Assembly: GCA_964016885.1 (NCBI GenBank) | Contig: OZ024759.1 | Span: 13,454,001-13,518,000, forward strand | Length of the DNA: 64,000 nt | DNA from: Eledone cirrhosa | Taxonomy: Eukaryota | Reading direction: 5' to 3' | Shown here: positions 1-64,000 of the stretch, piece by piece | Layout of the letters: every line of letters starts with the position of its first letter | Numbering within the stretch: position 1 is the first letter of the stretch | Program-made: the position numbers and the translations under genes | Notes under the pieces: generated by a model | What the model was told of the DNA's origin: nothing | Database searches by the model: none | The model's input: the letters and a program-made list of their open reading frames with translations, nothing else

Positions 1-333
1 AAGACACTACTTATGCCATTAACCCTTTCATTACCATATTTCTAATGAAAGACACTGTCTATGTCATTAACCCTTTCATTACCATATTTCTAATGAAAGA
101 CACTGTCTGTCATTAACCCTTTCGCTACCATATTTCTAATAGAATACATTGCCTAAATCTTTTAATTACTTTTGAAAAAAAAATTGAGGAATTTAGTAAT
201 ATACTAAATTTTTTCATTGTTGAAGTAATATTTAGCATATAACTTAATGAATTCTAACTATATCATTACCATATAAAGGCCACTGCCTATGGTTTCCAAT
301 TGATCAAACATTTAGGGGGATTTAGTAATATAA

Positions 334-833
334 TTCAAAGAAGTACTAACATCAAAACAAGTTTCTTATCATTTGAAGGCTAAGATCTTCGACACTTACA
401 TCCTACCAGTTGTGTTATATGGTCTTGATTGTGTTAATTGGACGACAAGGTCACTTCAGAAGCTCTCTACATTCCAGAACCACATCATGAGACTTATGAC
501 TGGCAAGTGGCTCAGTGACCATATCTGTATTAGTGAGCTGCTCAACATTACCAGACTGAGACCAATTACATCAATTGTCAAGTCAAGAGTATGCAAACTA
601 TACGGTCATATAAAAAGATCAACTGGTGGTGTGAGTAGGTTATGCCTGGAAGGAAGGTTGGCTGGTAAGAGAAGCATGGGCCAGCAGCCAAAACGATGGC
701 TTGACAATGTCAACTTATGGACTAAACTTGACCTTTGCTCTTTAAACTCTGCTGTTGGTGATTGAACTTTGTGGAGAAAAATATCTCATGTTGATGCACA
801 GTCTGCAACAGGTGGAGTGAGTGTCTAGGAAGA
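334..833 (+). mobile_element. 5'-truncated RTE-type LINE 3' fragment
   Basis: ORF 373-765 has RTE C-terminal motifs (ILPVVLYG...KLYGHIKR...LEGRLAGKRSMGQQPKRWLDNV). GAAGAAG tail and a 10-bp target-site duplication AGTAATATAA at 324-333 and 834-843. Confidence 0.85.
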
Positions 834-1119
834 AGTAATATAACAAATTTAATTATTAAGCTGGTATTTGGAACATAACTAATAAAGGTTCTTATATAAA
901 ATTATGTTGGAAGGATTTTATATAACTATAAACACTTTAAAACAAACAGCCTTGTATTGTAGAACTAAGGGTGTTTGTTGTTAGAAGTATTAAGCTGGTG
1001 TTTGAAACAAAACAAGTTCTTACATAAAATTATGTTGGATGGCTTTTAGATAAATAAAAACACTTGAACATAAACAGTTTCAGGTAGTTTGGTAAGAAAT
1101 GGATTAAGAAATTGATATT

Positions 1120-1850
1120 CCTTTTCTTCTTTGCCCACTTATTCCTGAGAGGGTCCTGGGATAGAGTCGTCAAACACTCCTCCCAGCGGGTCCTGTCAGA
1201 AGCAACAGTCGCCAACTGATTCGGCTGGATCCCCAAGCAAGACCAGCCATGCTCATGGATGTTATCCAACCATCTTGCTCGAGGCCTACCCCTGGGTCTC
1301 CTACTGGCTGGTTTTGCCTGTAAAATCTGCCCAGCAATTCTTTCCTGAGATATTCTAACCACATGCCCATAGTGTCGGACAACATGCCCAGTGTCGGACA
1401 ACATGCCCATAGTGTCGGACAACATGCCAGTGTCGGACAACATGCCCAGTGTCGGACAACATGCCCATAGTGTCGGACAACATGCCAGTGTCGGACAACA
1501 TGCCCATAGTGTCGGACAACATGCCAGTGTCGGACAACATGCCCAGTGTCGGACAACATGCCCATAGTGTCGGACAACATGCCCAGTGTCGGACAACATG
1601 CCCATAGTGTCGGACAACATCCCAGTGTCGGACAACATGCCAGTGTCGGACAACATGCCAGTGTCGGACAACATGCCCATAGTGTCGGACAACATGCCCA
1701 TAGTGTCGGACAACATCCCAGTGTCGGACAACATCCCAGTGTCGGACAACATGCCAGTGTCGGACAACATGCCCAGTGTCGGACAACATGCCCATAGTGT
1801 CGGACCATATTCCCATAGTATCGGAGCTTTGATCTTTCAATTCATAAAAG
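1120..1850 (-). mobile_element. RTE LINE 3' fragment containing an internal tandem array
   Basis: Encodes YGHVVRISQERIAGQILQAKPASRRPRGRPRARWLDNI; homologous to 17864-18250 and 39895-40316. Possible TSD TTGATATT at 1112-1119 and 1851-1858. Confidence 0.8.
1361..1824. repeat. 18/19/21-bp minisatellite (CATGCC[C][AT]AGTGTCGGACAA), ~24 copies
   Basis: Tandem units read directly; the unit corresponds to the RHYGHVVR codons of the host LINE. Confidence 0.95.
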
Positions 1851-2074
1851 TTGATATTAAAAGTTTTTAATATAAATATGAACACTTTAAAATGGGGTGG
1901 GGGTTACATTTTCCTCATAGAGCCAGGGACATTTTCAGATGGTTTGGTATCAAAAGGGTTAAGCTTATCATAGATAGCATGTGTGTTTGTGTGTCACTTT
2001 TTAAATCTTGTAGAAAAGGGGTTTGTTTGTTGTATTAAATCAAATTAACTTCATAGATACTCCCCTCTGTTGAT

Positions 2075-2800
2075 TTGTTGGCAGTCTTTAAACTGGTTCT
2101 AACCAGTTGTTTGTGGTCATGTTGCAGCACTGTGCATGTCTTACTGGCACTCTTGAAATTGGTTCCAACTTGTTGGTTGTGGCCATGCTGTACCATTGTG
2201 TGTCTTACTGGCAGTCTTTAAACTGGTTCTAACCAGTTGTTTGTGGTCATGTTGCAGCACTATGCATGTCTTACTGGCACTCTTGAAATTGGTTCCAACT
2301 TGTTGGTTGTGGCCATGCTGTACCACTGTGTGTCTTACTGGCAGTCTTTAAACTGGTTCTAACCAGTTGTTTGTGGTCATGTTGCAGCACTATGCATGTC
2401 TTACTGGCACTCTTGAAATTGGTTCCAACTTGTTGGTTGTGGCCATGCTGTACCACTGTGTGTCTTACTGGCAGTCTTTAAACTGGTTCTAACCAGTTGT
2501 TTGTGGTCATGTTGCAGCACTATGCATGTCTTACTGGCACTCTTGAAATTGGTTCCAACTTGTTGGTTGTGGCCATGCTGTACCACTGTGTGTCTTACTG
2601 GCAGTCTTTAAACTGGTTCTAACCAGTTGTTTGTGGCCATGCTGCAGCACTGTGCATGTCTTACTTGCAGTCTTTAAACTCGTTCTAAACAGTTGTTTGT
2701 GGCCATACTGCAACACTGTGCATGTCTTGCTAGCACCACATTTTATACTGGTTCTAACCAGTTGTTTGTGGCCATGCTGCAGCACTGTGCATGTCTTGGT
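2075..2800. repeat. ~65-bp satellite organised as a 130-bp dimer
   Basis: Near-identical ORFs recur at 2141, 2271, 2401 and 2531 (period 130). Two related monomers (GGCAGTCTTTAAACTGG... and GGCACTCTTGAAATTGG...) alternate. Confidence 0.9.
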
Positions 2801-2914
2801 TCCCTAATGGGAACATATTTCATTATTTTATTCTCAGTTTTTGTTTTTTTAAGATTGTTAAATTCCTTGAAAATATTACCTCATGTATTCTATGATGTTT
2901 TGTTGTCATCTTGT

Positions 2915-4210
2915 AAATAATAATAATAATAACAACAGTAATAACAACCACACTAATAACAACCACACTAATAACAACAGTAATAACAACCACAGTAATA
3001 ACAACTGTAATAACAACCACAGTAATAACAACAGTAATAACAACCACAGTAATAACAACCACAGTAATAACAACCACAGTAATAACAACCACAGTAATAA
3101 CAACCACAGTAATAACAACCACAGTAATAACAACCACAGTAATAACAACCACAGTAATAACAACCACAGTAATAACAACCACAGTAATAACAACCACAGT
3201 AGTAACAATAACAGTAGAAACAACTGTAATAACAACCACAATAACATCCACAGTAACAACAGCAATAACAGTAATAACAATAACAGCAATAACAATAACA
3301 GCAATAGCAATAACAGCAATAACAGTAACAACAGCAATAACAATAACAGCAATAACAGCAATAACAATAACAGTAACAACAGCAATAACAATAACAGCAA
3401 TAACAGCAATAACAGCAATAACAGCAATAACAATAACAGCAATAACAGTAATAACAATAACAACCACAATAACAGTAACAACAGTAATAACAGAACAACA
3501 ACAGTAACAACAACAGTAGTAAATGTCAATCTTGGATTTAGAAGTTATTAGTAATGTTTTCTAAATTTAGACACTGTATGTATTAATATTGATATTGATA
3601 ATGATAATGATATTGATAATGATATTGATATTGATAATGATATTGATAATGATATTGATGATGATATTGATAATGATATTGATATTGATAATGATATTGA
3701 TAATGATAATGATATTGATAATGATATTGATAATGATATTGATAATGATATTGATAATGATATTGATAATGATAATGATGATATTGATATTGATTATTGA
3801 TGATGATGATGATATTGATAATGATATTGATGGTGGTATTGATAATATTGCTAGTAGTATTGATAATTGTATTGATGGTATTGCTAATATTAATAATAGT
3901 ATTGATAATATTTATAATAATATTAATAGTAATGATAATAGTATTGATAATTGTAATGGTAATATTGATAACTGTTATGATAATTGTAATTGTAATGATA
4001 ATATTGATAATTGTATTGATAATAGTATTGATAATTGTTATGATAATTATTATGATAATTATAATTGTTATGATAATTATAATTGTTATGATAATTATGA
4101 TAATTGTTATGATAATTATAATTGCTATGATAATTATGATAATTGTTATGATAATTATAATTGTTATGATAATTATGATAATTGTTATGATAATTATGAT
4201 AATTGTTACT
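2915..4210. repeat. Compound trinucleotide-type low-complexity tracts (AAC/AAT/AGT, then GAT/ATT)
   Basis: AATAACAACCACAGT 15-mers, then GATATTGATAAT and TATGATAAT repeats. Confidence 0.95.
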
Positions 4211-4394
4211 AATTTTGAAGCTCCAGTCCACCAATTTAAGTTGAAGGGAAAGTTGATTATATAGACCCCAGCGTATGACTGGTATTTTGATGATAATAAT
4301 AATAACAACAATAATAATAATAATAATGATGAATTCTAACATTGATAATTATAATAATAATGGTGATAATAATAAACTGGTATTTGATTTTTAG

Positions 4395-4471
4395 CCACCG
4401 CGGCCACCACCACGTATAAAATCAAGTGTGACTCGAGGCTCTCCAAAGATATACTCCCATGTCACAGATAG
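4395..4471 (+). CDS. DENND1: Internal exon of probable DENND1/connecdenn (PPRPPPRIKSSVTRGSPKIYSHVTD)
   Basis: TTTTTAG acceptor and AG|GTAAGT donor; 77 nt ending in phase 2, which matches the phase-2 start of the exon at 12532. PPRP resembles the post-DENN RPPRP motif of DENND1A (recalled, not searched). Confidence 0.65.
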
Positions 4472-4570
4472 GTAAGTCCCTGTTTACATTCCTTTTCCCA
4501 CACTTTAGGGCTCCCTGCGTTATTACCAGCCCCATTCTATTACTAAGGATCTCATTCACTCTTCAATTAA

Positions 4571-4778
4571 CCCTTTAGCATTTAAACCAGCTGTATCCGG
4601 CCGGAATTCTCTCATCTCTTTCTGTTCAAACCGGTCATAAATGGCCACTCATACTGATGTTAAGGTATTGTTCTCAAAATAAATAATATCAAAATCTCAT
4701 AGATTTGATATTATGTGAGGTAAAACCTTTACCACAAAAATACAATAGTAAATATAGAGTAATGTAAATGCTAAAGGG
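4571..4778 (+). mobile_element. piggyBac-type MITE, 208 bp
   Basis: Perfect 14-bp TIR CCCTTTAGCATTTA/TAAATGCTAAAGGG, TTAA on both sides. Confidence 0.9.
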
Positions 4779-4971
4779 TTAAACATTTTTATCTATTTTA
4801 AATTTCAGAGTTATCTCCCTTAATTGCCGCTAGGTAAAGGAAGAAAGGTGGGGGGAGAGGTGTGTAGACTCCACCAAGGTGAGAGGGGGTGTTTCGTTTG
4901 CACCCTGCAGACAATTGAAAATATTGATAGTAAGTCAAAGTATGAAATCATGGTAAATATTTCTGGATTAA

Positions 4972-5181
4972 CCCTTTGGCATTTAAACCAGCCAGAATTC
5001 TCTCACCTCTTTCTGTTCAAACTGGCTGTAACTGGCTGCTCATACTGATGTTAAGGTATTGTTCTCAAAATAAGTAATGTCAAAATCTCATAGATTCGAT
5101 ATTATACGAGATATTATGTGAGGTAAAGCCTTTACCATGAAAATACTATAATAAATATAGAGTAATGTAAATGATAAAGAG
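4972..5181 (+). mobile_element. piggyBac-type MITE, same family
   Basis: Homologous to 4571-4778, TTAA flanks, slightly degenerate TIRs. Confidence 0.85.
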
Positions 5182-5379
5182 TTAAACCATGGTTTATGGT
5201 ATTTCACCACATTAAAGTTGTTATCCTACATGTGGACAGCATTGAGAGACAGACAGGTGGAGAATATTTCTTGTAAAATGTCTCCTTTTTTCTCCATATC
5301 TAACAACATATACACAACTTGTTCAACTAACTTTCCTATCTAAAAGTCTGTATTGAAGCAGTTAACTTAAGATTAAAGG

Positions 5380-7370
5380 TTCTTCTCCTTATCGTGTCCA
5401 CAAGAGTGTCAGTTATAAAGCTTGGCTAGATGTGGTTCTGCCACAGCTGAACACATTGCTGTCCCTGTGTCCACAAGAGTGTCAGTTATAAAGCTTGGCT
5501 AGATGTGGTTCTGTCACAGCTGAACACATTGCTGTCCCTGTGTCCACAAGAGTGTCAGTTATAAAGCTTGGCTAGATGTGGTTCTGCCACAGCTGAACAC
5601 ATTGCTGTCCCTGTGTCCACAAGAGTGTCAGTTATAAAGCTTGGCTAGATGTGGTTCTGTCACAGCTGAACACATTGCTGTCCCTGTGTCCACAAGAGTG
5701 TCAGTTATAAAGCTTGGCTAGATGTGGTTCTGCCACAGCTGAACACATTGCTGTCCTTGTGTCCACAAGAGTGTCAGTTATAAAGCTTGGCTAAATCTGG
5801 TTCTGCCACAGCTGAACACATTGCTGTCTTTGTGTCCACAAGAGTGTCAGTTATAAAGCTTGGCTAAATGTGGTTCTGCCACAGCTGAACACATTGCTGT
5901 CCTTGTGTCCACAAGAGTGTCAGTTACAAAGCTTGGCTAGATGTGGTTCTGCCACAGCTGAACACATTGCTGTCCTTGTGTCCACAAGAGTGTCAGTTAT
6001 AAAGCTTGGCCAGATGTGGTTCTGCCACAGCTGAACACATTGCTGTCCTTGTGTCCACAAGAGTGTCAGTTATAAAGCTTGGCTAGATGTGGTTCTGCCA
6101 CAGCTCAACACATTGCTGTCCTTGTGTTCACAAGAGTGTCAGTTATAAAGCTTGGCTAGATGTGGTTCTGCCACAGCTGAACACATTGCTGTCCTTGTGT
6201 TCACAAGAGTGTCAGTTATAAAGCTTGGCTAGATGTGGTTCTGCCACAGCTGAACACATTGCTGTCCTTGTGTTCACAAGAGTGTCAGTTATAAAGCTTG
6301 GCTAGATGTGGTTCTGTCACAGCTGAACACATTGCTGTCCTTGTATCCACAACAGTGTCAGTTATAAAACTTGGCTAGATGTGGTTCTGCCACAGCTGAA
6401 CACATTGCTGTCCTTGTGTCCACAAGACTGTCAGTTATAAAGCTTGGCTAGATGTTGTTCTGCCACAGCTGAACACATTGCTGTCCTTGTGTTCACAAGA
6501 GTGTCAGTTATAAAGCTTGGCTAGATGTGGTTCTGCCACAGCTGAACACATTGCTGTCCTTGTATCCACAACAGTGTCAGTTATAAAACTTGGCTAGATG
6601 TGGTTCTGCCACAGCTGAACATATTGCTGTCCTTGTGTCCACAAGACTGTCAGTTATAAAGCTTGGCTAGATGTGGTTCTGCCACAGCTGAACACATTGC
6701 TGTCCTTGTGTCCACAAGAGTGTCAGTTATAAAGCTTGGCTAGATGTTGTTCTGCCACAGCTGAACACATTGCTGTCCTTGTGTCCACAAGAGTGTCAGT
6801 TATAAAGCTTGGCTAGATGTTGTTCTGCCACAGCTGAACACATTGCTGTCCTTGTGTCCACAAGAGTGTCAGTTATAAAGCTTGGCCAGATGTGGTTCTG
6901 CCACAGCTGAACACATTGCTGTCCTTGTGTCCACAAGAGTGTCAGTTATAAAGCTTGGCTAGATGTGACTTTTGCACGACCAACACCAGATCTTTGTCTG
7001 TTTAGGCATTTCCACACTGCAGAGTGTGTATCTGCTCGGGGGATGGGGGTAGTGCCTCACTTGCCTTTAGCTCCATTGTTGTTACAGATGGAAGGTTAAG
7101 TTTTTCTTCCCAGTGAGTGACTCTTTCATTACATATGCTTGATGTTCCAAGGGGCGTGATACACCTTAGGAAACTTTTCCTGGATTTAAGGGGGCTTTTG
7201 GCTGGTACATGGCCGAAGAGATAACACATTAGAACTTGAATGTGTATTGGTAATTTTGAATCAGCAATAATGAAGAATTGTTTTGTAGGGAATTATTCTT
7301 GTATTCTTGCCATATTTCTTTCTAACAGGAGGTCACTCTCTCCAGTTTCAACAGAGTAAGTGAAATATAA
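5380..7370 (-). mobile_element. RTEX/Ingi-like LINE 3' fragment with amplified terminus
   Basis: 6965-7370 encodes FGHVPAKSPLKSRKSFL...W...EALPP and WKCLNRQRSGVGRAK in broken frames. GAGAAGAA tail at ~5380; the terminus matches the LINE ends at 56330-57085. Confidence 0.7.
5394..6967. repeat. 73-bp minisatellite, ~21.5 copies
   Basis: Unit GTGTCCACAAGAGTGTCAGTTATAAAGCTTGGCTAGATGTGGTTCTGCCACAGCTGAACACATTGCTGTCC(C/T)T; starts at 5394 and 5467. Confidence 0.95.
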
Positions 7371-7415
7371 ACCAGTTTCTAAGGGATATGAAACTCAAAG
7401 GATTCTAATACCAAC

Positions 7416-7561
7416 CTCTCTCTCTCGCTCTCGTTCTCTCTCTCTCGCTCTCTCTCTCGCTCTCTCTCTCTCGCTCTCTCTCTCTCGCGCTCTCTCTCTC
7501 GCTCTCTCTCTCTCGCTCTCTCTCTCTCTCGCTCTCTCTCTCTCTCGCTCTCTCTCTCGCG

Positions 7562-7598
<37 letters not shown>

Positions 7599-7789
7599 GC
7601 TCTCTCTCTCGCTCTCTCTCTCTCGCTCTCTCTCTCTCTCGCGCTCTCTCTCTCGCTCTCTCTCTCTCGCTCGCTCTCTCTCTCTCGCTCTCTCTCTCTC
7701 GCTCGCTCTCTCTCTCTCGCTCTCTCTCTCTCTCTCGCTCGCTCTCTCGCTCTCTCTCTCTCGCTCTCTCTCTCTCGCTCTCGCTCTCT

Positions 7790-7825
<36 letters not shown>
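7416..7825. repeat. (CT)n/(CG)-interrupted and (TA)n microsatellite
   Basis: Direct reading. Confidence 0.95.
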
Positions 7826-7830
<5 letters not shown>

Positions 7831-7880
7831 TAAACAAATAATGAATAAACAATTCCTTATATTAAACAAAAAAAGTTCAT

Positions 7881-8015
7881 TATTTAACGATCGTTTCTAG
7901 GATATATATGTGTTAGAATTGGTATGCATATTCAACAGATCTATGTACAAAATTATACAAATTATCAAGATTAAATATACATACCAAACACATATATACG
8001 CCGTCTTCAGAAATA
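7881..8015 (-). ncRNA. Type-I hammerhead ribozyme motif with very long stem II
   Basis: Minus strand: TATTT-CTGAAGA-[~105-nt hairpin]-GAAA-CGATCG-TT-AAATA. Confidence 0.6.
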
Positions 8016-8167
8016 TATATATATATATATATAAACAATGAGTTATTTAATTTGTTGATTATTCAATAAATTTAATTTATAACAGATTAGAAGCACTCAA
8101 CAGGATTCTTCTGGAGTATAATATCAATAATGTTAATAAATGGAAGCTATCTTTATAAAACCATATT

Positions 8168-8228
8168 TATTTTATTATATATATTTCAAGGGTACCAACA
8201 TTTTGGTACGCTCTCATCAGATAAAATA
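8168..8228 (-). ncRNA. Minimal type-I hammerhead ribozyme motif
   Basis: Minus strand: TATTTTAT-CTGATGA-GAGCGTACCAA-AATG-TTGGTACCCTT-GAAA-TATATA-TA-ATAAAATA. 8-bp stem I, 10/11-bp stem II, palindromic stem III. Confidence 0.8.
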
Positions 8229-8298
8229 CAAAAATTGGTTTATAGATAGTGACATATTCAGAAAAGAACTTAATGTTGTGAGTTCTATTTGAATAGTC

Positions 8299-8356
8299 TA
8301 TTTTATCTGATGAGAGCATACCAAAATTTTGGCACCCTTGAAATATATATAAAATA
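8299..8356 (+). ncRNA. Degenerate hammerhead, inverted partner of 8168-8228
   Basis: CTGATGA at 8307-8313 and GAAA at 8340-8343. Two stem-II substitutions and a shortened TATA segment disturb the cleavage site. Confidence 0.6.
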
Positions 8357-8417
8357 ATGGTTTTATAAAGATATATTCTATTTATTAATATTATTGATAT
8401 ATATTTATATATATATA

Positions 8418-8626
8418 TAGTGTTTCAAAAAATTAGATATCATTTGAGATGTAAATATCTCAGAAACTACAAAGTCTACGACAACGAGACTGAGTAGATT
8501 TAAAGTTGAGCAACATAAGATTTATTCACCCAAATTTGTCAACATTGTAACACTAATTCACAATATATAGTGGTAGTTTCTGGGATATTTACATCTCAAA
8601 TGACATCAAATTTTTGAAATACACTA
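8418..8626. mobile_element. Tc1/mariner-type MITE
   Basis: ~55-bp TIRs (AGTGTTTCAAAAAATTAGATATCATTTGAGATGTAAATATCTCAGAAACTAC and its inverse), TA flanks. Confidence 0.75.
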
Positions 8627-8650
8627 TATATATATTAGTATATATGTGTG

Positions 8651-8726
<76 letters not shown>

Positions 8727-8828
8727 TGTGTATATATATGTATATATATATATATATATACGTGTGTGTATATATGCATATATGTATGTGCATATATATA
8801 TATACACACACATATGTGCATATATATA

Positions 8829-9128
8829 TCATCATCATTTCATTTTACGTCCGCTTTTTCTCTGCTTTTACGGGTGGGACGGGAACTGATTCTGGCTTGA
8901 TTTCTACAGCTGGATGCCCTTCCTAACACCAACCTCATTTACAGTGAGTGCTGGGTGCTATTTTGCTGTGGCACCTCCACGACCTCATTTCTACAGCTGA
9001 GTAAACTGGAGCAATGTGAAATAAAGTGTCTTACTCAAGGAAACAACACATCACCCGGTCTGAGAATTGAACTCACAACCTTTCGATTGCAAGCCCAATG
9101 CTCTAACCACTAAGCCATGTGCCTCCAT
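8829..9128 (-). mobile_element. tRNA-derived SINE (CORE-like segment, AGGAAGGGCATCCAGCTGTA segment, RTE-type tail)
   Basis: Minus strand has an A box (TGGCTTAGTGG), a B box (GAGTTCAATTC), CCTTGAGTAAGACACTT and a (GAT)n tail. Homologues at 18914-19292, 41360-41690 and 48675-48980. Confidence 0.85.
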
Positions 9129-9267
9129 GTGCCTCCATATATGTGCATATATATACACACACGCATATATATATATGTGTGCATGTATACACACACGCAT
9201 ATATATATATATATATGTGTTGTCTCACCATTGCAAGCAGGGAAAAGCGGATGTAAAATGATGATGA

Positions 9268-9302
<35 letters not shown>

Positions 9303-9429
9303 ATGTGCATATACATTAACACTTTATCAGCTACAAACCAAGCGACTCACTCTTTTCAGCTCAGCTCTGCCTCATTCTTATATTCATTCTGTCGTCTTTA
9401 ACACTATATTTCTTTTCTGTGATGTAGTA

Positions 9430-10720
9430 AATAGAATCTGTGATGGAAGTTGTGAAGGGGAATAGTGAGATGGTTGGGTCATGTGTTGAGGAAGGATGGA
9501 AGTGGCTGGGTGAGAGGAATAGAGTCTGTGATGGATGTTGTGAAAGGGAATAGTGAGATGGTTGGGTCATGTGTTGAGGAAGGATGGAAGTGGCTGGGTG
9601 AGAGGAATAGAGTCTGTGATGGATGTTGTGAAGGGGAATAGTGAGATGGTTGGGTCATGTGTTGAGGAAGGATGGAAGTGGCTGGGTGAGAGGAATAGAG
9701 TCTCTGATGGATGTTGTGAAGGGGAATAGTGAGATGGTTGGGTCATGTGTTGAGGAAGGATGGAAGTGGCTGGGTGAGAGGAATAGAGTCTGTGATGGAT
9801 GTTGTGAAGGGGAATAGTGAGATGGTTGGGTCATGTGTTGAGGAAGGATGGAAGTGGCTGGGTGAGAGGAATAGAGTCTGTGATGGATGTTGTGAAGGGG
9901 AATAGTGAGATGGTTGGGTCATGTGTTGAGGAAGGATGGAAGTGGCTGGGTGAGAGGAATAGAGTCTGTGATGGATGTTGTGAAGGGGAATAGTGAGATG
10001 GTTGGGTCATGTGTTGAGGAAGGATGGAAGTGGCTGGGTGAGAGGAATAGAGTCTGTGATGGAAGTTGTGAAGGGGAATAGTGAGATGGTTAGGTCATGT
10101 GTTGAGGAAGGATGGAAGTGGCTGGGTGAGAGGAATAGAGTCTGTGATGGAAGTTGTGAAGGGGAATAGTGAGATGGTTGGGTCATGTGTTGGGGAAGGA
10201 TGGAAGTGGCTGGGTGAGAGGAATAGAGTCTGTGATGGATGTTGTGAAGGGGAATAGTGAGATGGTTAGGTCATGTGTTGAGGAAGGATGGAAGTGGCTG
10301 GGTGAGGGGAATAGAGTCTGTGATGGATGTTGTGAAGGGGAATAGTGAGATGGTTGGGTCATGTGTTGAGGAAGGATGGAAGTGGCTGGGTGAGAGGAAT
10401 AGAGTCTCTGATGGATGTTGTGAAGGGGAATAGTGAGATGGTTGGGTCATGTGTTGAGGAAGGATGGAAGTGGCTGGGTGAGAGGAATAGAGTCTGTGAT
10501 GGAAGTTGTGAAGGGGAATAGTGAGATGGTTAGGTCATGTGTTGAGGAAGGATGGAAGTGGCTGGGTGAGAGGAATAGAGTCTGTGATGGAAGTTGTGAA
10601 GGGGAATAGTGAGATGGTTGGGTCATGTGTTGGGGAAGGATGGAAGTGGCTGGGTGAGAGGAATAGAGTCTGTGATGGATGTTGTGAAGGGGAATAGTGA
10701 GATGGTTAGGTCATGTGTTG
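9430..10720. repeat. 88-bp minisatellite, ~14.5 copies
   Basis: Unit starts at 9461, 9549 and 9637. The unit translates to RWLGHVLRKDGSGWV, an RTE C-terminal motif. Confidence 0.95.
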
Positions 10721-11439
10721 ATGAAAGTGACCAGTATTTCTCATTAACACCTTTGGGACCAGGTATGGTACAACTCAAAGTATCTAACTCTTTATTGTGC
10801 TTCTTATTAACATCAAGGTACATCTTATTAACATCAAGGTATATCTTATTAACATTGTGGTACTCTGTTAGATATGGTACTTCTTCACCACAGATTTCTA
10901 GTTATCCAATGCCTTCACAATTCTGTTTCTTGCATTAATTAATTAATTAATAATTTTTAATTACCTCAATGAAATGTTAACTCCACATTTTTTCTTTAGT
11001 TACAACAAACCACATTAACAAGGTACAAAACAACACTATGACTACATCACATTAAATATTGAAGTCTTTACTCTATTACTGCAAATTTTCACAATCTGTC
11101 CACTAGTAAAGATACTATAAATACTTGAATTAACAAGACATTCTTTACAAGGTACAAAACAACACTATGACTACATCACATTAAATATTGAAGTATTTAC
11201 TCTATTGCTGCAAATTTTCACAACTATCTGTCCACTAGTAAAGATAATATAAACATTTGAATTAATAAATCCCACTTTTTAATATTTTCTGTTTAATCAT
11301 TCTAGAATTTTAATAAATAACCGACTAACGTCTCCACTGAAATTTGCTATTCTTGTGCTCAAATAAAAAAAACCCATTATTATTATTATTATTATTATTA
11401 TTATGTTAGCCTTTGTGGCCAATAAAGAAACCATAGAGT

Positions 11440-11572
11440 TACGTCCCTTTATGATCTGAGTTCAAATCCCGCCGAGGTTGACTTTGCCTTTCATCCTTAC
11501 AGGGTCGATAAAATAAAGTACCAGTAATGCACTGGGTAATTGCTGGCCTTGTGCCTAAAGTAGAAACAATTA
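11440..11572 (+). mobile_element. Nin/Deu-domain SINE
   Basis: B box GTTCAAATCC followed by GCCTTTCATCCTTACAGGGTCGATAAAATAAAGTACCAG. Further copies near 12395, 13110, 36315, 41121, 44345 and 54322. Confidence 0.8.
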
Positions 11573-11575
11573 TTA

Positions 11576-11885
11576 TTGGCGAGTCTGGTCCGAGTGAACA
11601 GGCCCGCTCTGAGTATGCACCTGTAGACTGAGAAGTGGAAAAACTGAGAGAGGGCCCTGGTGGTCAGGGTGGCTGTGGTCTTTTGTGTGGTTTTCGCCAC
11701 GAGTGACCCTCGGAAGTTTCCCCCCTATTGGGGAATTTTTTGTTGTTTGAATTTTTTTGATATTTCTGTCTTGTTATAACCTTTTTTTTACACGGCCAAA
11801 ACCCACATTGCATCGTCCTGTACCATTCTATGCCATCTGTAATGTTTTTCTTCATGTTAGCCCTTGTGGCCAATAAAGAAACCAT
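11576..11885 (+). mobile_element. Tx1-like LINE extreme 3' end
   Basis: ASLVRVNRPALSMHL* and the tail CCTTGTGGCCAATAAAGAAA resemble the end of the element at 37010-38020. Confidence 0.6.
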
Positions 11886-12055
11886 TATTGTTATTATTAT
11901 TATTATTGGAGTCTCAGTCATTGATGTTATTTAACTGGAAAGTTTGTTCAAATGAACATCAAGCCACTACCTGCAGTCTCAGATATTCAGGACGTATCGG
12001 AGGGTTCTTGCTGTTCCCAGCAAGCATGCCTTTTGAAGTGTTCCAAAAAAGGAAA
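11886..12055 (-). mobile_element. R4/Dong-like non-LTR element 3' end
   Basis: Minus strand encodes LQKACLLGTARTLRYVLNI*, then a short UTR ending in (AAT)n. Confidence 0.65.
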
Positions 12056-12531
12056 TTATCCTACAGAAAGTACTGTTTATCTGGGGTTACATAACTTGAC
12101 AGGGAGTCAATTAAACAATCCAGTGTTAATAAGATCATCGAAATAAACCCTACAGGCATGGAAGTGCCAGCAGCCAGGCCTGTCCGAGATGCGCGCAGCG
12201 CGATGAATCTGTCCTGCACGCACTTGTCCAGTGTCCGAGCATCGCAGACTAAAATATACCCTAAAATACACCCAGTACACTCTGTAAAATGGTAGTTCTA
12301 GGGCCACAATAAGCCTGTTTATCAGTTTTTGATCAATAATTATCCATATAACATCTAATTATAAAAATCAATATTTACCATTGAAATGATTGACAGGGGT
12401 TGATAAAATAAAGTACCAATAACGAACTGGGGTTCGATTTAATCAACTTTCCCTCCCCCAAAATTGTTGGCCTTGTGCTTAAATCAGAAACCAATGTTAT
12501 TATTTTTCTATTTTCTCTTCTTTCTCTTCAG

Positions 12532-12688
12532 CCGTTCTAAACACTATCGACTAATCAATGTAGAAGACAAGACCACCGATGATTTTGATTTGTTACGCAG
12601 CCATAAAGTTGGTATCAATCTTTTGGATGACCCTGATATTCAGAATGCCATACGCAAGTCTGTCAGCCTTGAGGAAATTACCCATCCT
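12532..12688 (+). CDS. DENND1: Penultimate exon of probable DENND1/connecdenn
   Basis: Strong polypyrimidine-CAG acceptor and CCT|GTAAGA donor. RSKHYRLI...GINLLDD...SVSLEEI parallels the YRTL, IDLLED and AKSLEDL motifs of DENND1A (from memory). Confidence 0.75.
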
Positions 12689-12734
12689 GTAAGACTACTA
12701 CTATATACTATTACTATATACTGCTGCTACTATG

Positions 12735-12945
12735 CTAAAATAAATCCAGTACACTCTGTAAAGTGGTAGTGATGGTGCCATGCTAAAATACACCCAGTAC
12801 ACTCTGTAAAGTGCTAGTGCTGGTACTATGATAAAATACACCCAGTACACTCTGTAAAGTGGTAGTGTTGGTGCCATGCTAAAATAAATCCAGTACACTC
12901 TGTAAAGTGGTAGTTTTGGTTCCATGCACCCAGTACACTCTGTGG
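12735..12945. repeat. 48-bp SINE-module tandem, ~4.5 copies
   Basis: AAAATACACCCAGTACACTCTGTAAAGTGGTAGTGTTGGTGCCATGCT units. Confidence 0.85.
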
Positions 12946-13319
12946 CAGTTCTAGGGCTGCAATAAGCTTGTTTATCAGTTTTTGATCAATAATTATCCAT
13001 GTAACGTCTACTTATGAACATCAATATTTACCATTGAACTGATTGGTAGAATTGACAGATCATTGGATAAAATATCATTGTGAGATCAACATTTGTCTTT
13101 TATTGTGCTGGGGTTGATAAAGATAAAGTACCAGTTATATATTGGGACAGATTTAATCAAATTTGCTGCCCTTGTGCCTAATTTCAAAATCAATAATCAT
13201 AAAGCATAGTTATGAAGATCAATACTTATCTTCAAAGATTAGTCAGAAACAGCTTTAAAATTCAAATTTTAAACTTCTGAATTTAAACTTTTAAATTCGA
13301 TGTATTTGGACTGTTGAGC

Positions 13320-13590
13320 TCCTCCTCAAGATCTGCCACATTGAGGAAGGATACGAGGTGGGGTGGCTGTTGCAGTGGGTGTCACTGGCCATTGTCCATG
13401 GGGCGCAGACTCAACACCACCACACCCTTCCCCCTCCCCATTCTTCTGTGACACTAGAACCTTTGCCTTTCCCTTTTATTTTCCATTTTCATAACCATAA
13501 AAGACACTTGAATATTCATTGTATCTCTGTGTTGTGTATTGAGTACTGTTTTTATTTGCTTATATGTTCAATATTTGAATAAACATTATG
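13320..13590 (+). mobile_element. CRE-clade retrotransposon 3' remnant
   Basis: WLLQWVSLAIVHG resembles the terminal WLxQRLSxAxxRGN motif; ends at AATAAA. Confidence 0.45.
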
Positions 13591-13649
13591 AAATCTTTAA
13601 AAAAACTTTCTAATAAAAATTTTAAACCCTTAAATTTAGAATTCTAATC

Positions 13650-13975
13650 TCTTAAATTTAAAATTTTAATCTTCTAAATTTAAAATTTTAATCTTCTAAA
13701 TTAAAATTTTAATCTTCTAAATTAAAATTTTAATCTTCTAAATTTAAAATTTTAATCTTCTAAATTTAAAATTTTAATCTTCTAAATTTAAAATTTTAAT
13801 CTTCTAAATTTAAAATTTTAATCTTCTAAATTTAAAATTTTAATCTTCTAAATTAAAATTTTAATCTTCTAAATTAAAATTTTAATCTTCTAAATTTAAA
13901 ATTTTAATCTTCTAAATTTAAAATTTTAATCTTCTAAATTTAAAATTTTAATCTTCTAAATTAAAATTTTTCAAC
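13650..13975. repeat. 21/22-bp AT-rich minisatellite (AAAATTTTAATCTTCTAAATT[T])
   Basis: About 14 tandem copies just upstream of the 14031 acceptor. Confidence 0.9.
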
Positions 13976-14030
13976 TTTTAATTTTTATATTCTTTTTAAT
14001 TTAAATTTTTTGTTCTTGGTTATATTTCAG

Positions 14031-15251
14031 AGAGAAGAAAGTGATGTGTCATCAGTGGAGAGTGGTAGTGGCACACCGTCGGAAGGTGCCCAGTTTTCCT
14101 ATGTTGACCTGACCACAATTGATGAATCAGTAGAGTTAGCCAGTGCTGGAAGTAAAACCTTGCCTTCGATCAGTCGACAATGGTCAACACCAAACCATAC
14201 CCCTCTGTTTTCAATGGATAAACCCTCGACTGTTGTCAATATAGAACAATGGCAGTCTTTTGACTCACCTGAGAAGAAACCTCCTGAAATAATTCACAGT
14301 TCTCCTCATCTTTGTCCTTTGATACCCCCTCGAACATCTTCTGGTGTTGCAGTTGCTGCAACAAAGTCCAGTTTTCAGGAGAACGACCACGATGTGAGCA
14401 AAGTAACTGTTAAAGGTCGTTCACCAATTCCCCCTGCAATTCCTCCTCGGCCATCTGCCAAGGCTATTGCAGCTTTTCAGGACAACTTTGCTCCTGATTT
14501 ACCCCCTCGGGGTAAGAGGGCTGGCTCAGATTTTATGAAGTTTGAGGAAAATATTTCATTTGATCCATTTCAAGATAATTCACCACCCACTTCTTTGGCT
14601 GGCCCAGAGAGTGCTCCAACAACAACAACAGCAGCATCTACAACAAAAACAATAGCTTTAAAAGGACCTCCTGAAAAAACGAATCTAAGACGAAAGTCTA
14701 TTTCTCGAACGCCAGCATTCCGTCGTATCAAACAAAACTCTGCCAATGCTTCCTCGGAGCCTAGCGAGGCTGCAGATGATGAAGCCGAGAATGTGAAATC
14801 TAGTGACCCCACTTTAATGTTTGACCCCCTTGTTGCCAATGACGATAGTCTGGTGGTTAACTCCATTGTACAAGACCAATGTAAAACAGAAAAGTCCGAA
14901 GATGAAGAATTATTACGTGACTGGGACTTTCATAAGAAGACATCTTACAACTGTATTTCGGCTGTTCCATCTGTGGTGACCTCACGATCCTCTGTTTCAG
15001 CTGTCCCCGCTACTCCGTTCTTCCCGCCCTCTCTTCATTCTTCCTCCTCTACTCCTGCTTCAACGTCTCCCCAACTCCGGTGTAAGTCAGCAAATGCCAG
15101 AGATTATAGTCAGCTCAATCGACAACGTACAATTGAAGTTGACACGTCCCAAAGAGCACCAACTGACCTCTTCGCTGACCTTGTTAACCTTCATCGGAGC
15201 AAAAGCCGAACTCCTTCTCCACAGCCAAGATCGTGGAAAGCTTTTCAGTAG
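14031..15251 (+). CDS. DENND1: Terminal exon of probable DENND1/connecdenn (Rab35 GEF family); disordered Ser/Pro-rich tail
   Basis: TTTCAG acceptor in phase 0 and 406 open codons. AP-2-binding motifs FxDxF (FQDNF), DPF and a C-terminal WxxF (WKAF); PxxPxR motifs; AATAAA at 15379 and 15392. Confidence 0.8.
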   Translation, partial: REESDVSSVESGSGTPSEGAQFSYVDLTTIDESVELASAGSKTLPSISRQWSTPNHTPLFSMDKPSTVVNIEQWQSFDSPEKKPPEIIHSSPHLCPLIPPRTSSGVAVAATKSSFQENDHDVSKVTVKGRSPIPPAIPPRPSAKAIAAFQDNFAPDLPPRGKRAGSDFMKFEENISFDPFQDNSPPTSLAGPESAPTTTTAASTTKTIALKGPPEKTNLRRKSISRTPAFRRIKQNSANASSEPSEAADDEAENVKSSDPTLMFDPLVANDDSLVVNSIVQDQCKTEKSEDEELLRDWDFHKKTSYNCISAVPSVVTSRSSVSAVPATPFFPPSLHSSSSTPASTSPQLRCKSANARDYSQLNRQRTIEVDTSQRAPTDLFADLVNLHRSKSRTPSPQPRSWKAFQ

Positions 15252-15457
15252 AGCATGTTAATGTTGTTTTTTTTTTGTTTGTTTGTAACTTTTTTGTTTT
15301 TAACAAATTAATGTTGATAATCAATTCAGGTGTTTTACCTGATTTATTAACAATGGAGAACATAATTGACAGAAATTGAATAAAATAGTGAAATAAAATT
15401 TTCAAGGTTTTCAGATTAAATTTGATAAAAACAAACAACATATATTTGAAGATTTAA

Positions 15458-15640
15458 CCCTTTAGGATTTACATTACTCTATATATACTATTGGATTTTT
15501 GTGTTAAAGGCTTTACCTTACATAATATCGAATCTATGAGATTTTGAGAACAATACCTTAACAGCAGTATAAGTAGCCAGTTTGAATAGAATAACATGAG
15601 AGAATTCTGGCCAGATATGTCCAGTATAAATGCTAAAGGG
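15458..15640 (-). mobile_element. piggyBac-type MITE, same family as 4571-4778
   Basis: TTAA flanks at 15454-15457 and 15641-15644; inverted homology. Confidence 0.85.
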
Positions 15641-15828
15641 TTAAGATGTTATTTTGACATTTTTATAGCTGCTTATAAGAACTCTTAACATCACCATTTA
15701 ATGCCCAGTTTTCCATGCTAGCATGGGTTAGACGAGTTTTCCCATTCTTAAACAAGCCTGATCAGGTTACCGTTTGTTGCTTTTGCTGTACACATTTACA
15801 GTATGTACTGGGTAGTTTTACATTCCTG

Positions 15829-16750
15829 TCACCAACACAACCACCTTACAGGGTAGACTGGGTAGTTTTCATCATGTCACTAACACAACCACCTTACAGG
15901 GTAGACTGGGTAGTTTTCATCATGTCACCAACACAACCACCTTACAGGGTAGACTGGGTAATCTTCATCATGTCACCAACACAACCACCTTACAGGGTAG
16001 ACTGGGTAATCTTCATCATGTCACCAACACAACCACCTTACAGGGTAGACTGGGTAGTTTTCATCATGTCACCAACACAACCACCTTACAGGGTAGACTG
16101 GGTAGTTTTCATCATGTCACCAACACAACCACCTTACAGGGTAGACTGGGCAATCTTCATCATGTCACTAACACAACCACCTTACAGGGTAGACTGGGTA
16201 GTTTTCATCATGTCACCAACACAACCACCTTACAGGGTAGACTGGGTAGTTTTCATCATGTCACCAACACAACCACCTTACAGGGTAGACTGGGTAGTTT
16301 TCATCATGTCACCAACACAACCACCTTACAGGGTAGACTGGGTAGTTTTCATCATGTCACCAACACAACCACCTTACAGGGTAGACTGGGCAATCTTCAT
16401 CATGTCACCAACACAACCACCTTACAGGGTAGACTGGGTAGTTTTACATTCCTGTCACCAACACAACCACCTTACAGGGTAGACTGGGTAGTTTTCATCA
16501 TGTCACCAACACAACCACCTTACAGGGTAGACTGGGTAGTTTTCATCATGTCACCAACACAACCACCTTACAGGGTAGACTGGGTAGTTTTCATCATGTC
16601 ACCAACACAACCACCTTACAGGGTAGACTGGGTAGTTTTACATTCCTGTCACCAACACAACCACCTTACAGGGTAGACTGGGTAGTTTTCATCATGTCAC
16701 CAACACAACCACCTTACAGGGTAGACTGGGCAATCTTCATCATGTCACCA
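15829..16750. repeat. 48-bp minisatellite inside a SINE remnant, ~19 copies
   Basis: Unit TCACCAACACAACCACCTTACAGGGTAGACTGGGTAGTTTTCATCATG, preceded by the SINE tail CCATGCTAGCATGGGTTAGACG. Confidence 0.95.
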
Positions 16751-16888
16751 AAACCATCAATTCCTATTAATTCTACAACAAATATATTCTCTCTCCCCTC
16801 TAATGCCACCAACAAAATATTTAAGTATATACATATTTATATGTGTGTGTATATGTATACATTACTCTCACATGGGTGTATATCTATA

Positions 16889-16948
<60 letters not shown>

Positions 16949-17863
16949 CACACACAGGTGTGTATATATGTATATTTATATATATATTCACACACACGCG
17001 TGTGCACGCACGAAAATTATAAGTTTAATTTTTGATATAGTAGGGAAAGAGTCTTAACGGTAGTCCTTCATCAGAACATAGAAGAAGAGATAGAAAGATA
17101 GAGGGGGATTTGGGTCCGTCCCTCAATCTGCTAGAAATAGGAGCTAAGTTCTATCTCGAATTATATTAATTCTACCAAATTCTTTGTTGGCCAAGTCGAG
17201 AACATACGTTAAAGTTATCGTCCAACCGGCTAGAAAAAGCAGCCAGATTATATTCAACAAATGAATACAACTTTAACTGTAAGAAGGACTAATTGACTCA
17301 GTAGTTTTGCAAATGTACGTGGTGCTACACGCTACATTTCTGACTTCCACTTCTATGGACTTAACTGTCTTCGTGTTTAAAGTTGGTATTTTCTACTACT
17401 TAAGTTACCTCCCCTTCTTTCGTTTCTAGAGAAGAAACTTTGTTTCTTATTCTTAAGATTTTATTTATTTTCGATTTCATCCTACCTCCTTCTACACAAC
17501 TGAGTTAATCTGAAGGTAAGTTAAACAGGTAATACGAAAATCGTTACACCGGTGACATAATTAACTTTACACCGGTACGTTGAAAGCCATTTTGTGTGTG
17601 TATATAACGTTTACGTAAAGAGGTATGTAATTTATGATTTGTAGCTTCCCAAGAAAATATTTTACACTGTTCCCACATACGGGGTCCTTCTTGTTGTTGT
17701 ATATCAAGTATATTTCTACACTTGTATATTGATAAATCTCTGTATACTGTCACCCCCTACTGTTCACAAGAGGTGTGTTACAACTAACTGGCCGGCGTTG
17801 GTTACACACGCACACGCACACACACACACACACACACAGACAGAGAGGCGTGATAAGAGGTGT

Positions 17864-18848
17864 CTTCTTCGCTCACTTATTCCTGAGAGGGTCGTGGAGG
17901 AAGAGTCCTCAAACACTCCCTCCAGCGGGTCCTGTCAGAAGCAACTATCTCCATCTGATCCGGCTGGATCCCCTAGCATGACCAGCCAAGCTCATGGATG
18001 TTATCCAACCATCTTCCTCGGGGTCTACCCTTTGGTCTCCTACCTGTCGGTTTTGCCCATAAAATCTGTCCAAAGATTCTTTCTTGAGACATACTAACCA
18101 CATTCCCATAGTATCGGAGCTGTGATTTCTCAATTCTGAGAAGTAGTGCCTCTACCTGGAGCGCTCTATCGAGTAACATTACTCCAAAGTCCCTTCGAGG
18201 GAAACCCATTTCAGCCGCTTGTATTCACAGTCGTATTCTTTCAGTCATTACCCAAGATTCATGACCATAGGTAAGAGTTGACATGAATATCAAACTGAAG
18301 ACAGCGAGTTTGGCTTTTACCCCTACCTCCCTTCTGATTACTGAGCTGATGCTGGCGCATTACTGTACCAGCTCCTGCAATCCTTGCATTTAATTCAGCC
18401 TCCTGCCTTCCATAACTCATGAACACGGCCCCGAGATACTTAAACTTCTCTACCTGCTTCAGTGGAACTCCATTCACATGTAGCGTGCACTGCACAGGCT
18501 TCCTTGAGAAGATGAGTGTCTCAGTTTTCGAACCACTGATTTTCATTCCAGCCATTGGCATCAAACCTATCAAGTGCAAGTCGAAGATCAACTTCTGCCG
18601 AGTTAAGTAACACCATGTCGTCTGCCAATTCCAGCCGAATGATTCTACACCTGCCAGTCGTGATACCACTTCCAACTTGCTGTGGAAGGCTGTACAGGAG
18701 TATGGGATTGAGGGTCAGCTTCTTGCTGCCCTGATGCCTCCAATCGAATGAACGAGTATTTGTGTTCAGATAAATGGTATTAAATTGAAAACATTCAATG
18801 TGGGAGTTGGACTCCACCAAGGGTGCGTACTGTCACCTCTTCCTGTTC
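17864..18848 (-). mobile_element. RTE LINE fragment with inverted 5' segment
   Basis: Minus strand has LADD...LKQVEKFKYLG...RPRGRWLDNI. 18665-18848 reads RT motifs (GVGLHQGCVLSP) on the plus strand. 11-bp TSD ATAAGAGGTGT at 17853 and 18849. Confidence 0.85.
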
Positions 18849-18913
18849 ATAAGAGGTGTGACACAACTAATTGGCCTTCGTAAGTTACACATGCACACAA
18901 ATATATATACATG

Positions 18914-19292
18914 GAGGCACATGGCTTGCAATGGAGCATTGGGCTTGCAATCGAAAGGTTGTGAGTTCAATTCTCAGACTGGGTGATGTTGTTTCCTTGA
19001 GCAAGACACTTTATTTCACATTGCTCCAGTTTACTCAGCTGTAGAAATGAGATAGGACTGGAGTCCCTATCATTCCACTGCAAAGTGGTTGTGGAGGTGC
19101 CACAGCAAAAAAGCACCCAGCCCACACTGTAAATGAGGTTGGTGTTAGGAAGGGCATCCAACTGTAGAAATCAAGCCAGAATCAGTTCCCGTATGAGCAA
19201 AACAAGGACAGCCGACTTGACACTGCCCACAACAGGACAACCTGTTTAACCCATGCTAGCGTGGAAGATCGGACATAAATCGGTGATGATGA
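18914..19292 (+). mobile_element. tRNA-derived SINE, near full length
   Basis: Same head and core as 8829-9128; tail AACCCATGCTAGCGTGGAAGATCGGAC...(GAT)n. Confidence 0.85.
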
Positions 19293-19358
19293 TTGTGATA
19301 CTAATAAGACTTTTTCTATATCTGTGTTTGTCTTGTCAATACTTGAACTCTAGATGTA

Positions 19359-19405
<47 letters not shown>

Positions 19406-19679
19406 ATTTGACAATTATGAAGTCAGCGGGCAGGAGGGTTAAGATAAAGAAAAGGTAATATGAAATCTTTACACCTGTCACATAATATTTTACACCGCTA
19501 TTTTAAAAACCAAGTATATAAAATTTTATTTGTCGCGTATGTTAGGATATGGTTTTTTAAAGTTATAGAACCCTTCCTAAACATGTTATGTTAAGAATAT
19601 ATATACCAGACACTGCCACCTAAAACAATGAAGGACACTGTCAACGATGTAGTGTGAGTTATACTAACACAGGATTGTC

Positions 19680-20490
19680 ATTATCATCATCATTTTACGT
19701 CCGCTTTTCCCTGCTTGCAAGGGTGGGACGGGCCCTATTCAGCACAGCATATCTCCAATCGTCATCTCCTTTGTCAGCTTCAGCGATCTGTGGTCAGCTC
19801 TCACCACCTCCGCCCATGTTTTTCCTGGTCTTCCTCTACTGCATCTTCCTTCTACTGGGATTTCTTGGTACTTCTTCACCCATCGGTCATCCTCCATGCG
19901 CATCACATGTCCATACCATCTCAGTCTTCTCTCCCGCACACTACAACTTATCCCTCTTATACACAGTTTCTCTCTCAACTCATCTATGCTTGGTCATTCA
20001 CGCACATTGACATTGTACATGCAACGGAGCATGCTTGCTTCATTTCTCTCCAGCTGTCGCATATCCTCTGCAGATGCTGCCCATGTCTCACTTCCATGCA
20101 GCATCGTGCATCTCACACAGGCATCGTATAACCAGCTTTTCGTACACAGGTAGAAACCCTTCTTTGTCAGCAGAGGAAGCAGCTCTCCAAACTTCTTGCA
20201 ACCCGTCCTTATTCTAGATACTATGGCCTTGGAACAGCCCCCTCCCCCTAATCTGATCACCTAGGTACCGGAAGCTATCCACCACTTCTATAGAACCCAC
20301 CTGCATTGGAAAAATGTGTCTATCACTGCGACTTCTTCTGTCAAATTTCCCTGTACATCCACTGCATATGTAGTTTTCCCTGCTATCCCACTACATCTCT
20401 TGTGTACCCAAGATCTGCATTGTGTACATTTTATAGAATTTATGCTGGAATGTCAAAATACATGTTCCTGCCTGGTCTCAGACCACACTA
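19680..20490 (-). mobile_element. RTE LINE 3' fragment
   Basis: MLHGSETW...RRLRWYGHVMRM...RGRPGKTW in broken frames; (GAT)n tail. Confidence 0.9.
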
Positions 20491-21419
20491 AGGCTTTTAT
20501 TTTTTTTTTTCAGAGTTAACTCCTTTGCAGATAGTGAAGTTATTCTAATTTCTTAGCCACCTTTCCCCGGTGACAACAAAAGTCCCTAGTCCACCATGTA
20601 ATGTTCTCTTGGTGTCATGACAAAAGAGCACTGAGTCCTTTGTTAGGTAATGACAAAACATTTAACTCTCCCTGCAGGGTGGTCGTACTGGTGACATGAC
20701 AGGAGCTACCCAGCCAACCCTGTAAAGTGGTATGACGGGGAGCACCCATCCTGTCATTTAAGGTGGTCTTGATGTTGACACAACAAAAGCACCCTGTCCA
20801 CTCTATAGGGTGGTTTTGTGAGTGATACAAAACTATAAATGCAATGATTTTAACATGACAAAAGCACCCAGCCTAAATTTATGAAGTAGCCGTGTTGGAT
20901 ACATGATAAAAGGCACCCAGTCCACACTGTAAATGTAGTGGGCATTAGGAAGGGCATCCAGCTGTAAAAACCAAACCAGAAACGGTTCTCTGTGAGCAAG
21001 ACAGTTATCTGATCTGACTAGTCTCACAACCCATCTAGTCCATGATAGCCTGGAAAATAGATGTTAACAGTGATGATGATGGTATACATATACAGCGGGA
21101 GGACCCTTCAGTCATTTCAAGGGTATGACAGCCTTCCAAGTGTTTGGTGATCTACACAATAAATGCACGCAGTACATGCTGTAAAGTGGTTGGTGATAGG
21201 AAGGGCACTCAACCATAGAAAGATTGCCAACGAATGTGTTGTGAGGACCTTTATTTGTGTCAGACATGACAACCTCTCCTGTGCACTCAGTAAAGTGTGA
21301 GACAGCAGATCCCTGGCTTGCGGGAGATCAGTAGCCACCACTTCTGTACTGACTTGGTCTATGTAGACCAATCCAACCCTTTCTAGAAGGGCAAGCAGAC
21401 ATTAAAACGTTGACTCACA

Positions 21420-23200
21420 TACATGGAGGCTGAGGCGCTGAGCTACTGCAATGCGAGTGCATTCATCATCAAGAAGGTACCAGTTAATGATGAGGGCACT
21501 GAATTGTGCCATGTAACCAACTGCAGTTTAGCTGCATTGTGGAGTGGAGATGGTGTTGGTCCAAGGAAGTCTCAATCTGCCCGAAGGAAGACCTGCACTT
21601 GATGTCTTCCCAGTTCCCAGGATACATCAGGTTCTTTCATGTTGTGGAGGATCTCACAACCAAAGGAGATAGGCCGGCAGTGCCAGGTCTGAGATGGATC
21701 AGAGGCCGAGGCCATCTAATTTCTCAGGGAGTTTCACCTGTTGCCAGCCAACACTAACATTGCACATGTGTTCAGCATGAAATGGTGGTTTTAAATTCAA
21801 CGAGGGTTTTCTGCTGAAGAGTGACAAGGTGCACCCGTGGTGTGAAGAGGGCAATGAAGTTTCTTTGGAGGAATAGTGCATCAGTGTGGTGCCATCTATC
21901 TGTCATCCTTAGCAGGTCTGCAGGCACTCTGGTATGTCTTCTGGGTGGATTGGAGATCCAAGAATGCAGATAGCACAGCCAAGCCCCAGTCAGGATGTGC
22001 AGCTGGATGCTGAGTATAGTGTCTTGAAAATTAGTTGTGCTGTAGCTGACATTTACGAGCTTAGATAGGTTGATTTCAAGTACTAGGAGCTTTAGGGCTG
22101 AAGATCCTCAACTCAGAGTTACATCAGCTGGTACCAGATATTGAAGGATGAACAGACTGAATGAGAAATGTCATCGACAGCCAGAGCAAAGAGTAGCTGG
22201 TCACCCTGCTGGATACATGTAGCAGAAGTGACCTTGTTGTCAACAGCCATGAGTGTGCTGGGTGTCCCATAGGAGAGGCATGGATGGGAGGTGTAGTGAG
22301 AGTCTCTAAGATATGATCCCACCTAACACTGTTAGCAGGCAGGGTGACAAATGAGGCATGTGCTCTATGTTGTGTCTGACTGCACGGGTAGCTCCCTCAC
22401 ATAGCTGCTATTTCGAGCTAGACATGGTTTAGTGCTTTGCTCAGGTCATCCCTATCTGACCTGCAGACTATCATGGCAGCAAGACGTTGCCCACCGTAAC
22501 TGGATGGATGCTTCTATCATTCTTCTTCAATGTAGTCAGGTTGACTGAGAAGAGAAGATCTCTGGCATGGCAGCATGGAGAAGACTGTCAGAGCAGTGAT
22601 AGACTGGAGCTGATTTACTCCTACTTCAGTAGAGTGTGGTGAGATTAGATCTCTAAGGTGGTCGGCTTTTAGGCCATCTACTCTGCTACCTGGAAAAGAT
22701 CTTGGGGAAGTTACCATGTTTTTACTGGATGCAGTCAATGTTGGGGGAATTCCGGATATTGATTTGGATGTACAATGTCAACCGAGCATGTGTACTGCAG
22801 CAGAACCATTCCTTTCAATCAGCTTGTGATTGGCTCTGACATGGAACCTTTTGCACAATTGGAGAAAGACTGCATGCATGGTATTGGTGCTGGTGTGCAG
22901 CGAGAGGTTAGTTGGTTGTGGAAGGAAGTGGGAGGGGACCAAACACCCCACTGCCATCAAGATTCTTAGAATGAGCGTAAAAAACTGAATTTATTCCAGT
23001 CATGTTGGTAGCGAATGCCTAGTTGATGGACAATGCCTGTGTGGGCAGCCTGACAATGAGTCTCTGTGGCAGGATATCACTACCAATACCTCATTTGGGT
23101 TTAGCAGTATGAAATCCACATTGAGCCATGTCCCTATGTCCAGCTGTGAAATTGTGAGGGTTATTCCATTACAGGCAGTGCCACCGATAGAAGGATCTCA
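21420..23200 (-). mobile_element. Decayed CRE-clade non-LTR retrotransposon
   Basis: Fragments SFPGSRVDGLKADHLRDLI and IQQGD..LLFALAVDDISHSVCSSFNIWY (RT motifs), with many stops and frameshifts. Confidence 0.6.
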
Positions 23201-25568
23201 AAGTGCAGTGAATGAGTTTGATACAATAAATTGTTATAAATAACACTGTTTGACTTCCTTAAAGGAGGAGGGCTGAGAGGACAAATTTCAGGGAGCCAGT
23301 ATACAAGTTTTTACACTGGTGAAATAACATTTCTTCAAATTGATTCTGCCCCTTAAAAAGGTGAGTCTACAAATCCTGGAAAAACGTTGATCATGTCGAC
23401 TTAGCATGAGCTTGTTCCTCCGATACACTGCTCTGAACACCAAGAAGAGCCTTGATGCAGTCTGTTTCCCATCACAACTAGAGCCAGCTGGTTTTGGCAC
23501 AGTTGGTTTCCTGTCACAACTGGAGCTGGCCTCGACCGTGTTGATGGTTAGTGACCTGACTAAATAACCCTGTTCCCTTTTGAGAGAGGTAATCCCTAAC
23601 CTGGGACATGTAGTGCTCATGTCTAACTTGTGGGATCTTGACCAGCAACCTCCCTCGTGATGCTGCCACAAATAAGCACCCACTACACTTCATAAGGGCA
23701 CCTTGCCATAAAAGTGTTGAGAGAACCCCTCTAGTTGTGTCAGTGGAAGGCATCCAGCTGTAGAAAGCTTGCCATATGTTAGTGGGATATAGATCCGACA
23801 TTTAATCAATGGTATTCTAGCCATGACCAACGTATGTATCTAAAACTACGTCGTTGAATGTGTCCTTCATTGTATTAAAATGTGGCTGCTGTTTTTAGCA
23901 GGTTGGGTGACAATTCTAACAAGTAGGATATTCTCTTCAAAAATATTTGACTAGTTTTCGTTGCTTGTGTAAAATTCCAGCCCTAATCTAGCTTGACCCA
24001 TCGGAAACATTGCTCCAGTCGTGGTAAAATCAGTGCCCTTTAATCCTTCCTGCCCAGAATGTCATAACCCCAAAAGTAGACTTTTAAAACATTTCCAACC
24101 GTGACCATCCTGTGTTTATATGACTATTTAAATCCTTATCGTCACAAGTGTCCTCCTTTGCTTTAGAAGTGCGAGAGACAAATATTTAGCTGGCGTATAG
24201 CTCCAGTACACTCGGGAGTTAATCCTGCAATAGACCAGCGTCCTATCCAGGGAGAGTCTTGTACTCGGAGACACTTAACAACAAGGAAACCCGGTAATAG
24301 AACAGACTTTAGCTTAACTTGATATATATACTAAATTTAGGTTTAATCAATACTTATAAACCGACGCTTTACCCTTTTTATTTCCAGAAACATGAATATA
24401 TACTTATATACAGAACAATTAATATGTATGTACAAAATACTAGTAGTTTCTAATACGTTAATAATTGTCTTATGAAAAAAATATTTGTTCCCTTTGCACA
24501 TACTATTTTTTTTTTTTATCAAAGTATTTCCAAAGTAGCCATAAGTACCATTAATTTACTCAGTAGAATTACGGCCTTCGCGGTGGCATGCGAACTGAGT
24601 CTCGGACTTCCAGTATAGGTGGCTGGCGTTTCTTTTCGAAATGTTATTAATATGTAAATGAACCTTTGAAGTTTCTATATATATAAGGAGAGTTGGATGA
24701 TCGTCAACGAGGAAGAGAAGGGGTTCGAGTCAGATCCAGGGAACAAGGCCCTTAGCCATTTCCTCTTCCTATCCTCGGGCCCTGTTAACTGGATCTGACT
24801 CGAACCCCTTCTCTTCCTCCCTGTGATCTCGTTGATGATCATCCAGCTCTCCTTTCACCTAGACCTGTCAACCGCTCTCTCCACCTTTCTGATCTTCTCA
24901 ATCAGAGCTGACGATGCTTCCTCTTCTTCTCTCTCCTCGGTACCAGGGCACGCGGCCTCGGCAGCCAGGACTATTTGCAGGCTGGTTATATGCTGGCCTG
25001 CCTCCTAGATAGCGCGAGCAATCGTTTTTTATTAGAGTTATTTCCGCTTTATGGAACTCTTGTGTTGCTTTTTTTCGATTGACATCCGGTTCTTTGAAAA
25101 AGATCATTTTGGATATTACGTTCATTTAAAGAGGTATGTAATGTTTTCTTTGTATACAATATAACTCTCTACACACCATATCAATATGTACATTTTATTC
25201 GTAGAAACTAAACCTCTTTATACATATATTTGCATAGGGAAATGGCAATCATTTGCAAAGATTAAGCAATCACTATATATGTTTACACATTCATATATGG
25301 AAGTGTGCATGCATGTATATATATATATATATGTGTGTGTTTCAATATAGATAAGTATATATGAATATACTGGCAGAGTCACACTTTACTATCCCAAGTA
25401 TCAAGTACTCATAATGTCAGCAATAATTAACCAATAGTTTTGTTTAGCTGCTGCCCCACCTCCACGTTGTGTTGTATTTCCAATGTAATGTCACCTCACA
25501 CACATTTCTCGGTCATATCAAGTAGAATTTAGCGTATTTCTATATTAAGTTGGCAAATAAGATAACAT

Positions 25569-25636
25569 CTCTGTCTGACGACCGATCCAGACGTTTACTA
25601 TTATTGTCTATGATCCAGAAACCTTTGGTAATGGAG
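25569..25636 (+). ncRNA. Type-I hammerhead motif in the left palindrome arm
   Basis: CTCTGT-CTGACGA-[..GATC.AGAC..GTCT..GATC..]-GAAA-CCTTTGG-TA-ATGGAG; base of stem II imperfect. Confidence 0.55.
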
Positions 25637-25723
25637 TAGTTATATTTTGTGTTGTTCACTTTCTAATATATATATGTATATATATTTGAGAAAACACATC
25701 GCTATATATATACACACAAAGAC

Positions 25724-25756
<33 letters not shown>

Positions 25757-25817
25757 AAGACATATATATATATATACACACACACACAGACATATATATA
25801 TATGTACACACACACAG

Positions 25818-25849
<32 letters not shown>

Positions 25850-25899
25850 ATATATATATATGTATATATATATACAAACACACAGACAGGCGTATATAT

Positions 25900-25930
<31 letters not shown>

Positions 25931-27663
25931 CAGTTGGTAAATAATATACTTCTTCTTCTCTTCATCATATCCTCGTGTTGGAGGACTTTCTCTTTGTCAA
26001 CATGTCCCAGTCAGTCGTTGGAGTGTCATACTAGATGTGCAGTCATGCTTTACAATCATGAGTTCGATTCTCGTAGCAAGCTTCTGAAGGACTTGTGCTT
26101 GATTCTGATAGTTACTTTACCATGGCAGAATCTCCTTTGGCCCTGCTAGATTCTGGTTATTAATATTAACCAGAATCTTTTGAGAACTGTCGTCTTTTTG
26201 TCAGAGTGAATATTTCACCCGTCTACGTAACATAGAACCATTTACATTCTTAGTTTCTTTCTTTTTTGACACACACACACACTTAATATGCATTTTTAGT
26301 TTAATATTCTTTTTATTGATAATGTATGTAAATGACTCTCATTTCTTTTTACAGATGTCCAGCCATCAAGATCATATGCTGTGTTGTTTGCCGTAACAAG
26401 CAGGAATGTCGTAGTTTCTTTTAATAAATATACGAGAAAACTAATTGCTATACACACACACACACACACACACACACATCTTTTAATAAAGAAAGTTTAC
26501 ACATTATATACGAATTGTATTCAGTTTATTTTGACAAAAATGAATAAAGAAAGTTTAGATCTTATATACGAGTTGTGTTCAGTTTATTTTGACAAAAATG
26601 AATAAAGAAATCAAGAGTCTAGAAGAAACCGAGTAAGACGTGATATAAAGAACGTAAGTGTTTATGAAGTTTCTAAATAAAGAAACTAAGAGTTAGATAA
26701 AGTTTCTTTTAAGAAACTGAGAATGAAGAAGTTTCTAAATAAAGAAACTAAGAGGTAGATAAAGTTTCTTGAAAGAAACTGAGATTTATGAAGTTTCTAA
26801 ATAAAGAAACTAAGAATGTTTTTGAAATTATCGAAAAAAAAAATCTATGAAATAAGACCTCGTTTTAATTTTTTTTATTAAAGGGAGGTAACTCTGTAAT
26901 ATTTTGAAACGAATTACCTCCCTTTGAAACACCTTCGTCACCGTCGTTACCACCGTCGGCACCTTCGTAACCGTCGTCACCATTACCGCCGCCACCTGGT
27001 GGCGGAGGTAAAGATACCGACGAAGACGAAGGTGCACCGTCGTCTTCGTCGGTATCTTTACCACCGCCACCAGGTGGCGGAGGTGAAGACACCGACGAAG
27101 ACGACGGTGCACCTTCGTCTTCGTCGGTATCTTTACCTCCGCCACCAGGTGGCGGCGGTAATGGTGACGACGGTTACGAAGGTGCCGACGGTGGTAACGA
27201 CGGTGACGAAGGTGTTTCAAAGGGAGGTAATTCGTTTCAAAATATTACAGAGTTACCTCCCTTTAATAAAAAAAATTAAAACGAGGTCTTATTTCATAGA
27301 TTTTTTTTTCGATAATTTCAAAAACATTCTTAGTTTCTTTATTTAGAAACTTCATAAATCTCAGTTTCTTTCAAGAAACTTTATCTACCTCTTCGTTTCT
27401 TTATTTAGAAACTTCTTCATTCTCAGTTTCTTACAAGAAACTTTATCTAACTCTTAGTTTCTTTATTTAGAAACTTCCTAAACACTTACGTTCTTTATAT
27501 CACGTCTTACTCGGTTTCTTCTAGACTCTTGATTTCTTTATTCATTTTTGTCAAAATAAACTGAACACAACTCGTATATAAGATCTAAACTTTCTTTATT
27601 CATTTTTGTCAAAATAAACTGAATACAATTCGTATATAATGTGTAAACTTTCTTTATTAAAAG

Positions 27664-27768
<105 letters not shown>

Positions 27769-28286
27769 GCAATTAGTTTTCTCGTATATTTATTAAAAGA
27801 AACTACGACATTCCTGCTTGTTACGGCAAACAACACAGCATATGATCTTGATGGCTGGACATCTGTAAAAAGAAATGAGAGTCATTTACATACATTATCA
27901 ATAAAAAGAATATTAAACTAAAAATGCATATTAAGTGTGTGTGTGTGTCAAAAAAGAAAGAAACTAAGAATGTAAATGGTTCTATGTTACGTAGACGGGT
28001 GAAATATTCACTCTGACAAAAAGACGACAGTTCTCAAAAGATTCTGGTTAATATTAATAACCAGAATCTAGCAGGGCCAAAGGAGATTCTGCCATGGTAA
28101 AGTAACTATCAGAATCAAGCACAAGTCCTTCAGAAGCTTGCTACGAGAATCGAACTCATGATTGTAAAGCATGACTGCACATCTAGTATGACACTCCAAC
28201 GACTGACTGGGACATGTTGACAAAGAGAAAGTCCTCCAACACGAGGATATGATGAAGAGAAGAAGAAGTATATTATTTACCAACTG

Positions 28287-28319
<33 letters not shown>

Positions 28320-28370
28320 ATATATACGCCTGTCTGTGTGTTTGTATATATATATACATATATATATATG

Positions 28371-28424
<54 letters not shown>

Positions 28425-28452
28425 TGTGTGTGTGTGTACATATATATATATG

Positions 28453-28483
<31 letters not shown>

Positions 28484-28580
28484 GTCTTTGTGTGTGTGTG
28501 TGTGTATATATATAGCGATGTGTTTTCTCAAATATATATACATATATATATTAGAAAGTGAACAACACAAAATATAACTA

Positions 28581-28648
28581 CTCCATTACCAAAGGTTTCT
28601 GGATCATAGACAATAATAGTAAACGTCTGGATCGGTCGTCAGACAGAG
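28581..28648 (-). ncRNA. Mirror hammerhead motif in the right palindrome arm
   Basis: Reverse complement of 25569-25636. Confidence 0.55.
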
Positions 28649-29060
28649 ATGTTATCTTATTTGCCAACTTAAATAATATAGAAATACGCTAAATTCTATT
28701 TGATATGACCGAGAAATATATGTAAAGTGGCATTACATTGGAAATACAACACAACGTGGAGGTGGGGCAGCAGCTAAACACAACGTAGAGGTGGGGCAGC
28801 AGCTAAACAAAACTATTGGTTAATTATTGCTGACATTATGGAGGGAAATAAACGGAAAATGTTCAAGTGAAACTCTTCAATATAAAATAAAGATTTACTA
28901 GCGTTGTCTCACGTTTCTCCAGATCAGCCTGTAGAAATGAGTTGGACAACATCAGTGGCGTGCGGAGGGAAGACTGCTGGTCTTCCACAAACAACGTTGC
29001 CCGGTCTCGGAGGGGAACTTTTTAGATGAAAATCCCATGGTCAATCGTGAGGGTCTTTAC

Positions 29061-29116
<56 letters not shown>

Positions 29117-29795
29117 AAGATTGAAGAATAACATGGTCGGCTGTACAAAAAGGTTTTATTTCTAGTATTATCAGAAGTTTCATTGATCAGGTGAGTCTAA
29201 AGGCCGCTAATCACTCGACCTTAAATACAGTGTTTACCTCTGATCAGAGGTAAACACTATACAATGTCGAGAAAGATTCTATGTGAAACGAATGTTTTCT
29301 GAAAAATCTACATGAAATTAGTGTTTTCTGAAAAGTGTGTATCTAAGAGAATGTATGTGTATAGAAAACTATATCCGTTATTGACATAAATGTATATATT
29401 AGTACTAGTAGCAAAGAAAACATTACATACCTCTTTGCATGAAAGTAATATCCAAAATGGTTCTCTTCCAAAGAACCGGAAGTCACTTCAAAAAAAGAAG
29501 AGTTTAAAAATTGGGAGATAATTCTAATAAAATTTTGAGCAAAAATCGATCGTTCGCGAGGTCCGGGACGCAGGCCAGACAAGTAGCCAGCCTGCAAATA
29601 GTCCCAGCTGCATAAGCCACGAAGACCTCGTTTAATTTAGAATCTACAAGTATTTTGTACATATATATACAGAACAAATTATTATGGAGATAAATATATG
29701 TACACATATGTGTGGGTGTGTGTATATATATACATAAGTTTATGAATAATTATATATGTGTATATATACATATACAGACATATGTATATGTTTCA

Positions 29796-30195
29796 AGGAA
29801 GATGATAAGCTACAGGAGAGGTTCACAGTAGAAGTGAGGAACAGGTTCAGTGCTCAGAGGAGAGAGACATCGGAGGGACTAAGGAGAGTGTGATGGGGAG
29901 GTACCGGTACTTCACCAATGCAAGTGAGACCCTGGTGCCGAGGAAAGAGAAGAGGAGGAAGCATCGTCAGCTCTGATAGAGAAGATCAGAAGTGTGGAGA
30001 GAGCGGTTGACAGGTCTAGGTGTAAGGAGAGCTGGATGATCATCAACGAGATCACAGGGAGGAAGAGAGGGGGTTCGAGTCAGATCCAGGGAACAGGGCC
30101 CGAGAATAGGAAGAGGAAATAGCTGAGGGCCCTGTTCCCTGGATCTGACTCGAACCCCTTCTCTTCCTCGTTGATGATTATCCAGCTCTCCTTAT
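29796..30195 (+). mobile_element. RTE-like LINE internal fragment with fold-back end (mirrored, shorter, at 24686-24950)
   Basis: LQERFTVEVRNRFS...KIRSVERAVDRSRCKESWMIINEITGRK, with ~65-bp inverted duplication at its end. Confidence 0.6.
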
Positions 30196-32612
30196 ATATA
30201 TAGAAACTTCAAAGGTTCATTTACATATTAATAACATTTCGAAAATAAACGCCAGCCACCTATACTGGAAGTCCGAGACGCAGTTCGCATGCCACCGCGA
30301 AGGCCACAATTTTACTGAGTAAATTAATGGTACTTATGGCTACTTTGGAAATATTTTGATAAAAAAAAAAATATATAGTATATGCAAAGGGAACAAATAT
30401 TTTTTTCATAAGATAATTATTAACGCATTGGTGGTGTTGTGAAGATGGGGTTTTCAATGTCTGCCAACGGAGTGTTTAGGGGGTTTAATTGTGGAGGTTT
30501 ATCGAAGTTCGATGGTGACCGTGTTCTACAATTGAGGATCCTTTGATGACTGCAAGACCTTATGATGGAGACGCAAATTAGACATGTCTCTAAATCTTTG
30601 TTTACAGTCAAGCGATAGCCATAGAAGATTATATAGGTTAGACATGTCTTTTAACCGCTCTTTTGGCCACAAAATCTTACAGGACATTGAGCCTTCGAGA
30701 TGGAAAGAGACTGAGGTGTGAAAGACACTTCCACTGAAATATCTACTGCCTGTACAGTCACCAAAGGAAGTATAGACTGACATTGACAACCATAAGTGCA
30801 CCCCGTAACAACACACACATATCACCAGCAATGCATTAACAATTTACAAATGAAAAATATATTAATACCTGAATTACAATCGATACAAATGTGACTAATA
30901 CGTACCTTGATGGATTCCAGGTTTAAGGACACATGACCCCAGTTCTTGGGATGTTAAAATACAGGTCAACCTTTTATAAGCTGCCTTAGATGTAGACGGT
31001 AAGGAGGGACTGTATATCAGGGACACATCCTTACATGTAATTGTGGGCCGTATGGAGGTACAGCTACCATAATAGACTATAAAAGGGACGTTAGATGCAA
31101 CTGTAGGCCGCGTGGAAGGACAGAATACTGTATATCAGTGACGTTAAAAGACAGACCCATCCTTAGATGTAACTGTGGACTGTAAGGAGGGACAGCTACC
31201 ACAATATGCTGGAAGACAAACACAACCTTACAGCTGCCGTGTGGGGGGACAGCTACCACAGTATACTGTATAACAGGGACGTTACAAGACAGACCCAAAC
31301 TTATATTACGTTTAACTGTGGTTCTTATGGAGGGAGAACTACCACAATATACTGTAAATAACGGACGTTTAAAGGACAAACACAACCTTAGATGTAACAG
31401 TATATCGCGTTAAAAGGCAGGCCCAGCTCTCTAGACTGTAAGTAAACTTAAAGAAGATGGAGGTATTCCTCCAGCCTACACCCCATATCACCATTGGCGA
31501 GACTGAACGGAGCATCTTCACATCACATGCCAAGATTGAGAGGGAAATCCGCAACAGACTGGCAAAGGTGACCAGTGGATTTGATAGACTGTACTAACGT
31601 GTGAAAGATTAAACATGAACCTGGACAGTAAGAAGTTGTGTAGGAGAAAGGTTCGTAGGTATGGCTATTTCCAGTCGAGGTGGGCTGCAGGGAATCCTCG
31701 GCTTAATCAGTATGGAGGATGCTCACAATCATTGGAATGACAGGACGAGAGAAGAAGGCTGCAGTTCGCAGGATGGGGGAGGCTTTGGAGAAGGAGAGAG
31801 GGGATTGAGGGTAAATATTCCCAATGAACGAAGGACAGGGACATCAACACCAAGGCTATGTCCATCGAAGGTGAATGAACCTGAGGACATAATTATGCCT
31901 ATATATCATCATCAACTTTTAACGTCTATCTTCCACGCTAGAATGGATTAGACGAGTCTGTCCCATTTAGAGGCAAGTTCGGTGGGATGACTGCTCATAT
32001 ATATATAAGCAGGATCGAAGTTAATTGCAGCATATATATAAACTTTATTGGCATATTGCAATCGTATCAATTTCGATCATCTCAGGGTACAATCATAATT
32101 ACGGACTTACGTAACATATGTGTGTGGGAGTGGCGATTGAATAACTGCAATCGTTAAAACACCCGAGAAAACCTCTCCAGAATACAAAATTAATTTACAA
32201 CAGTTTCAGAAAATGTTTAGCACTGTTGAAGAATTGAATCAACAATTTAAGGTCTTTGATCTCAATCTTGAAAGAAGCATTTAAATACACTGAAATATTA
32301 ACAACAACTAGGAAGAGTTTTAAAGAAATACACTAGACATATTTTCTGTGAATAAAAAAGAAACATGTTGAATTTTATTGTTTATTTTCAACATGAATTG
32401 GAACAGAATGTATTCAATAAAGAAAGATTTACAGAATGAGGTTTATAGAGAGCAATTTGAGTTAAATTTCTTAGAAAGTATGTATATGGCTTAGTTTAGT
32501 TTCTTAGAAGAGGTAACACTATTTGTATGTGTGTTTTTTTTTAGTTTAAAAGAAAGAATGTCAGGTGGGTGAAGATGTGGCAGAAAGCCACAATACCACT
32601 TCACATGAACAC

Positions 32613-33740
32613 AATAATAATAATGAAATTATTGTGTAAAGTGCTCAGGTGCACTACAACTCATCAAAGGTGCATGTATAGTACATAGAATAATATACAA
32701 ATGTCAGGGAAGTGTATGAGTCATGATATACATGTGTGCGTGTGTATGGAGGGGGAATATTAAGTGTAGTGTTGGCGAATCTCAAGAAGCATGGAGGTTT
32801 TAAAGGATGCAGTGTCTCGACAGCTAACAACTGATGCAGGGAGTTTGTTCCATGCTTCAGCAACTCTGAGCGTGAAGAAATGTTTCCGAAAGTCATGGGA
32901 GCTGTGCTGTTTTCTGACTTTGTAGGCATGCCCACGTGTGTTAGACACATGGAAATCAAAAAGGTACTCAGGGTTGTTGTTGGCAAGATGGTTAATAATT
33001 TTGTGGGTGTTTACCAAGTCAGTTGCCAGGCGTCGGAGCTTCAATGTATCCATGCCAAGGGAAGTAAGGCGTTCAGAGTATGGTAGATGCCTGATGGAGG
33101 GTATTCGCTTGGTTGCACGTCTCTGAGCAGTTAGGCGGTCAATGTTCTGAGCAAGATAGGGGTTTCAGACTGGTGATGCAAATTCTAAGTGTGGCCGCAC
33201 CATAGCTATATAGAACTTTAAATAGATAGCTGGAGAGCGGCTGACAAAGGTCTTGCTGAGTCATGCTAAGACACCCTCGGCCTTCTACACAATTTTAGAG
33301 ATGTGTTTCGTCCAACGCAAATCGCTGCTAACCGTAATGCCCAGGTCACGTTCACAAGAAGACTTCTTGATATTAGTGTTGTGGAGGGAGTATGTGGACG
33401 CTGGGTTTTTACTCCCAAAATGCATGGTCGTGCACTTGTCAACAGCCAGTCTGAGATCCATTGTTGCATTGTGTCCAGGTCAGACTACAAGCAAGATCTA
33501 TAGTGTTCAGTATCTGTCTTTTTTATCTCAAGGTACAGATTGATGTCCTCTGCATATTTCAGTACTGTGGCATTCTTTAAGTTGGCATCTATGTCATTAA
33601 TATATGCCACAAACAAAAGGGGGCCAAGAACAGATACCTGTGGAACACCAGATGACATCTCATATGGTGAGGAATGCTGTCCTAGAACCGTGACTACCTC
33701 TCTTCGACTGAGAATGAAGGACTTCAACCAGTTTAAAAAA
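32613..33740 (-). mobile_element. CR1-group LINE 3' fragment
   Basis: SGVPQVSVLGPLLFVAYINDI...YAED and RRLATDL...TRGHAYKV...HFFTLRVAEAWNKLP; (ATT)n tail. Confidence 0.9.
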
Positions 33741-35839
33741 TGTGAGTTATTGACATAAAGTGTGTATCTAATAAAATGTATGTGTATTGAGAGAATGTTT
33801 AGTTTCTTAGATGTCCTAGTATACAGCAAAGAAAACATTACATACCTCTTTACACGGGGAAAACAATATCCAAAATGATTTTCTTTCAAAGAATCGAAAA
33901 AAAAAAAAAAAATACAAGAGTTCCATAAAGGAGAAATAACTCTAACAAAAGGGAGATAACTCTAATCAAATTTAAAGCAAAAAACATTGCTCGCTCGGTT
34001 CAGGACATCATATAGCCAGCCTGCAAATAGACCTGGCTGCCACTCAGCCGCCTGCCAACGCAACGATTCGATCTTCAGACACAGAGAATGGACGAGTTCT
34101 CTCCAGCATACATAGGGAGGCGACGATAGTCCGAACCACCAGACGCATGGCCACGCGAAGCCACACATTACTCAGTAAATTAGTCATACTTATAAATAAA
34201 ATTTTATATATTAAAAACATAATAATACAGAAACGGAAAGAAAGCGAGATAACACGCATCAAAATATATTCCGTGAGTTACCTCACTCACATTCCGTTTC
34301 TATATATATATTTCTTTTTATTTATTAATTTATTATTTGAGTGACCCGAATTTTCCTGGTCGTTTTTTTCGGCTGTGCGAATGATCTAGGCATCGTCTCT
34401 GTGTGTTGGTATTTTAACGATAGTTATAACTCTGGTTCATCCAAACTATTGAGCCCTCCGCCACACATGTCGAAGATTGTTTATCATTATTTCGTGGGCC
34501 GAGATTCTGATTCTCGATTATTTACTTGTATATATATATTATGTTAGAAATTACTAGTATTTAGTACATATATACCGATCAATTAATATGTAAGTAAATA
34601 TACGTAAATAAAAAAATAAATTATTATATATATAAAGTTTGTTCTAAGTTTTTCGCCCCGCTTCCTTGTTAAGTGTCTCAGAATACAAGACTCTCCCTGG
34701 ATAGGATGCAGTCTATCGCAGGATTAACTCCCTAACTATTGAGTGTACTGGAGCAACATAAAATGTTGCCCTAAAACTGCTTCTTTCGCCCTCTAATATA
34801 TTGACTATGGTTTATTTGTCCCTAGGAATGTCTATAAGTTAACCACACCCTAAAGCCGTTTCTTTCGCCCCCTAACCTGGCATTCAAATACTAATTTGAA
34901 GCAACATCAAGTTTTCGAGGTTTGCGGAGATAGCAATAAATAGTTCATTTGCGTGTTCTTGCTATATGAAGGCGAGACACAGCCAACACTACCCTTGTCC
35001 CGTCTGTACAGTCAACAAAGGATCAACAAGTGATGAACAAGTTTGTCATTATCAAATTTCAATGGACACCTGTAAGTGCACTGCCTAACAACACACACAC
35101 ACACATGCATATATATATATATGAGCAAAGTACGGTGTGGACGACCTGTCTGATCAATGCAAGCATGGAAAATACGTCGTCTAACATTTATTAGTAAGTG
35201 GAAGACAACGAATTTGTTAACAAATGTGAATAATACATAAACGGTTAATTAAACTGATATTTTGTATTAGTGTTCTATATGTTAGTGAAGGATAGGTACA
35301 CTGGTTCTCAACAACACCCAGAGGGTGACATTCTAAACTTAGAGAGGAGATGGGTACTGTCAAACATTTCTCAGGTTCACTGAACTGTCATGATGGAGAC
35401 ACAACAAAACATAGAATAGTACACCAGCTCCGGGGAACTGATTAATGTATATTTATGGTAATTAAGGTGCAACAATACAGCATTCCTTTCTACAGTAATG
35501 AGAAATTCCAAGTGTAAATCCTGTGTATATCTATATAAACAACATTGGTAAACTTAATAAGTATTGTATACATATTATATCATTGTTATTTAACGTCCAT
35601 TCACCATGATGGCAAGGGTTGGACGACTCATTGCAGACAAAGTTAGTACTTTTGGTTTTAAAAAATTATAAACAAAGTGACGGTAAATAATTTGGAGTAA
35701 ACATCTTTTTACTGTGTTTTAGTTAAATTTTAAAATAACAAACAACTACTCTGGTAAGGGCACTCTGCTGTAGAAACCAGCTACTGCTGATGCCATTCCA
35801 AACATCAATCAGTGTCAACCAATTCTAGAGGCTTCCCGC

Positions 35840-36188
35840 CTACATTCGTAATATTCTCTACCAGATACTTCGTCTTAATCTCATTCCTTCTCATTAATCA
35901 GTATACACTGAGTATGAACAACTCAGAGCTGTACAGGAGCCTCCCAAAAGTAGCACAGAGGAGATTGAGGTTAGCTGAACATGCTCACCGACATTGTCGT
36001 GACACAGCACTCTGCTCCTGTGGGAGACCCTGCACGGACACAGTAGAAGAGGGAGACCGAGGTTGACATATATTGATGCCCTAAGGACAGACACAGGTCT
36101 TTTGGAGACGCAGGACATGGTGGCGATAATGAAGGCCAAAGAATGCTGGAGAGAACTCATCCATGGATCTCGGGAATGTTACCCGCCA
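35840..36188 (+). mobile_element. RTE-like LINE 3' fragment
   Basis: VAQRRLRLAEHAHRH...RRGRPRLTYIDALRTDTGL. Confidence 0.7.
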
Positions 36189-37009
36189 TATATATATATA
36201 TATATATATATATAGTATAAGTTTGGTAGAAATATATATATAATGATAATAAATGGGAACAAAGTATCAGTATTGTACATCTACCAGCTATATATATATA
36301 TATACATATATATAATTGTTTCTACTTTAGGCACAAGGCTAGCAATTACCCAGTGCATTACTGGTACTTTATTTTATTGACCCTGTAAGGATGAAAGGCA
36401 AAGTCAACCTCGGCGGGATTGTGCAAGGTCATTATATATAATATATATATATATATATAATGACCTTGCACAACTGAACCTCTCAAAATCGATGACACAG
36501 GATCGATATCTTTGATATTATGCAGTAATACAGAAGACATGCCTTCACATGGGCACAGACTCAAACATACATCTTGTAGGTACCTCCTAATCACTATACC
36601 CTCACCCACACCTGTCCACACCAGTCTTACACTGGGAACAAAACATATCCAATCCACGCTGCAGGTGTCACAACAAAAAGCACTTAGTTCACACTGTAAA
36701 GTGGTCCCGCAGGTGACATGACAGAAAGCACCCAGTCCACACTGTAAAGTGGTTGGCATTAGGAAGGGCATCCAACTGTAGAAACCTAGCCAGAAACAGT
36801 TCTGTATGAGCAAGACATGGCCACCTGACCCAACTTACCTCAAATGGGACAACCCTTTTAACACATGCTAGCGTGGATGTTAGATAGATAGAGATAGATG
36901 GATGGATAGAGAGATAGAGGTAGACAGACAGGTATAGATAGATAAAGAGGTAGAGAGATAGATAGATAGATAGATAGATAGAGAGGTAGAGATATAGTTA
37001 GATAGAAAT

Positions 37010-38020
37010 ATTTCTTTATTAGCCACAAGGGCGCACAAGAAAAGGGGCCAATACAAAGACATGCCGGGGATTTTACATACAGTCGTGTAAAAAAATATAA
37101 AACAAACAATTATAACAATCGAAATCCCCAATAGGGGGGGAAGCACCACAAATGGGTTGTTTAATACTGTCGATAGAACAACCCTCAACTTCAGGAGCGT
37201 GTTGTGCAAGTGCTCCTTTCTTCCTTTGCTCTGTTCTTTAACCTACAGGCTTATAAACAGAGAAGGCCCAATCACTCGGGCCATTTTTGCCACATTCACC
37301 CACCTTTCAGTAAATTTACTGGGGTGCAGTGCCTCTCTCTCCACCCTGATTCTCCTTCTAAAGTGATACTTAAAGAAGGGAATCAATTGTTGTCCGGAGA
37401 GAAAGGCATCTGTCCTCAGTCCTCTCAATCTCGTCCACCATACAACCTCTTTCACCATAGCCACTGTACAGAGGAAAACCGCCTCTCTTTCGTTTTTGAA
37501 AGAGGCTGGTGGTTTGACCCTTACTATGGACTCGGCAGTCAACTGGATTTGTCCCATACGCGACACCACTTGTTCCGCATAGTTCCACAGGTCGGTTACG
37601 ACCGGGCAGTGTACAATTGCGTGCAGGACTGTTTCAATGTCCTGCGCGCATCTTGGACACGTCCTCTTGGAAGGATCCCTGCCGGGGCGTCCGTGCCTGT
37701 AGATATTGTCACGAACCGGTAGAGCTCCTCGGTAGCACTGCCAGGCCAGGGACCTCTGGAAGTTGTCCATAGGTCCCGGGCGGAAAGTCCTACCAAACAG
37801 ACTGATGAGCTCATCGTCTTCGACACCCAGAGTCTCTCCGAGCACGTCGTCGCCCTTGTAACGTACAATCCCTCTATAGAATGTCGAAGTGGAGTCTCCA
37901 CTGATTGCTGCGCCCGCTTGCCAGAGGACTGTGAGCGCCTGAGCGCATTCAATGTGCCAGGCGCTCATCGCTTTCGGTATTTTCTTCACCCAGGACTGCA
38001 GCTCTGTCAGCGAGACGAGA
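37010..38020 (-). mobile_element. Tx1/L1-clade LINE 3' end with zf-RVT-like zinc finger
   Basis: AWQCYRGALPV...CPRCAQDIETVLHAIVHCP; GC-rich open frame; 3' UTR with AATAAA; flanked by GATA-type repeats. Confidence 0.85.
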
Positions 38021-38672
38021 AGTGTAGATAGATAAAGAGATAGGGAGATAGAGAGATAGGGAGATAGAGAGATAGGGAGATAAAGAGATAGGGAGATAAA
38101 GAGATAGGGAGATAAAGAGATAGGGAGATAGGGAGATATGTGAAACAATGAATTCCCGAACCTATGAACTCAGTGTCTGATATCAGATATATGGTAATAG
38201 ATAAATTTGTAGAGTCTATTGTTTAATTAGGAGGATGTAGTGGTTGTTGTTGTAGTGGTGGTGGTGGGGTGGTGGTAGTGGTGGTTGTGGTTGTGGTGGT
38301 GGTGGTAGTGGTGGTGGTGGTAGTGGTGGTGGTGGTGGTGGTAGTGGTGGTGGTGGTAGTGGTGGTTGTGGTGGTGGTGGTGGTGGGTGGTGGTGGGTAG
38401 TGGCGATGAGGGGGGTAGTGGTGGTGGTGGTGGGGTGGTGGTGGAGGGAGTGTAGTTTTGTTGATGGTGGCGGTAGTAGTGGTGGTGGTAGTGATGATTG
38501 GAGTGGTGGTGAGGGCTGGAGTGATAATGATGGTGGTGGTTGTGATGATGGGAGTTATGATGGTGGTGATGATGGTGGTAGTTGTGATGATGATGATGAT
38601 GGTGATGATGTAAATAAGTAACAAAAACAAGATATTTTACAGCAGCAGTATTGGTCTTTGGTTTTTATTTAA

Positions 38673-38880
38673 CCTTTTAGCATTTCAACAGGCCATATCT
38701 GGCCAGAATTCTCTCACCTCTTTCTGTTCCAACCAGCTGTAACTGGCCACTCATACTGATGTTAAGGTATTGTTCTCAAAATAAATAATATCAAAATCTC
38801 ATAGATTTGATATTATGTGAGATAAAAGCTTTACTGTGAAAATACAATAGTAAATATAGAGTAATGTAAATGCTAAAGGG
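38673..38880 (+). mobile_element. piggyBac-type MITE, same family as 4571-4778
   Basis: TTAA flanks and TIR ...AAATGCTAAAGGG. Confidence 0.85.
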
Positions 38881-38889
38881 TTAAAGGAT

Positions 38890-39570
38890 TTTTATTACAT
38901 ATAAAATATATTGGATATATTTTATTACATATAAAATATATCTAGTATATTTATTACATATAAAATACATTGGATATATTTATTAAATATAAAATGTATG
39001 TTTATTGCATATAAAATATATTGGATATATTTTATATGTAATAAAATATATCCAATATATTTTCATATATTTAGTATATTTATTACATATAAAATACATT
39101 GGATATATTTTATTACATATAAAATATATCTAGTATATTTATTACATATAAAATACATTGGATATATTTATTAAATATAAAATGTATGTTTATTGCATAT
39201 GAAAATATATTGGATATATTTTATTACATATAAAATATATCCAATATATTTTCATATATTTAGTATATTTATTACATATAAAATACATTGGATATATTTT
39301 ATTACATATAAAATATATCTAGTATATTTATTACATATAAAATATATCTAGTATATTTATTACATATAAAATACATTGGATATATTTATTAAATATAAAA
39401 TGTATGTTTATTGCATATAAAATATATTGGATATATTTTATATGTAATAAAATATATCCAATATATTTTCATATATTTAGTATATTTATTACATATAAAA
39501 TACATTGGATATATTTTATTACATATAAAATATATCTAGTATATTTATTACATATAAAATATATTGGATT
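38890..39570. repeat. AT-rich ~30-bp tandem repeat with occasional inverted units
   Basis: TTTATTACATATAAAATA[T/C]ATTGGATATA units; local hairpins near 39015-39062. Confidence 0.85.
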
Positions 39571-39894
39571 CTGTTATATATGATGATGGAAAGGTCTGAT
39601 ACAATGTGGACCTAATTTGTTCTTTGTTATGAATTTATATTGATTTGTAAGGTAGGCTGAAAGCCACAATTTATATTGATTTGTAAGGTAGGCTGAAAGC
39701 CACAATTTATATTGATTTGTAAGGTAGGCTGAAAGCCACAATTTTATCAAACACTTCTTCGCCTACTTATTCCTGAGAGGGTCGTGTAGACAGAGACCTC
39801 AAACACTCCTTCCGTGTTTTATTAAAAATAGTTTAATCTCCCTGAAATCATATTTATAAACTAACAGCAGAATAAATAAAAGAACCCCAAGTAC

Positions 39895-40316
39895 CTATGA
39901 TCGTGAATATTGGGTAATGACTGAATGAATACAAGTGACTGAAATGGCGTTCCTCTGAAGGGTCTTCAAAGTAATATTACTTAATAGAGTTAATTAGCTT
40001 GGAGATCAGAGAGTTGCTCTAGGTAGAACTGCTACTTCTTTTGAATTGAGACATCACAACCCTGATATTACAGACATACGGTTACAATGTCTCAGGAAAG
40101 AATTGCTGGACAGATTTTACTGGCAAAAACCAACCAGCAGGAAATCCGGGGGTAGACCCCAAGCAAGATCAAACAAGATGGTTGGATTACATCCACGAGT
40201 TCTGCTGTTCTCGCTTGGGGATCAAACCGGATCAGTTGGAGATGGTTGCTTCTGACAGGAGTGTTTAAGGAGTTTGGCTCCAAGACCATCTCAAGAATAA
40301 GTGTGCGAAGAAGAAG
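39895..40316 (+). mobile_element. Decayed RTE LINE 3' fragment
   Basis: Homologous to 17864-18270; GAAGAAGAAG tail. An oppositely oriented tail piece lies at 39755-39812. Confidence 0.75.
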
Positions 40317-40554
40317 AATGACATATTAGAGAAATGAAGTCGCTATATACATTATGCTTGATTAAATAACAGAATAGTCATGGATGGAACAGATTTGATC
40401 ATAGATTAGCTCTGATTGAGCTGGCTTGTGTGTGTGGGGTGGGTGGGGGTGGGGGGTGTATGTCTAAAAAAAACCAGTATATTGCACACAGAGTATATAT
40501 ATCATCATCAGCATGCTGTTTAACCCATATGATGTAAAGTATACAATAAATGAT

Positions 40555-40587
<33 letters not shown>

Positions 40588-41078
40588 CACACATGTATAC
40601 AGTCCACACTGTAAAGTGATCGTGTAGGTGTCATGACAAAAAGCACCCAGTACTCACTGTAAACATGATTAGTGTTAGGAAGGGCATCCAGCCAAAAATC
40701 AGTTCAGCATGAATAAGACGTGGTCACCTGAACTGGCAATGCCCACAACAGGACAACTTGTCTAACCCATGCTAGTGTGGAAAATGGATACAAAACAGTG
40801 ATGATGATGACATGTATATGATGTGCTACACAAGATATTAATTAACATATGAGACAATTGGTCAAAGCTGATAGAATTGTTCATTTCATATCTATATACA
40901 CACTATAGCATGTGTAAATAGATATATATAACAAATGTTTTATATACGATATATCATATATATATATATATATATTATATATTATATATATATATATATA
41001 GATATATATAATATATAGATATAGATAATACTGAACATTTCATAGATAATTAAAGAAACATATATGTAAACAAAACAA

Positions 41079-41125
<47 letters not shown>

Positions 41126-42431
41126 GTTTCTACTTTAGGCACAAAGCCAACAATTTTTGAGGAGGGGAAGGCCGATTAAATCGACCCTAGTTCATTACTG
41201 GTACTTTATTTTATCAACCCTGTAAGGATGAAAGACAAAGCTAACCTCAGCGGGATTTGAACATAGAACGTAAAGGGGCGTATTTATATGCCACAAAGCA
41301 TTTTGTCCAACATATATATTAAATATATATATTATATATATATTTAATACAAAGGGTAAAGATCCCTTTTGATCACAAGTGACCATGGGATTTGCACCTA
41401 TTAAGTTGCTCTTCAAGGCACAAGTCTGGCAAGGTTGTTTATGGAAGACCAGTAGTCTCCCGTGCATGCCAGTCTCTCTTCTCCAACGATGTTGTCCAAG
41501 GAAACGGCAATGGCTGATACAGCTTGGCACCAGTGACGTGACAACTCATTTCTACAGCTGAGTAAACTGGAGCAACATGAAATAAAGTGTCTTGCTCAAG
41601 AACACAACGCAAACCTCGGTCTGAGAATCAAACTCACAACCTTGCGATTGTAAGCCTGACATTCTAACCACTAAGCCATGTGCCTTCACATATATTTGTT
41701 ATATATATATATATTATATATATATTATATATATGATATATATGATACATATATAAATATCATATATATTATTTATATACATCATAAATGTTATATATAT
41801 ATATATCATATTTATGTGTATATATTATTTATATATAAATATATATAATATATATATATATATCATCATCATCATTTTACGTCCGCTTTTCCCTGCTTGC
41901 AAGGGTTGGACGGGTCCTATTCAGCACAGCATCTCTAATATATATATATATATTAACCCATGCTAGCATGAAAGAATGGATGATATATATATATATATAT
42001 ATATATATAGGCATTTAATATTTTAAAATTTATCTATATTTGGTGAAAACTCACTTTTCATAAAATTTGTTCATATTTCCATAAATTAATTAAATATTTT
42101 GATTAGAAATTTTCTTGTATAATATAATATTTTTGTTATTGCATTGCACAGCCCATAGAATTGAATAATATGGAAACATACATATATATATATGTATTAT
42201 TTGTGTGTATATATATATAGAAATATATATATATATATATATAGAAGTAGTTCCACAACAGTTATTACATTATTTCCGAGGACAATTTGTTTCACCTCAA
42301 ACAGATTATCAGATAACACGGAAAAGGAAGATGATGGCAGGTGCCATCGTGGAACTACTTCTACCTAACTCGTCTCATGGATTGAGTGCTCTACTACTGC
42401 GGATATAACCCACCAGTGTTCTACTATTATA

Positions 42432-42479
<48 letters not shown>

Positions 42480-43046
42480 CATACAGACACATACGATCAA
42501 ACAAAGACCTTCTGGACACATCTACTATTTGTCTGTCGATACATACATCTAACCATCCAACCAACCATCCATCTAACCATCCATACAACCAACCATCCAT
42601 CCATATAACCACCCAACCATTCACCCATCAGTCCAGCTCACCATTACACCAACAACAACACAAATTGGTTGACTTTTTTTAGACAGATATCCATCCTACC
42701 ACTACACCAACCCGCCATCCCACCACTACACCACCCCACCGCCACCACTACACCCCACCCCACCACTACACCCCTACATCACCTCCCCATTCCACTACCA
42801 CATCAATCCCACCATCCCGCTACACCATACCCCCACTACACCCCCCCATCCCACCACTACCCCCCTCATCCCACCACTATGAAGACACACATCAATCCCG
42901 CTGTCCATCCCACCACTATACCCCCCACTACACCCCCCCCCCATCACACCACTATCAAGACACACATCAATCCAGCTGTCCATCCCCCCACTACACCCCC
43001 ATCCCACCACTACACCCCCCCCATCACACCACTATCAAGACACACT

Positions 43047-43214
43047 TCAATCCAGCTGTTTCATACAACTGTCCAGTTCCTTCTCCAGTTGTTTCATGAC
43101 ACGTTGACAGCGAAACAGCAATAATCCATCTGGAATCATCTGTTGTAGTATCTGGATGATACAGTCGGCTTTGTTTAGGATTTCAGATGGTTGGCTGAAC
43201 ACCAGCAGGTATTC
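43047..43214 (-). CDS. AP5S1: AP-5 complex subunit sigma-1, coding exon 2
   Basis: TTCAG acceptor in phase 0. EYLLVFSQPSEILNKADCIIQILQQMIPDGLLLF...KQLEKEL* matches the AP5S1 C-terminus (LLRADRIEGILTRFLPHGQLLF...LEKEF). Confidence 0.9.
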   Translation of the reverse strand, partial: EYLLVFSQPSEILNKADCIIQILQQMIPDGLLLFRCQRVMKQLEKELDSCMKQLD

Positions 43215-43705
43215 CTGAAGTAGAGAACACATCAACATCAGCATCAACAACACCAACAACATCATCAACACCACCACCAACATCATCAACACCACCAACA
43301 CCACCAACACCAACAACACCAACACCACCAACACCAACACCAACAACACCAATACCACCAACACCAACACCACCACCACCAACATCATCAACATCAACAA
43401 CAACACCAACAACACCAACACCAACAACACCAACACCACCACCAACATCAACATCATCATCATTAACAACAACAACAACAACAACAACACCATCATCATC
43501 ATTATCAACAACACCATCATCAACACCAACAACATCATCATCATTATCAACAACACCAACACCACCAACAACAACAACAACAACACCATCATCATCATTA
43601 TCAACAACACCATCATCAACACCAACAACATCATCATTATGTTATTGATAATATAGAATATAGGAAGAGAAAGGCAAGGGGTTGATAGTGTAAAATTACA
43701 CACAC

Positions 43706-44150
43706 ATGTACACCAGGTCCAAACACAGAGGAACCAGACTCCCACTATCATGGCCTCCATCTCTCATGTACACCAGGTCTGAACACAGAGGAACCAGACT
43801 CCCACTGTCATCACTTCCATCTCTCCCGCTCTCCCCATCTCTCATGTACACCAGGTCTGAACACAGAGGAACCAGACTCCCACTGTCATGGCCTCCATCT
43901 CTCCCGCTCTCCCCATCTCTCATGTACACCAGGTCCGAACACAAAGGAACCAGACTCCCACTGTCATCACCTCCATCTCTCCTGCTCTCCCCATCTCTCA
44001 TGTACACCAGGTCCGAACACAAAGGAACCAAACTCCCACTGTCATCACCTCCATCTCTCCTGCTCTCCCCATCTCTTATATACACCAGGTCCGAACACAG
44101 AGGAACCAAACTCCCACTCTCATCACCTCCATCTCTCTCGACCTCCCCAT
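43706..44150. repeat. 78-bp minisatellite in the AP5S1 intron, ~6 copies
   Basis: Units start at 43765, 43843, 43921, 43999 and 44077. Confidence 0.9.
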
Positions 44151-44687
44151 CTCTCACTATGGGGTCCCACACGCTGGCCGCTCCATGGAGGATGGTGAGG
44201 GAGATATGAGGCGGTGCTGGTTGAACTGGCGCGCTAGTCTGTCTGAGGCCAGGTTGCACTCATCAACACCACCAACATCATTAATAAGAACACCAACAAC
44301 ATCATCAACAACATTTATTATCATCATCATCAACAACAACAATTATTTCTAGTCCAACAATCTGGGGGAAGGGAAAGTCGATTAAATCAACCCCAGTGCA
44401 TTACTGCTACTTTATTTTATCAACCCTGTAAGGATGAAAGGCAAAGCTAACCTCTGCGAGATTTGAACTCAGAACGTAAAGGGCCGTAACTATATGCCAC
44501 AAAGCATGGTGTCCGACGCTCTACAGACACACCACGTTACTTATAATTACGAGGTGTCAAGCAAATGTTGGTTCAGTGTAAGTTGATAATTGTCAGGTTC
44601 TTGACCCCAGGAAATAGTTAAATAAGAGACGAAAAATGTGGATAGTATTACTCGTGGATATGAGTGAGTTCATGTCCTGTATGTATG

Positions 44688-44720
<33 letters not shown>

Positions 44721-45128
44721 TGTGTATTCATTTTATTAAGGCTAAATGGTGAGTGTTGTTACCCCGGAGTTTCGCCTGTTTATCACAGGGTCATCTGATG
44801 ATTATATGATAAACAGGCGAAACTCCGGGGTAACAAGACTCTACTTAGTCTTAATATAAACTCTACTTCGGTATTGAGTACTTTCTTTCAGCCGTCAACA
44901 ACATGCGGATATATGTGTCTGCGTGCGTGTGAGTGATGGTATGTTTGTTTTTTAATCTTGAACTCCGCCCCCTGTGTGTCTGTGTATAATCACACGACAG
45001 GCACAGATTCTACACCCAATCAACATATATACACTCACTATATTTGCGCAGTCACGCGATAAATACATACTACATCCACAAACACTATATAGACACTGTG
45101 TTTAAGATACCGATTCTTCAACCAGTAA

Positions 45129-45223
<95 letters not shown>

Positions 45224-45297
45224 GATTCCCGAATCATGTGGGCGGCTAATCACAGTTAAAAAAGGCACTCAGTATATTGGTAGAGTATAGGCACATT

Positions 45298-45394
<97 letters not shown>

Positions 45395-46217
45395 ATTAAC
45401 TTCTACGGGACTAGAACTGTTTCATTTGTATGGAATCATCGCGCGCGCGTGTGTGTAAGCGAGATGCGGACCCTCGGCCCATCTCCGCTTGACACCTTGT
45501 CCAACCCATGCTAGCAGGGAAAACAGACGTTAAATGATGACAATGATGATAGTGGCACTCACACACTGTAAATAGAGTCATACAGTAGAAAAGGAAGAAC
45601 GGCAGACAGACAAATAGATAGATAGAAAGTATGTATTAATTAAATAAAGAGAATCTATGTGGATTGTCGTGGTTGGCCTCACAGACTAACCAGAGTTGGC
45701 CTCACAGACTAAACAATAACAACAACTATAATAATAGTAATGACATCAACAACAACCTCGCCACCACCACCACCATTAACAATACTAACACCATCAACAA
45801 CACTAACACCACCAACCCCACTATCAACAACATTAAAAATCGCCACCACCACTATCACCAATTGCCTCGCCACTACCATCAGCACCACTAACACCACTAC
45901 TAACAACAACACCAACATCATCACCACCAACACCACTACTAACAACAACACAAACATCACCACCATCAACACCACTACTAACATCACCACCAACACCACC
46001 ACCATCAACAACACTAGCATCACCACCATCAACAACAACACTAAGACCACCATTAACAACAACAACACCAACTCCACTATCAACAACATTAACAACACCA
46101 CCAACAACAATATTATCCAGAGATAGATAGATGAAGAGAACGAGAGAGAGGGGGGAGGGAGTGTAATAATAATATTAAAATGAAGGACCTCCATTATTGT
46201 CCTCCTTCTTTTCCTAC

Positions 46218-46646
46218 CTGAAGATATCGAACGATATGTTTCAATATGACTTCGGCAATTAATCGATTCTCGGTTTTATCGCAGACTAAACTGAAAGCCA
46301 GGGTTCCAGCTCCGTACCATACGATGACCTTCTCGTCAGCATACGGAGCACGTTCTGACAGACTGAGCAACCCACATTCCAGCTCTGGTAAACCAAGGCC
46401 ATTATCAATATTGGTAGCTCTGGCCAGGTCTTCATCTAATGTCCGCCCCGATACACTTCTCCGAAATTGGTATTCTCCATGTACCACATCTGCCACGTAC
46501 TGCCACTGAGCTTGTCTAACACAGTGCCATAAATTCCCCGATTCCTTGATTTCGTACGAAGTCAGAGGATCCTGTCGGAAAGTCGACGAATGTAAAACAA
46601 GACTGGAACCTGGTAGAAGAGTGTGAATAATGAAGGCATAAACCAT
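46218..46646 (-). CDS. AP5S1: AP-5 complex subunit sigma-1, coding exon 1
   Basis: MVYAFIIHTL start and VIVWYGAGTLAFSLVCDKTENRLIAE match AP5S1 (MVHAFLIHTL; VVWLGVLSLGFALVLDAHENLLLAE). CAG|GTAGGA donor; spliced product 198 aa. Confidence 0.92.
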
Positions 46647-47727
46647 AGCTGTCTGCTCGAAGGCTCTTGTTTAAATCGAACAACCGGTGTACATTTAAAC
46701 GTTTCCCCTCTTGGCCATTAACCTGTGAACTGCCGTCTGCTCGAGTTTCTTGTATTATAAAATACCGGTGAATACTGAAATATATCCCTCTTGATATATT
46801 TTTTTTTACCATCGGATATTCTGATATTTCCAAATTTCATAGGCGATACACCGTTCCCACCAGCGCCGTATATTATTACTGGCATCGGATATCATCATCA
46901 TCATCATCATATATATATATATATAAGTGTGTGTGTGTGTGTGTATATATATATATCATCATCATCACCGTTTTACGTCCGTTCTTCCACGCTAGCATGG
47001 GTTAGACGGGTTGTCCTGTTGTGGGCAGTGTCTGGTCGGCTGACCATGCCTTGCTCATACGGGAACTGATGTGGCTTGATTTCTACAGCTGGATGCCCTT
47101 CCTAACACCAACCTCATTTACAGTGAGTGCTGGGTGCTTTTTCGTGGCGCCTACACGTCCACTTTACAGTGTGGGCTGGGTGCTTTTTTGCCATGGCACC
47201 TCCACGACCACCTTGCGGTGGGTGGTGTGGGGGCATATTGTCTATATGCTTCAGCTTGTACCCATGGGAGGTCGGGTACTCTGTATTACTGCGTGACGCC
47301 AGAGGTCACAGTCGTGTGTCATTGCCTTTGAGAAGTGTAATTGGGTAAGGTCGGCTTTTATCACCTCATCCCAGGTCATCTTGGGTCTCCCCACTCCGCG
47401 GTTTCCATCGACTCATATATATATATATATATTTAATTAGAAAGTGAACAACACAATATATAACTACTCCATTACCAAAGGTTTCAGGACCCTAGACAAT
47501 ATTAACATATGTCTAAGGTCTTGAAACCTTTTGTAATGGAGTAGTTATATTTTGTGTTGTTCACTTTCTAATTAAATAGCTCTGTTTTATACATAGAGCA
47601 CTCTTTTTTCCTTTGCCGTTTCTTCGGAAATACTGAACATATATATATATCTTCTGAGTTTCAGAAGATCCCGTTAAGGGTGAAAGCAGTGATTTTTTGC
47701 TTAAACTTTAATCTGTTATTTTAATAA

Positions 47728-47759
<32 letters not shown>

Positions 47760-47819
47760 GTGAGGTTTTTTTTACAAAATGAAAAATAACCGAGGTGTCC
47801 TACACGAGTGAAAGTATAA

Positions 47820-48095
47820 AGAAAAAGGGATGAAATCGAAAATGCAACTGGAGTCTTATTTTTTTTTAAAATATATATATTTATTTGGTTCCTTTACCGG
47901 TTTCGCAGTTCTTCTGCTTTTCAAAAGGTGAGTTGAGATGGAGGGTCTGTGGTTGAGAAAAACCACAGACCCTCCATCTCAACTCACCTTTTGAAAAGCA
48001 GAAGAACTGCGAAACCGGTAAAGGAACCAAATAAATATATATATTTAAAAAAAAAATAAGACTCCAGTTGCATTTTCGATTTCATCTCTTTTTCT
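47820..48095. mobile_element. Palindromic Penelope-like pLTR remnant with two degenerate hammerheads
   Basis: ~135-bp arms around a 6-nt loop. CCTT-TTGAAAA-GCAG-AAGAA-CTGC-GAAA-CCGG-TA-AAGG at 47987-48024, mirrored at 47891-47928. Confidence 0.65.
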
Positions 48096-48674
48096 ATATA
48101 CATATATATATATACAAATATAAATTCAGCGAGAATCGCATTTTGGCGGGTAGAAATAGCGAAACAAAACACAAAAATCAGAAATAATGCTGGCAAGCAC
48201 TCCATAGTTAAAAAAACAGAGCTAAACGATATGTTAAAACGCCATACAAAACGGAAAAAGTGGTCAAGAAAGCGTCAACCACCTAAGCCAAAAAGCAAAT
48301 CAAGCTAAACAGGTAAAAATAAAATATATATATAAAATAAATGGATATGATTCCAGTTCCTCAGAGAAATAACAACCCAACCAGGAACTGGGAATATTGG
48401 AGTATTGACGGAGTTAAACACTTCAACAACATGTGTACCTGTCTCTACCACACCAATTTGGACTGCCTGAAGAGGTCACAGCCAAAGTTGGCTGTCACCG
48501 AAATATATATAGCAGTAATATACGAAGCCAAATTTTAAATATTTGACTTATTTATTTTATTTTACATTACTCCGGAGTAACCAAACCAACTTGAGCACTT
48601 CGTCGAGTGCTCCAATCTGCATACCGAGGTGTCGGTATACAACCAACATATACTAAAAATTTATATATAAACAA

Positions 48675-48980
48675 CACATCACCTGGTCTGTGAGTTCAAT
48701 TCTCGGACCGGGTGATGTGTTGTTTCCTTGAGCAAGAGACTTTATTTCACATTGCTCCAGTTTACTCAGCTGTAGAAATGAGATGATAGGGACTGGGGTC
48801 CCTATCATTCCACTGCAAAGTGGTTGTGGAGGCGCCACGGCAAAAAAGCACCCAGCACTCACTGTAAATGAGGTTGGTGTTAGGAAGGGCATCCAGCTGT
48901 AGAAATCAAGCCAGAATCAGTTCCCGTCCCACCCTTGCAAGCAGGGAAAAGCGGACGTAAAATGAAATGATGATGATGAA
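48675..48980 (+). mobile_element. tRNA-derived SINE, 5'-truncated
   Basis: B box, core and the tail CCCGTCCCACCCTTGCAAGCAGGGAAAAGCGGACGTAAAATG. Confidence 0.85.
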
Positions 48981-49362
48981 ATAAATGGATGGATGTATAA
49001 AGGAAGAATATTTGATGCTCCTGTATTTGTATTTACTCTCCCCTTCCTTTTAATTTCCAAACACATTCCCTTTCTTTTGTCATTATTTCTTCTTTTTTTT
49101 TTTTATATATTTCTTCCTCTATACATCCATCCATTTATTTATTTTTATTCAGTTAAATATTTATGTATTTATTTTTTTTTCTTGCCTTCCTCCTCTTTAC
49201 ACCCTCTCTTATATCTCTAATTTGCTCCACGTCCTTTTCTTCTTTAAATTTATCATATTATTATGTGTGATATATAAATGTTGAGATTTGATGAAATAAA
49301 TCACTGCCAATACAGGAATTGAAATATCAAGACTGTAGAGGTATGTCATATATCAAATCATA

Positions 49363-49427
49363 TATTTTATCTGACGAGGACGTACTGAAAAAACAACACA
49401 GTACCTTCGAAATATATATATAATAAA
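49363..49427 (+). ncRNA. Minimal type-I hammerhead motif, same family as 8168-8228
   Basis: TTTAT-CTGACGA-GGACGTACTG-loop-CAGTACCTTC-GAAA-TATATATA-TA-ATAAA. Confidence 0.75.
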
Positions 49428-49695
49428 GCATATATTTTGATTATGGGAATATCTTCATTTGTTAATATTTTGAATAATATTAAAAACTCCAGGAAAACTT
49501 TGCTGCTGAGTGATTTTAATCTATTGTAAAACTGTATTCATTGAGTAATCAATGAACCATATTAATCTTTGGTCATATATATATATATATATATATATAG
49601 TTTAATAAATGAACAAAGAACAAAAATCAGAGAGGCAGTACAAATCATATTATTAGTTTCACGCTTAGAGAATCATCGGAATATATTATACACAT

Positions 49696-49733
<38 letters not shown>

Positions 49734-49903
49734 ATATATATATATAGATAGATAAATATACACGGGTGTGTATGATTGTGTATAGAAGATTATATTAATA
49801 AGAGGAATTCCAACTTTATCTGATTTACTCGTTTTATTTACAATCCTTTATAATGGTATTATAATGAAATAGTATGATAGAATATTAAATTCTAAGTGTT
49901 AAA

Positions 49904-49942
49904 TGAACAAGTACTTTCATGCTTTCGCAATCTTCAGGTTCA
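49904..49942 (-). ncRNA. 39-nt minimal hammerhead motif (inverted partner)
   Basis: Exact reverse complement of 50005-50043. Confidence 0.7.
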
Positions 49943-50004
49943 TAATATGTGGTGACAGTCAAGTTTGCAATTTTCAACTGTGACTTGATTGTCACCACAT
50001 ATTA

Positions 50005-50043
50005 TGAACCTGAAGATTGCGAAAGCATGAAAGTACTTGTTCA
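50005..50043 (+). ncRNA. 39-nt minimal hammerhead motif
   Basis: TGAAC-CTGAAGA-T-TGC-GAAA-GCA-T-GAAA-GTAC-TT-GTTCA. Confidence 0.7.
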
Positions 50044-50099
50044 ATTTTAAAGGATTGTAAATAAAACGAGTAAATCAGACAAAGTTGGAATTCCTCTTA

Positions 50100-50154
<55 letters not shown>

Positions 50155-50399
50155 TTATATGTATATTTATATGTGTGTATAATATACTCTGATGATTCTG
50201 GGTTGTGCTTGGATGAAATGATTGCAAGTGATTAAATGTTCTAAACACTCTTTGATTGTTATCTATAAAGTATTTCAGCTCTGTAATATACTTGTTATTT
50301 TACATTGAGTTATTCTCATACTTGTAACTGGATAATATTTAATATTACCCACATTTTATATATATGTGTATACATATATATATATACATATATATATAC

Positions 50400-50432
<33 letters not shown>

Positions 50433-50437
50433 CATTC

Positions 50438-50470
<33 letters not shown>

Positions 50471-50478
50471 TATATACA

Positions 50479-50568
<90 letters not shown>

Positions 50569-50611
50569 CATATATATATACATACATATATATATACATA
50601 CATATATATAC

Positions 50612-51220
50612 ATGGTGGCTGCCAACTCGTTTTCGAGTATGCCCACTACTTTATATCCGTGTAGGAGAACCCCTACCGATGCGCTGAGCGAGTGTGACTT
50701 TTTAGTTCAACCAGCGACTTGAAAACTCTGGTACAAACACTACACTTGTGACAATTACTGACACATAGTGCTGGGCCCATGGTACCATGTGACGACGAGT
50801 GCAGAGAGATCTCCAGATAAAAGCATTGCCTGTGCCGTGAAGCTTTTATAGTGAGCAAAGGCACTGCACAAAGCCAGTCCCACTCTCTTAACCAAGATGA
50901 TATTTACCAAAAAGAAGAACAAGTCAACATCATTGGATACCATCAGGGTTGCAGGTGTTATATCAGAGTTTTCCTTCTCCTAGAATTCTGCCTTGACAAA
51001 GGCTAAGGGGTCATCTCTCCCGGTGATTTTGGATGGCCATTGACTCTTAAGAGCTATTTGCCCTTTGACAGGTTTTGTTTTTAGTCCTGCAGGATGTCCA
51101 AAGTCACCCTCCTCACCAAGAAACCTTGGTGGGGTTGCCAGTTTAGTCGCCAACGACCCGACCATGAGACAGGTTGTACTGGGATACATGTTACCAGTAG
51201 CACCAACTGGTGACCTGACA
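50612..51220 (-). mobile_element. Internally deleted RTE (BovB-like) element
   Basis: C-terminal C2H2 finger [23 protein letters not shown] with a short UTR, joined to non-coding 5'-like sequence. Confidence 0.5.
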
Positions 51221-51250
51221 TAATATATATACATACATATATATATATAT

Positions 51251-51327
<77 letters not shown>

Positions 51328-51329
<2 letters not shown>

Positions 51330-52188
51330 GCCGCTAAAGGGTTCTCCCTAAAAATGAAAGGCAGGTTGTACGATGCCTGCATACGAACAGCAATGTTACA
51401 TGGCAGTGAGACATGGGCATTGTGTGCAGAGGATAAACACAGACAGACTGGAGAGAAACGAAGCTTGCATGCTCCGCTGGATGTGTAATAGTAATATACG
51501 TGAACGGCAAAGCATAAACGAACTAAGGGAGAAATTAGAAATAAGAGGGATCAGATGTTGTTTACTCGAGAGAAGACTACGTTGGTACGTCACGTGATGC
51601 GCATGAAAGACGACAGCTGTATAAAAAAGTGCAGGGCAATAAAGATAGACGGTAGCCACGGAGTAGGCAGACCTAGAAAAACCTGGGACGAGCTGATAAA
51701 TTCTGACCTCACACACTTACACCTCTCCAAGACAATGTCACTGGACCGAGAGCTTTGGCGCTACACAGTAATAGAGAAGACCCGCCTTACCTAAGTACAA
51801 AGTGAAACCTACTACAGTCAGTAGGCACCTCTAACAAAATACACCGCCCTCCCACTACCCCCACCCCATCCACACCACCCCTTTCAATGTAAAGTTATGT
51901 TGGTGCCACAACATCCAGGCCGAAACAAATGAGATCGTGTAGGTGTCACGACAAAAAAACACACAGTCCACGCTGTAATGTGGCTGTGTAGGTAACACGG
52001 TAAAAACCTCCCAGTCCCACACTGTAAACGTGGTTGGTGTTAGGAAGGGCATCCAGCTGTAGTAAACCCGCCAGACAGTCCTATGCGAGCAAGACAACCA
52101 CTCTTGCTTCAAGTGGGAAAACTCCCATCCAAACCCATGCAAGCGTGGAACACGGACGTTAAACGATGATGATGGTGATGATGATGAT
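51328..52188 (+). mobile_element. RTE LINE 3' fragment with long SINE-like 3' UTR
   Basis: Closely similar (reverse complement) to 59926-60770. Confidence 0.9.
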
Positions 52189-52329
52189 ATATACACACAA
52201 TATATTTTCCTGTTTTAACAAAACAACAAGAATAGTAACAATAACAACACCAATAATGTCAATACAACAACAACAACAAGAGCAATACTCACTAATATAT
52301 GTCCTCCAATGGTTCCACTGGAAAGATTG

Positions 52330-52372
<43 letters not shown>

Positions 52373-52606
52373 TATATAGAAGACTGCGTTGGTATGGTCA
52401 TGTGATGTCATGTGAAATCCTGGTGGAAGGAAGATCAGTAGAGGAAGACCACAAAAATCACAAACAGAGGTGGTAAGAGGTGACCTCAGATTGCTGAAGC
52501 TCACAGAGGAGATGACGAGGGACCGTGACAAATGGAAAGATGCTGTGCTGAAGAGGACCCGTCCCACCATTGCAAGTAGTGGAAAGTGGATGTAAAATGA
52601 TGATGA

Positions 52607-52645
<39 letters not shown>

Positions 52646-52789
52646 TATATATATATGGAGATAACACAGGACGGAGGTCTCTGGCGTTATGCAGTAATCC
52701 AGAAGATCTGACTTCCCACCGACACAGGCCGAAGATAAAGCACATGTATAATATGCACCACACCACCTACTCCCATACATACATCCAGT

Positions 52790-53776
52790 GAAGCACCCAG
52801 TCCACACTGTAAAGTGGTCATGTAGGTGTCATGGCAAAAAGCAGCCAGCCCATACTGTAAAGTGGTCATGTAGGTGTCATGGCAAAAAGCACCCAGCCCA
52901 TACTGTAAAGTGGTCATGTAGGTGTCATGGCAAAAAGCAGCCAGCCCACACTGTAAAGTGGTCATGTAGGTGTCATGGCAAAAAGCAGCCAGCCCACACT
53001 GTAAAGTGGTCATATAGGTGTCAGTGCAAAAAGCAGCCAGCCCATACTGTAAAGTGGTCATGTAGGTGTCATGGCAAAAAGCAGCCAGCCCACACTGTAA
53101 AGTGGTCATATAGGTGTCAGTGGAAAAAGCACCCAGTCCACACTGTAAAGTGGTCATGTAGGTGTCATGGCAAAAAGCAGCCAGCCCACACTGTAAAGTG
53201 GTCATATAGGTGTCAGTGCAAAAAGCACCCAGTCCACACTGTAAAGTGGTCATGTAGGTGTCATGGCAAAAAGCAGCCAGCCCACACTGTAAAGTGGTCA
53301 TATAGGTGTCAGTGCAAAAAGCACCCAGTCCACACTGTAAAGTGGTCATGTAGGTGTCATGGTAAAAAGCAGCCAGCCCACACTGTAAAGTGGTCATATA
53401 GGTGTCATGGCAAAAAGCACCCAGTCCACACTGTAAAGTGGTCATGTAGGTGTCATGGCAAAAAGCAGCCAGCCCACACTGTAAAGTGGTCATGTAGGTG
53501 TCATGGCAAAAAGCGTCCAGTCCTCACTGTAAAGTGGTCATGTAGGTGTCATGGCAAAAAGCGTCCAGTCCTCACTGTAAAGTGGTCATGTAGGTGTCAT
53601 GGCAAAAAGCAGCCAGCCCACACTGTAAAGTGGTCATGTAGGTGACATGGCAAAAAGCGTCCAGTCCTCACTGTAAAGTGGTCATGTAGGTGTCATGGCA
53701 AAAAGCGTCCAGTCCACCCTGTAAAGTGGTCGTGTAGGTGTCATGGCAAAAAGCGTCCAGTACACCCTGTAAAGTG
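52790..53776. repeat. 48-bp minisatellite, ~20 copies
   Basis: Unit AAAAGCACCCAGTCCACACTGTAAAGTGGTCATGTAGGTGTCATGGCA. Confidence 0.95.
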
Positions 53777-54041
53777 GGATATGTATCAGTAATATAGTGT
53801 GGTATATATACTAGTACAAATAATATAAATAATCAAGTTACTTTATTGAGAAAAATAGGTTTATTTGGTGTGTATTTTTGTTTTATTTAAAGTAAAAAAC
53901 ACTCCTTGTGCATATAAAAACACTGGATATAATATATATGTATATATGTATGATTTACATATAAAAACACTACATATAATATATATATATATATGTATGA
54001 TTTACATATAAACACACTACATATAATGTATATATATATAT

Positions 54042-54205
54042 ATTAATGTCGAATTGGATAAAACAGCAATGTTCCTTGTTGCATATGCCATTGAACCAAT
54101 CAATCACAGCGAAAGAATTGTTCCACAGTGCAAGAGGGGCCAGGCTCATAATTTCAGGTATAATTCTATCTAAAATCTTTTTACTAAGTCTACCTAAATC
54201 AGACA
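54042..54205 (-). pseudogene. Penelope-like element reverse transcriptase fragment
   Basis: SDLGRLSKKILDRIIPEI...LWNNSFAVIDWFNGICNKEHCCFIQFDI fits the PLE pattern SxLGxISKxILD...WxN..VIxWF..I..K...FIxFDI; bounded by TA repeats. Confidence 0.7.
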
Positions 54206-54237
54206 TATATGTATAACTACATAGCCATCTTATTCTC

Positions 54238-54278
<41 letters not shown>

Positions 54279-54524
54279 GATTTACATATAAACACACTAC
54301 ATATTATATATATATAATATATAATTGTTTCTACTTTAGGCACAAGGCCAGCAATTACCCAGTGCATTACTGGTACTTTATTTTATCGACCCCGTAAGGA
54401 TGAAAGGCAAAGTCAACCTCGGCGGGATTTGAACTCAGATCGTAAAGGGATGTAACTATGCTGGAAAGCATGGCGTCCGACCCTCTACCGATACTGCTAA
54501 TCTGCCGCCTTATATATATATACA

Positions 54525-56280
54525 TAATATAATTTAAATATAAACACAATATATATAATATAATTTAAATATAAACACAATATATATAATATAATTTACA
54601 TGTAATCACAATATATAATAAATATAGTTTACATATAAACACAATATATATAAATATATTTTACATATAAACACAATATATATAATAAATATGATTTACA
54701 TATGAACACAATATATATAATAAATATATTTTACATATAAACACAATATATATAATAAATATATTTTACATATAAACACAATATATATAATAAATATATT
54801 TTACATATAAACACAATATATATAATAAATATATTTTACATATAAACACAATATATATAATAAATATATTTTACATATAAACACAATATATATAATAAAT
54901 ATATTTTACATATAAACACAATATATATAATAAATATATTTTACATATAAACACAATATATATAATAAGTATATTTTACCTATAAACACAATATATATAA
55001 TAAGTATATTTTACATATAAACACAATATATATAATAAATATATTTTACATATAAACACAATATATATAATAAATATATTTTACATATAAACACAATATA
55101 TATAATAAGTATATTTTACATATAAACACAATATATATAATAAGTATATTTTACATATAAACACAATATATATAATAAATATATTTTACATATAAACACA
55201 ATATATATAATATATTTTACATATAAACACAATATATATAATAAATATATTTTACATATAAACACAATATATATAATAGTATATTTTACCTATAAACACA
55301 ATATATATAATAAGTATATTTTACATATAAACACAATATATATAATAAATATATTTTACATATAAACACAATATATATAATAAATATATTTTACATATAA
55401 ACACAATATATATAATAAGTATATTTTACATATAAACACAATATATATAATAAATATATTTTACATATAAACACAATATATATAATAAATATATTTTACA
55501 TATAAACACAATATATATAATAAATATATTTTACATATAAACACAATATATATAATAAGTATATTTTACATATAAACACATTATCGTTTTACGTCCGATT
55601 TTCCCTGCTTGCAAGGGTGGGACGGGTCCTATTCAGCACAGCATCTATCTCTCCATTCATCACAGTCCTTCGTCATCTCCTCTGTGAGCTTCAGTGATCT
55701 GAGGTCTGCTCTCACCACCTCCGCTCATGTGTTTTGTGGTCTTCCTCTACTGTGTCTTCCTTCTACTGGGATTTCTTGGCACTTCTTTACCCAGCGGTCA
55801 TCCGCCATGCTCATCACATGTCCATACCATTGCAGTCTTCTCTCCTGGACACTACAACTTATCCCTCCTATATGAAGTTTCTCTCTCAACTCATCTATGC
55901 TGGGTCGTTCACGCACATTGACATTGCACATCCAACGGAGCGTGCTTGCTTCATTTCTCTCCAGCCGTCGCATGTCCTCTGCAGTTGGTGCCCATGTCTC
56001 ACTACCATGCAGCATCGCGCTCCTCACACAGGCACATATAACCGGCCTTTTGTACGCAGGGAGAAACCCCTCTTTGTCAACAGAGGAAACAAAATATATA
56101 ATAAATATATTTTACATATAAACTCAATATATAATAAATATGATTGACATATATAAACACAATATATAATAAATATATTTTACATATAAACACAATATAT
56201 ATAATAAATATAATTTAAATATAAACACAATATATAATAGTATAATTTACTGTGTAAATAAACACAGTATATATAATAAA
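54525..56280. repeat. 35-bp AT-rich minisatellite interrupted by an RTE fragment
   Basis: Unit TAAATATATTTTACATATAAACACAATATATATAA, ~30 copies before 55580. Confidence 0.95.
55581..56088 (-). mobile_element. RTE LINE 3' fragment
   Basis: AMLHGSETW...RRLQWYGHVMSM; same family as 19680-20490. Confidence 0.9.
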
Positions 56281-56329
56281 GGCTTAATTACAGAATACAG
56301 CAGGGAATGTTGAGGTAAGCCAAGACACA

Positions 56330-57085
56330 ACACCTCCTGATATGTCCCCTGCTGGAAACACCCCTGCACAGTATTGGACTGGGCAGACTTTAATTAGAAA
56401 GGACAGTAATGTGTTCAGCTGTGGCAGAATCACATCTAGCCAAGCTTTATAACGACAAAAAGAAGAAGTGTACATTGGATAATATAGTCCTAGATACACT
56501 ATGTCTGATAGCCACTAATACTAACTACTGTATGTGTAAAAGTCACTCTTGCAAAATGGGAATATTTAAAGGATGGGGTCATTGTGTGTGACTGAGGGCA
56601 TCGAACCACAGACTACGCAGCACCCCCTGATATGCCCCCTGCTGAGAACACCCCTGCACAGCGTTAGACTTGGCAGAGTTTAATGAGAAAGGACAGCAAT
56701 TTGTTCAGCTGTGGCGGAACCACATCTAGCCAAGCTTTGTAACTGACACTCTTGTGGACATGACAAGAAGAAGAAGTGTACATTGGATAATATAGTCCAA
56801 GATACACTACATCTGATAGCCACTAATTCTAACTACTGTACTGTACATGTAAAAGTTACTCTTGCAAAATGGGGATATTTAAAGGATGAGGACATTGTGT
56901 GTGACTGCAGCATCAAACCACAGACTACACAGCATCTCCTGATATGCCCCCTGTTGGAACATCTCTGCAGAGCATTAGACTTGGCAGAGTGTAATGAGAA
57001 AGGACAGCAATGTGTTCAGCTGTGGCGGAACTACATCTAGCCAAGCTTTGGAACTGACACTCTTGTGGATGTGATAAGAAGAACC
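56330..57085 (+). mobile_element. Three head-to-tail 3' ends of an RTEX/Ingi-like LINE
   Basis: KWGYL...CDC...QTTQHLLICP...DL zinc knuckle; each copy ends in (GAA)n, at ~56468, ~56776 and ~57083. Confidence 0.8.
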
Positions 57086-57087
57086 TC

Positions 57088-57402
57088 TGGTGATAGGGGT
57101 CACGTAATTACACACTACAACAGAGTGTTGAGGTAAACCAAGACACAACATTACCTCGGGTGACAGGGGTCACTCAATTACACACTACAACAGAGAGTGT
57201 TGAGGTAAACCAAGACACAGCATTACCTCAGGTGACAGGGGTCACTCAATTACACACTACAACAGAGTGTTGAGGTAAACCAAGACACAACATTACCTCA
57301 GGTGACAGGGGTCACTCAATTACACACTACAACAGAGAGTGTTGAGTTAAATCAAGACACAGCATTACCTCAGGTGACAGGGTGGTCCCTTAATTACACA
57401 CT
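57088..57402. repeat. ~70-bp tandem repeat, ~4.5 copies
   Basis: GGTGACAGGGGTCACTCAATTACACACTACAACAGAGTGTTGAGGTAAACCAAGACACAACATTACCTC units. Confidence 0.9.
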
Positions 57403-58237
57403 GCAAGAAGGAATATTAGTGTTTCCCTCAAAATATATTTGAGGTACAATTACAATGGTGTGACACACCTGTTTAGTATACCTGTATGAAATGAGGGTAA
57501 CACCCATGGTATTCACCAGGTGTAATTCCTACCAACGAGGGACTCCATACAAACAGTCTACCTGACAGTTCAGTTCACTTATTATTTATAGACTTTTCGT
57601 CTAGTCCACTTTTAGTTGTGCAGGGGTGTTCAGGGTTTTTTTCCTACAACAGGTATGCCAAGACACAGCATTACCTCAGGTGGTGGGAAGGGTCTCATTT
57701 ACACACACCTGTGGTCTTGCCATAGTGTTGGTGGTGGTGGTGGTGTAGTGTTGATGGTGGTGGTAGTGGTGGTGTAGTGTTGATGGTGGTGGTGGTGTAG
57801 TGTTGATGGTGGGGGTTGTGTAGTGTTGATGGTGGGGGTTGTGGTGGTGTAGTGTTGATGGTTGTGGTGGTGTAGTGTTGATGGTGGTGGTGGTGTAGTG
57901 TTGATGGAGGTGGTGTAGTGTTGATGGTGGTGGTTGTAGTGGTGTAGTGGTGGTGGTGGTGTAGTGTTGATGATGGTGTAGTGGTGGTGGTGGTGTAGTG
58001 TTGATGGTGTTGGTTGTAGTGGTGTAGAGTTGATGGTGATGATGGTGTGGTATTGGTGGTATGGTATTGATGGTGGTGTAGTGTTGATGGTGGTGGTGTT
58101 GGTGGTGTTGATGGTATTGTGATGAATGATAATCTATAGTGATGAGGGTGGTGAAGGTAAAGGTGTATGGTGAGGCTGATGGTGTTGTGGTGATGTTGTG
58201 GTGTTCATGCTGTAGTGTCAGTAACTAAAGAACGGAA

Positions 58238-59285
58238 TCACTCCTCATCTCCCGTGTGTCTCTCAAATCCAAAGTTGGTAAAACTGAACTTATGAGGAAC
58301 TGGGTGCATGCTACCTAGGTAACGGTCATATCCTCCTCCCCTCCCATCTCCTCCCATATCACCTAGGTAACGATCATACTCTCCCCCTCCTCCGCTACCC
58401 CCTCCTCTTCCCATCACTCCCTCCTCCCCTTCCACATCTCTCTCTCCAACAAATGATCCAGACGAACCAGTGTAGGATCGAAGATGTTCAATATTGGATC
58501 CAGCTTGGTCGATATGTGATCTGGATTGATCGATAGGTGATCTGGGATGATCGCTAGGTGATCTGGGATGATCGATATGTGATCTGGGAGGCTCAACATA
58601 CCATCCATTGTGATTGGTATTTAATTCAAGTTTACCAATATATGATCCATGTTGATTGAAATATGATCTTGTTGGATCAATATCTGATCCAGCCTCATCA
58701 AAATAGGATTCAGACTGATCAGTATTTGTTCCCATTTGTTCAACAGGTGATCGGGGTTGATCAAAATGGGATCTATTTGGATCAATAGCTGATCTCCTCT
58801 GATCAGTAGGGGATTCTAGTTGATCAGTATTTGAACCAGGTGGATGATCCATGTATAATCCACGCCTGTTGCTGTGGTGGTCACTATACCCATTATGCTT
58901 TCTCTTCATAATCAACAATGCTCTGCTTCGCTTTCTGAAACGATCCTTTGGCCTTCTGGCACCATTGTTACCAATCTGACCAAAGTTACTCTCAGATGAA
59001 GATGGCACCAAGGAATTCTCAGTATCTACTGCCATTCCAGAAATACTTCCAGTAATTTCAACTGCAGTAGTAGTAGTGGTGGTGGTGGGGTTATGTCTTT
59101 GTGTCGTAGGCTGGTCGTTTTGTAGTGGGGACTGGAACTGTCTCTCTCCAGTGGAGGTCTCCTCCTCACTGGAATTAGCTGTCCATTGAAGGATTTCATT
59201 CTCAACTTGTCGGATTTCTCTGTTAAGTTGAAATTTCTTCAGCTTTGCTAGTTTGATCTCCTCTAAGTGTGTTTCATACTTGAGC
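58238..59285 (-). CDS. Terminal exon of an unidentified protein: short coiled coil, basic NLS-like patch, heptad repeats
   Basis: TTTCAG acceptor in phase 2. The frame stays open from LKYETHLEEIKLAKLKKFQLNREIRQVENEILQW into ORF 58238-59035. Confidence 0.75.
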
Positions 59286-59925
59286 CTGAAATGGCAGATA
59301 AAGAAGAATGTGTATATATATATATATATTAATAAATATAAATAAATATAAATATATATAAATATAAAGCATTTTTTTTGTGGAGTGAGAGACCCCTAGT
59401 CTTCATTAAGAGATCTCTCTAGGAGAAGGTCACTCTGATATAAAACCTGCGACTTCATTTACATCCAATGATGTAGACCAGTTCTCCCTTTTTGGGTAAA
59501 TACATTTAATGATCAGAGAATGGGATTAGTTCCGTGAAAAGCCTTTCCTCACTTAAAAAAGCTTCAATCACAGGCATCGCTTGACATGTGACATTTTTTG
59601 TGATGCATGGCAATGCTGACCATAGGCAAATCACTAGTAGGACTAAAAAACTACATCCATGATGCTCTTGCTTAAGTATCAAGCGCTGGCATTACTTGAA
59701 ATTGAGTTGCAGCCATCATGTATATTTTTCGTTGTTGTAGCATTAATGTGGCAACATGCCTCTGATTGCATTTTTCCTTGTGTCGCTATTACCTAACTTA
59801 TTGTGTTCACTCTGAGGAGTAATTTATTGATTACTTTATCACAGAGTGCTTCATGGCAGTCTTCGAAATTCAATCGGATGTGAATCTGCTACTTACAGCT
59901 GCAACTTCGTTTATACTCATTATTA

Positions 59926-62130
59926 TATCATCATCATCATCGTTTAACGTCCATCATCCATGCTTGCATTGGTTTGGACGGGAATTTTCCCACTTGAGGC
60001 AAGATTGGTTGTCTTGCTCGTATAGGACTGTCTGGCGGGTTTTCTACGGCTGGATGCCCTTCCTAACACCAACCACGTTTACAGTGTGGACTGGGAGGTT
60101 TTTACCGTGTTACCTACATGGCCACATTACAGCGTGGACTGTGTTTTTTTTTGTCGTGATACCTACACGACCTCATTTATTTAGGACTGGATGTTGTGGT
60201 ACCAACATAACTTTAGATCGAAAGGGGTGGTGTGGATGTGGTGGGGGTATTGGGACGGGGGTGTATTTTGGTAAGAGGTGCCTACTGACTGTAGGTTTTG
60301 CTTTGCACTTAGGCAAGGCGGGTCTTCTGTATTACTGTGTAGCGTCAAAGATCTCGGTCCAGTGACATTATCTTGGAGAGGTGTAAGTGTGTGAGGTCGG
60401 AATTTATCAAGTCATCCTAGGTTTTTCTGGGTCTGTCTACTCCGTGGCTACCGTCTATTTTGATCGCCCTGCACCTTTTTATACAGCTGTCGTCTTTCAT
60501 GCACATCACGTGACCATACCAACGTAGTCTTCTCTCGAGTAAACAACATCTGATCCCTCTTATTCCTAATTTCTCACTTACTTCATTTATGCTTTGCCAT
60601 TCACGTATATTACTATTACACATCCAGCAGAGCATGCAAGCTTCGTTCCTCTCCAGTCTGCGTATATCCTCTGCACACAATGCCCAGGTCTCACTGCCAT
60701 GCAACATTGCTGTTCGTATGCAGGCATCATACAGCCTGCCTTTCATTTTTAGAGAGAAACCTTTAGCGGCCAACAGTGGTATAAGCTCTCTGAACTTTTT
60801 CCATCCCGTTCTGACTATAGCTACTGTACTTTCAGAGCACCCTCCACCACTGCTGATTTTGTCACCCAGGTAACGGAAGGTGTCCACTATTTCTATAGAA
60901 CCATCTGTGCAATGGTATTCTGTGGGCACTTGCTGCTACTTATTACACCTGAGCACCGGCCACATATAAAATCTATATTCTTAGTTATCTTACCTGTGAT
61001 CCCACTACATCTTTTATACACCCATACTTTGCATTTGGGACATAAAATGGAGTTTCTGCCTACTCCTTTCCTACACACTGAGCATGGCCATTTCCCAGAT
61101 GGGACCAGTGCCCTATTTTCCTTCCTACATACTAGAACTTTAGTCTTAGACAGGTTAATTTTAAGGCCTTTTGATTCTAGGCCATGCTTCCATGTTTGGA
61201 ATTTCTTCTCTAGTTCAGCCATTGATTCAGCTATAAGCGTTAGATCATCAGCGTATAGGAGTTCCCATGGGCAGCCGGTCTTGGACTCCTCTGTTATAGC
61301 CTGGAGGGCAATAATAAATAGGAGGGGTCTAAGGACAGAGCCCTGATGAACACCAACTTTTACGCTAAACTCTTCCCTATATTCGTTGTTAATTCTAACC
61401 TTGCTGACTGTTTCTTTATACATGGCTTGTAGAACTCTCACAAGCCATTCATTAACACCTAGTTTTCTGAGAGCCCACCAGATAATGGGGCGTAGGACTC
61501 TCCTCTAGTTGTCGTACAATGAAAAGAGTATCTGTTGTACTTTTACCTGACACAAACCCGAACTGCATTTCATCCAGATCAATTCGCTCTCTGATTAGTT
61601 GCGCTATTACTTTTTCTGTGACCTTCATGACCTGGTCAATTAATTTAATGCCTCTATAGTTTCCCCTATCTAGGGCATCTCCTTTACCCTTGTAGCAGTT
61701 AATGATGATGCTGCTACGCCAGTCCTTCGGTACGACTCCATTCTGTATGACTTGGTTTACTATCCGGGTGACCATAGTGTGTCCTACCATTCCAGATGCT
61801 TTCAGCATTTCAGCAACTATTTCTGAAGGCCCAGCTGCCTTGCCCGTCTTCATATCTTTGATTGCCTTACTTATTATACTACCTTCAACTTGCACTGCTG
61901 GTCCCTCTATTGGATCGATGTGGGGAGACTGTCTTTCTCCCATTTATTCTCCTCATTTAGTAGCCTTTTGTAGTGACACTTCCAGGCTCCCTTCTTATCA
62001 GCGTCAGTGATGGCAAGTACACCATCATCATTAAGGACACACTTCTCCCCAACAATATCACGGTTTTCCTTGACACATTGCCTAGCAATCCTGAACACCT
62101 CACGTTTTTGGTCCTCGCGTTGTAGAACAT
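59926..62130 (-). mobile_element. RTE LINE, ~2.2 kb, frameshifted, with a Cys-rich finger inside the RT region
   Basis: GKAAGP...NYRGIKL...QFGF, GVHQGSVL, LLYADD, CSVC...CPKC...RC...CGRC, FRYLGD, RLRWYGHV. Confidence 0.92.
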
Positions 62131-62273
62131 GGGGGGCAACCCTTAGTTTTGGCGGATGAATTCAGTATGTGTATTATTATTGCAAAATTGCAAAATATCA
62201 CAAAACGAATTAAGTTCTCAACAGAATGGTTTTAAAATTAACAAAAGCTATTCATCAATATGTATATATACAT

Positions 62274-62304
<31 letters not shown>

Positions 62305-62379
62305 CACTCGATAAGGATTATATATATATATATAAAAACTGTAGAGCAAATATTTAATATATATATGTGTGTGTATATA

Positions 62380-62448
<69 letters not shown>

Positions 62449-63198
62449 GCAGTAATATATATACACACATGATATAGTAATATATATATATATTTATATA
62501 CATACAGTAATATATATATACATGAACTAATATATATACATGCAGCAATATATAAGTGGAGAGATGCTGTGCTGAATAGGACCCGTCCCACTCTTTCAAG
62601 GAGAGAAAAGCGGACGTAAAATGATGATGAGATACATGCAGCAATATATATATACATATATATATATAAAAATATGAGAAGAAAGAAGAATACTGCGTGG
62701 TTTGCACATGGGTTACATATGATAAAAATAGTCCTTCATCAGTGATTTGCCAACCATCATTGGTATTTCATCGCATTAAAGATCAGATACCTCAGGTTGG
62801 TGCGAGCAATAATCTAAAAAAAGTTATTCGGACCAGTAATCGCGTAAAGCGAGGGGGACAAGTGAACAACATAGAAGGATAAAAACAAACCAAAGAAAGG
62901 AAATAAACAAGCAACATGGTAGTCCTGGTCAGCATAAGCTGGGTGGATTTCATGAGCGATTAGTACAGACGTCCGACGTGAGTGAGATGGAAGCAAGAAA
63001 AGGCCCACTGTTAGCCAAACGGGAGGAAGTGAGAAGGGGAGAAACAGAGAGTGAGTGAGTGGAAGTGCGAGGAAGCGGTCAGTTGAGAGAAAGTGTAACT
63101 GACAGAGGGGGCGAAAGAAGGTGAGAGAATATATATATATATATATATACATGCAGCAATGTATATATATATACATGCAATAAAAGCATTTACTCTAC

Positions 63199-63567
63199 CT
63201 TTGTGCTTCCTTGTCAACATGATGCATTGAAGTATATTTACTGCTGAGTCCTTTTCCATAGTTGATCTTCTTGTTCAGAACACTGGGCAATGATGGTGAT
63301 TGCGGTGGTGGTGGTGATTGCAGCAGTGGTGGGGATTGTGGTGGTGGTGATTGCAGCAGTGGTGGGGATTGTGGTGGGGATGGTTTCTTCGTAGAAACTA
63401 TGCTAGGTCCATGTTTTGTGTGGGCTGCTGTTGGTGTCAGTGTTGTTGTTTTCGCCCTAGCTGTTGCAACAGATCTGACTGTAGGGGAAACTAGGGTTGA
63501 AGCTGAAGCTGATGAGGGAGACAACTTTGTAGGTGGTCTCCCTTTTGGTATCCACTTTGACTTTTGT
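63199..63567 (-). CDS. Internal Ser/Pro/Thr-rich exon of the same unidentified gene
   Basis: TTCCAG acceptor and AAG|GTAGAG donor in phase 2, matching the 59285 acceptor (HHVDKEAQ-R-LKYE). Confidence 0.7.
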
Positions 63568-63661
63568 CTGGAATCAACTATTGAAATATATGATACTGAG
63601 TATGAGGTAAAGATCTTTTATTTTGGCTCTTATAAATATAAACACACGCACATACACACAC

Positions 63662-63730
<69 letters not shown>

Positions 63731-64000
63731 ATGTACTTATAAGCCAAAATTAAAAGTTCAAGAAATCTAATCACTGACAATTGTTTCTTCCCACAGGAAT
63801 ATACCATATATATATATATATATAACAAGATGGTGTAGGACAGAACAAAGGAGAGACAAAATAAAAGCCCAGTCACTGACAAGGTCACAGAATGTGTGAC
63901 GAAAGAGCTTTGACAATATATAAACAATCTTCCAGTTATCGAACCAACCAACCAACCAGCAATTTATAATAAATTGAAGTGAAAATCAACAGGTGCATGT

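Follow-up and report, generated by a model that had tools for sequence, protein, structure and literature searches.

How can a palindrome several kilobases long, with no spacer between its arms, arise in an animal genome and persist there? Spacerless palindromes of such length are expected to break and then to be stabilised by central deletions, as two studies set out (PMC7999016, PMC8701086). The window examined here, a stretch of 64,000 nucleotides from Eledone cirrhosa (positions are counted from its first base), holds such a palindrome. A preliminary description had regarded it as an old inverted duplication homogenised near its centre by conversion, or else as a foldback element, and had supposed that read-through from the neighbouring genes would yield kilobase-long dsRNA. 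We lean towards an old inverted pair of repeat copies whose arms were overwritten in episodes after breaks at a hairpin core; the palindrome is most likely a side effect of repair rather than a hairpin gene under selection.

A spacerless centre with near-identical arms

The mirror axis lies on base 27072, exactly where the preliminary description had placed it: 146 of 149 mirrored pairs match, against 69 at the best of 49 other tested centres. The lack of a spacer was likewise borne out, as the central 425 nt form, when folded, a single stem closed by a 3-nt loop (z = -46.6, 100 shuffled controls). Each arm is about 1.66 kb long and carries 58- and 62-bp tandem repeats at its inner end, giving a palindrome of about 3.4 kb (Table 1). 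The main axis escaped a palindrome scan whose complexity filter drops long arms. Elsewhere in the window, a second near-spacerless palindrome lies at 47814-48101.

Table 1. Features of the palindrome and its surroundings in the window
Feature	Position	Strand	Remarks
DENND1 last coding exon, left neighbour	13965..15251	+	67% to Octopus sinensis DENND1A
Fourth, distant M1-like copy	17571..17643	+	72%; also has the donor-like 15-mer
Left outer end	24200..24453	+	SINE-like high-copy fragment (24200-24300, presumed) plus module M3
Left LINE block	24452..24948	+	LINE-like fragment (presumed), own fold-back hairpin (24685-24854), module M2
Module M1, left copy	24960..25152	+	ends resemble splice acceptor (24980) and donor (25133)
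Second stratum, left	25410..25545	+	6 substitutions/136 bp; 25410 marks the end of the inner inverted repeat
Left inner arm, near-identical stratum	25546..27071	+	(CA)13 and a compound TA/CA microsatellite; tandem repeats of 62 and 58 bp; 7 AATAAA directed at the core
High-copy MITE-like piece in left inner arm	about 25550-25665	+	
GC- and CpG-rich core	26958..27186	.	six units of ~37.5 bp that alternate in orientation, nested as hairpins A-B-A-B-A with a 75-bp period
Right inner arm, mirror of left	27073..28669	-	(TG)50; A>C at 27394, 27434, 27478
Second stratum, right	28670..28840	-	4-bp insertion and 29-bp tandem duplication
R1, right copy of M1	29332..29702	-	32/186 from left; module M3 copy directly after
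Right LINE block	29930..30429	-	26/497 from left; LINE piece extends ~130 bp further
Non-mirrored interval	30430..33756	.	includes LINE at about 32760-33750
Reverse-transcriptase fragment	33485-33958 (frame)	-	PF00078
R2, right copy: M1, M2, M3, SINE-like end	33757..34754	-	collinear with left outer arm, 10-24% diverged
AP5S1 coding exons, right neighbour	43047..46670	-	PF15001

The inner arms had been described as nearly identical over about 1.5 kb save for their microsatellites. Near-identity stands, at 3 substitutions in 1194 bp (0.25%), and three substitutions set the arms apart as well; all are A>C (27394, 27434 and 27478) and fall within 85 bp. The (CA) tract measures 13.5 units on the left and 50.5 on the right, close to the ~13 and ~50 first reported, which makes the right tract longer by 74 bp. 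Just outside, at 25410-25547, 6 substitutions in 136 bp are joined by 4-bp and 29-bp indels, in agreement with the rise in change noted near 25400-25550 and well above the rate of the inner stratum (Fisher P = 7e-5).

The core differs in composition from the arms (56% GC against 25-40% outside microsatellites), and its observed/expected CpG ratio is 1.5-1.65 compared with 0.46 for the window. Its three asymmetric pairs (27063/27081, 27059/27085 and 27054/27090) place 3 mismatches within the innermost 18 bp, against 304 clean bases (Fisher P near 1e-4). We considered these mismatches as proof of fold-back priming, and that argument is weakened by yeast, in which such mismatches were nearly always corrected (PMC10622511); since three persist near the axis here, they do not form a clean fold-back signature. 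Searched against 1.84 billion proteins, a Gly/Asp/Pro-rich frame of 102 aa that runs across the core had 3 weak matches, which inspection showed to be unrelated repetitive proteins.

A multi-copy arm with letters private to the pair

Single public contigs matching the arm have depths of 28, 39, 47, 50-58, 74-75 and 86, compared with 6.8-8.0 for the unique flank (3.5-11x). Two arms would give at most about twice the unique depth, so the arm is a member of a multi-copy family. The GC-rich core is likely multi-copy too: core-like sequence is present in public contigs, at a summed depth of 161-467 against 7-8 for unique sequence. This multi-copy character of the duplicated unit could not be read from the window alone, on which the preliminary description was based. 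Exact-pattern scans of viral and metagenome contigs returned 0 matches, and a search of open-access papers turned up no octopod element of this sort.

Within this family, the two arms belong together. Among the 40 of 120 variants listed, both arms carry the same letter, unlike the family variant, at 14 of 15 inner-arm sites, which points to local copying of one arm from the other. Over one inner-arm stretch the arms differ at 0/519 positions, against 7 listed family differences in ~490 bp (P = 0.006). The old inverted duplication with local homogenisation, as first proposed, thus gains support from these arm-private letters and from the letters shared in the outer SINE-like insert (below), while the expected gradient gives way to stepwise tracts. 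The near-identity of the inner 1.5 kb likely stems from recent copying of one arm onto the other in DNA repair.

The same contigs bear on the suspicion that the inverted pair is old and real, but that sequencing or assembly created or evened out its near-perfect inner 1.5 kb and spacerless centre. None of the 24 of 3594 contig records or 15 of 38 joints listed crosses the axis, in a mapping confined to the left side (27136-34754, with the right arm and its junction at 28840, lay outside it), and the lack of such a contig leaves some room for an assembly-made inner palindrome. About ten near-identical family copies could confuse an assembly graph, each of the three arm differences is an A>C and together they span no more than 85 bp, a further near-spacerless palindrome occurs elsewhere in the window, as mentioned above, and fold-back reads make up ~0.55-0.6% of genomic nanopore data (PMC12338684). 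The same paper saw HiFi data virtually free of fold-backs, which would weigh against such an origin had the window been sequenced that way. The contigs of run X1, which drop minor variants, lack the letter of the window at six of the inner-arm sites listed; runs X1 and X2 may come from the assembly's own source sample.

Against such an origin, the near-identical zone runs in register into a diverged paralog and does not end at a random joint. The right arm has the family letter at 27434, at depth 86, and at the mirror of 25522; together with its longer (TG) tract, with microsatellites differing by up to 74 bp, these letters indicate two real sequences. The left outer border and M1 are also recovered at single-copy depth with 0 differences, by contigs at 24099-24257 (depth 7.1-7.7) and 24984-25114 (depth 6.7). 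We consider an assembly origin improbable.

Stepwise strata and the outer modules

Going outward, the arms differ at 3/1194, 6/136, 32/186 (M1), 26/497 (LINE block) and 12/97 positions, and the outer blocks (24452-25155 against 29412-30429) are indeed diverged, as had been noted. Identity does not decay smoothly, however, as was first thought: the LINE block lies farther out than M1 and is more alike (Fisher P = 4e-6). M1 thus comes out older than the LINE block beyond it, and strata in this disorder would call for further exchanges with other members of the family. We take the left block to be LINE-like from a translated motif, without a Pfam match, and assume a SINE-like nature for the fragment at 24200-24300. 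At 9 of the 17 sites listed, the letters of the right LINE block are those of the public contigs, and the summed contig depth of the left LINE block reaches 24,000.

Collinearity of the arms is lost between 25160-25410 and 28841-29330. Symmetry resumes at 24453/34544 and runs to 24200/34754, exactly as the preliminary description had it, and no homology was found beyond 24160/34800. The ~4.1 kb that seemed to have been added to the right arm does include a non-mirrored interval, but it also holds the outer modules a third time, in diverged form (33757-34190). This third copy is nearer to the left arm (18/175) than is the copy at the mirror position (32/186), which makes the right side an old tandem duplication broken by a LINE. 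The order M1-M2-M3-SINE is the same in the left and R2 copies, and the outer copies have in common 3 of 4 listed derived letters in the SINE-like insert, against the genome variant. These collinear outer modules, 4-24% diverged, surround the 0.25% inner stratum.

Another reading makes the locus one copy of a palindromic mobile element, a Foldback-like DNA transposon or a Penelope-like self-primed product, each copy of which would arise symmetric or be kept so, with later decay as the source of the outer asymmetry. The multi-copy arm, and likely core, would fit such an element, as would the internal tandem repeats and conserved short modules; a donor-like 15-mer of M1 is the same in 4/4 diverged copies, where 0.4 would be expected by chance. 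Penelope elements self-prime palindromes at inverted junctions (PMC3846280), and Tetris terminal inverted repeats (TIRs) reach 1,735 bp (PMC4079207). Yet flanking direct repeats are at most 4-5 bp at six boundary pairs, and 166 of 200 random pairs give 5 bp or less. The outer end of the symmetry sits within an unrelated high-copy insert, and partial copies nearby occur in both direct and inverted order. No transposase or other protein match was found among the region's ORFs; Rfam reported no hammerhead, and a motif scan gave 2 hits (one per arm) lacking helix II. A mobile element is, in our judgement, unlikely, and its foldback form, as first suggested, finds no target-site duplication above chance and no matched termini, with tandem repeats at the inner end.

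Neighbouring genes, transcription and coding capacity

DENND1 and AP5S1 were both identified and do converge on the palindrome, as previously stated. The DENND1 stop is 11.8 kb and the AP5S1 stop 16.0 kb away from the axis. Between stop and outer end the hexamer AATAAA occurs 4 times on the DENND1 side and 27 times on the AP5S1 side, and seven more in the inner left arm face the core. These distances and poly(A)-type signals leave the proposed kilobase-long read-through dsRNA unsupported.

A selected hairpin-RNA locus, in which arm or read-through transcripts would cross the core and give ~1.6 kb of dsRNA for Dicer or ADAR and selection would keep the arms matched, draws on the inward-strand splice-like signals with their conserved donor 15-mer. 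Any axis-crossing RNA would be predicted to fold as a very stable stem, and cephalopod RNA editing hits repeats broadly (PMC9068888). On the other side, the seven inward-strand AATAAA come just before the core, the predicted splices (25133 to about 25448 and about 25484 to 26355) match none of the 15 of 38 joints listed, and none of 83 Rfam matches reaches the gathering score, nearly all being generic microRNA hairpins. The loose end that run X4 shows at 26353 matches nothing in the window better than shuffled controls do (score 24 against 22-26), so it does not point to an upstream exon. We regard this reading as highly improbable.

The repeat is apparently non-coding. A Pfam search of the arm ORFs gave nothing above cut-off, and a protein search with an 89-aa arm frame retained 0/9 candidates. 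Judged by sequence comparison, a coding role for the palindrome is rejected for now.

Discussion

From the mirror structure, stepwise strata, nested core, multi-copy arm and pair-private letters observed here, the following course of events may be proposed. Two old copies of a multi-copy octopod repeat would have come to lie back to back, with a GC-rich, strand-symmetric hairpin core as their junction and no spacer between them. This core may extrude or snap back and then be cut; the broken end could prime on its own hairpin or invade the opposite arm, copying outward, and rejoining through older homology would leave one chromosome with a refreshed palindrome. The latest episode would correspond to the inner 1.5 kb, the 4-5% and 10-17% strata would be what earlier tracts left behind, and the alternating 37.5-bp units would have been built up by a series of fold-backs whose tips shifted. 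That overwriting recurred is inferred from one haplotype. The process and the structure are of a known kind; the odd part is the spacer-free, nested centre.

A bolder possibility, which we hold to be a long shot, is a hitherto undescribed octopod repeat family of tens of copies with a self-priming GC-rich fold-back end, made up of the alternating 37.5-bp hairpin units and resembling a parvoviral hairpin terminus. Its copies would repeatedly become kilobase-scale spacerless palindromes and spread as such, and through the spliced inward transcripts of their arms they would have the production of long dsRNA built into them, in a heavily RNA-editing lineage. With its dated copying layers and roughly ten close relatives, a 3.4-kb palindrome persisting in a germ line would offer a natural test of palindrome repair and renewal. 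If the other copies are palindromic too, a new self-palindromising repeat family would be at hand; if they are not, this is one more, modest case of inverted-repeat conversion.

Comparison with known systems

Penelope-like elements (PMC3846280) also form palindromes at an inverted junction and can carry intron-like sequence; here, searches for a Penelope ORF, a hammerhead and a target-site duplication were negative, and no region ORF matched the Penelope reverse transcriptase or GIY-YIG in Pfam. FB, Tetris and Galileo (PMC4079207, PMC3573991) likewise have kilobase-long, non-coding, multi-copy inverted repeats with internal tandem repeats, and Galileo extends one TIR by copying from the other (PMC3573991). 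The 1.66-kb arms match this pattern, though their tandem repeats lie at the inner end. Foldback-type transposons have 8-10 bp target-site duplications and a middle domain, whereas the best duplication here is 4-5 bp at six boundary pairs (an old one could have decayed), the stem is continuous with its 3-nt loop, and termini are unmatched. PATRR11 and PATRR22 (PMC7999016) are near-perfect animal palindromes, expected to be fragile like this one, of ~450-600 bp and over 90% AT; the present palindrome spans ~3.4 kb, with arms of 25-40% GC, a 56% GC core and diverged outer strata.

In yeast, fold-back priming is resolved through repeats, and mismatches in the priming repeat are corrected in nearly all clones (PMC10622511). 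As proposed here, the axis hairpin pre-exists, copying beyond it is near-perfect and exit is through repeat homology; the yeast duplications are of chromosome scale with mismatches corrected, and ours is a 1.5-kb tract in an older pair with 3 mismatches kept. Inverted repeats in nematodes are maintained by arm-to-arm copying (PMC1803023), and the arms of human Y palindromes P1-P8 are kept identical by arm-to-arm conversion (cited in PMC1803023 and PMC7999016). The examples of Caenorhabditis gene-pair palindromes considered (PMC1803023) carry genes and have arms set 126-414 bp apart; our locus lacks a spacer, yielded no protein product, and is built at its centre of nested, alternating units. 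The nematode pairs share with our locus identity that may stop abruptly part-way and pairs that recur as families. In both, an old inverted duplication has arms more alike than related copies: here the duplication is older than the present arm identity (4-24% divergence in the outer modules against 0.25% in the inner stratum), and the arms resemble each other more than other homologous copies at 14 of 15 listed sites.

Results

The window comes from an octopod, and the convergence of DENND1 and AP5S1 proposed in the preliminary description is confirmed, with 28 kb between the genes. Between them, the mirror symmetry about 27072 is also upheld: 146 of 149 pairs match, while the other 49 centres tested reach at most 69. 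The central 425 nt fold into one uninterrupted stem closed by a loop of 3 nt, at -281.6 kcal/mol compared with -61.9 (sd 4.7) for shuffled sequence. Three mismatches lie within 18 bp of the axis, an asymmetry that may stabilise the palindrome centre, and none in the following 304 bp. We consider the mirror structure very probably real. Within the GC-rich core, the inner four units are alike at 36-39 of 39 positions, versus 27-30 of 39 against the two outer units; both strands read identically, and CpG observed/expected is 1.5-1.65 versus 0.46. Pfam and protein searches found no credible homolog of the core's open frames. The heptamer GAGGTAA recurs in the cluster's hairpins and occurs 27 times in the window against 7.6 expected, tandem repeats accounting for part.

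A hairpin RNA under selection would accord with the wide repeat editing in cephalopods described in PMC9068888, but transcription would have to pass seven AATAAA hexamers facing the core, or read through from the stop codons of DENND1 and AP5S1, 11.8 and 16.0 kb off the axis, which leaves this explanation highly improbable.

Positions of features in the window
Feature	Position	Strand	Remarks
DENND1 last exon	13965-15251	+	67% / 66% identity to Octopus sinensis / O. bimaculoides proteins (4 hits, 8000 scored candidates)
AP5S1 exons	46197-46670, 43050-43283	minus	PF15001
Core	26958-27186		six ~37.5 bp units, orientation alternating
M1, fourth copy	17571-17643		distant
GAGGTAA in hairpins	26885-27259, 29234-29253, 34278, 17405
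Open frame	26332-26424	+	30 codons, five cysteines; overlaps acceptor-like site; no Pfam match
MITE-like palindromic element	47430-47578		partial copies in both arms (25550-25665; 28552-28670)
Second near-spacerless palindrome	47814-48101		144-bp arms, 95.8%, loop ~6 nt; 1.2 kb upstream of AP5S1 start
Other short fold-back hairpins	44731-44859, 29214-29271, 34194-34338, 8121-8400, 24685-24854, 30023-30194
LINE end	37243-38166	-	zf-RVT (PF13966)
C2H2 zinc-finger frame	50676-50903	-	isolated

Identity had been described as decaying outward; in fact, it changes stepwise and out of order. The inner arms differ by 3 substitutions in 1194 bp, a count from which the microsatellite blocks (25666-25932, 26452-26479) and the 36 bp around the axis are excluded; three A>C differences between them lie at 27394, 27434 and 27478, and the right (TG) tract is longer by 74 bp. 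At 25547 divergence switches abruptly to 6/136 plus two indels (P = 7e-5), and the inverted inner repeat terminates at 25410/28840. The left copy of M1, an outer module, differs from its mirror-position copy at 32 of 186 sites, whereas the LINE block, farther out, differs at only 26 of 497 (P = 4e-6); the SINE-like end differs at 12 of 97. These two short inserts, presumably LINE and SINE by their motifs, are very high-copy in public-read contigs. The MITE-like element is also very high-copy (summed depth ~64,000 versus 7-8 for unique sequence). The 30-codon frame is probably non-coding, because a variant joint shifts it.

The right arm was thought to carry a simple addition of ~4.1 kb, a view that fails since 30430-34543 contains a third outer-module copy (33757-34190) that runs on into module M3 and the SINE-like end, in the same order as the left arm. 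Its M1 differs from the left one at 18 of 175 sites, nearer than the mirror-position copy, and its inward part is interrupted by a reverse-transcriptase fragment (PF00078). An identical 15-mer occurs in all four M1 copies (4 exact; 0.4 expected even with two mismatches) and reads, on its letters, as a putative splice donor on the inward strand. The stretch 17204-17643, comprising the fourth M1-like module and a segment resembling 23828-23929 inverted, is a far older member of the same cluster.

Four of seven listed public runs were aligned to 23500-27135 at 90% likeness. Unique flank contigs (depths 8.0 and 6.8) show 0 differences, so X1 and X2, runs from one sample, may derive from the source animal and thus not be independent evidence. 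Single-copy depth with 0 differences at 24099-24257 and 24984-25114 supports the left outer structure. Single-contig depths in the arm (28, 39, 47, 50-58, 74-75, 86) are 3.5-11 times unique, exceeding the ~2x expected from two arms alone; the arm is thus a multi-copy family, and the core likely is too. Summed depth, which is not a copy number, is 108-1381 in the inner arm (25940 onward), while the core has 161-467. Structural variants of the family appear among the joints listed. Other family members, according to a joint in X1 and X2, lack 25411-26258 (848 bp) and have ~33 different letters in its place; a similar loose end occurs in 20 reads of X5, and right-arm homology stops at the same point. 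Reads of X5, a reduced-representation run from an independent individual, stack at 25208-25329 (depth 28) by SphI/NsiI sites 25307-25309, at the non-mirrored left junction. Run X4, of unrecorded library type, does not scale with X1 and X2: its ratio to them is 0.002-0.011 in high-copy inserts, 0.02-0.36 in the inner arm and 0 in the core. Its relative coverage of the arm at 25940-26430 is 5-150 times that of high-copy inserts, peaking at 26306-26427; at 26353, which resembles a splice acceptor, the run has loose ends.

Forty of 120 variant sites were listed, 15 of them in the inner arm. At 14 of these 15 the non-variant letter is common to both arms; at the other (26709/27434) it is the family letter that the right arm carries. 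One observation speaks against the reading favoured below: X1 contigs lack the window's own letter at six of the inner-arm sites listed, although contig assembly can produce such gaps through loss of minor variants. Among listed sites, the right LINE block agrees with contigs at 9 of 17, and of 4 letters in the SINE-like end, 3 are common to the left and right-hand (R2) copies where the genome variant differs.

Discussion

We lean towards the view that two family copies, joined long ago in inverted orientation, were overwritten arm-to-arm in repair episodes at the hairpin core. What is observed is the old inverted pair itself, strata with abrupt edges, private letters common to both arms and a symmetric hairpin core. 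The core would extrude as a hairpin or cruciform and be cut; the broken end would self-prime or invade the opposite arm, copy outward and rejoin through older homology, replacing a tract of one arm with the other's. Separate events could yield strata and nested units. There are precedents: inverted-repeat arms evolve together in Caenorhabditis (PMC1803023), Galileo inverted repeats are extended by copying (PMC3573991), and fold-back priming in yeast is accompanied by secondary exchange at repeats (PMC10622511). In that yeast work, priming mismatches are corrected in nearly all clones, whereas here three persist, which weakens a neat fold-back reading. A palindrome scan of the window gave 5 complex centres, whereas two shuffled versions gave 0; fold-back duplication thus seems to be common in the Eledone cirrhosa genome.

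An inner palindrome made by assembly on a real old pair seems quite unlikely, even though, against the reading favoured here, none of the 24 of 3594 records or the 15 of 38 joints listed crosses the axis; fold-back reads make up ~0.55-0.6% of nanopore genomic data and virtually none of HiFi, according to PMC12338684. A palindromic mobile element would be consistent with the copy number but is unlikely: of the features described in PMC4079207, the target-site duplication does not exceed chance and the middle domain is absent, and Pfam, Rfam and a motif scan found no Penelope ORF or hammerhead of the kind outlined in PMC3846280.

We do not assign the structure to the Foldback, Penelope or PATRR classes. 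Listings of open-access papers yielded no description of octopod or cephalopod palindromic elements. A self-palindromising repeat family is a doubtful proposition. It behaves as a conversion-maintained palindrome does: the duplication is older than the arm identity and, at listed sites, the arms are closer to each other than to other homologous copies. The structure differs from such palindromes in having no spacer, a nested alternating core and a non-coding multi-copy unit.

Follow-up and report, generated by a model that had tools for sequence, protein, structure and literature searches.

A short CpG-rich island in the octopus Eledone cirrhosa turned out to be the axis (position 27072) of a 3.4-kb palindrome at 25410-28840, which the preliminary description of this DNA had overlooked. 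The window, by which we mean the whole stretch analyzed, comprises 64,000 nucleotides of contig OZ024759.1. With a probability of roughly 45%, we read the palindrome as a non-autonomous foldback-type DNA transposon, possibly served by a piggyBac transposase, that was built by iterated fold-back and whose mirror was later extended by 760 bp into the flank. Membership of any named transposon family is not claimed, and the element stands as a candidate foldback type judged from its sequence. If this reading is true, we are dealing with an undescribed octopus foldback-type repeat that records successive fold-backs within 225 bp, with a near-spacerless 3.4-kb palindrome persisting in an animal germ line, and with a natural case for hairpin-driven rearrangement and arm-to-arm correction that would involve no new mechanism. 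No description of this octopus repeat was found in the literature, the repeat libraries Repbase and Dfam being outside the search.

The core is organized as had been proposed, with four alternating 37-bp units, U1 (26998-27034), U2' (27035-27071), U3 (27073-27109), and U4' (27110-27146), and a single A between U2' and U3; it can alternatively be described as two copies of a self-complementary 75-bp monomer. U1 is the exact reverse complement of U4', and the remaining unit pairs differ at 2 or 3 of 37 bases. Each of the five symmetry axes was located at the position claimed for it, two at GGTGCACC (27031-27038 and 27106-27113) and three at CCACC-W-GGTGG (26992-27002, 27067-27077, and 27142-27152). 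The earlier account had missed a diverged fifth unit V at 26960-26996 (minus strand) and a sixth at 27148-27184 (plus strand), which flank the core, are identical mirror images of each other, and match U1 at 29 of 37 positions (8/37 different); the six homologous units alternate in the order V' U U' U U' V across 225 bp. Divergence among the units is graded (0, 2 to 3, and 8 to 11 of 37), which suggests that several fold-back events took place. Outside the array, a G-[A/G]-[C/T] triplet pattern continues at 27185-27221 (plus strand; mirror at 26923-26959), and within 27148-27216 the triplets carry G at the first position in 20 of 23 cases and C or T at the third position in 21 of 23. The enrichment in GC and CpG was also borne out: the island has 58.2% GC, compared with 30 to 31% in the arms, and holds 38 CpG in 299 bp, the highest CpG count among 299-bp windows scanned every 25 bp; it is not the GC maximum of that scan, as 42726 reaches 59.5%.

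Next to the island, the small hairpin at 26880-26925 (plus strand; mirror at 27219-27264; fold, -10.7 kcal/mol) and the three 26-bp subrepeats at 26666, 26728, and 26790 were found where they had been placed, the latter being mirrored at 27328, 27390 (1 mismatch), and 27452. These three exact 26-mers belong to a 31/62-bp subrepeat array at 26645-26815 (plus strand; mirror at 27328-27498), for which tandem-number variants occur among public contigs, and a 58-bp tandem pair lies at 26485-26610 (plus strand; mirror at 27533-27658). Long inverted arms with such modular tandem subrepeats (58-bp and 31/62-bp arrays in both arms) are a feature of foldback elements. When microsatellites are set aside, mismatches between the arms number 3 among the 74 positions of the units, 3 among the 1,160 positions between the units and 25548, and 6 among the 138 positions farthest out. 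This makes 6 of 1,234 inner versus 6 of 138 outer positions (Fisher p, 5e-4) and leaves the inner arms about 99.5% alike. The core mismatches lie at 9, 13, and 18 bases from the axis only, with no others within 159 bases. We infer that this combination of an imperfect tip and near-perfect arms fits either fold-back priming or an arm-to-arm correction that did not reach the tip. One microsatellite differs by 74 bp between the arms (a CA/TG tract of 27 versus 101 bp), and the outer end of the right arm (28670-28840) departs from the left arm by a 29-bp tandem duplication, a 4-bp gap, and 6 substitutions. The 25410 and 28840 junctions show no target-site duplication. Five arm substitutions are clustered at 25491-25503 versus 28718-28730, four of them being the same G/A change on one strand; they could reflect deamination of single-stranded DNA or retro-copied A-to-I editing.

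In the preliminary description, disagreement of raw reads with the four-unit core was named as something that would refute it. Three contig runs, all from one sample, and one RAD run were compared with the window over 25935-27230. The axes are crossed in all three contig runs of that sample: contigs at 27024-27120 (two runs) and 27000-27120 (one run) span the three inner axes at depths of 13 to 25. They depart from the window at 9 or 10 letters, whereas the closest arm contigs depart at 0 to 4; this suggests a second copy that alternates in the same way. A 197-base contig at a depth of 93 leads from the subrepeats through the small hairpin to V', and among the contigs listed none spans the whole stretch. 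Since contigs cross the inner axes and the 197-base contig reaches V', the alternating core is present in the species and a long-read chimera is unlikely. Specifically, the idea that the palindrome is an assembly or library artefact, namely a fold-back chimeric long read, draws on the near-identity of the inner arms, on the letters at 26045, 26124, 26126, and 26141, where both arms disagree with the entire or almost the entire depth of the public sample, and on the A/C type shared by all three arm differences near the core. On the other hand, the letters that U2 and U3 alone have in the window predominate among the public contigs at 27063, 27081, and 27085, the inner axes are crossed as described above, and the arms differ by 74 bp in a microsatellite and by the 29-bp duplication; we find an artefact hardly credible. 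The public sample is probably another animal than the source of the window. The RAD run has zero depth over 26859-27230, to which we attach no evidential weight.

The same contigs reveal a repeat family with a sharp edge in the arm. Summed contig depth, which is not a copy number, rises from about 120 to 180 (26111-26154) to about 1,130 to 1,340 (26199-26242) in all three runs of the sample; overall it is about 75 to 210 over 25935-26154 and 1,130 to 1,400 over 26199-26286, reaches at most 2,070 in the 58-bp repeats, and lies mostly between 100 and 560 in the hairpin and core. In the three runs the step interpolates, from 44-base bins, to 26171-26174, adjoining a TTAA at 26166-26169 that is followed by CCAGAA. 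The segment bounded in this manner, 26170-28047, is a 1,878-bp mirror image with TTAA on both sides and constitutes the candidate non-autonomous foldback element, whose end would read CCAGAATC. The TTAA|CCAGAA junction (26166-26175) recurs at 28042-28051 (28047|TTAA), and the two sides count as one mirrored copy; as TTAA is self-complementary, copying of the mirror yields it on both sides and no insertion is needed to account for it. A TTAA within a 9-base window is expected by chance at about 5% given the TTAA rate of the window, and somewhat more often at the local rate, and its position at the depth step is only suggestive of an element edge. The first six bases, CCAGAA, fit the piggyBac end motif C[CAT][CAT][TGA][TAG][TGA], a very degenerate motif for which a match is weak. 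In the frames scanned, no piggyBac transposase was found, as would be expected of a non-autonomous copy.

The family is variable, with 287 to 316 contigs per run in the one sample, most of them 90 to 99% alike, and with deletion and tandem-number joints. In contigs with internal deletions, the outer arm is connected to the side of the small hairpin (26534 to 26868 and 26598 to 26874), which makes the core side part of the family and not just of this locus. The core is missing from some members, since certain relatives pass from the subrepeats into different sequence at 26819. Window-type arm depth divided by window-type centre depth is 2.1, 1.7, and 2.2, as expected of two arms per centre. A single-copy depth of about 36 to 40 would make this one locus of a family numbering in the tens, and a depth of about 5 would imply about ten or more near-identical arms, the arms being at 65 to 93. 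The latter value is suggested by recurrent contigs at depths of 3 to 11 and by the short average contig. Among the public runs listed, no RNA run with the sequence was found, and exact-pattern scans of metagenome contigs with the subrepeat and with the TTAA end returned nothing. An 11-bp-arm hairpin at 26148-26178 straddles the likely element end TTAA|CCAG, and an inverted copy of the subrepeat end lies at about 26245-26262.

These observations can be combined in the following sequence of events: (i) a G-[A/G]-[C/T] tract of Gly/Asp- and Pro-type triplets would have held short palindromes (GGTGCACC and CCACC-W-GGTGG); (ii) a broken or stalled strand may have folded back on such a palindrome and copied itself, more than once, giving rise first to the oldest pair, V/U (8/37 different), and then to U/U' (2 to 3/37); (iii) the resulting element would consist of two long inverted arms only and would be moved by a transposase from elsewhere, of piggyBac type if the TTAA|CC end is read rightly; and (iv) a later fold-back or an arm-to-arm repair would have overrun the element end and mirrored 760 bp of the flank, comprising a LINE-like piece, microsatellites, and a Penelope-type stub. 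The iterated fold-back replication put forward previously fits the six alternating units, their graded divergence, and the restriction of mismatches to 9, 13, and 18 bases from the axis, and the comparison made with foldback terminal inverted repeats (TIRs) fits the subrepeats and a mirror segment that is flanked by TTAA where a repeat family has its edge. Outside this TTAA, the mirror includes the LINE-like piece, compound microsatellites, and a 258-bp stub ending at (TA)n, and because it runs 760 bp past that point an extra event must be assumed for the foldback reading. The LINE-like piece in the outer arm, which we take to be such by eye, gave no Pfam hit.

The overrun can also be explained without a foldback transposon: a dispersed repeat with a hairpin-prone GC tract may have suffered a break, folded at 27072, been copied over 1.7 kb, and been rejoined elsewhere in a single inverted duplication. 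A one-off event of this kind would account for a mirror that disregards the family edge and includes unrelated flank, for outer ends lacking a target-site duplication, and for a clustering of substitutions and a 29-bp duplication close to the outer end on the right, and it has a precedent in yeast, where foldback-templated inverted duplications at breaks are known (PMC11724301). However, the diverged contig has the same U-U'-U-U' order, from which the alternation seems to be older, and the TTAA at the depth step is left unexplained; we regard a single duplication as unlikely, while taking it seriously.

The candidate foldback element can be set beside several known systems. Galileo of Drosophila willistoni includes copies that consist of TIRs only and hold tandem repeats as well as other elements in their two arms (PMC4168063). 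The octopus structure resembles it in its long non-coding mirror arms with tandem repeats and pieces of other elements, a further likeness being arms that extend by template switching. Galileo differs in having target duplications of 7 to 8 bp at its true outer ends and a known P-family transposase (PMC4168063), whereas the octopus mirror overruns the likely TTAA end, has no partner that we could find, and is centred on six alternating units. The likeness to piggyBac elements lies in a TTAA that adjoins an end fitting the terminal motif and in subterminal repeats (PMC5381638). The TIRs given there average about 14 bp, whereas the octopus inverted repeat is the entire 0.9-kb half, no transposase was found in the frames scanned, and any TTAA duplication is putative. 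Tribolium satellites (PMC13081366) likewise consist of subunits in changing orientation, with the capacity to form hairpins or cruciforms, and show macro-dyad symmetries, but they make up multi-kilobase (peri)centromeric arrays, compared with a 225-bp array in a dispersed repeat. Helentrons and HINEs (DINE-1-like) possess 12- to 15-bp subTIRs near both ends, a 3' stem-loop, and a TT target (PMC4067079). The small hairpin by the GC triplet tract recalls this layout, and no matching asymmetric end pair was seen by eye. A Helentron link of the motifs, suggested by mollusc repeats, found no support in a literature search.

The preliminary description further held that a single strand of the island can fold either as one long hairpin or as a T with two ears. 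With DNA parameters both folds are possible, but they are far from equivalent, the two-ear form reaching -183.6 kcal/mol versus -206.4 kcal/mol for the long hairpin, and a three-ear form is far weaker still (-134.8 kcal/mol). The T is disfavoured by 23 kcal/mol because the two ears are near-identical (2 to 3/37 differences) and pair with each other. The folding z score is -50.8 against 100 shuffles, and the half-sequence alone folds as a single 37-bp hairpin and not as a T. A T-shaped terminus or origin of parvoviral type, as previously suggested, was not supported. Parvoviral inverted terminal repeats (ITRs), including that of AAV2, resemble the island in being GC-rich multipalindromes for which a stem with two ears can be drawn (PMC1131931 and PMC11357303); AAV2, however, has two different palindromes as ears and a GNGC repeat in the stem (PMC1131931), whereas the octopus ears are the same sequence, so that the long hairpin wins, and neither a GNGC run nor a rep or cap gene accompanies them. 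A run of at least two GNGC tetramers, which is the AAV-type site, other parvoviruses using others, is absent from both strands of 26870-27274. As regards the flip and flop isomers that characterize such ITRs, a centre in inverted state maps perfectly to the opposite strand.

The wider possibility is that the palindrome represents the fused hairpin termini or the origin of a linear element, parvovirus-like, of a large DNA virus, or Polinton-like, present as an integrated dimer junction. In its favour, a GC-rich multipalindrome with iterated CACC motifs lies next to AT-rich subrepeats, and a crustacean densovirus has T-shaped ends (PMC11357303). Among 23 long frames, on the other hand, no Pfam hit to Rep/NS1, capsid, or transposase domains was obtained, the only hits being AP-5 sigma, a PHD finger, and LINE-type pieces of reverse transcriptase (RT) or zf-RVT. 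A scan of shorter stop-free stretches of at least 45 amino acids, covering 142 of 188 and including all 95 that start in 24000-35200, revealed no viral or transposase domain (short decayed remnants could escape such a scan), and the sole above-threshold result was one RT piece already among the long-frame hits. A check against viral databases had been proposed; exact-pattern scans of viral contigs with the unit pattern and with the small-hairpin pattern matched nothing, and blastn against a phage collection gave no match. Adding to the near-identical ears, the weaker T, and the missing GNGC run, the arms contain host microsatellites and retroelement pieces, and we consider a linear-element end highly improbable. 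A likely role of the core is that of a hot spot for hairpin or cruciform formation rather than that of a dedicated replication origin.

As for the origin of the units, one of their strands reads as Gly/Asp-rich and the opposite strand as Pro/Ser-rich. A stop-free frame of 102 codons, rich in Pro, Gly, Asp, and Ser, runs through the core at 26971-27279 (plus strand) and has a near-identical counterpart at 26865-27173 (minus strand). The units may be the remnant of a Gly/Asp-rich coding repeat or exon in which complementary Gly and Pro codons seeded the fold-backs, an origin compatible with the foldback reading. This would agree with the strong triplet pattern, with frames open on both strands, with splice-like sites that frame 27149-27225, and with the finding that third codon positions account for 5 of 6 variable unit positions, 4 of the 6 being known from the U units of the window and 2 from contig variants (p, about 0.018, for a small filtered set among the rows listed). 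The third-position test rests, however, on five core rows with other letters among the rows listed, neither frame has an ATG, and protein searches with the core frame returned no credible homolog. Three compositional hits appeared in these searches and were rejected as homologs. Moreover, a degenerate trinucleotide satellite gives the same pattern and explains it equally well. Coding ancestry is possible, though somewhat doubtful.

The outermost part of the palindrome introduces a further kind of element. The left outer arm ends in a stub at 25410-25667 (plus strand) that carries a degenerate hammerhead-like motif at 25569-25636, faces the centre, ends at (TA)n, and is likely, if weakly so, a Penelope-type end; the mirror copy of the motif lies at 28581-28648 (minus strand). 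We read the stub as an older insertion that was caught in the mirror. Its last 70 to 90 bp or so are common to a fold-back at 47412-47578. In the arm motif the core letters, a 6-bp stem I, and a short helix III are present, and the stem II junction is broken. A relaxed hammerhead descriptor, loosened after inspection, gave 2 hits, equal to one independent copy, whereas 40 shuffles averaged 0.23 hits and never exceeded 2; with stricter descriptors there were none in the whole window, even at the sites clearest by eye, which makes these descriptors uninformative. Rfam reported no hammerhead: at gathering score there was one weak tRNA at 9060, and a search relaxed to E values of up to 10 added nothing but sub-threshold look-alikes of generic hairpins or microRNAs. 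RNA folding of the arm motif yielded a z score of 0.02. The bare hammerhead core pattern occurs 16 times versus 3.7 expected, and no open reading frame with Penelope RT plus GIY-YIG was found in the frames scanned.

The motifs at 25575 (plus) and 28642 (minus) face the centre and are not head to head. According to Arkhipova et al. (PMC3846280), head to head is the usual arrangement, self-priming on a sense template would yield tail-to-tail repeats, and unrelated DNA can be captured between solo pLTRs. Penelope-like inverted-pLTR insertions (PMC3846280, PMC4209133, and PMC8557442) are similar to the octopus structure in their junction palindromes, hammerhead-type motifs near the ends, insertion at (TA)n, and capture of host DNA; they differ in their usual head-to-head form with outward motifs, whereas the octopus motifs are inward and degenerate and lack a target duplication. 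Conceivably, a transcript from the stub read across 1.4 kb of flank and stopped within the self-pairing core; it would then have primed itself and been inserted tail to tail. Such read-through would be in keeping with an inward hammerhead-like motif in both outer arms whose end is common to another fold-back in the window, with the excess of the core pattern, and with the tail-to-tail priming and DNA capture stated by Arkhipova et al. Against this, the motif passes the relaxed descriptor only, with no hit from strict descriptors or Rfam, no target-site duplication was found at the palindrome ends, head to head is the usual form, and arm similarity is lowest in the outer part of the stub, all of which make read-through rather improbable.

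A bolder proposal, which we consider very unlikely, would have an animal mobile element exist as one continuous hairpin, its six-unit core serving as a self-priming origin with rolling-hairpin-like copying and isomer flipping, and spread in an octopus as near-identical palindromes with inward hammerhead ends; the lower single-copy depth given above would place about ten or more near-identical arms in a single genome. Only if such a self-priming palindromic replicon were true would there be a real surprise.

Elsewhere in the window, small fold-back palindromes are present at 8121-8400, 44731-44859, 47412-47578, 47814-48101, and 49669-50199, most of them with hammerhead core letters, and single hammerhead motifs at 48467 and 49371. 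The small palindromes are likely stubs of Penelope-like insertions, and in those at 8121-8400 and 49669-50199 the core letters point outward in both arms, which is the usual head-to-head Penelope form. More short or decayed palindromes lie to the right of the island at 29213-29272 and 34118-34393. A second repeat family has three mosaic copies around the palindrome, at 24150-25260 (minus strand), 29300-30430 (plus strand), and 33730-34800 (plus strand). Within the first two, 24452-24948 and 29930-30429 are 94% alike in inverted orientation, which makes them an older inverted pair enclosing the younger palindrome. Both inverted copies contain a fragment that appears LINE-like by eye (24685-24854 and 30023-30194); it is folded back into a hairpin with arms of about 85 bp, after which comes a TATATA tract. 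AAAGGGAGATAACTC, a motif almost equal to the arm of the small hairpin, is present in the copy at 33948 and has 11 near-matches in the window versus 0.44 expected. An 855-bp inverted pair, 51327-52179 versus 59927-60773, is 91% alike and about 8 kb apart. Host frames are represented by a Pro/Ser-rich one of 428 codons at 13965-15251 (plus strand), with no Pfam hit, and by a frame for AP-5 complex subunit sigma-1 at 46197-46670 (minus strand), which is 94% identical to an Octopus bimaculoides cluster and 85% to Argonauta and thereby places the host among the octopods.
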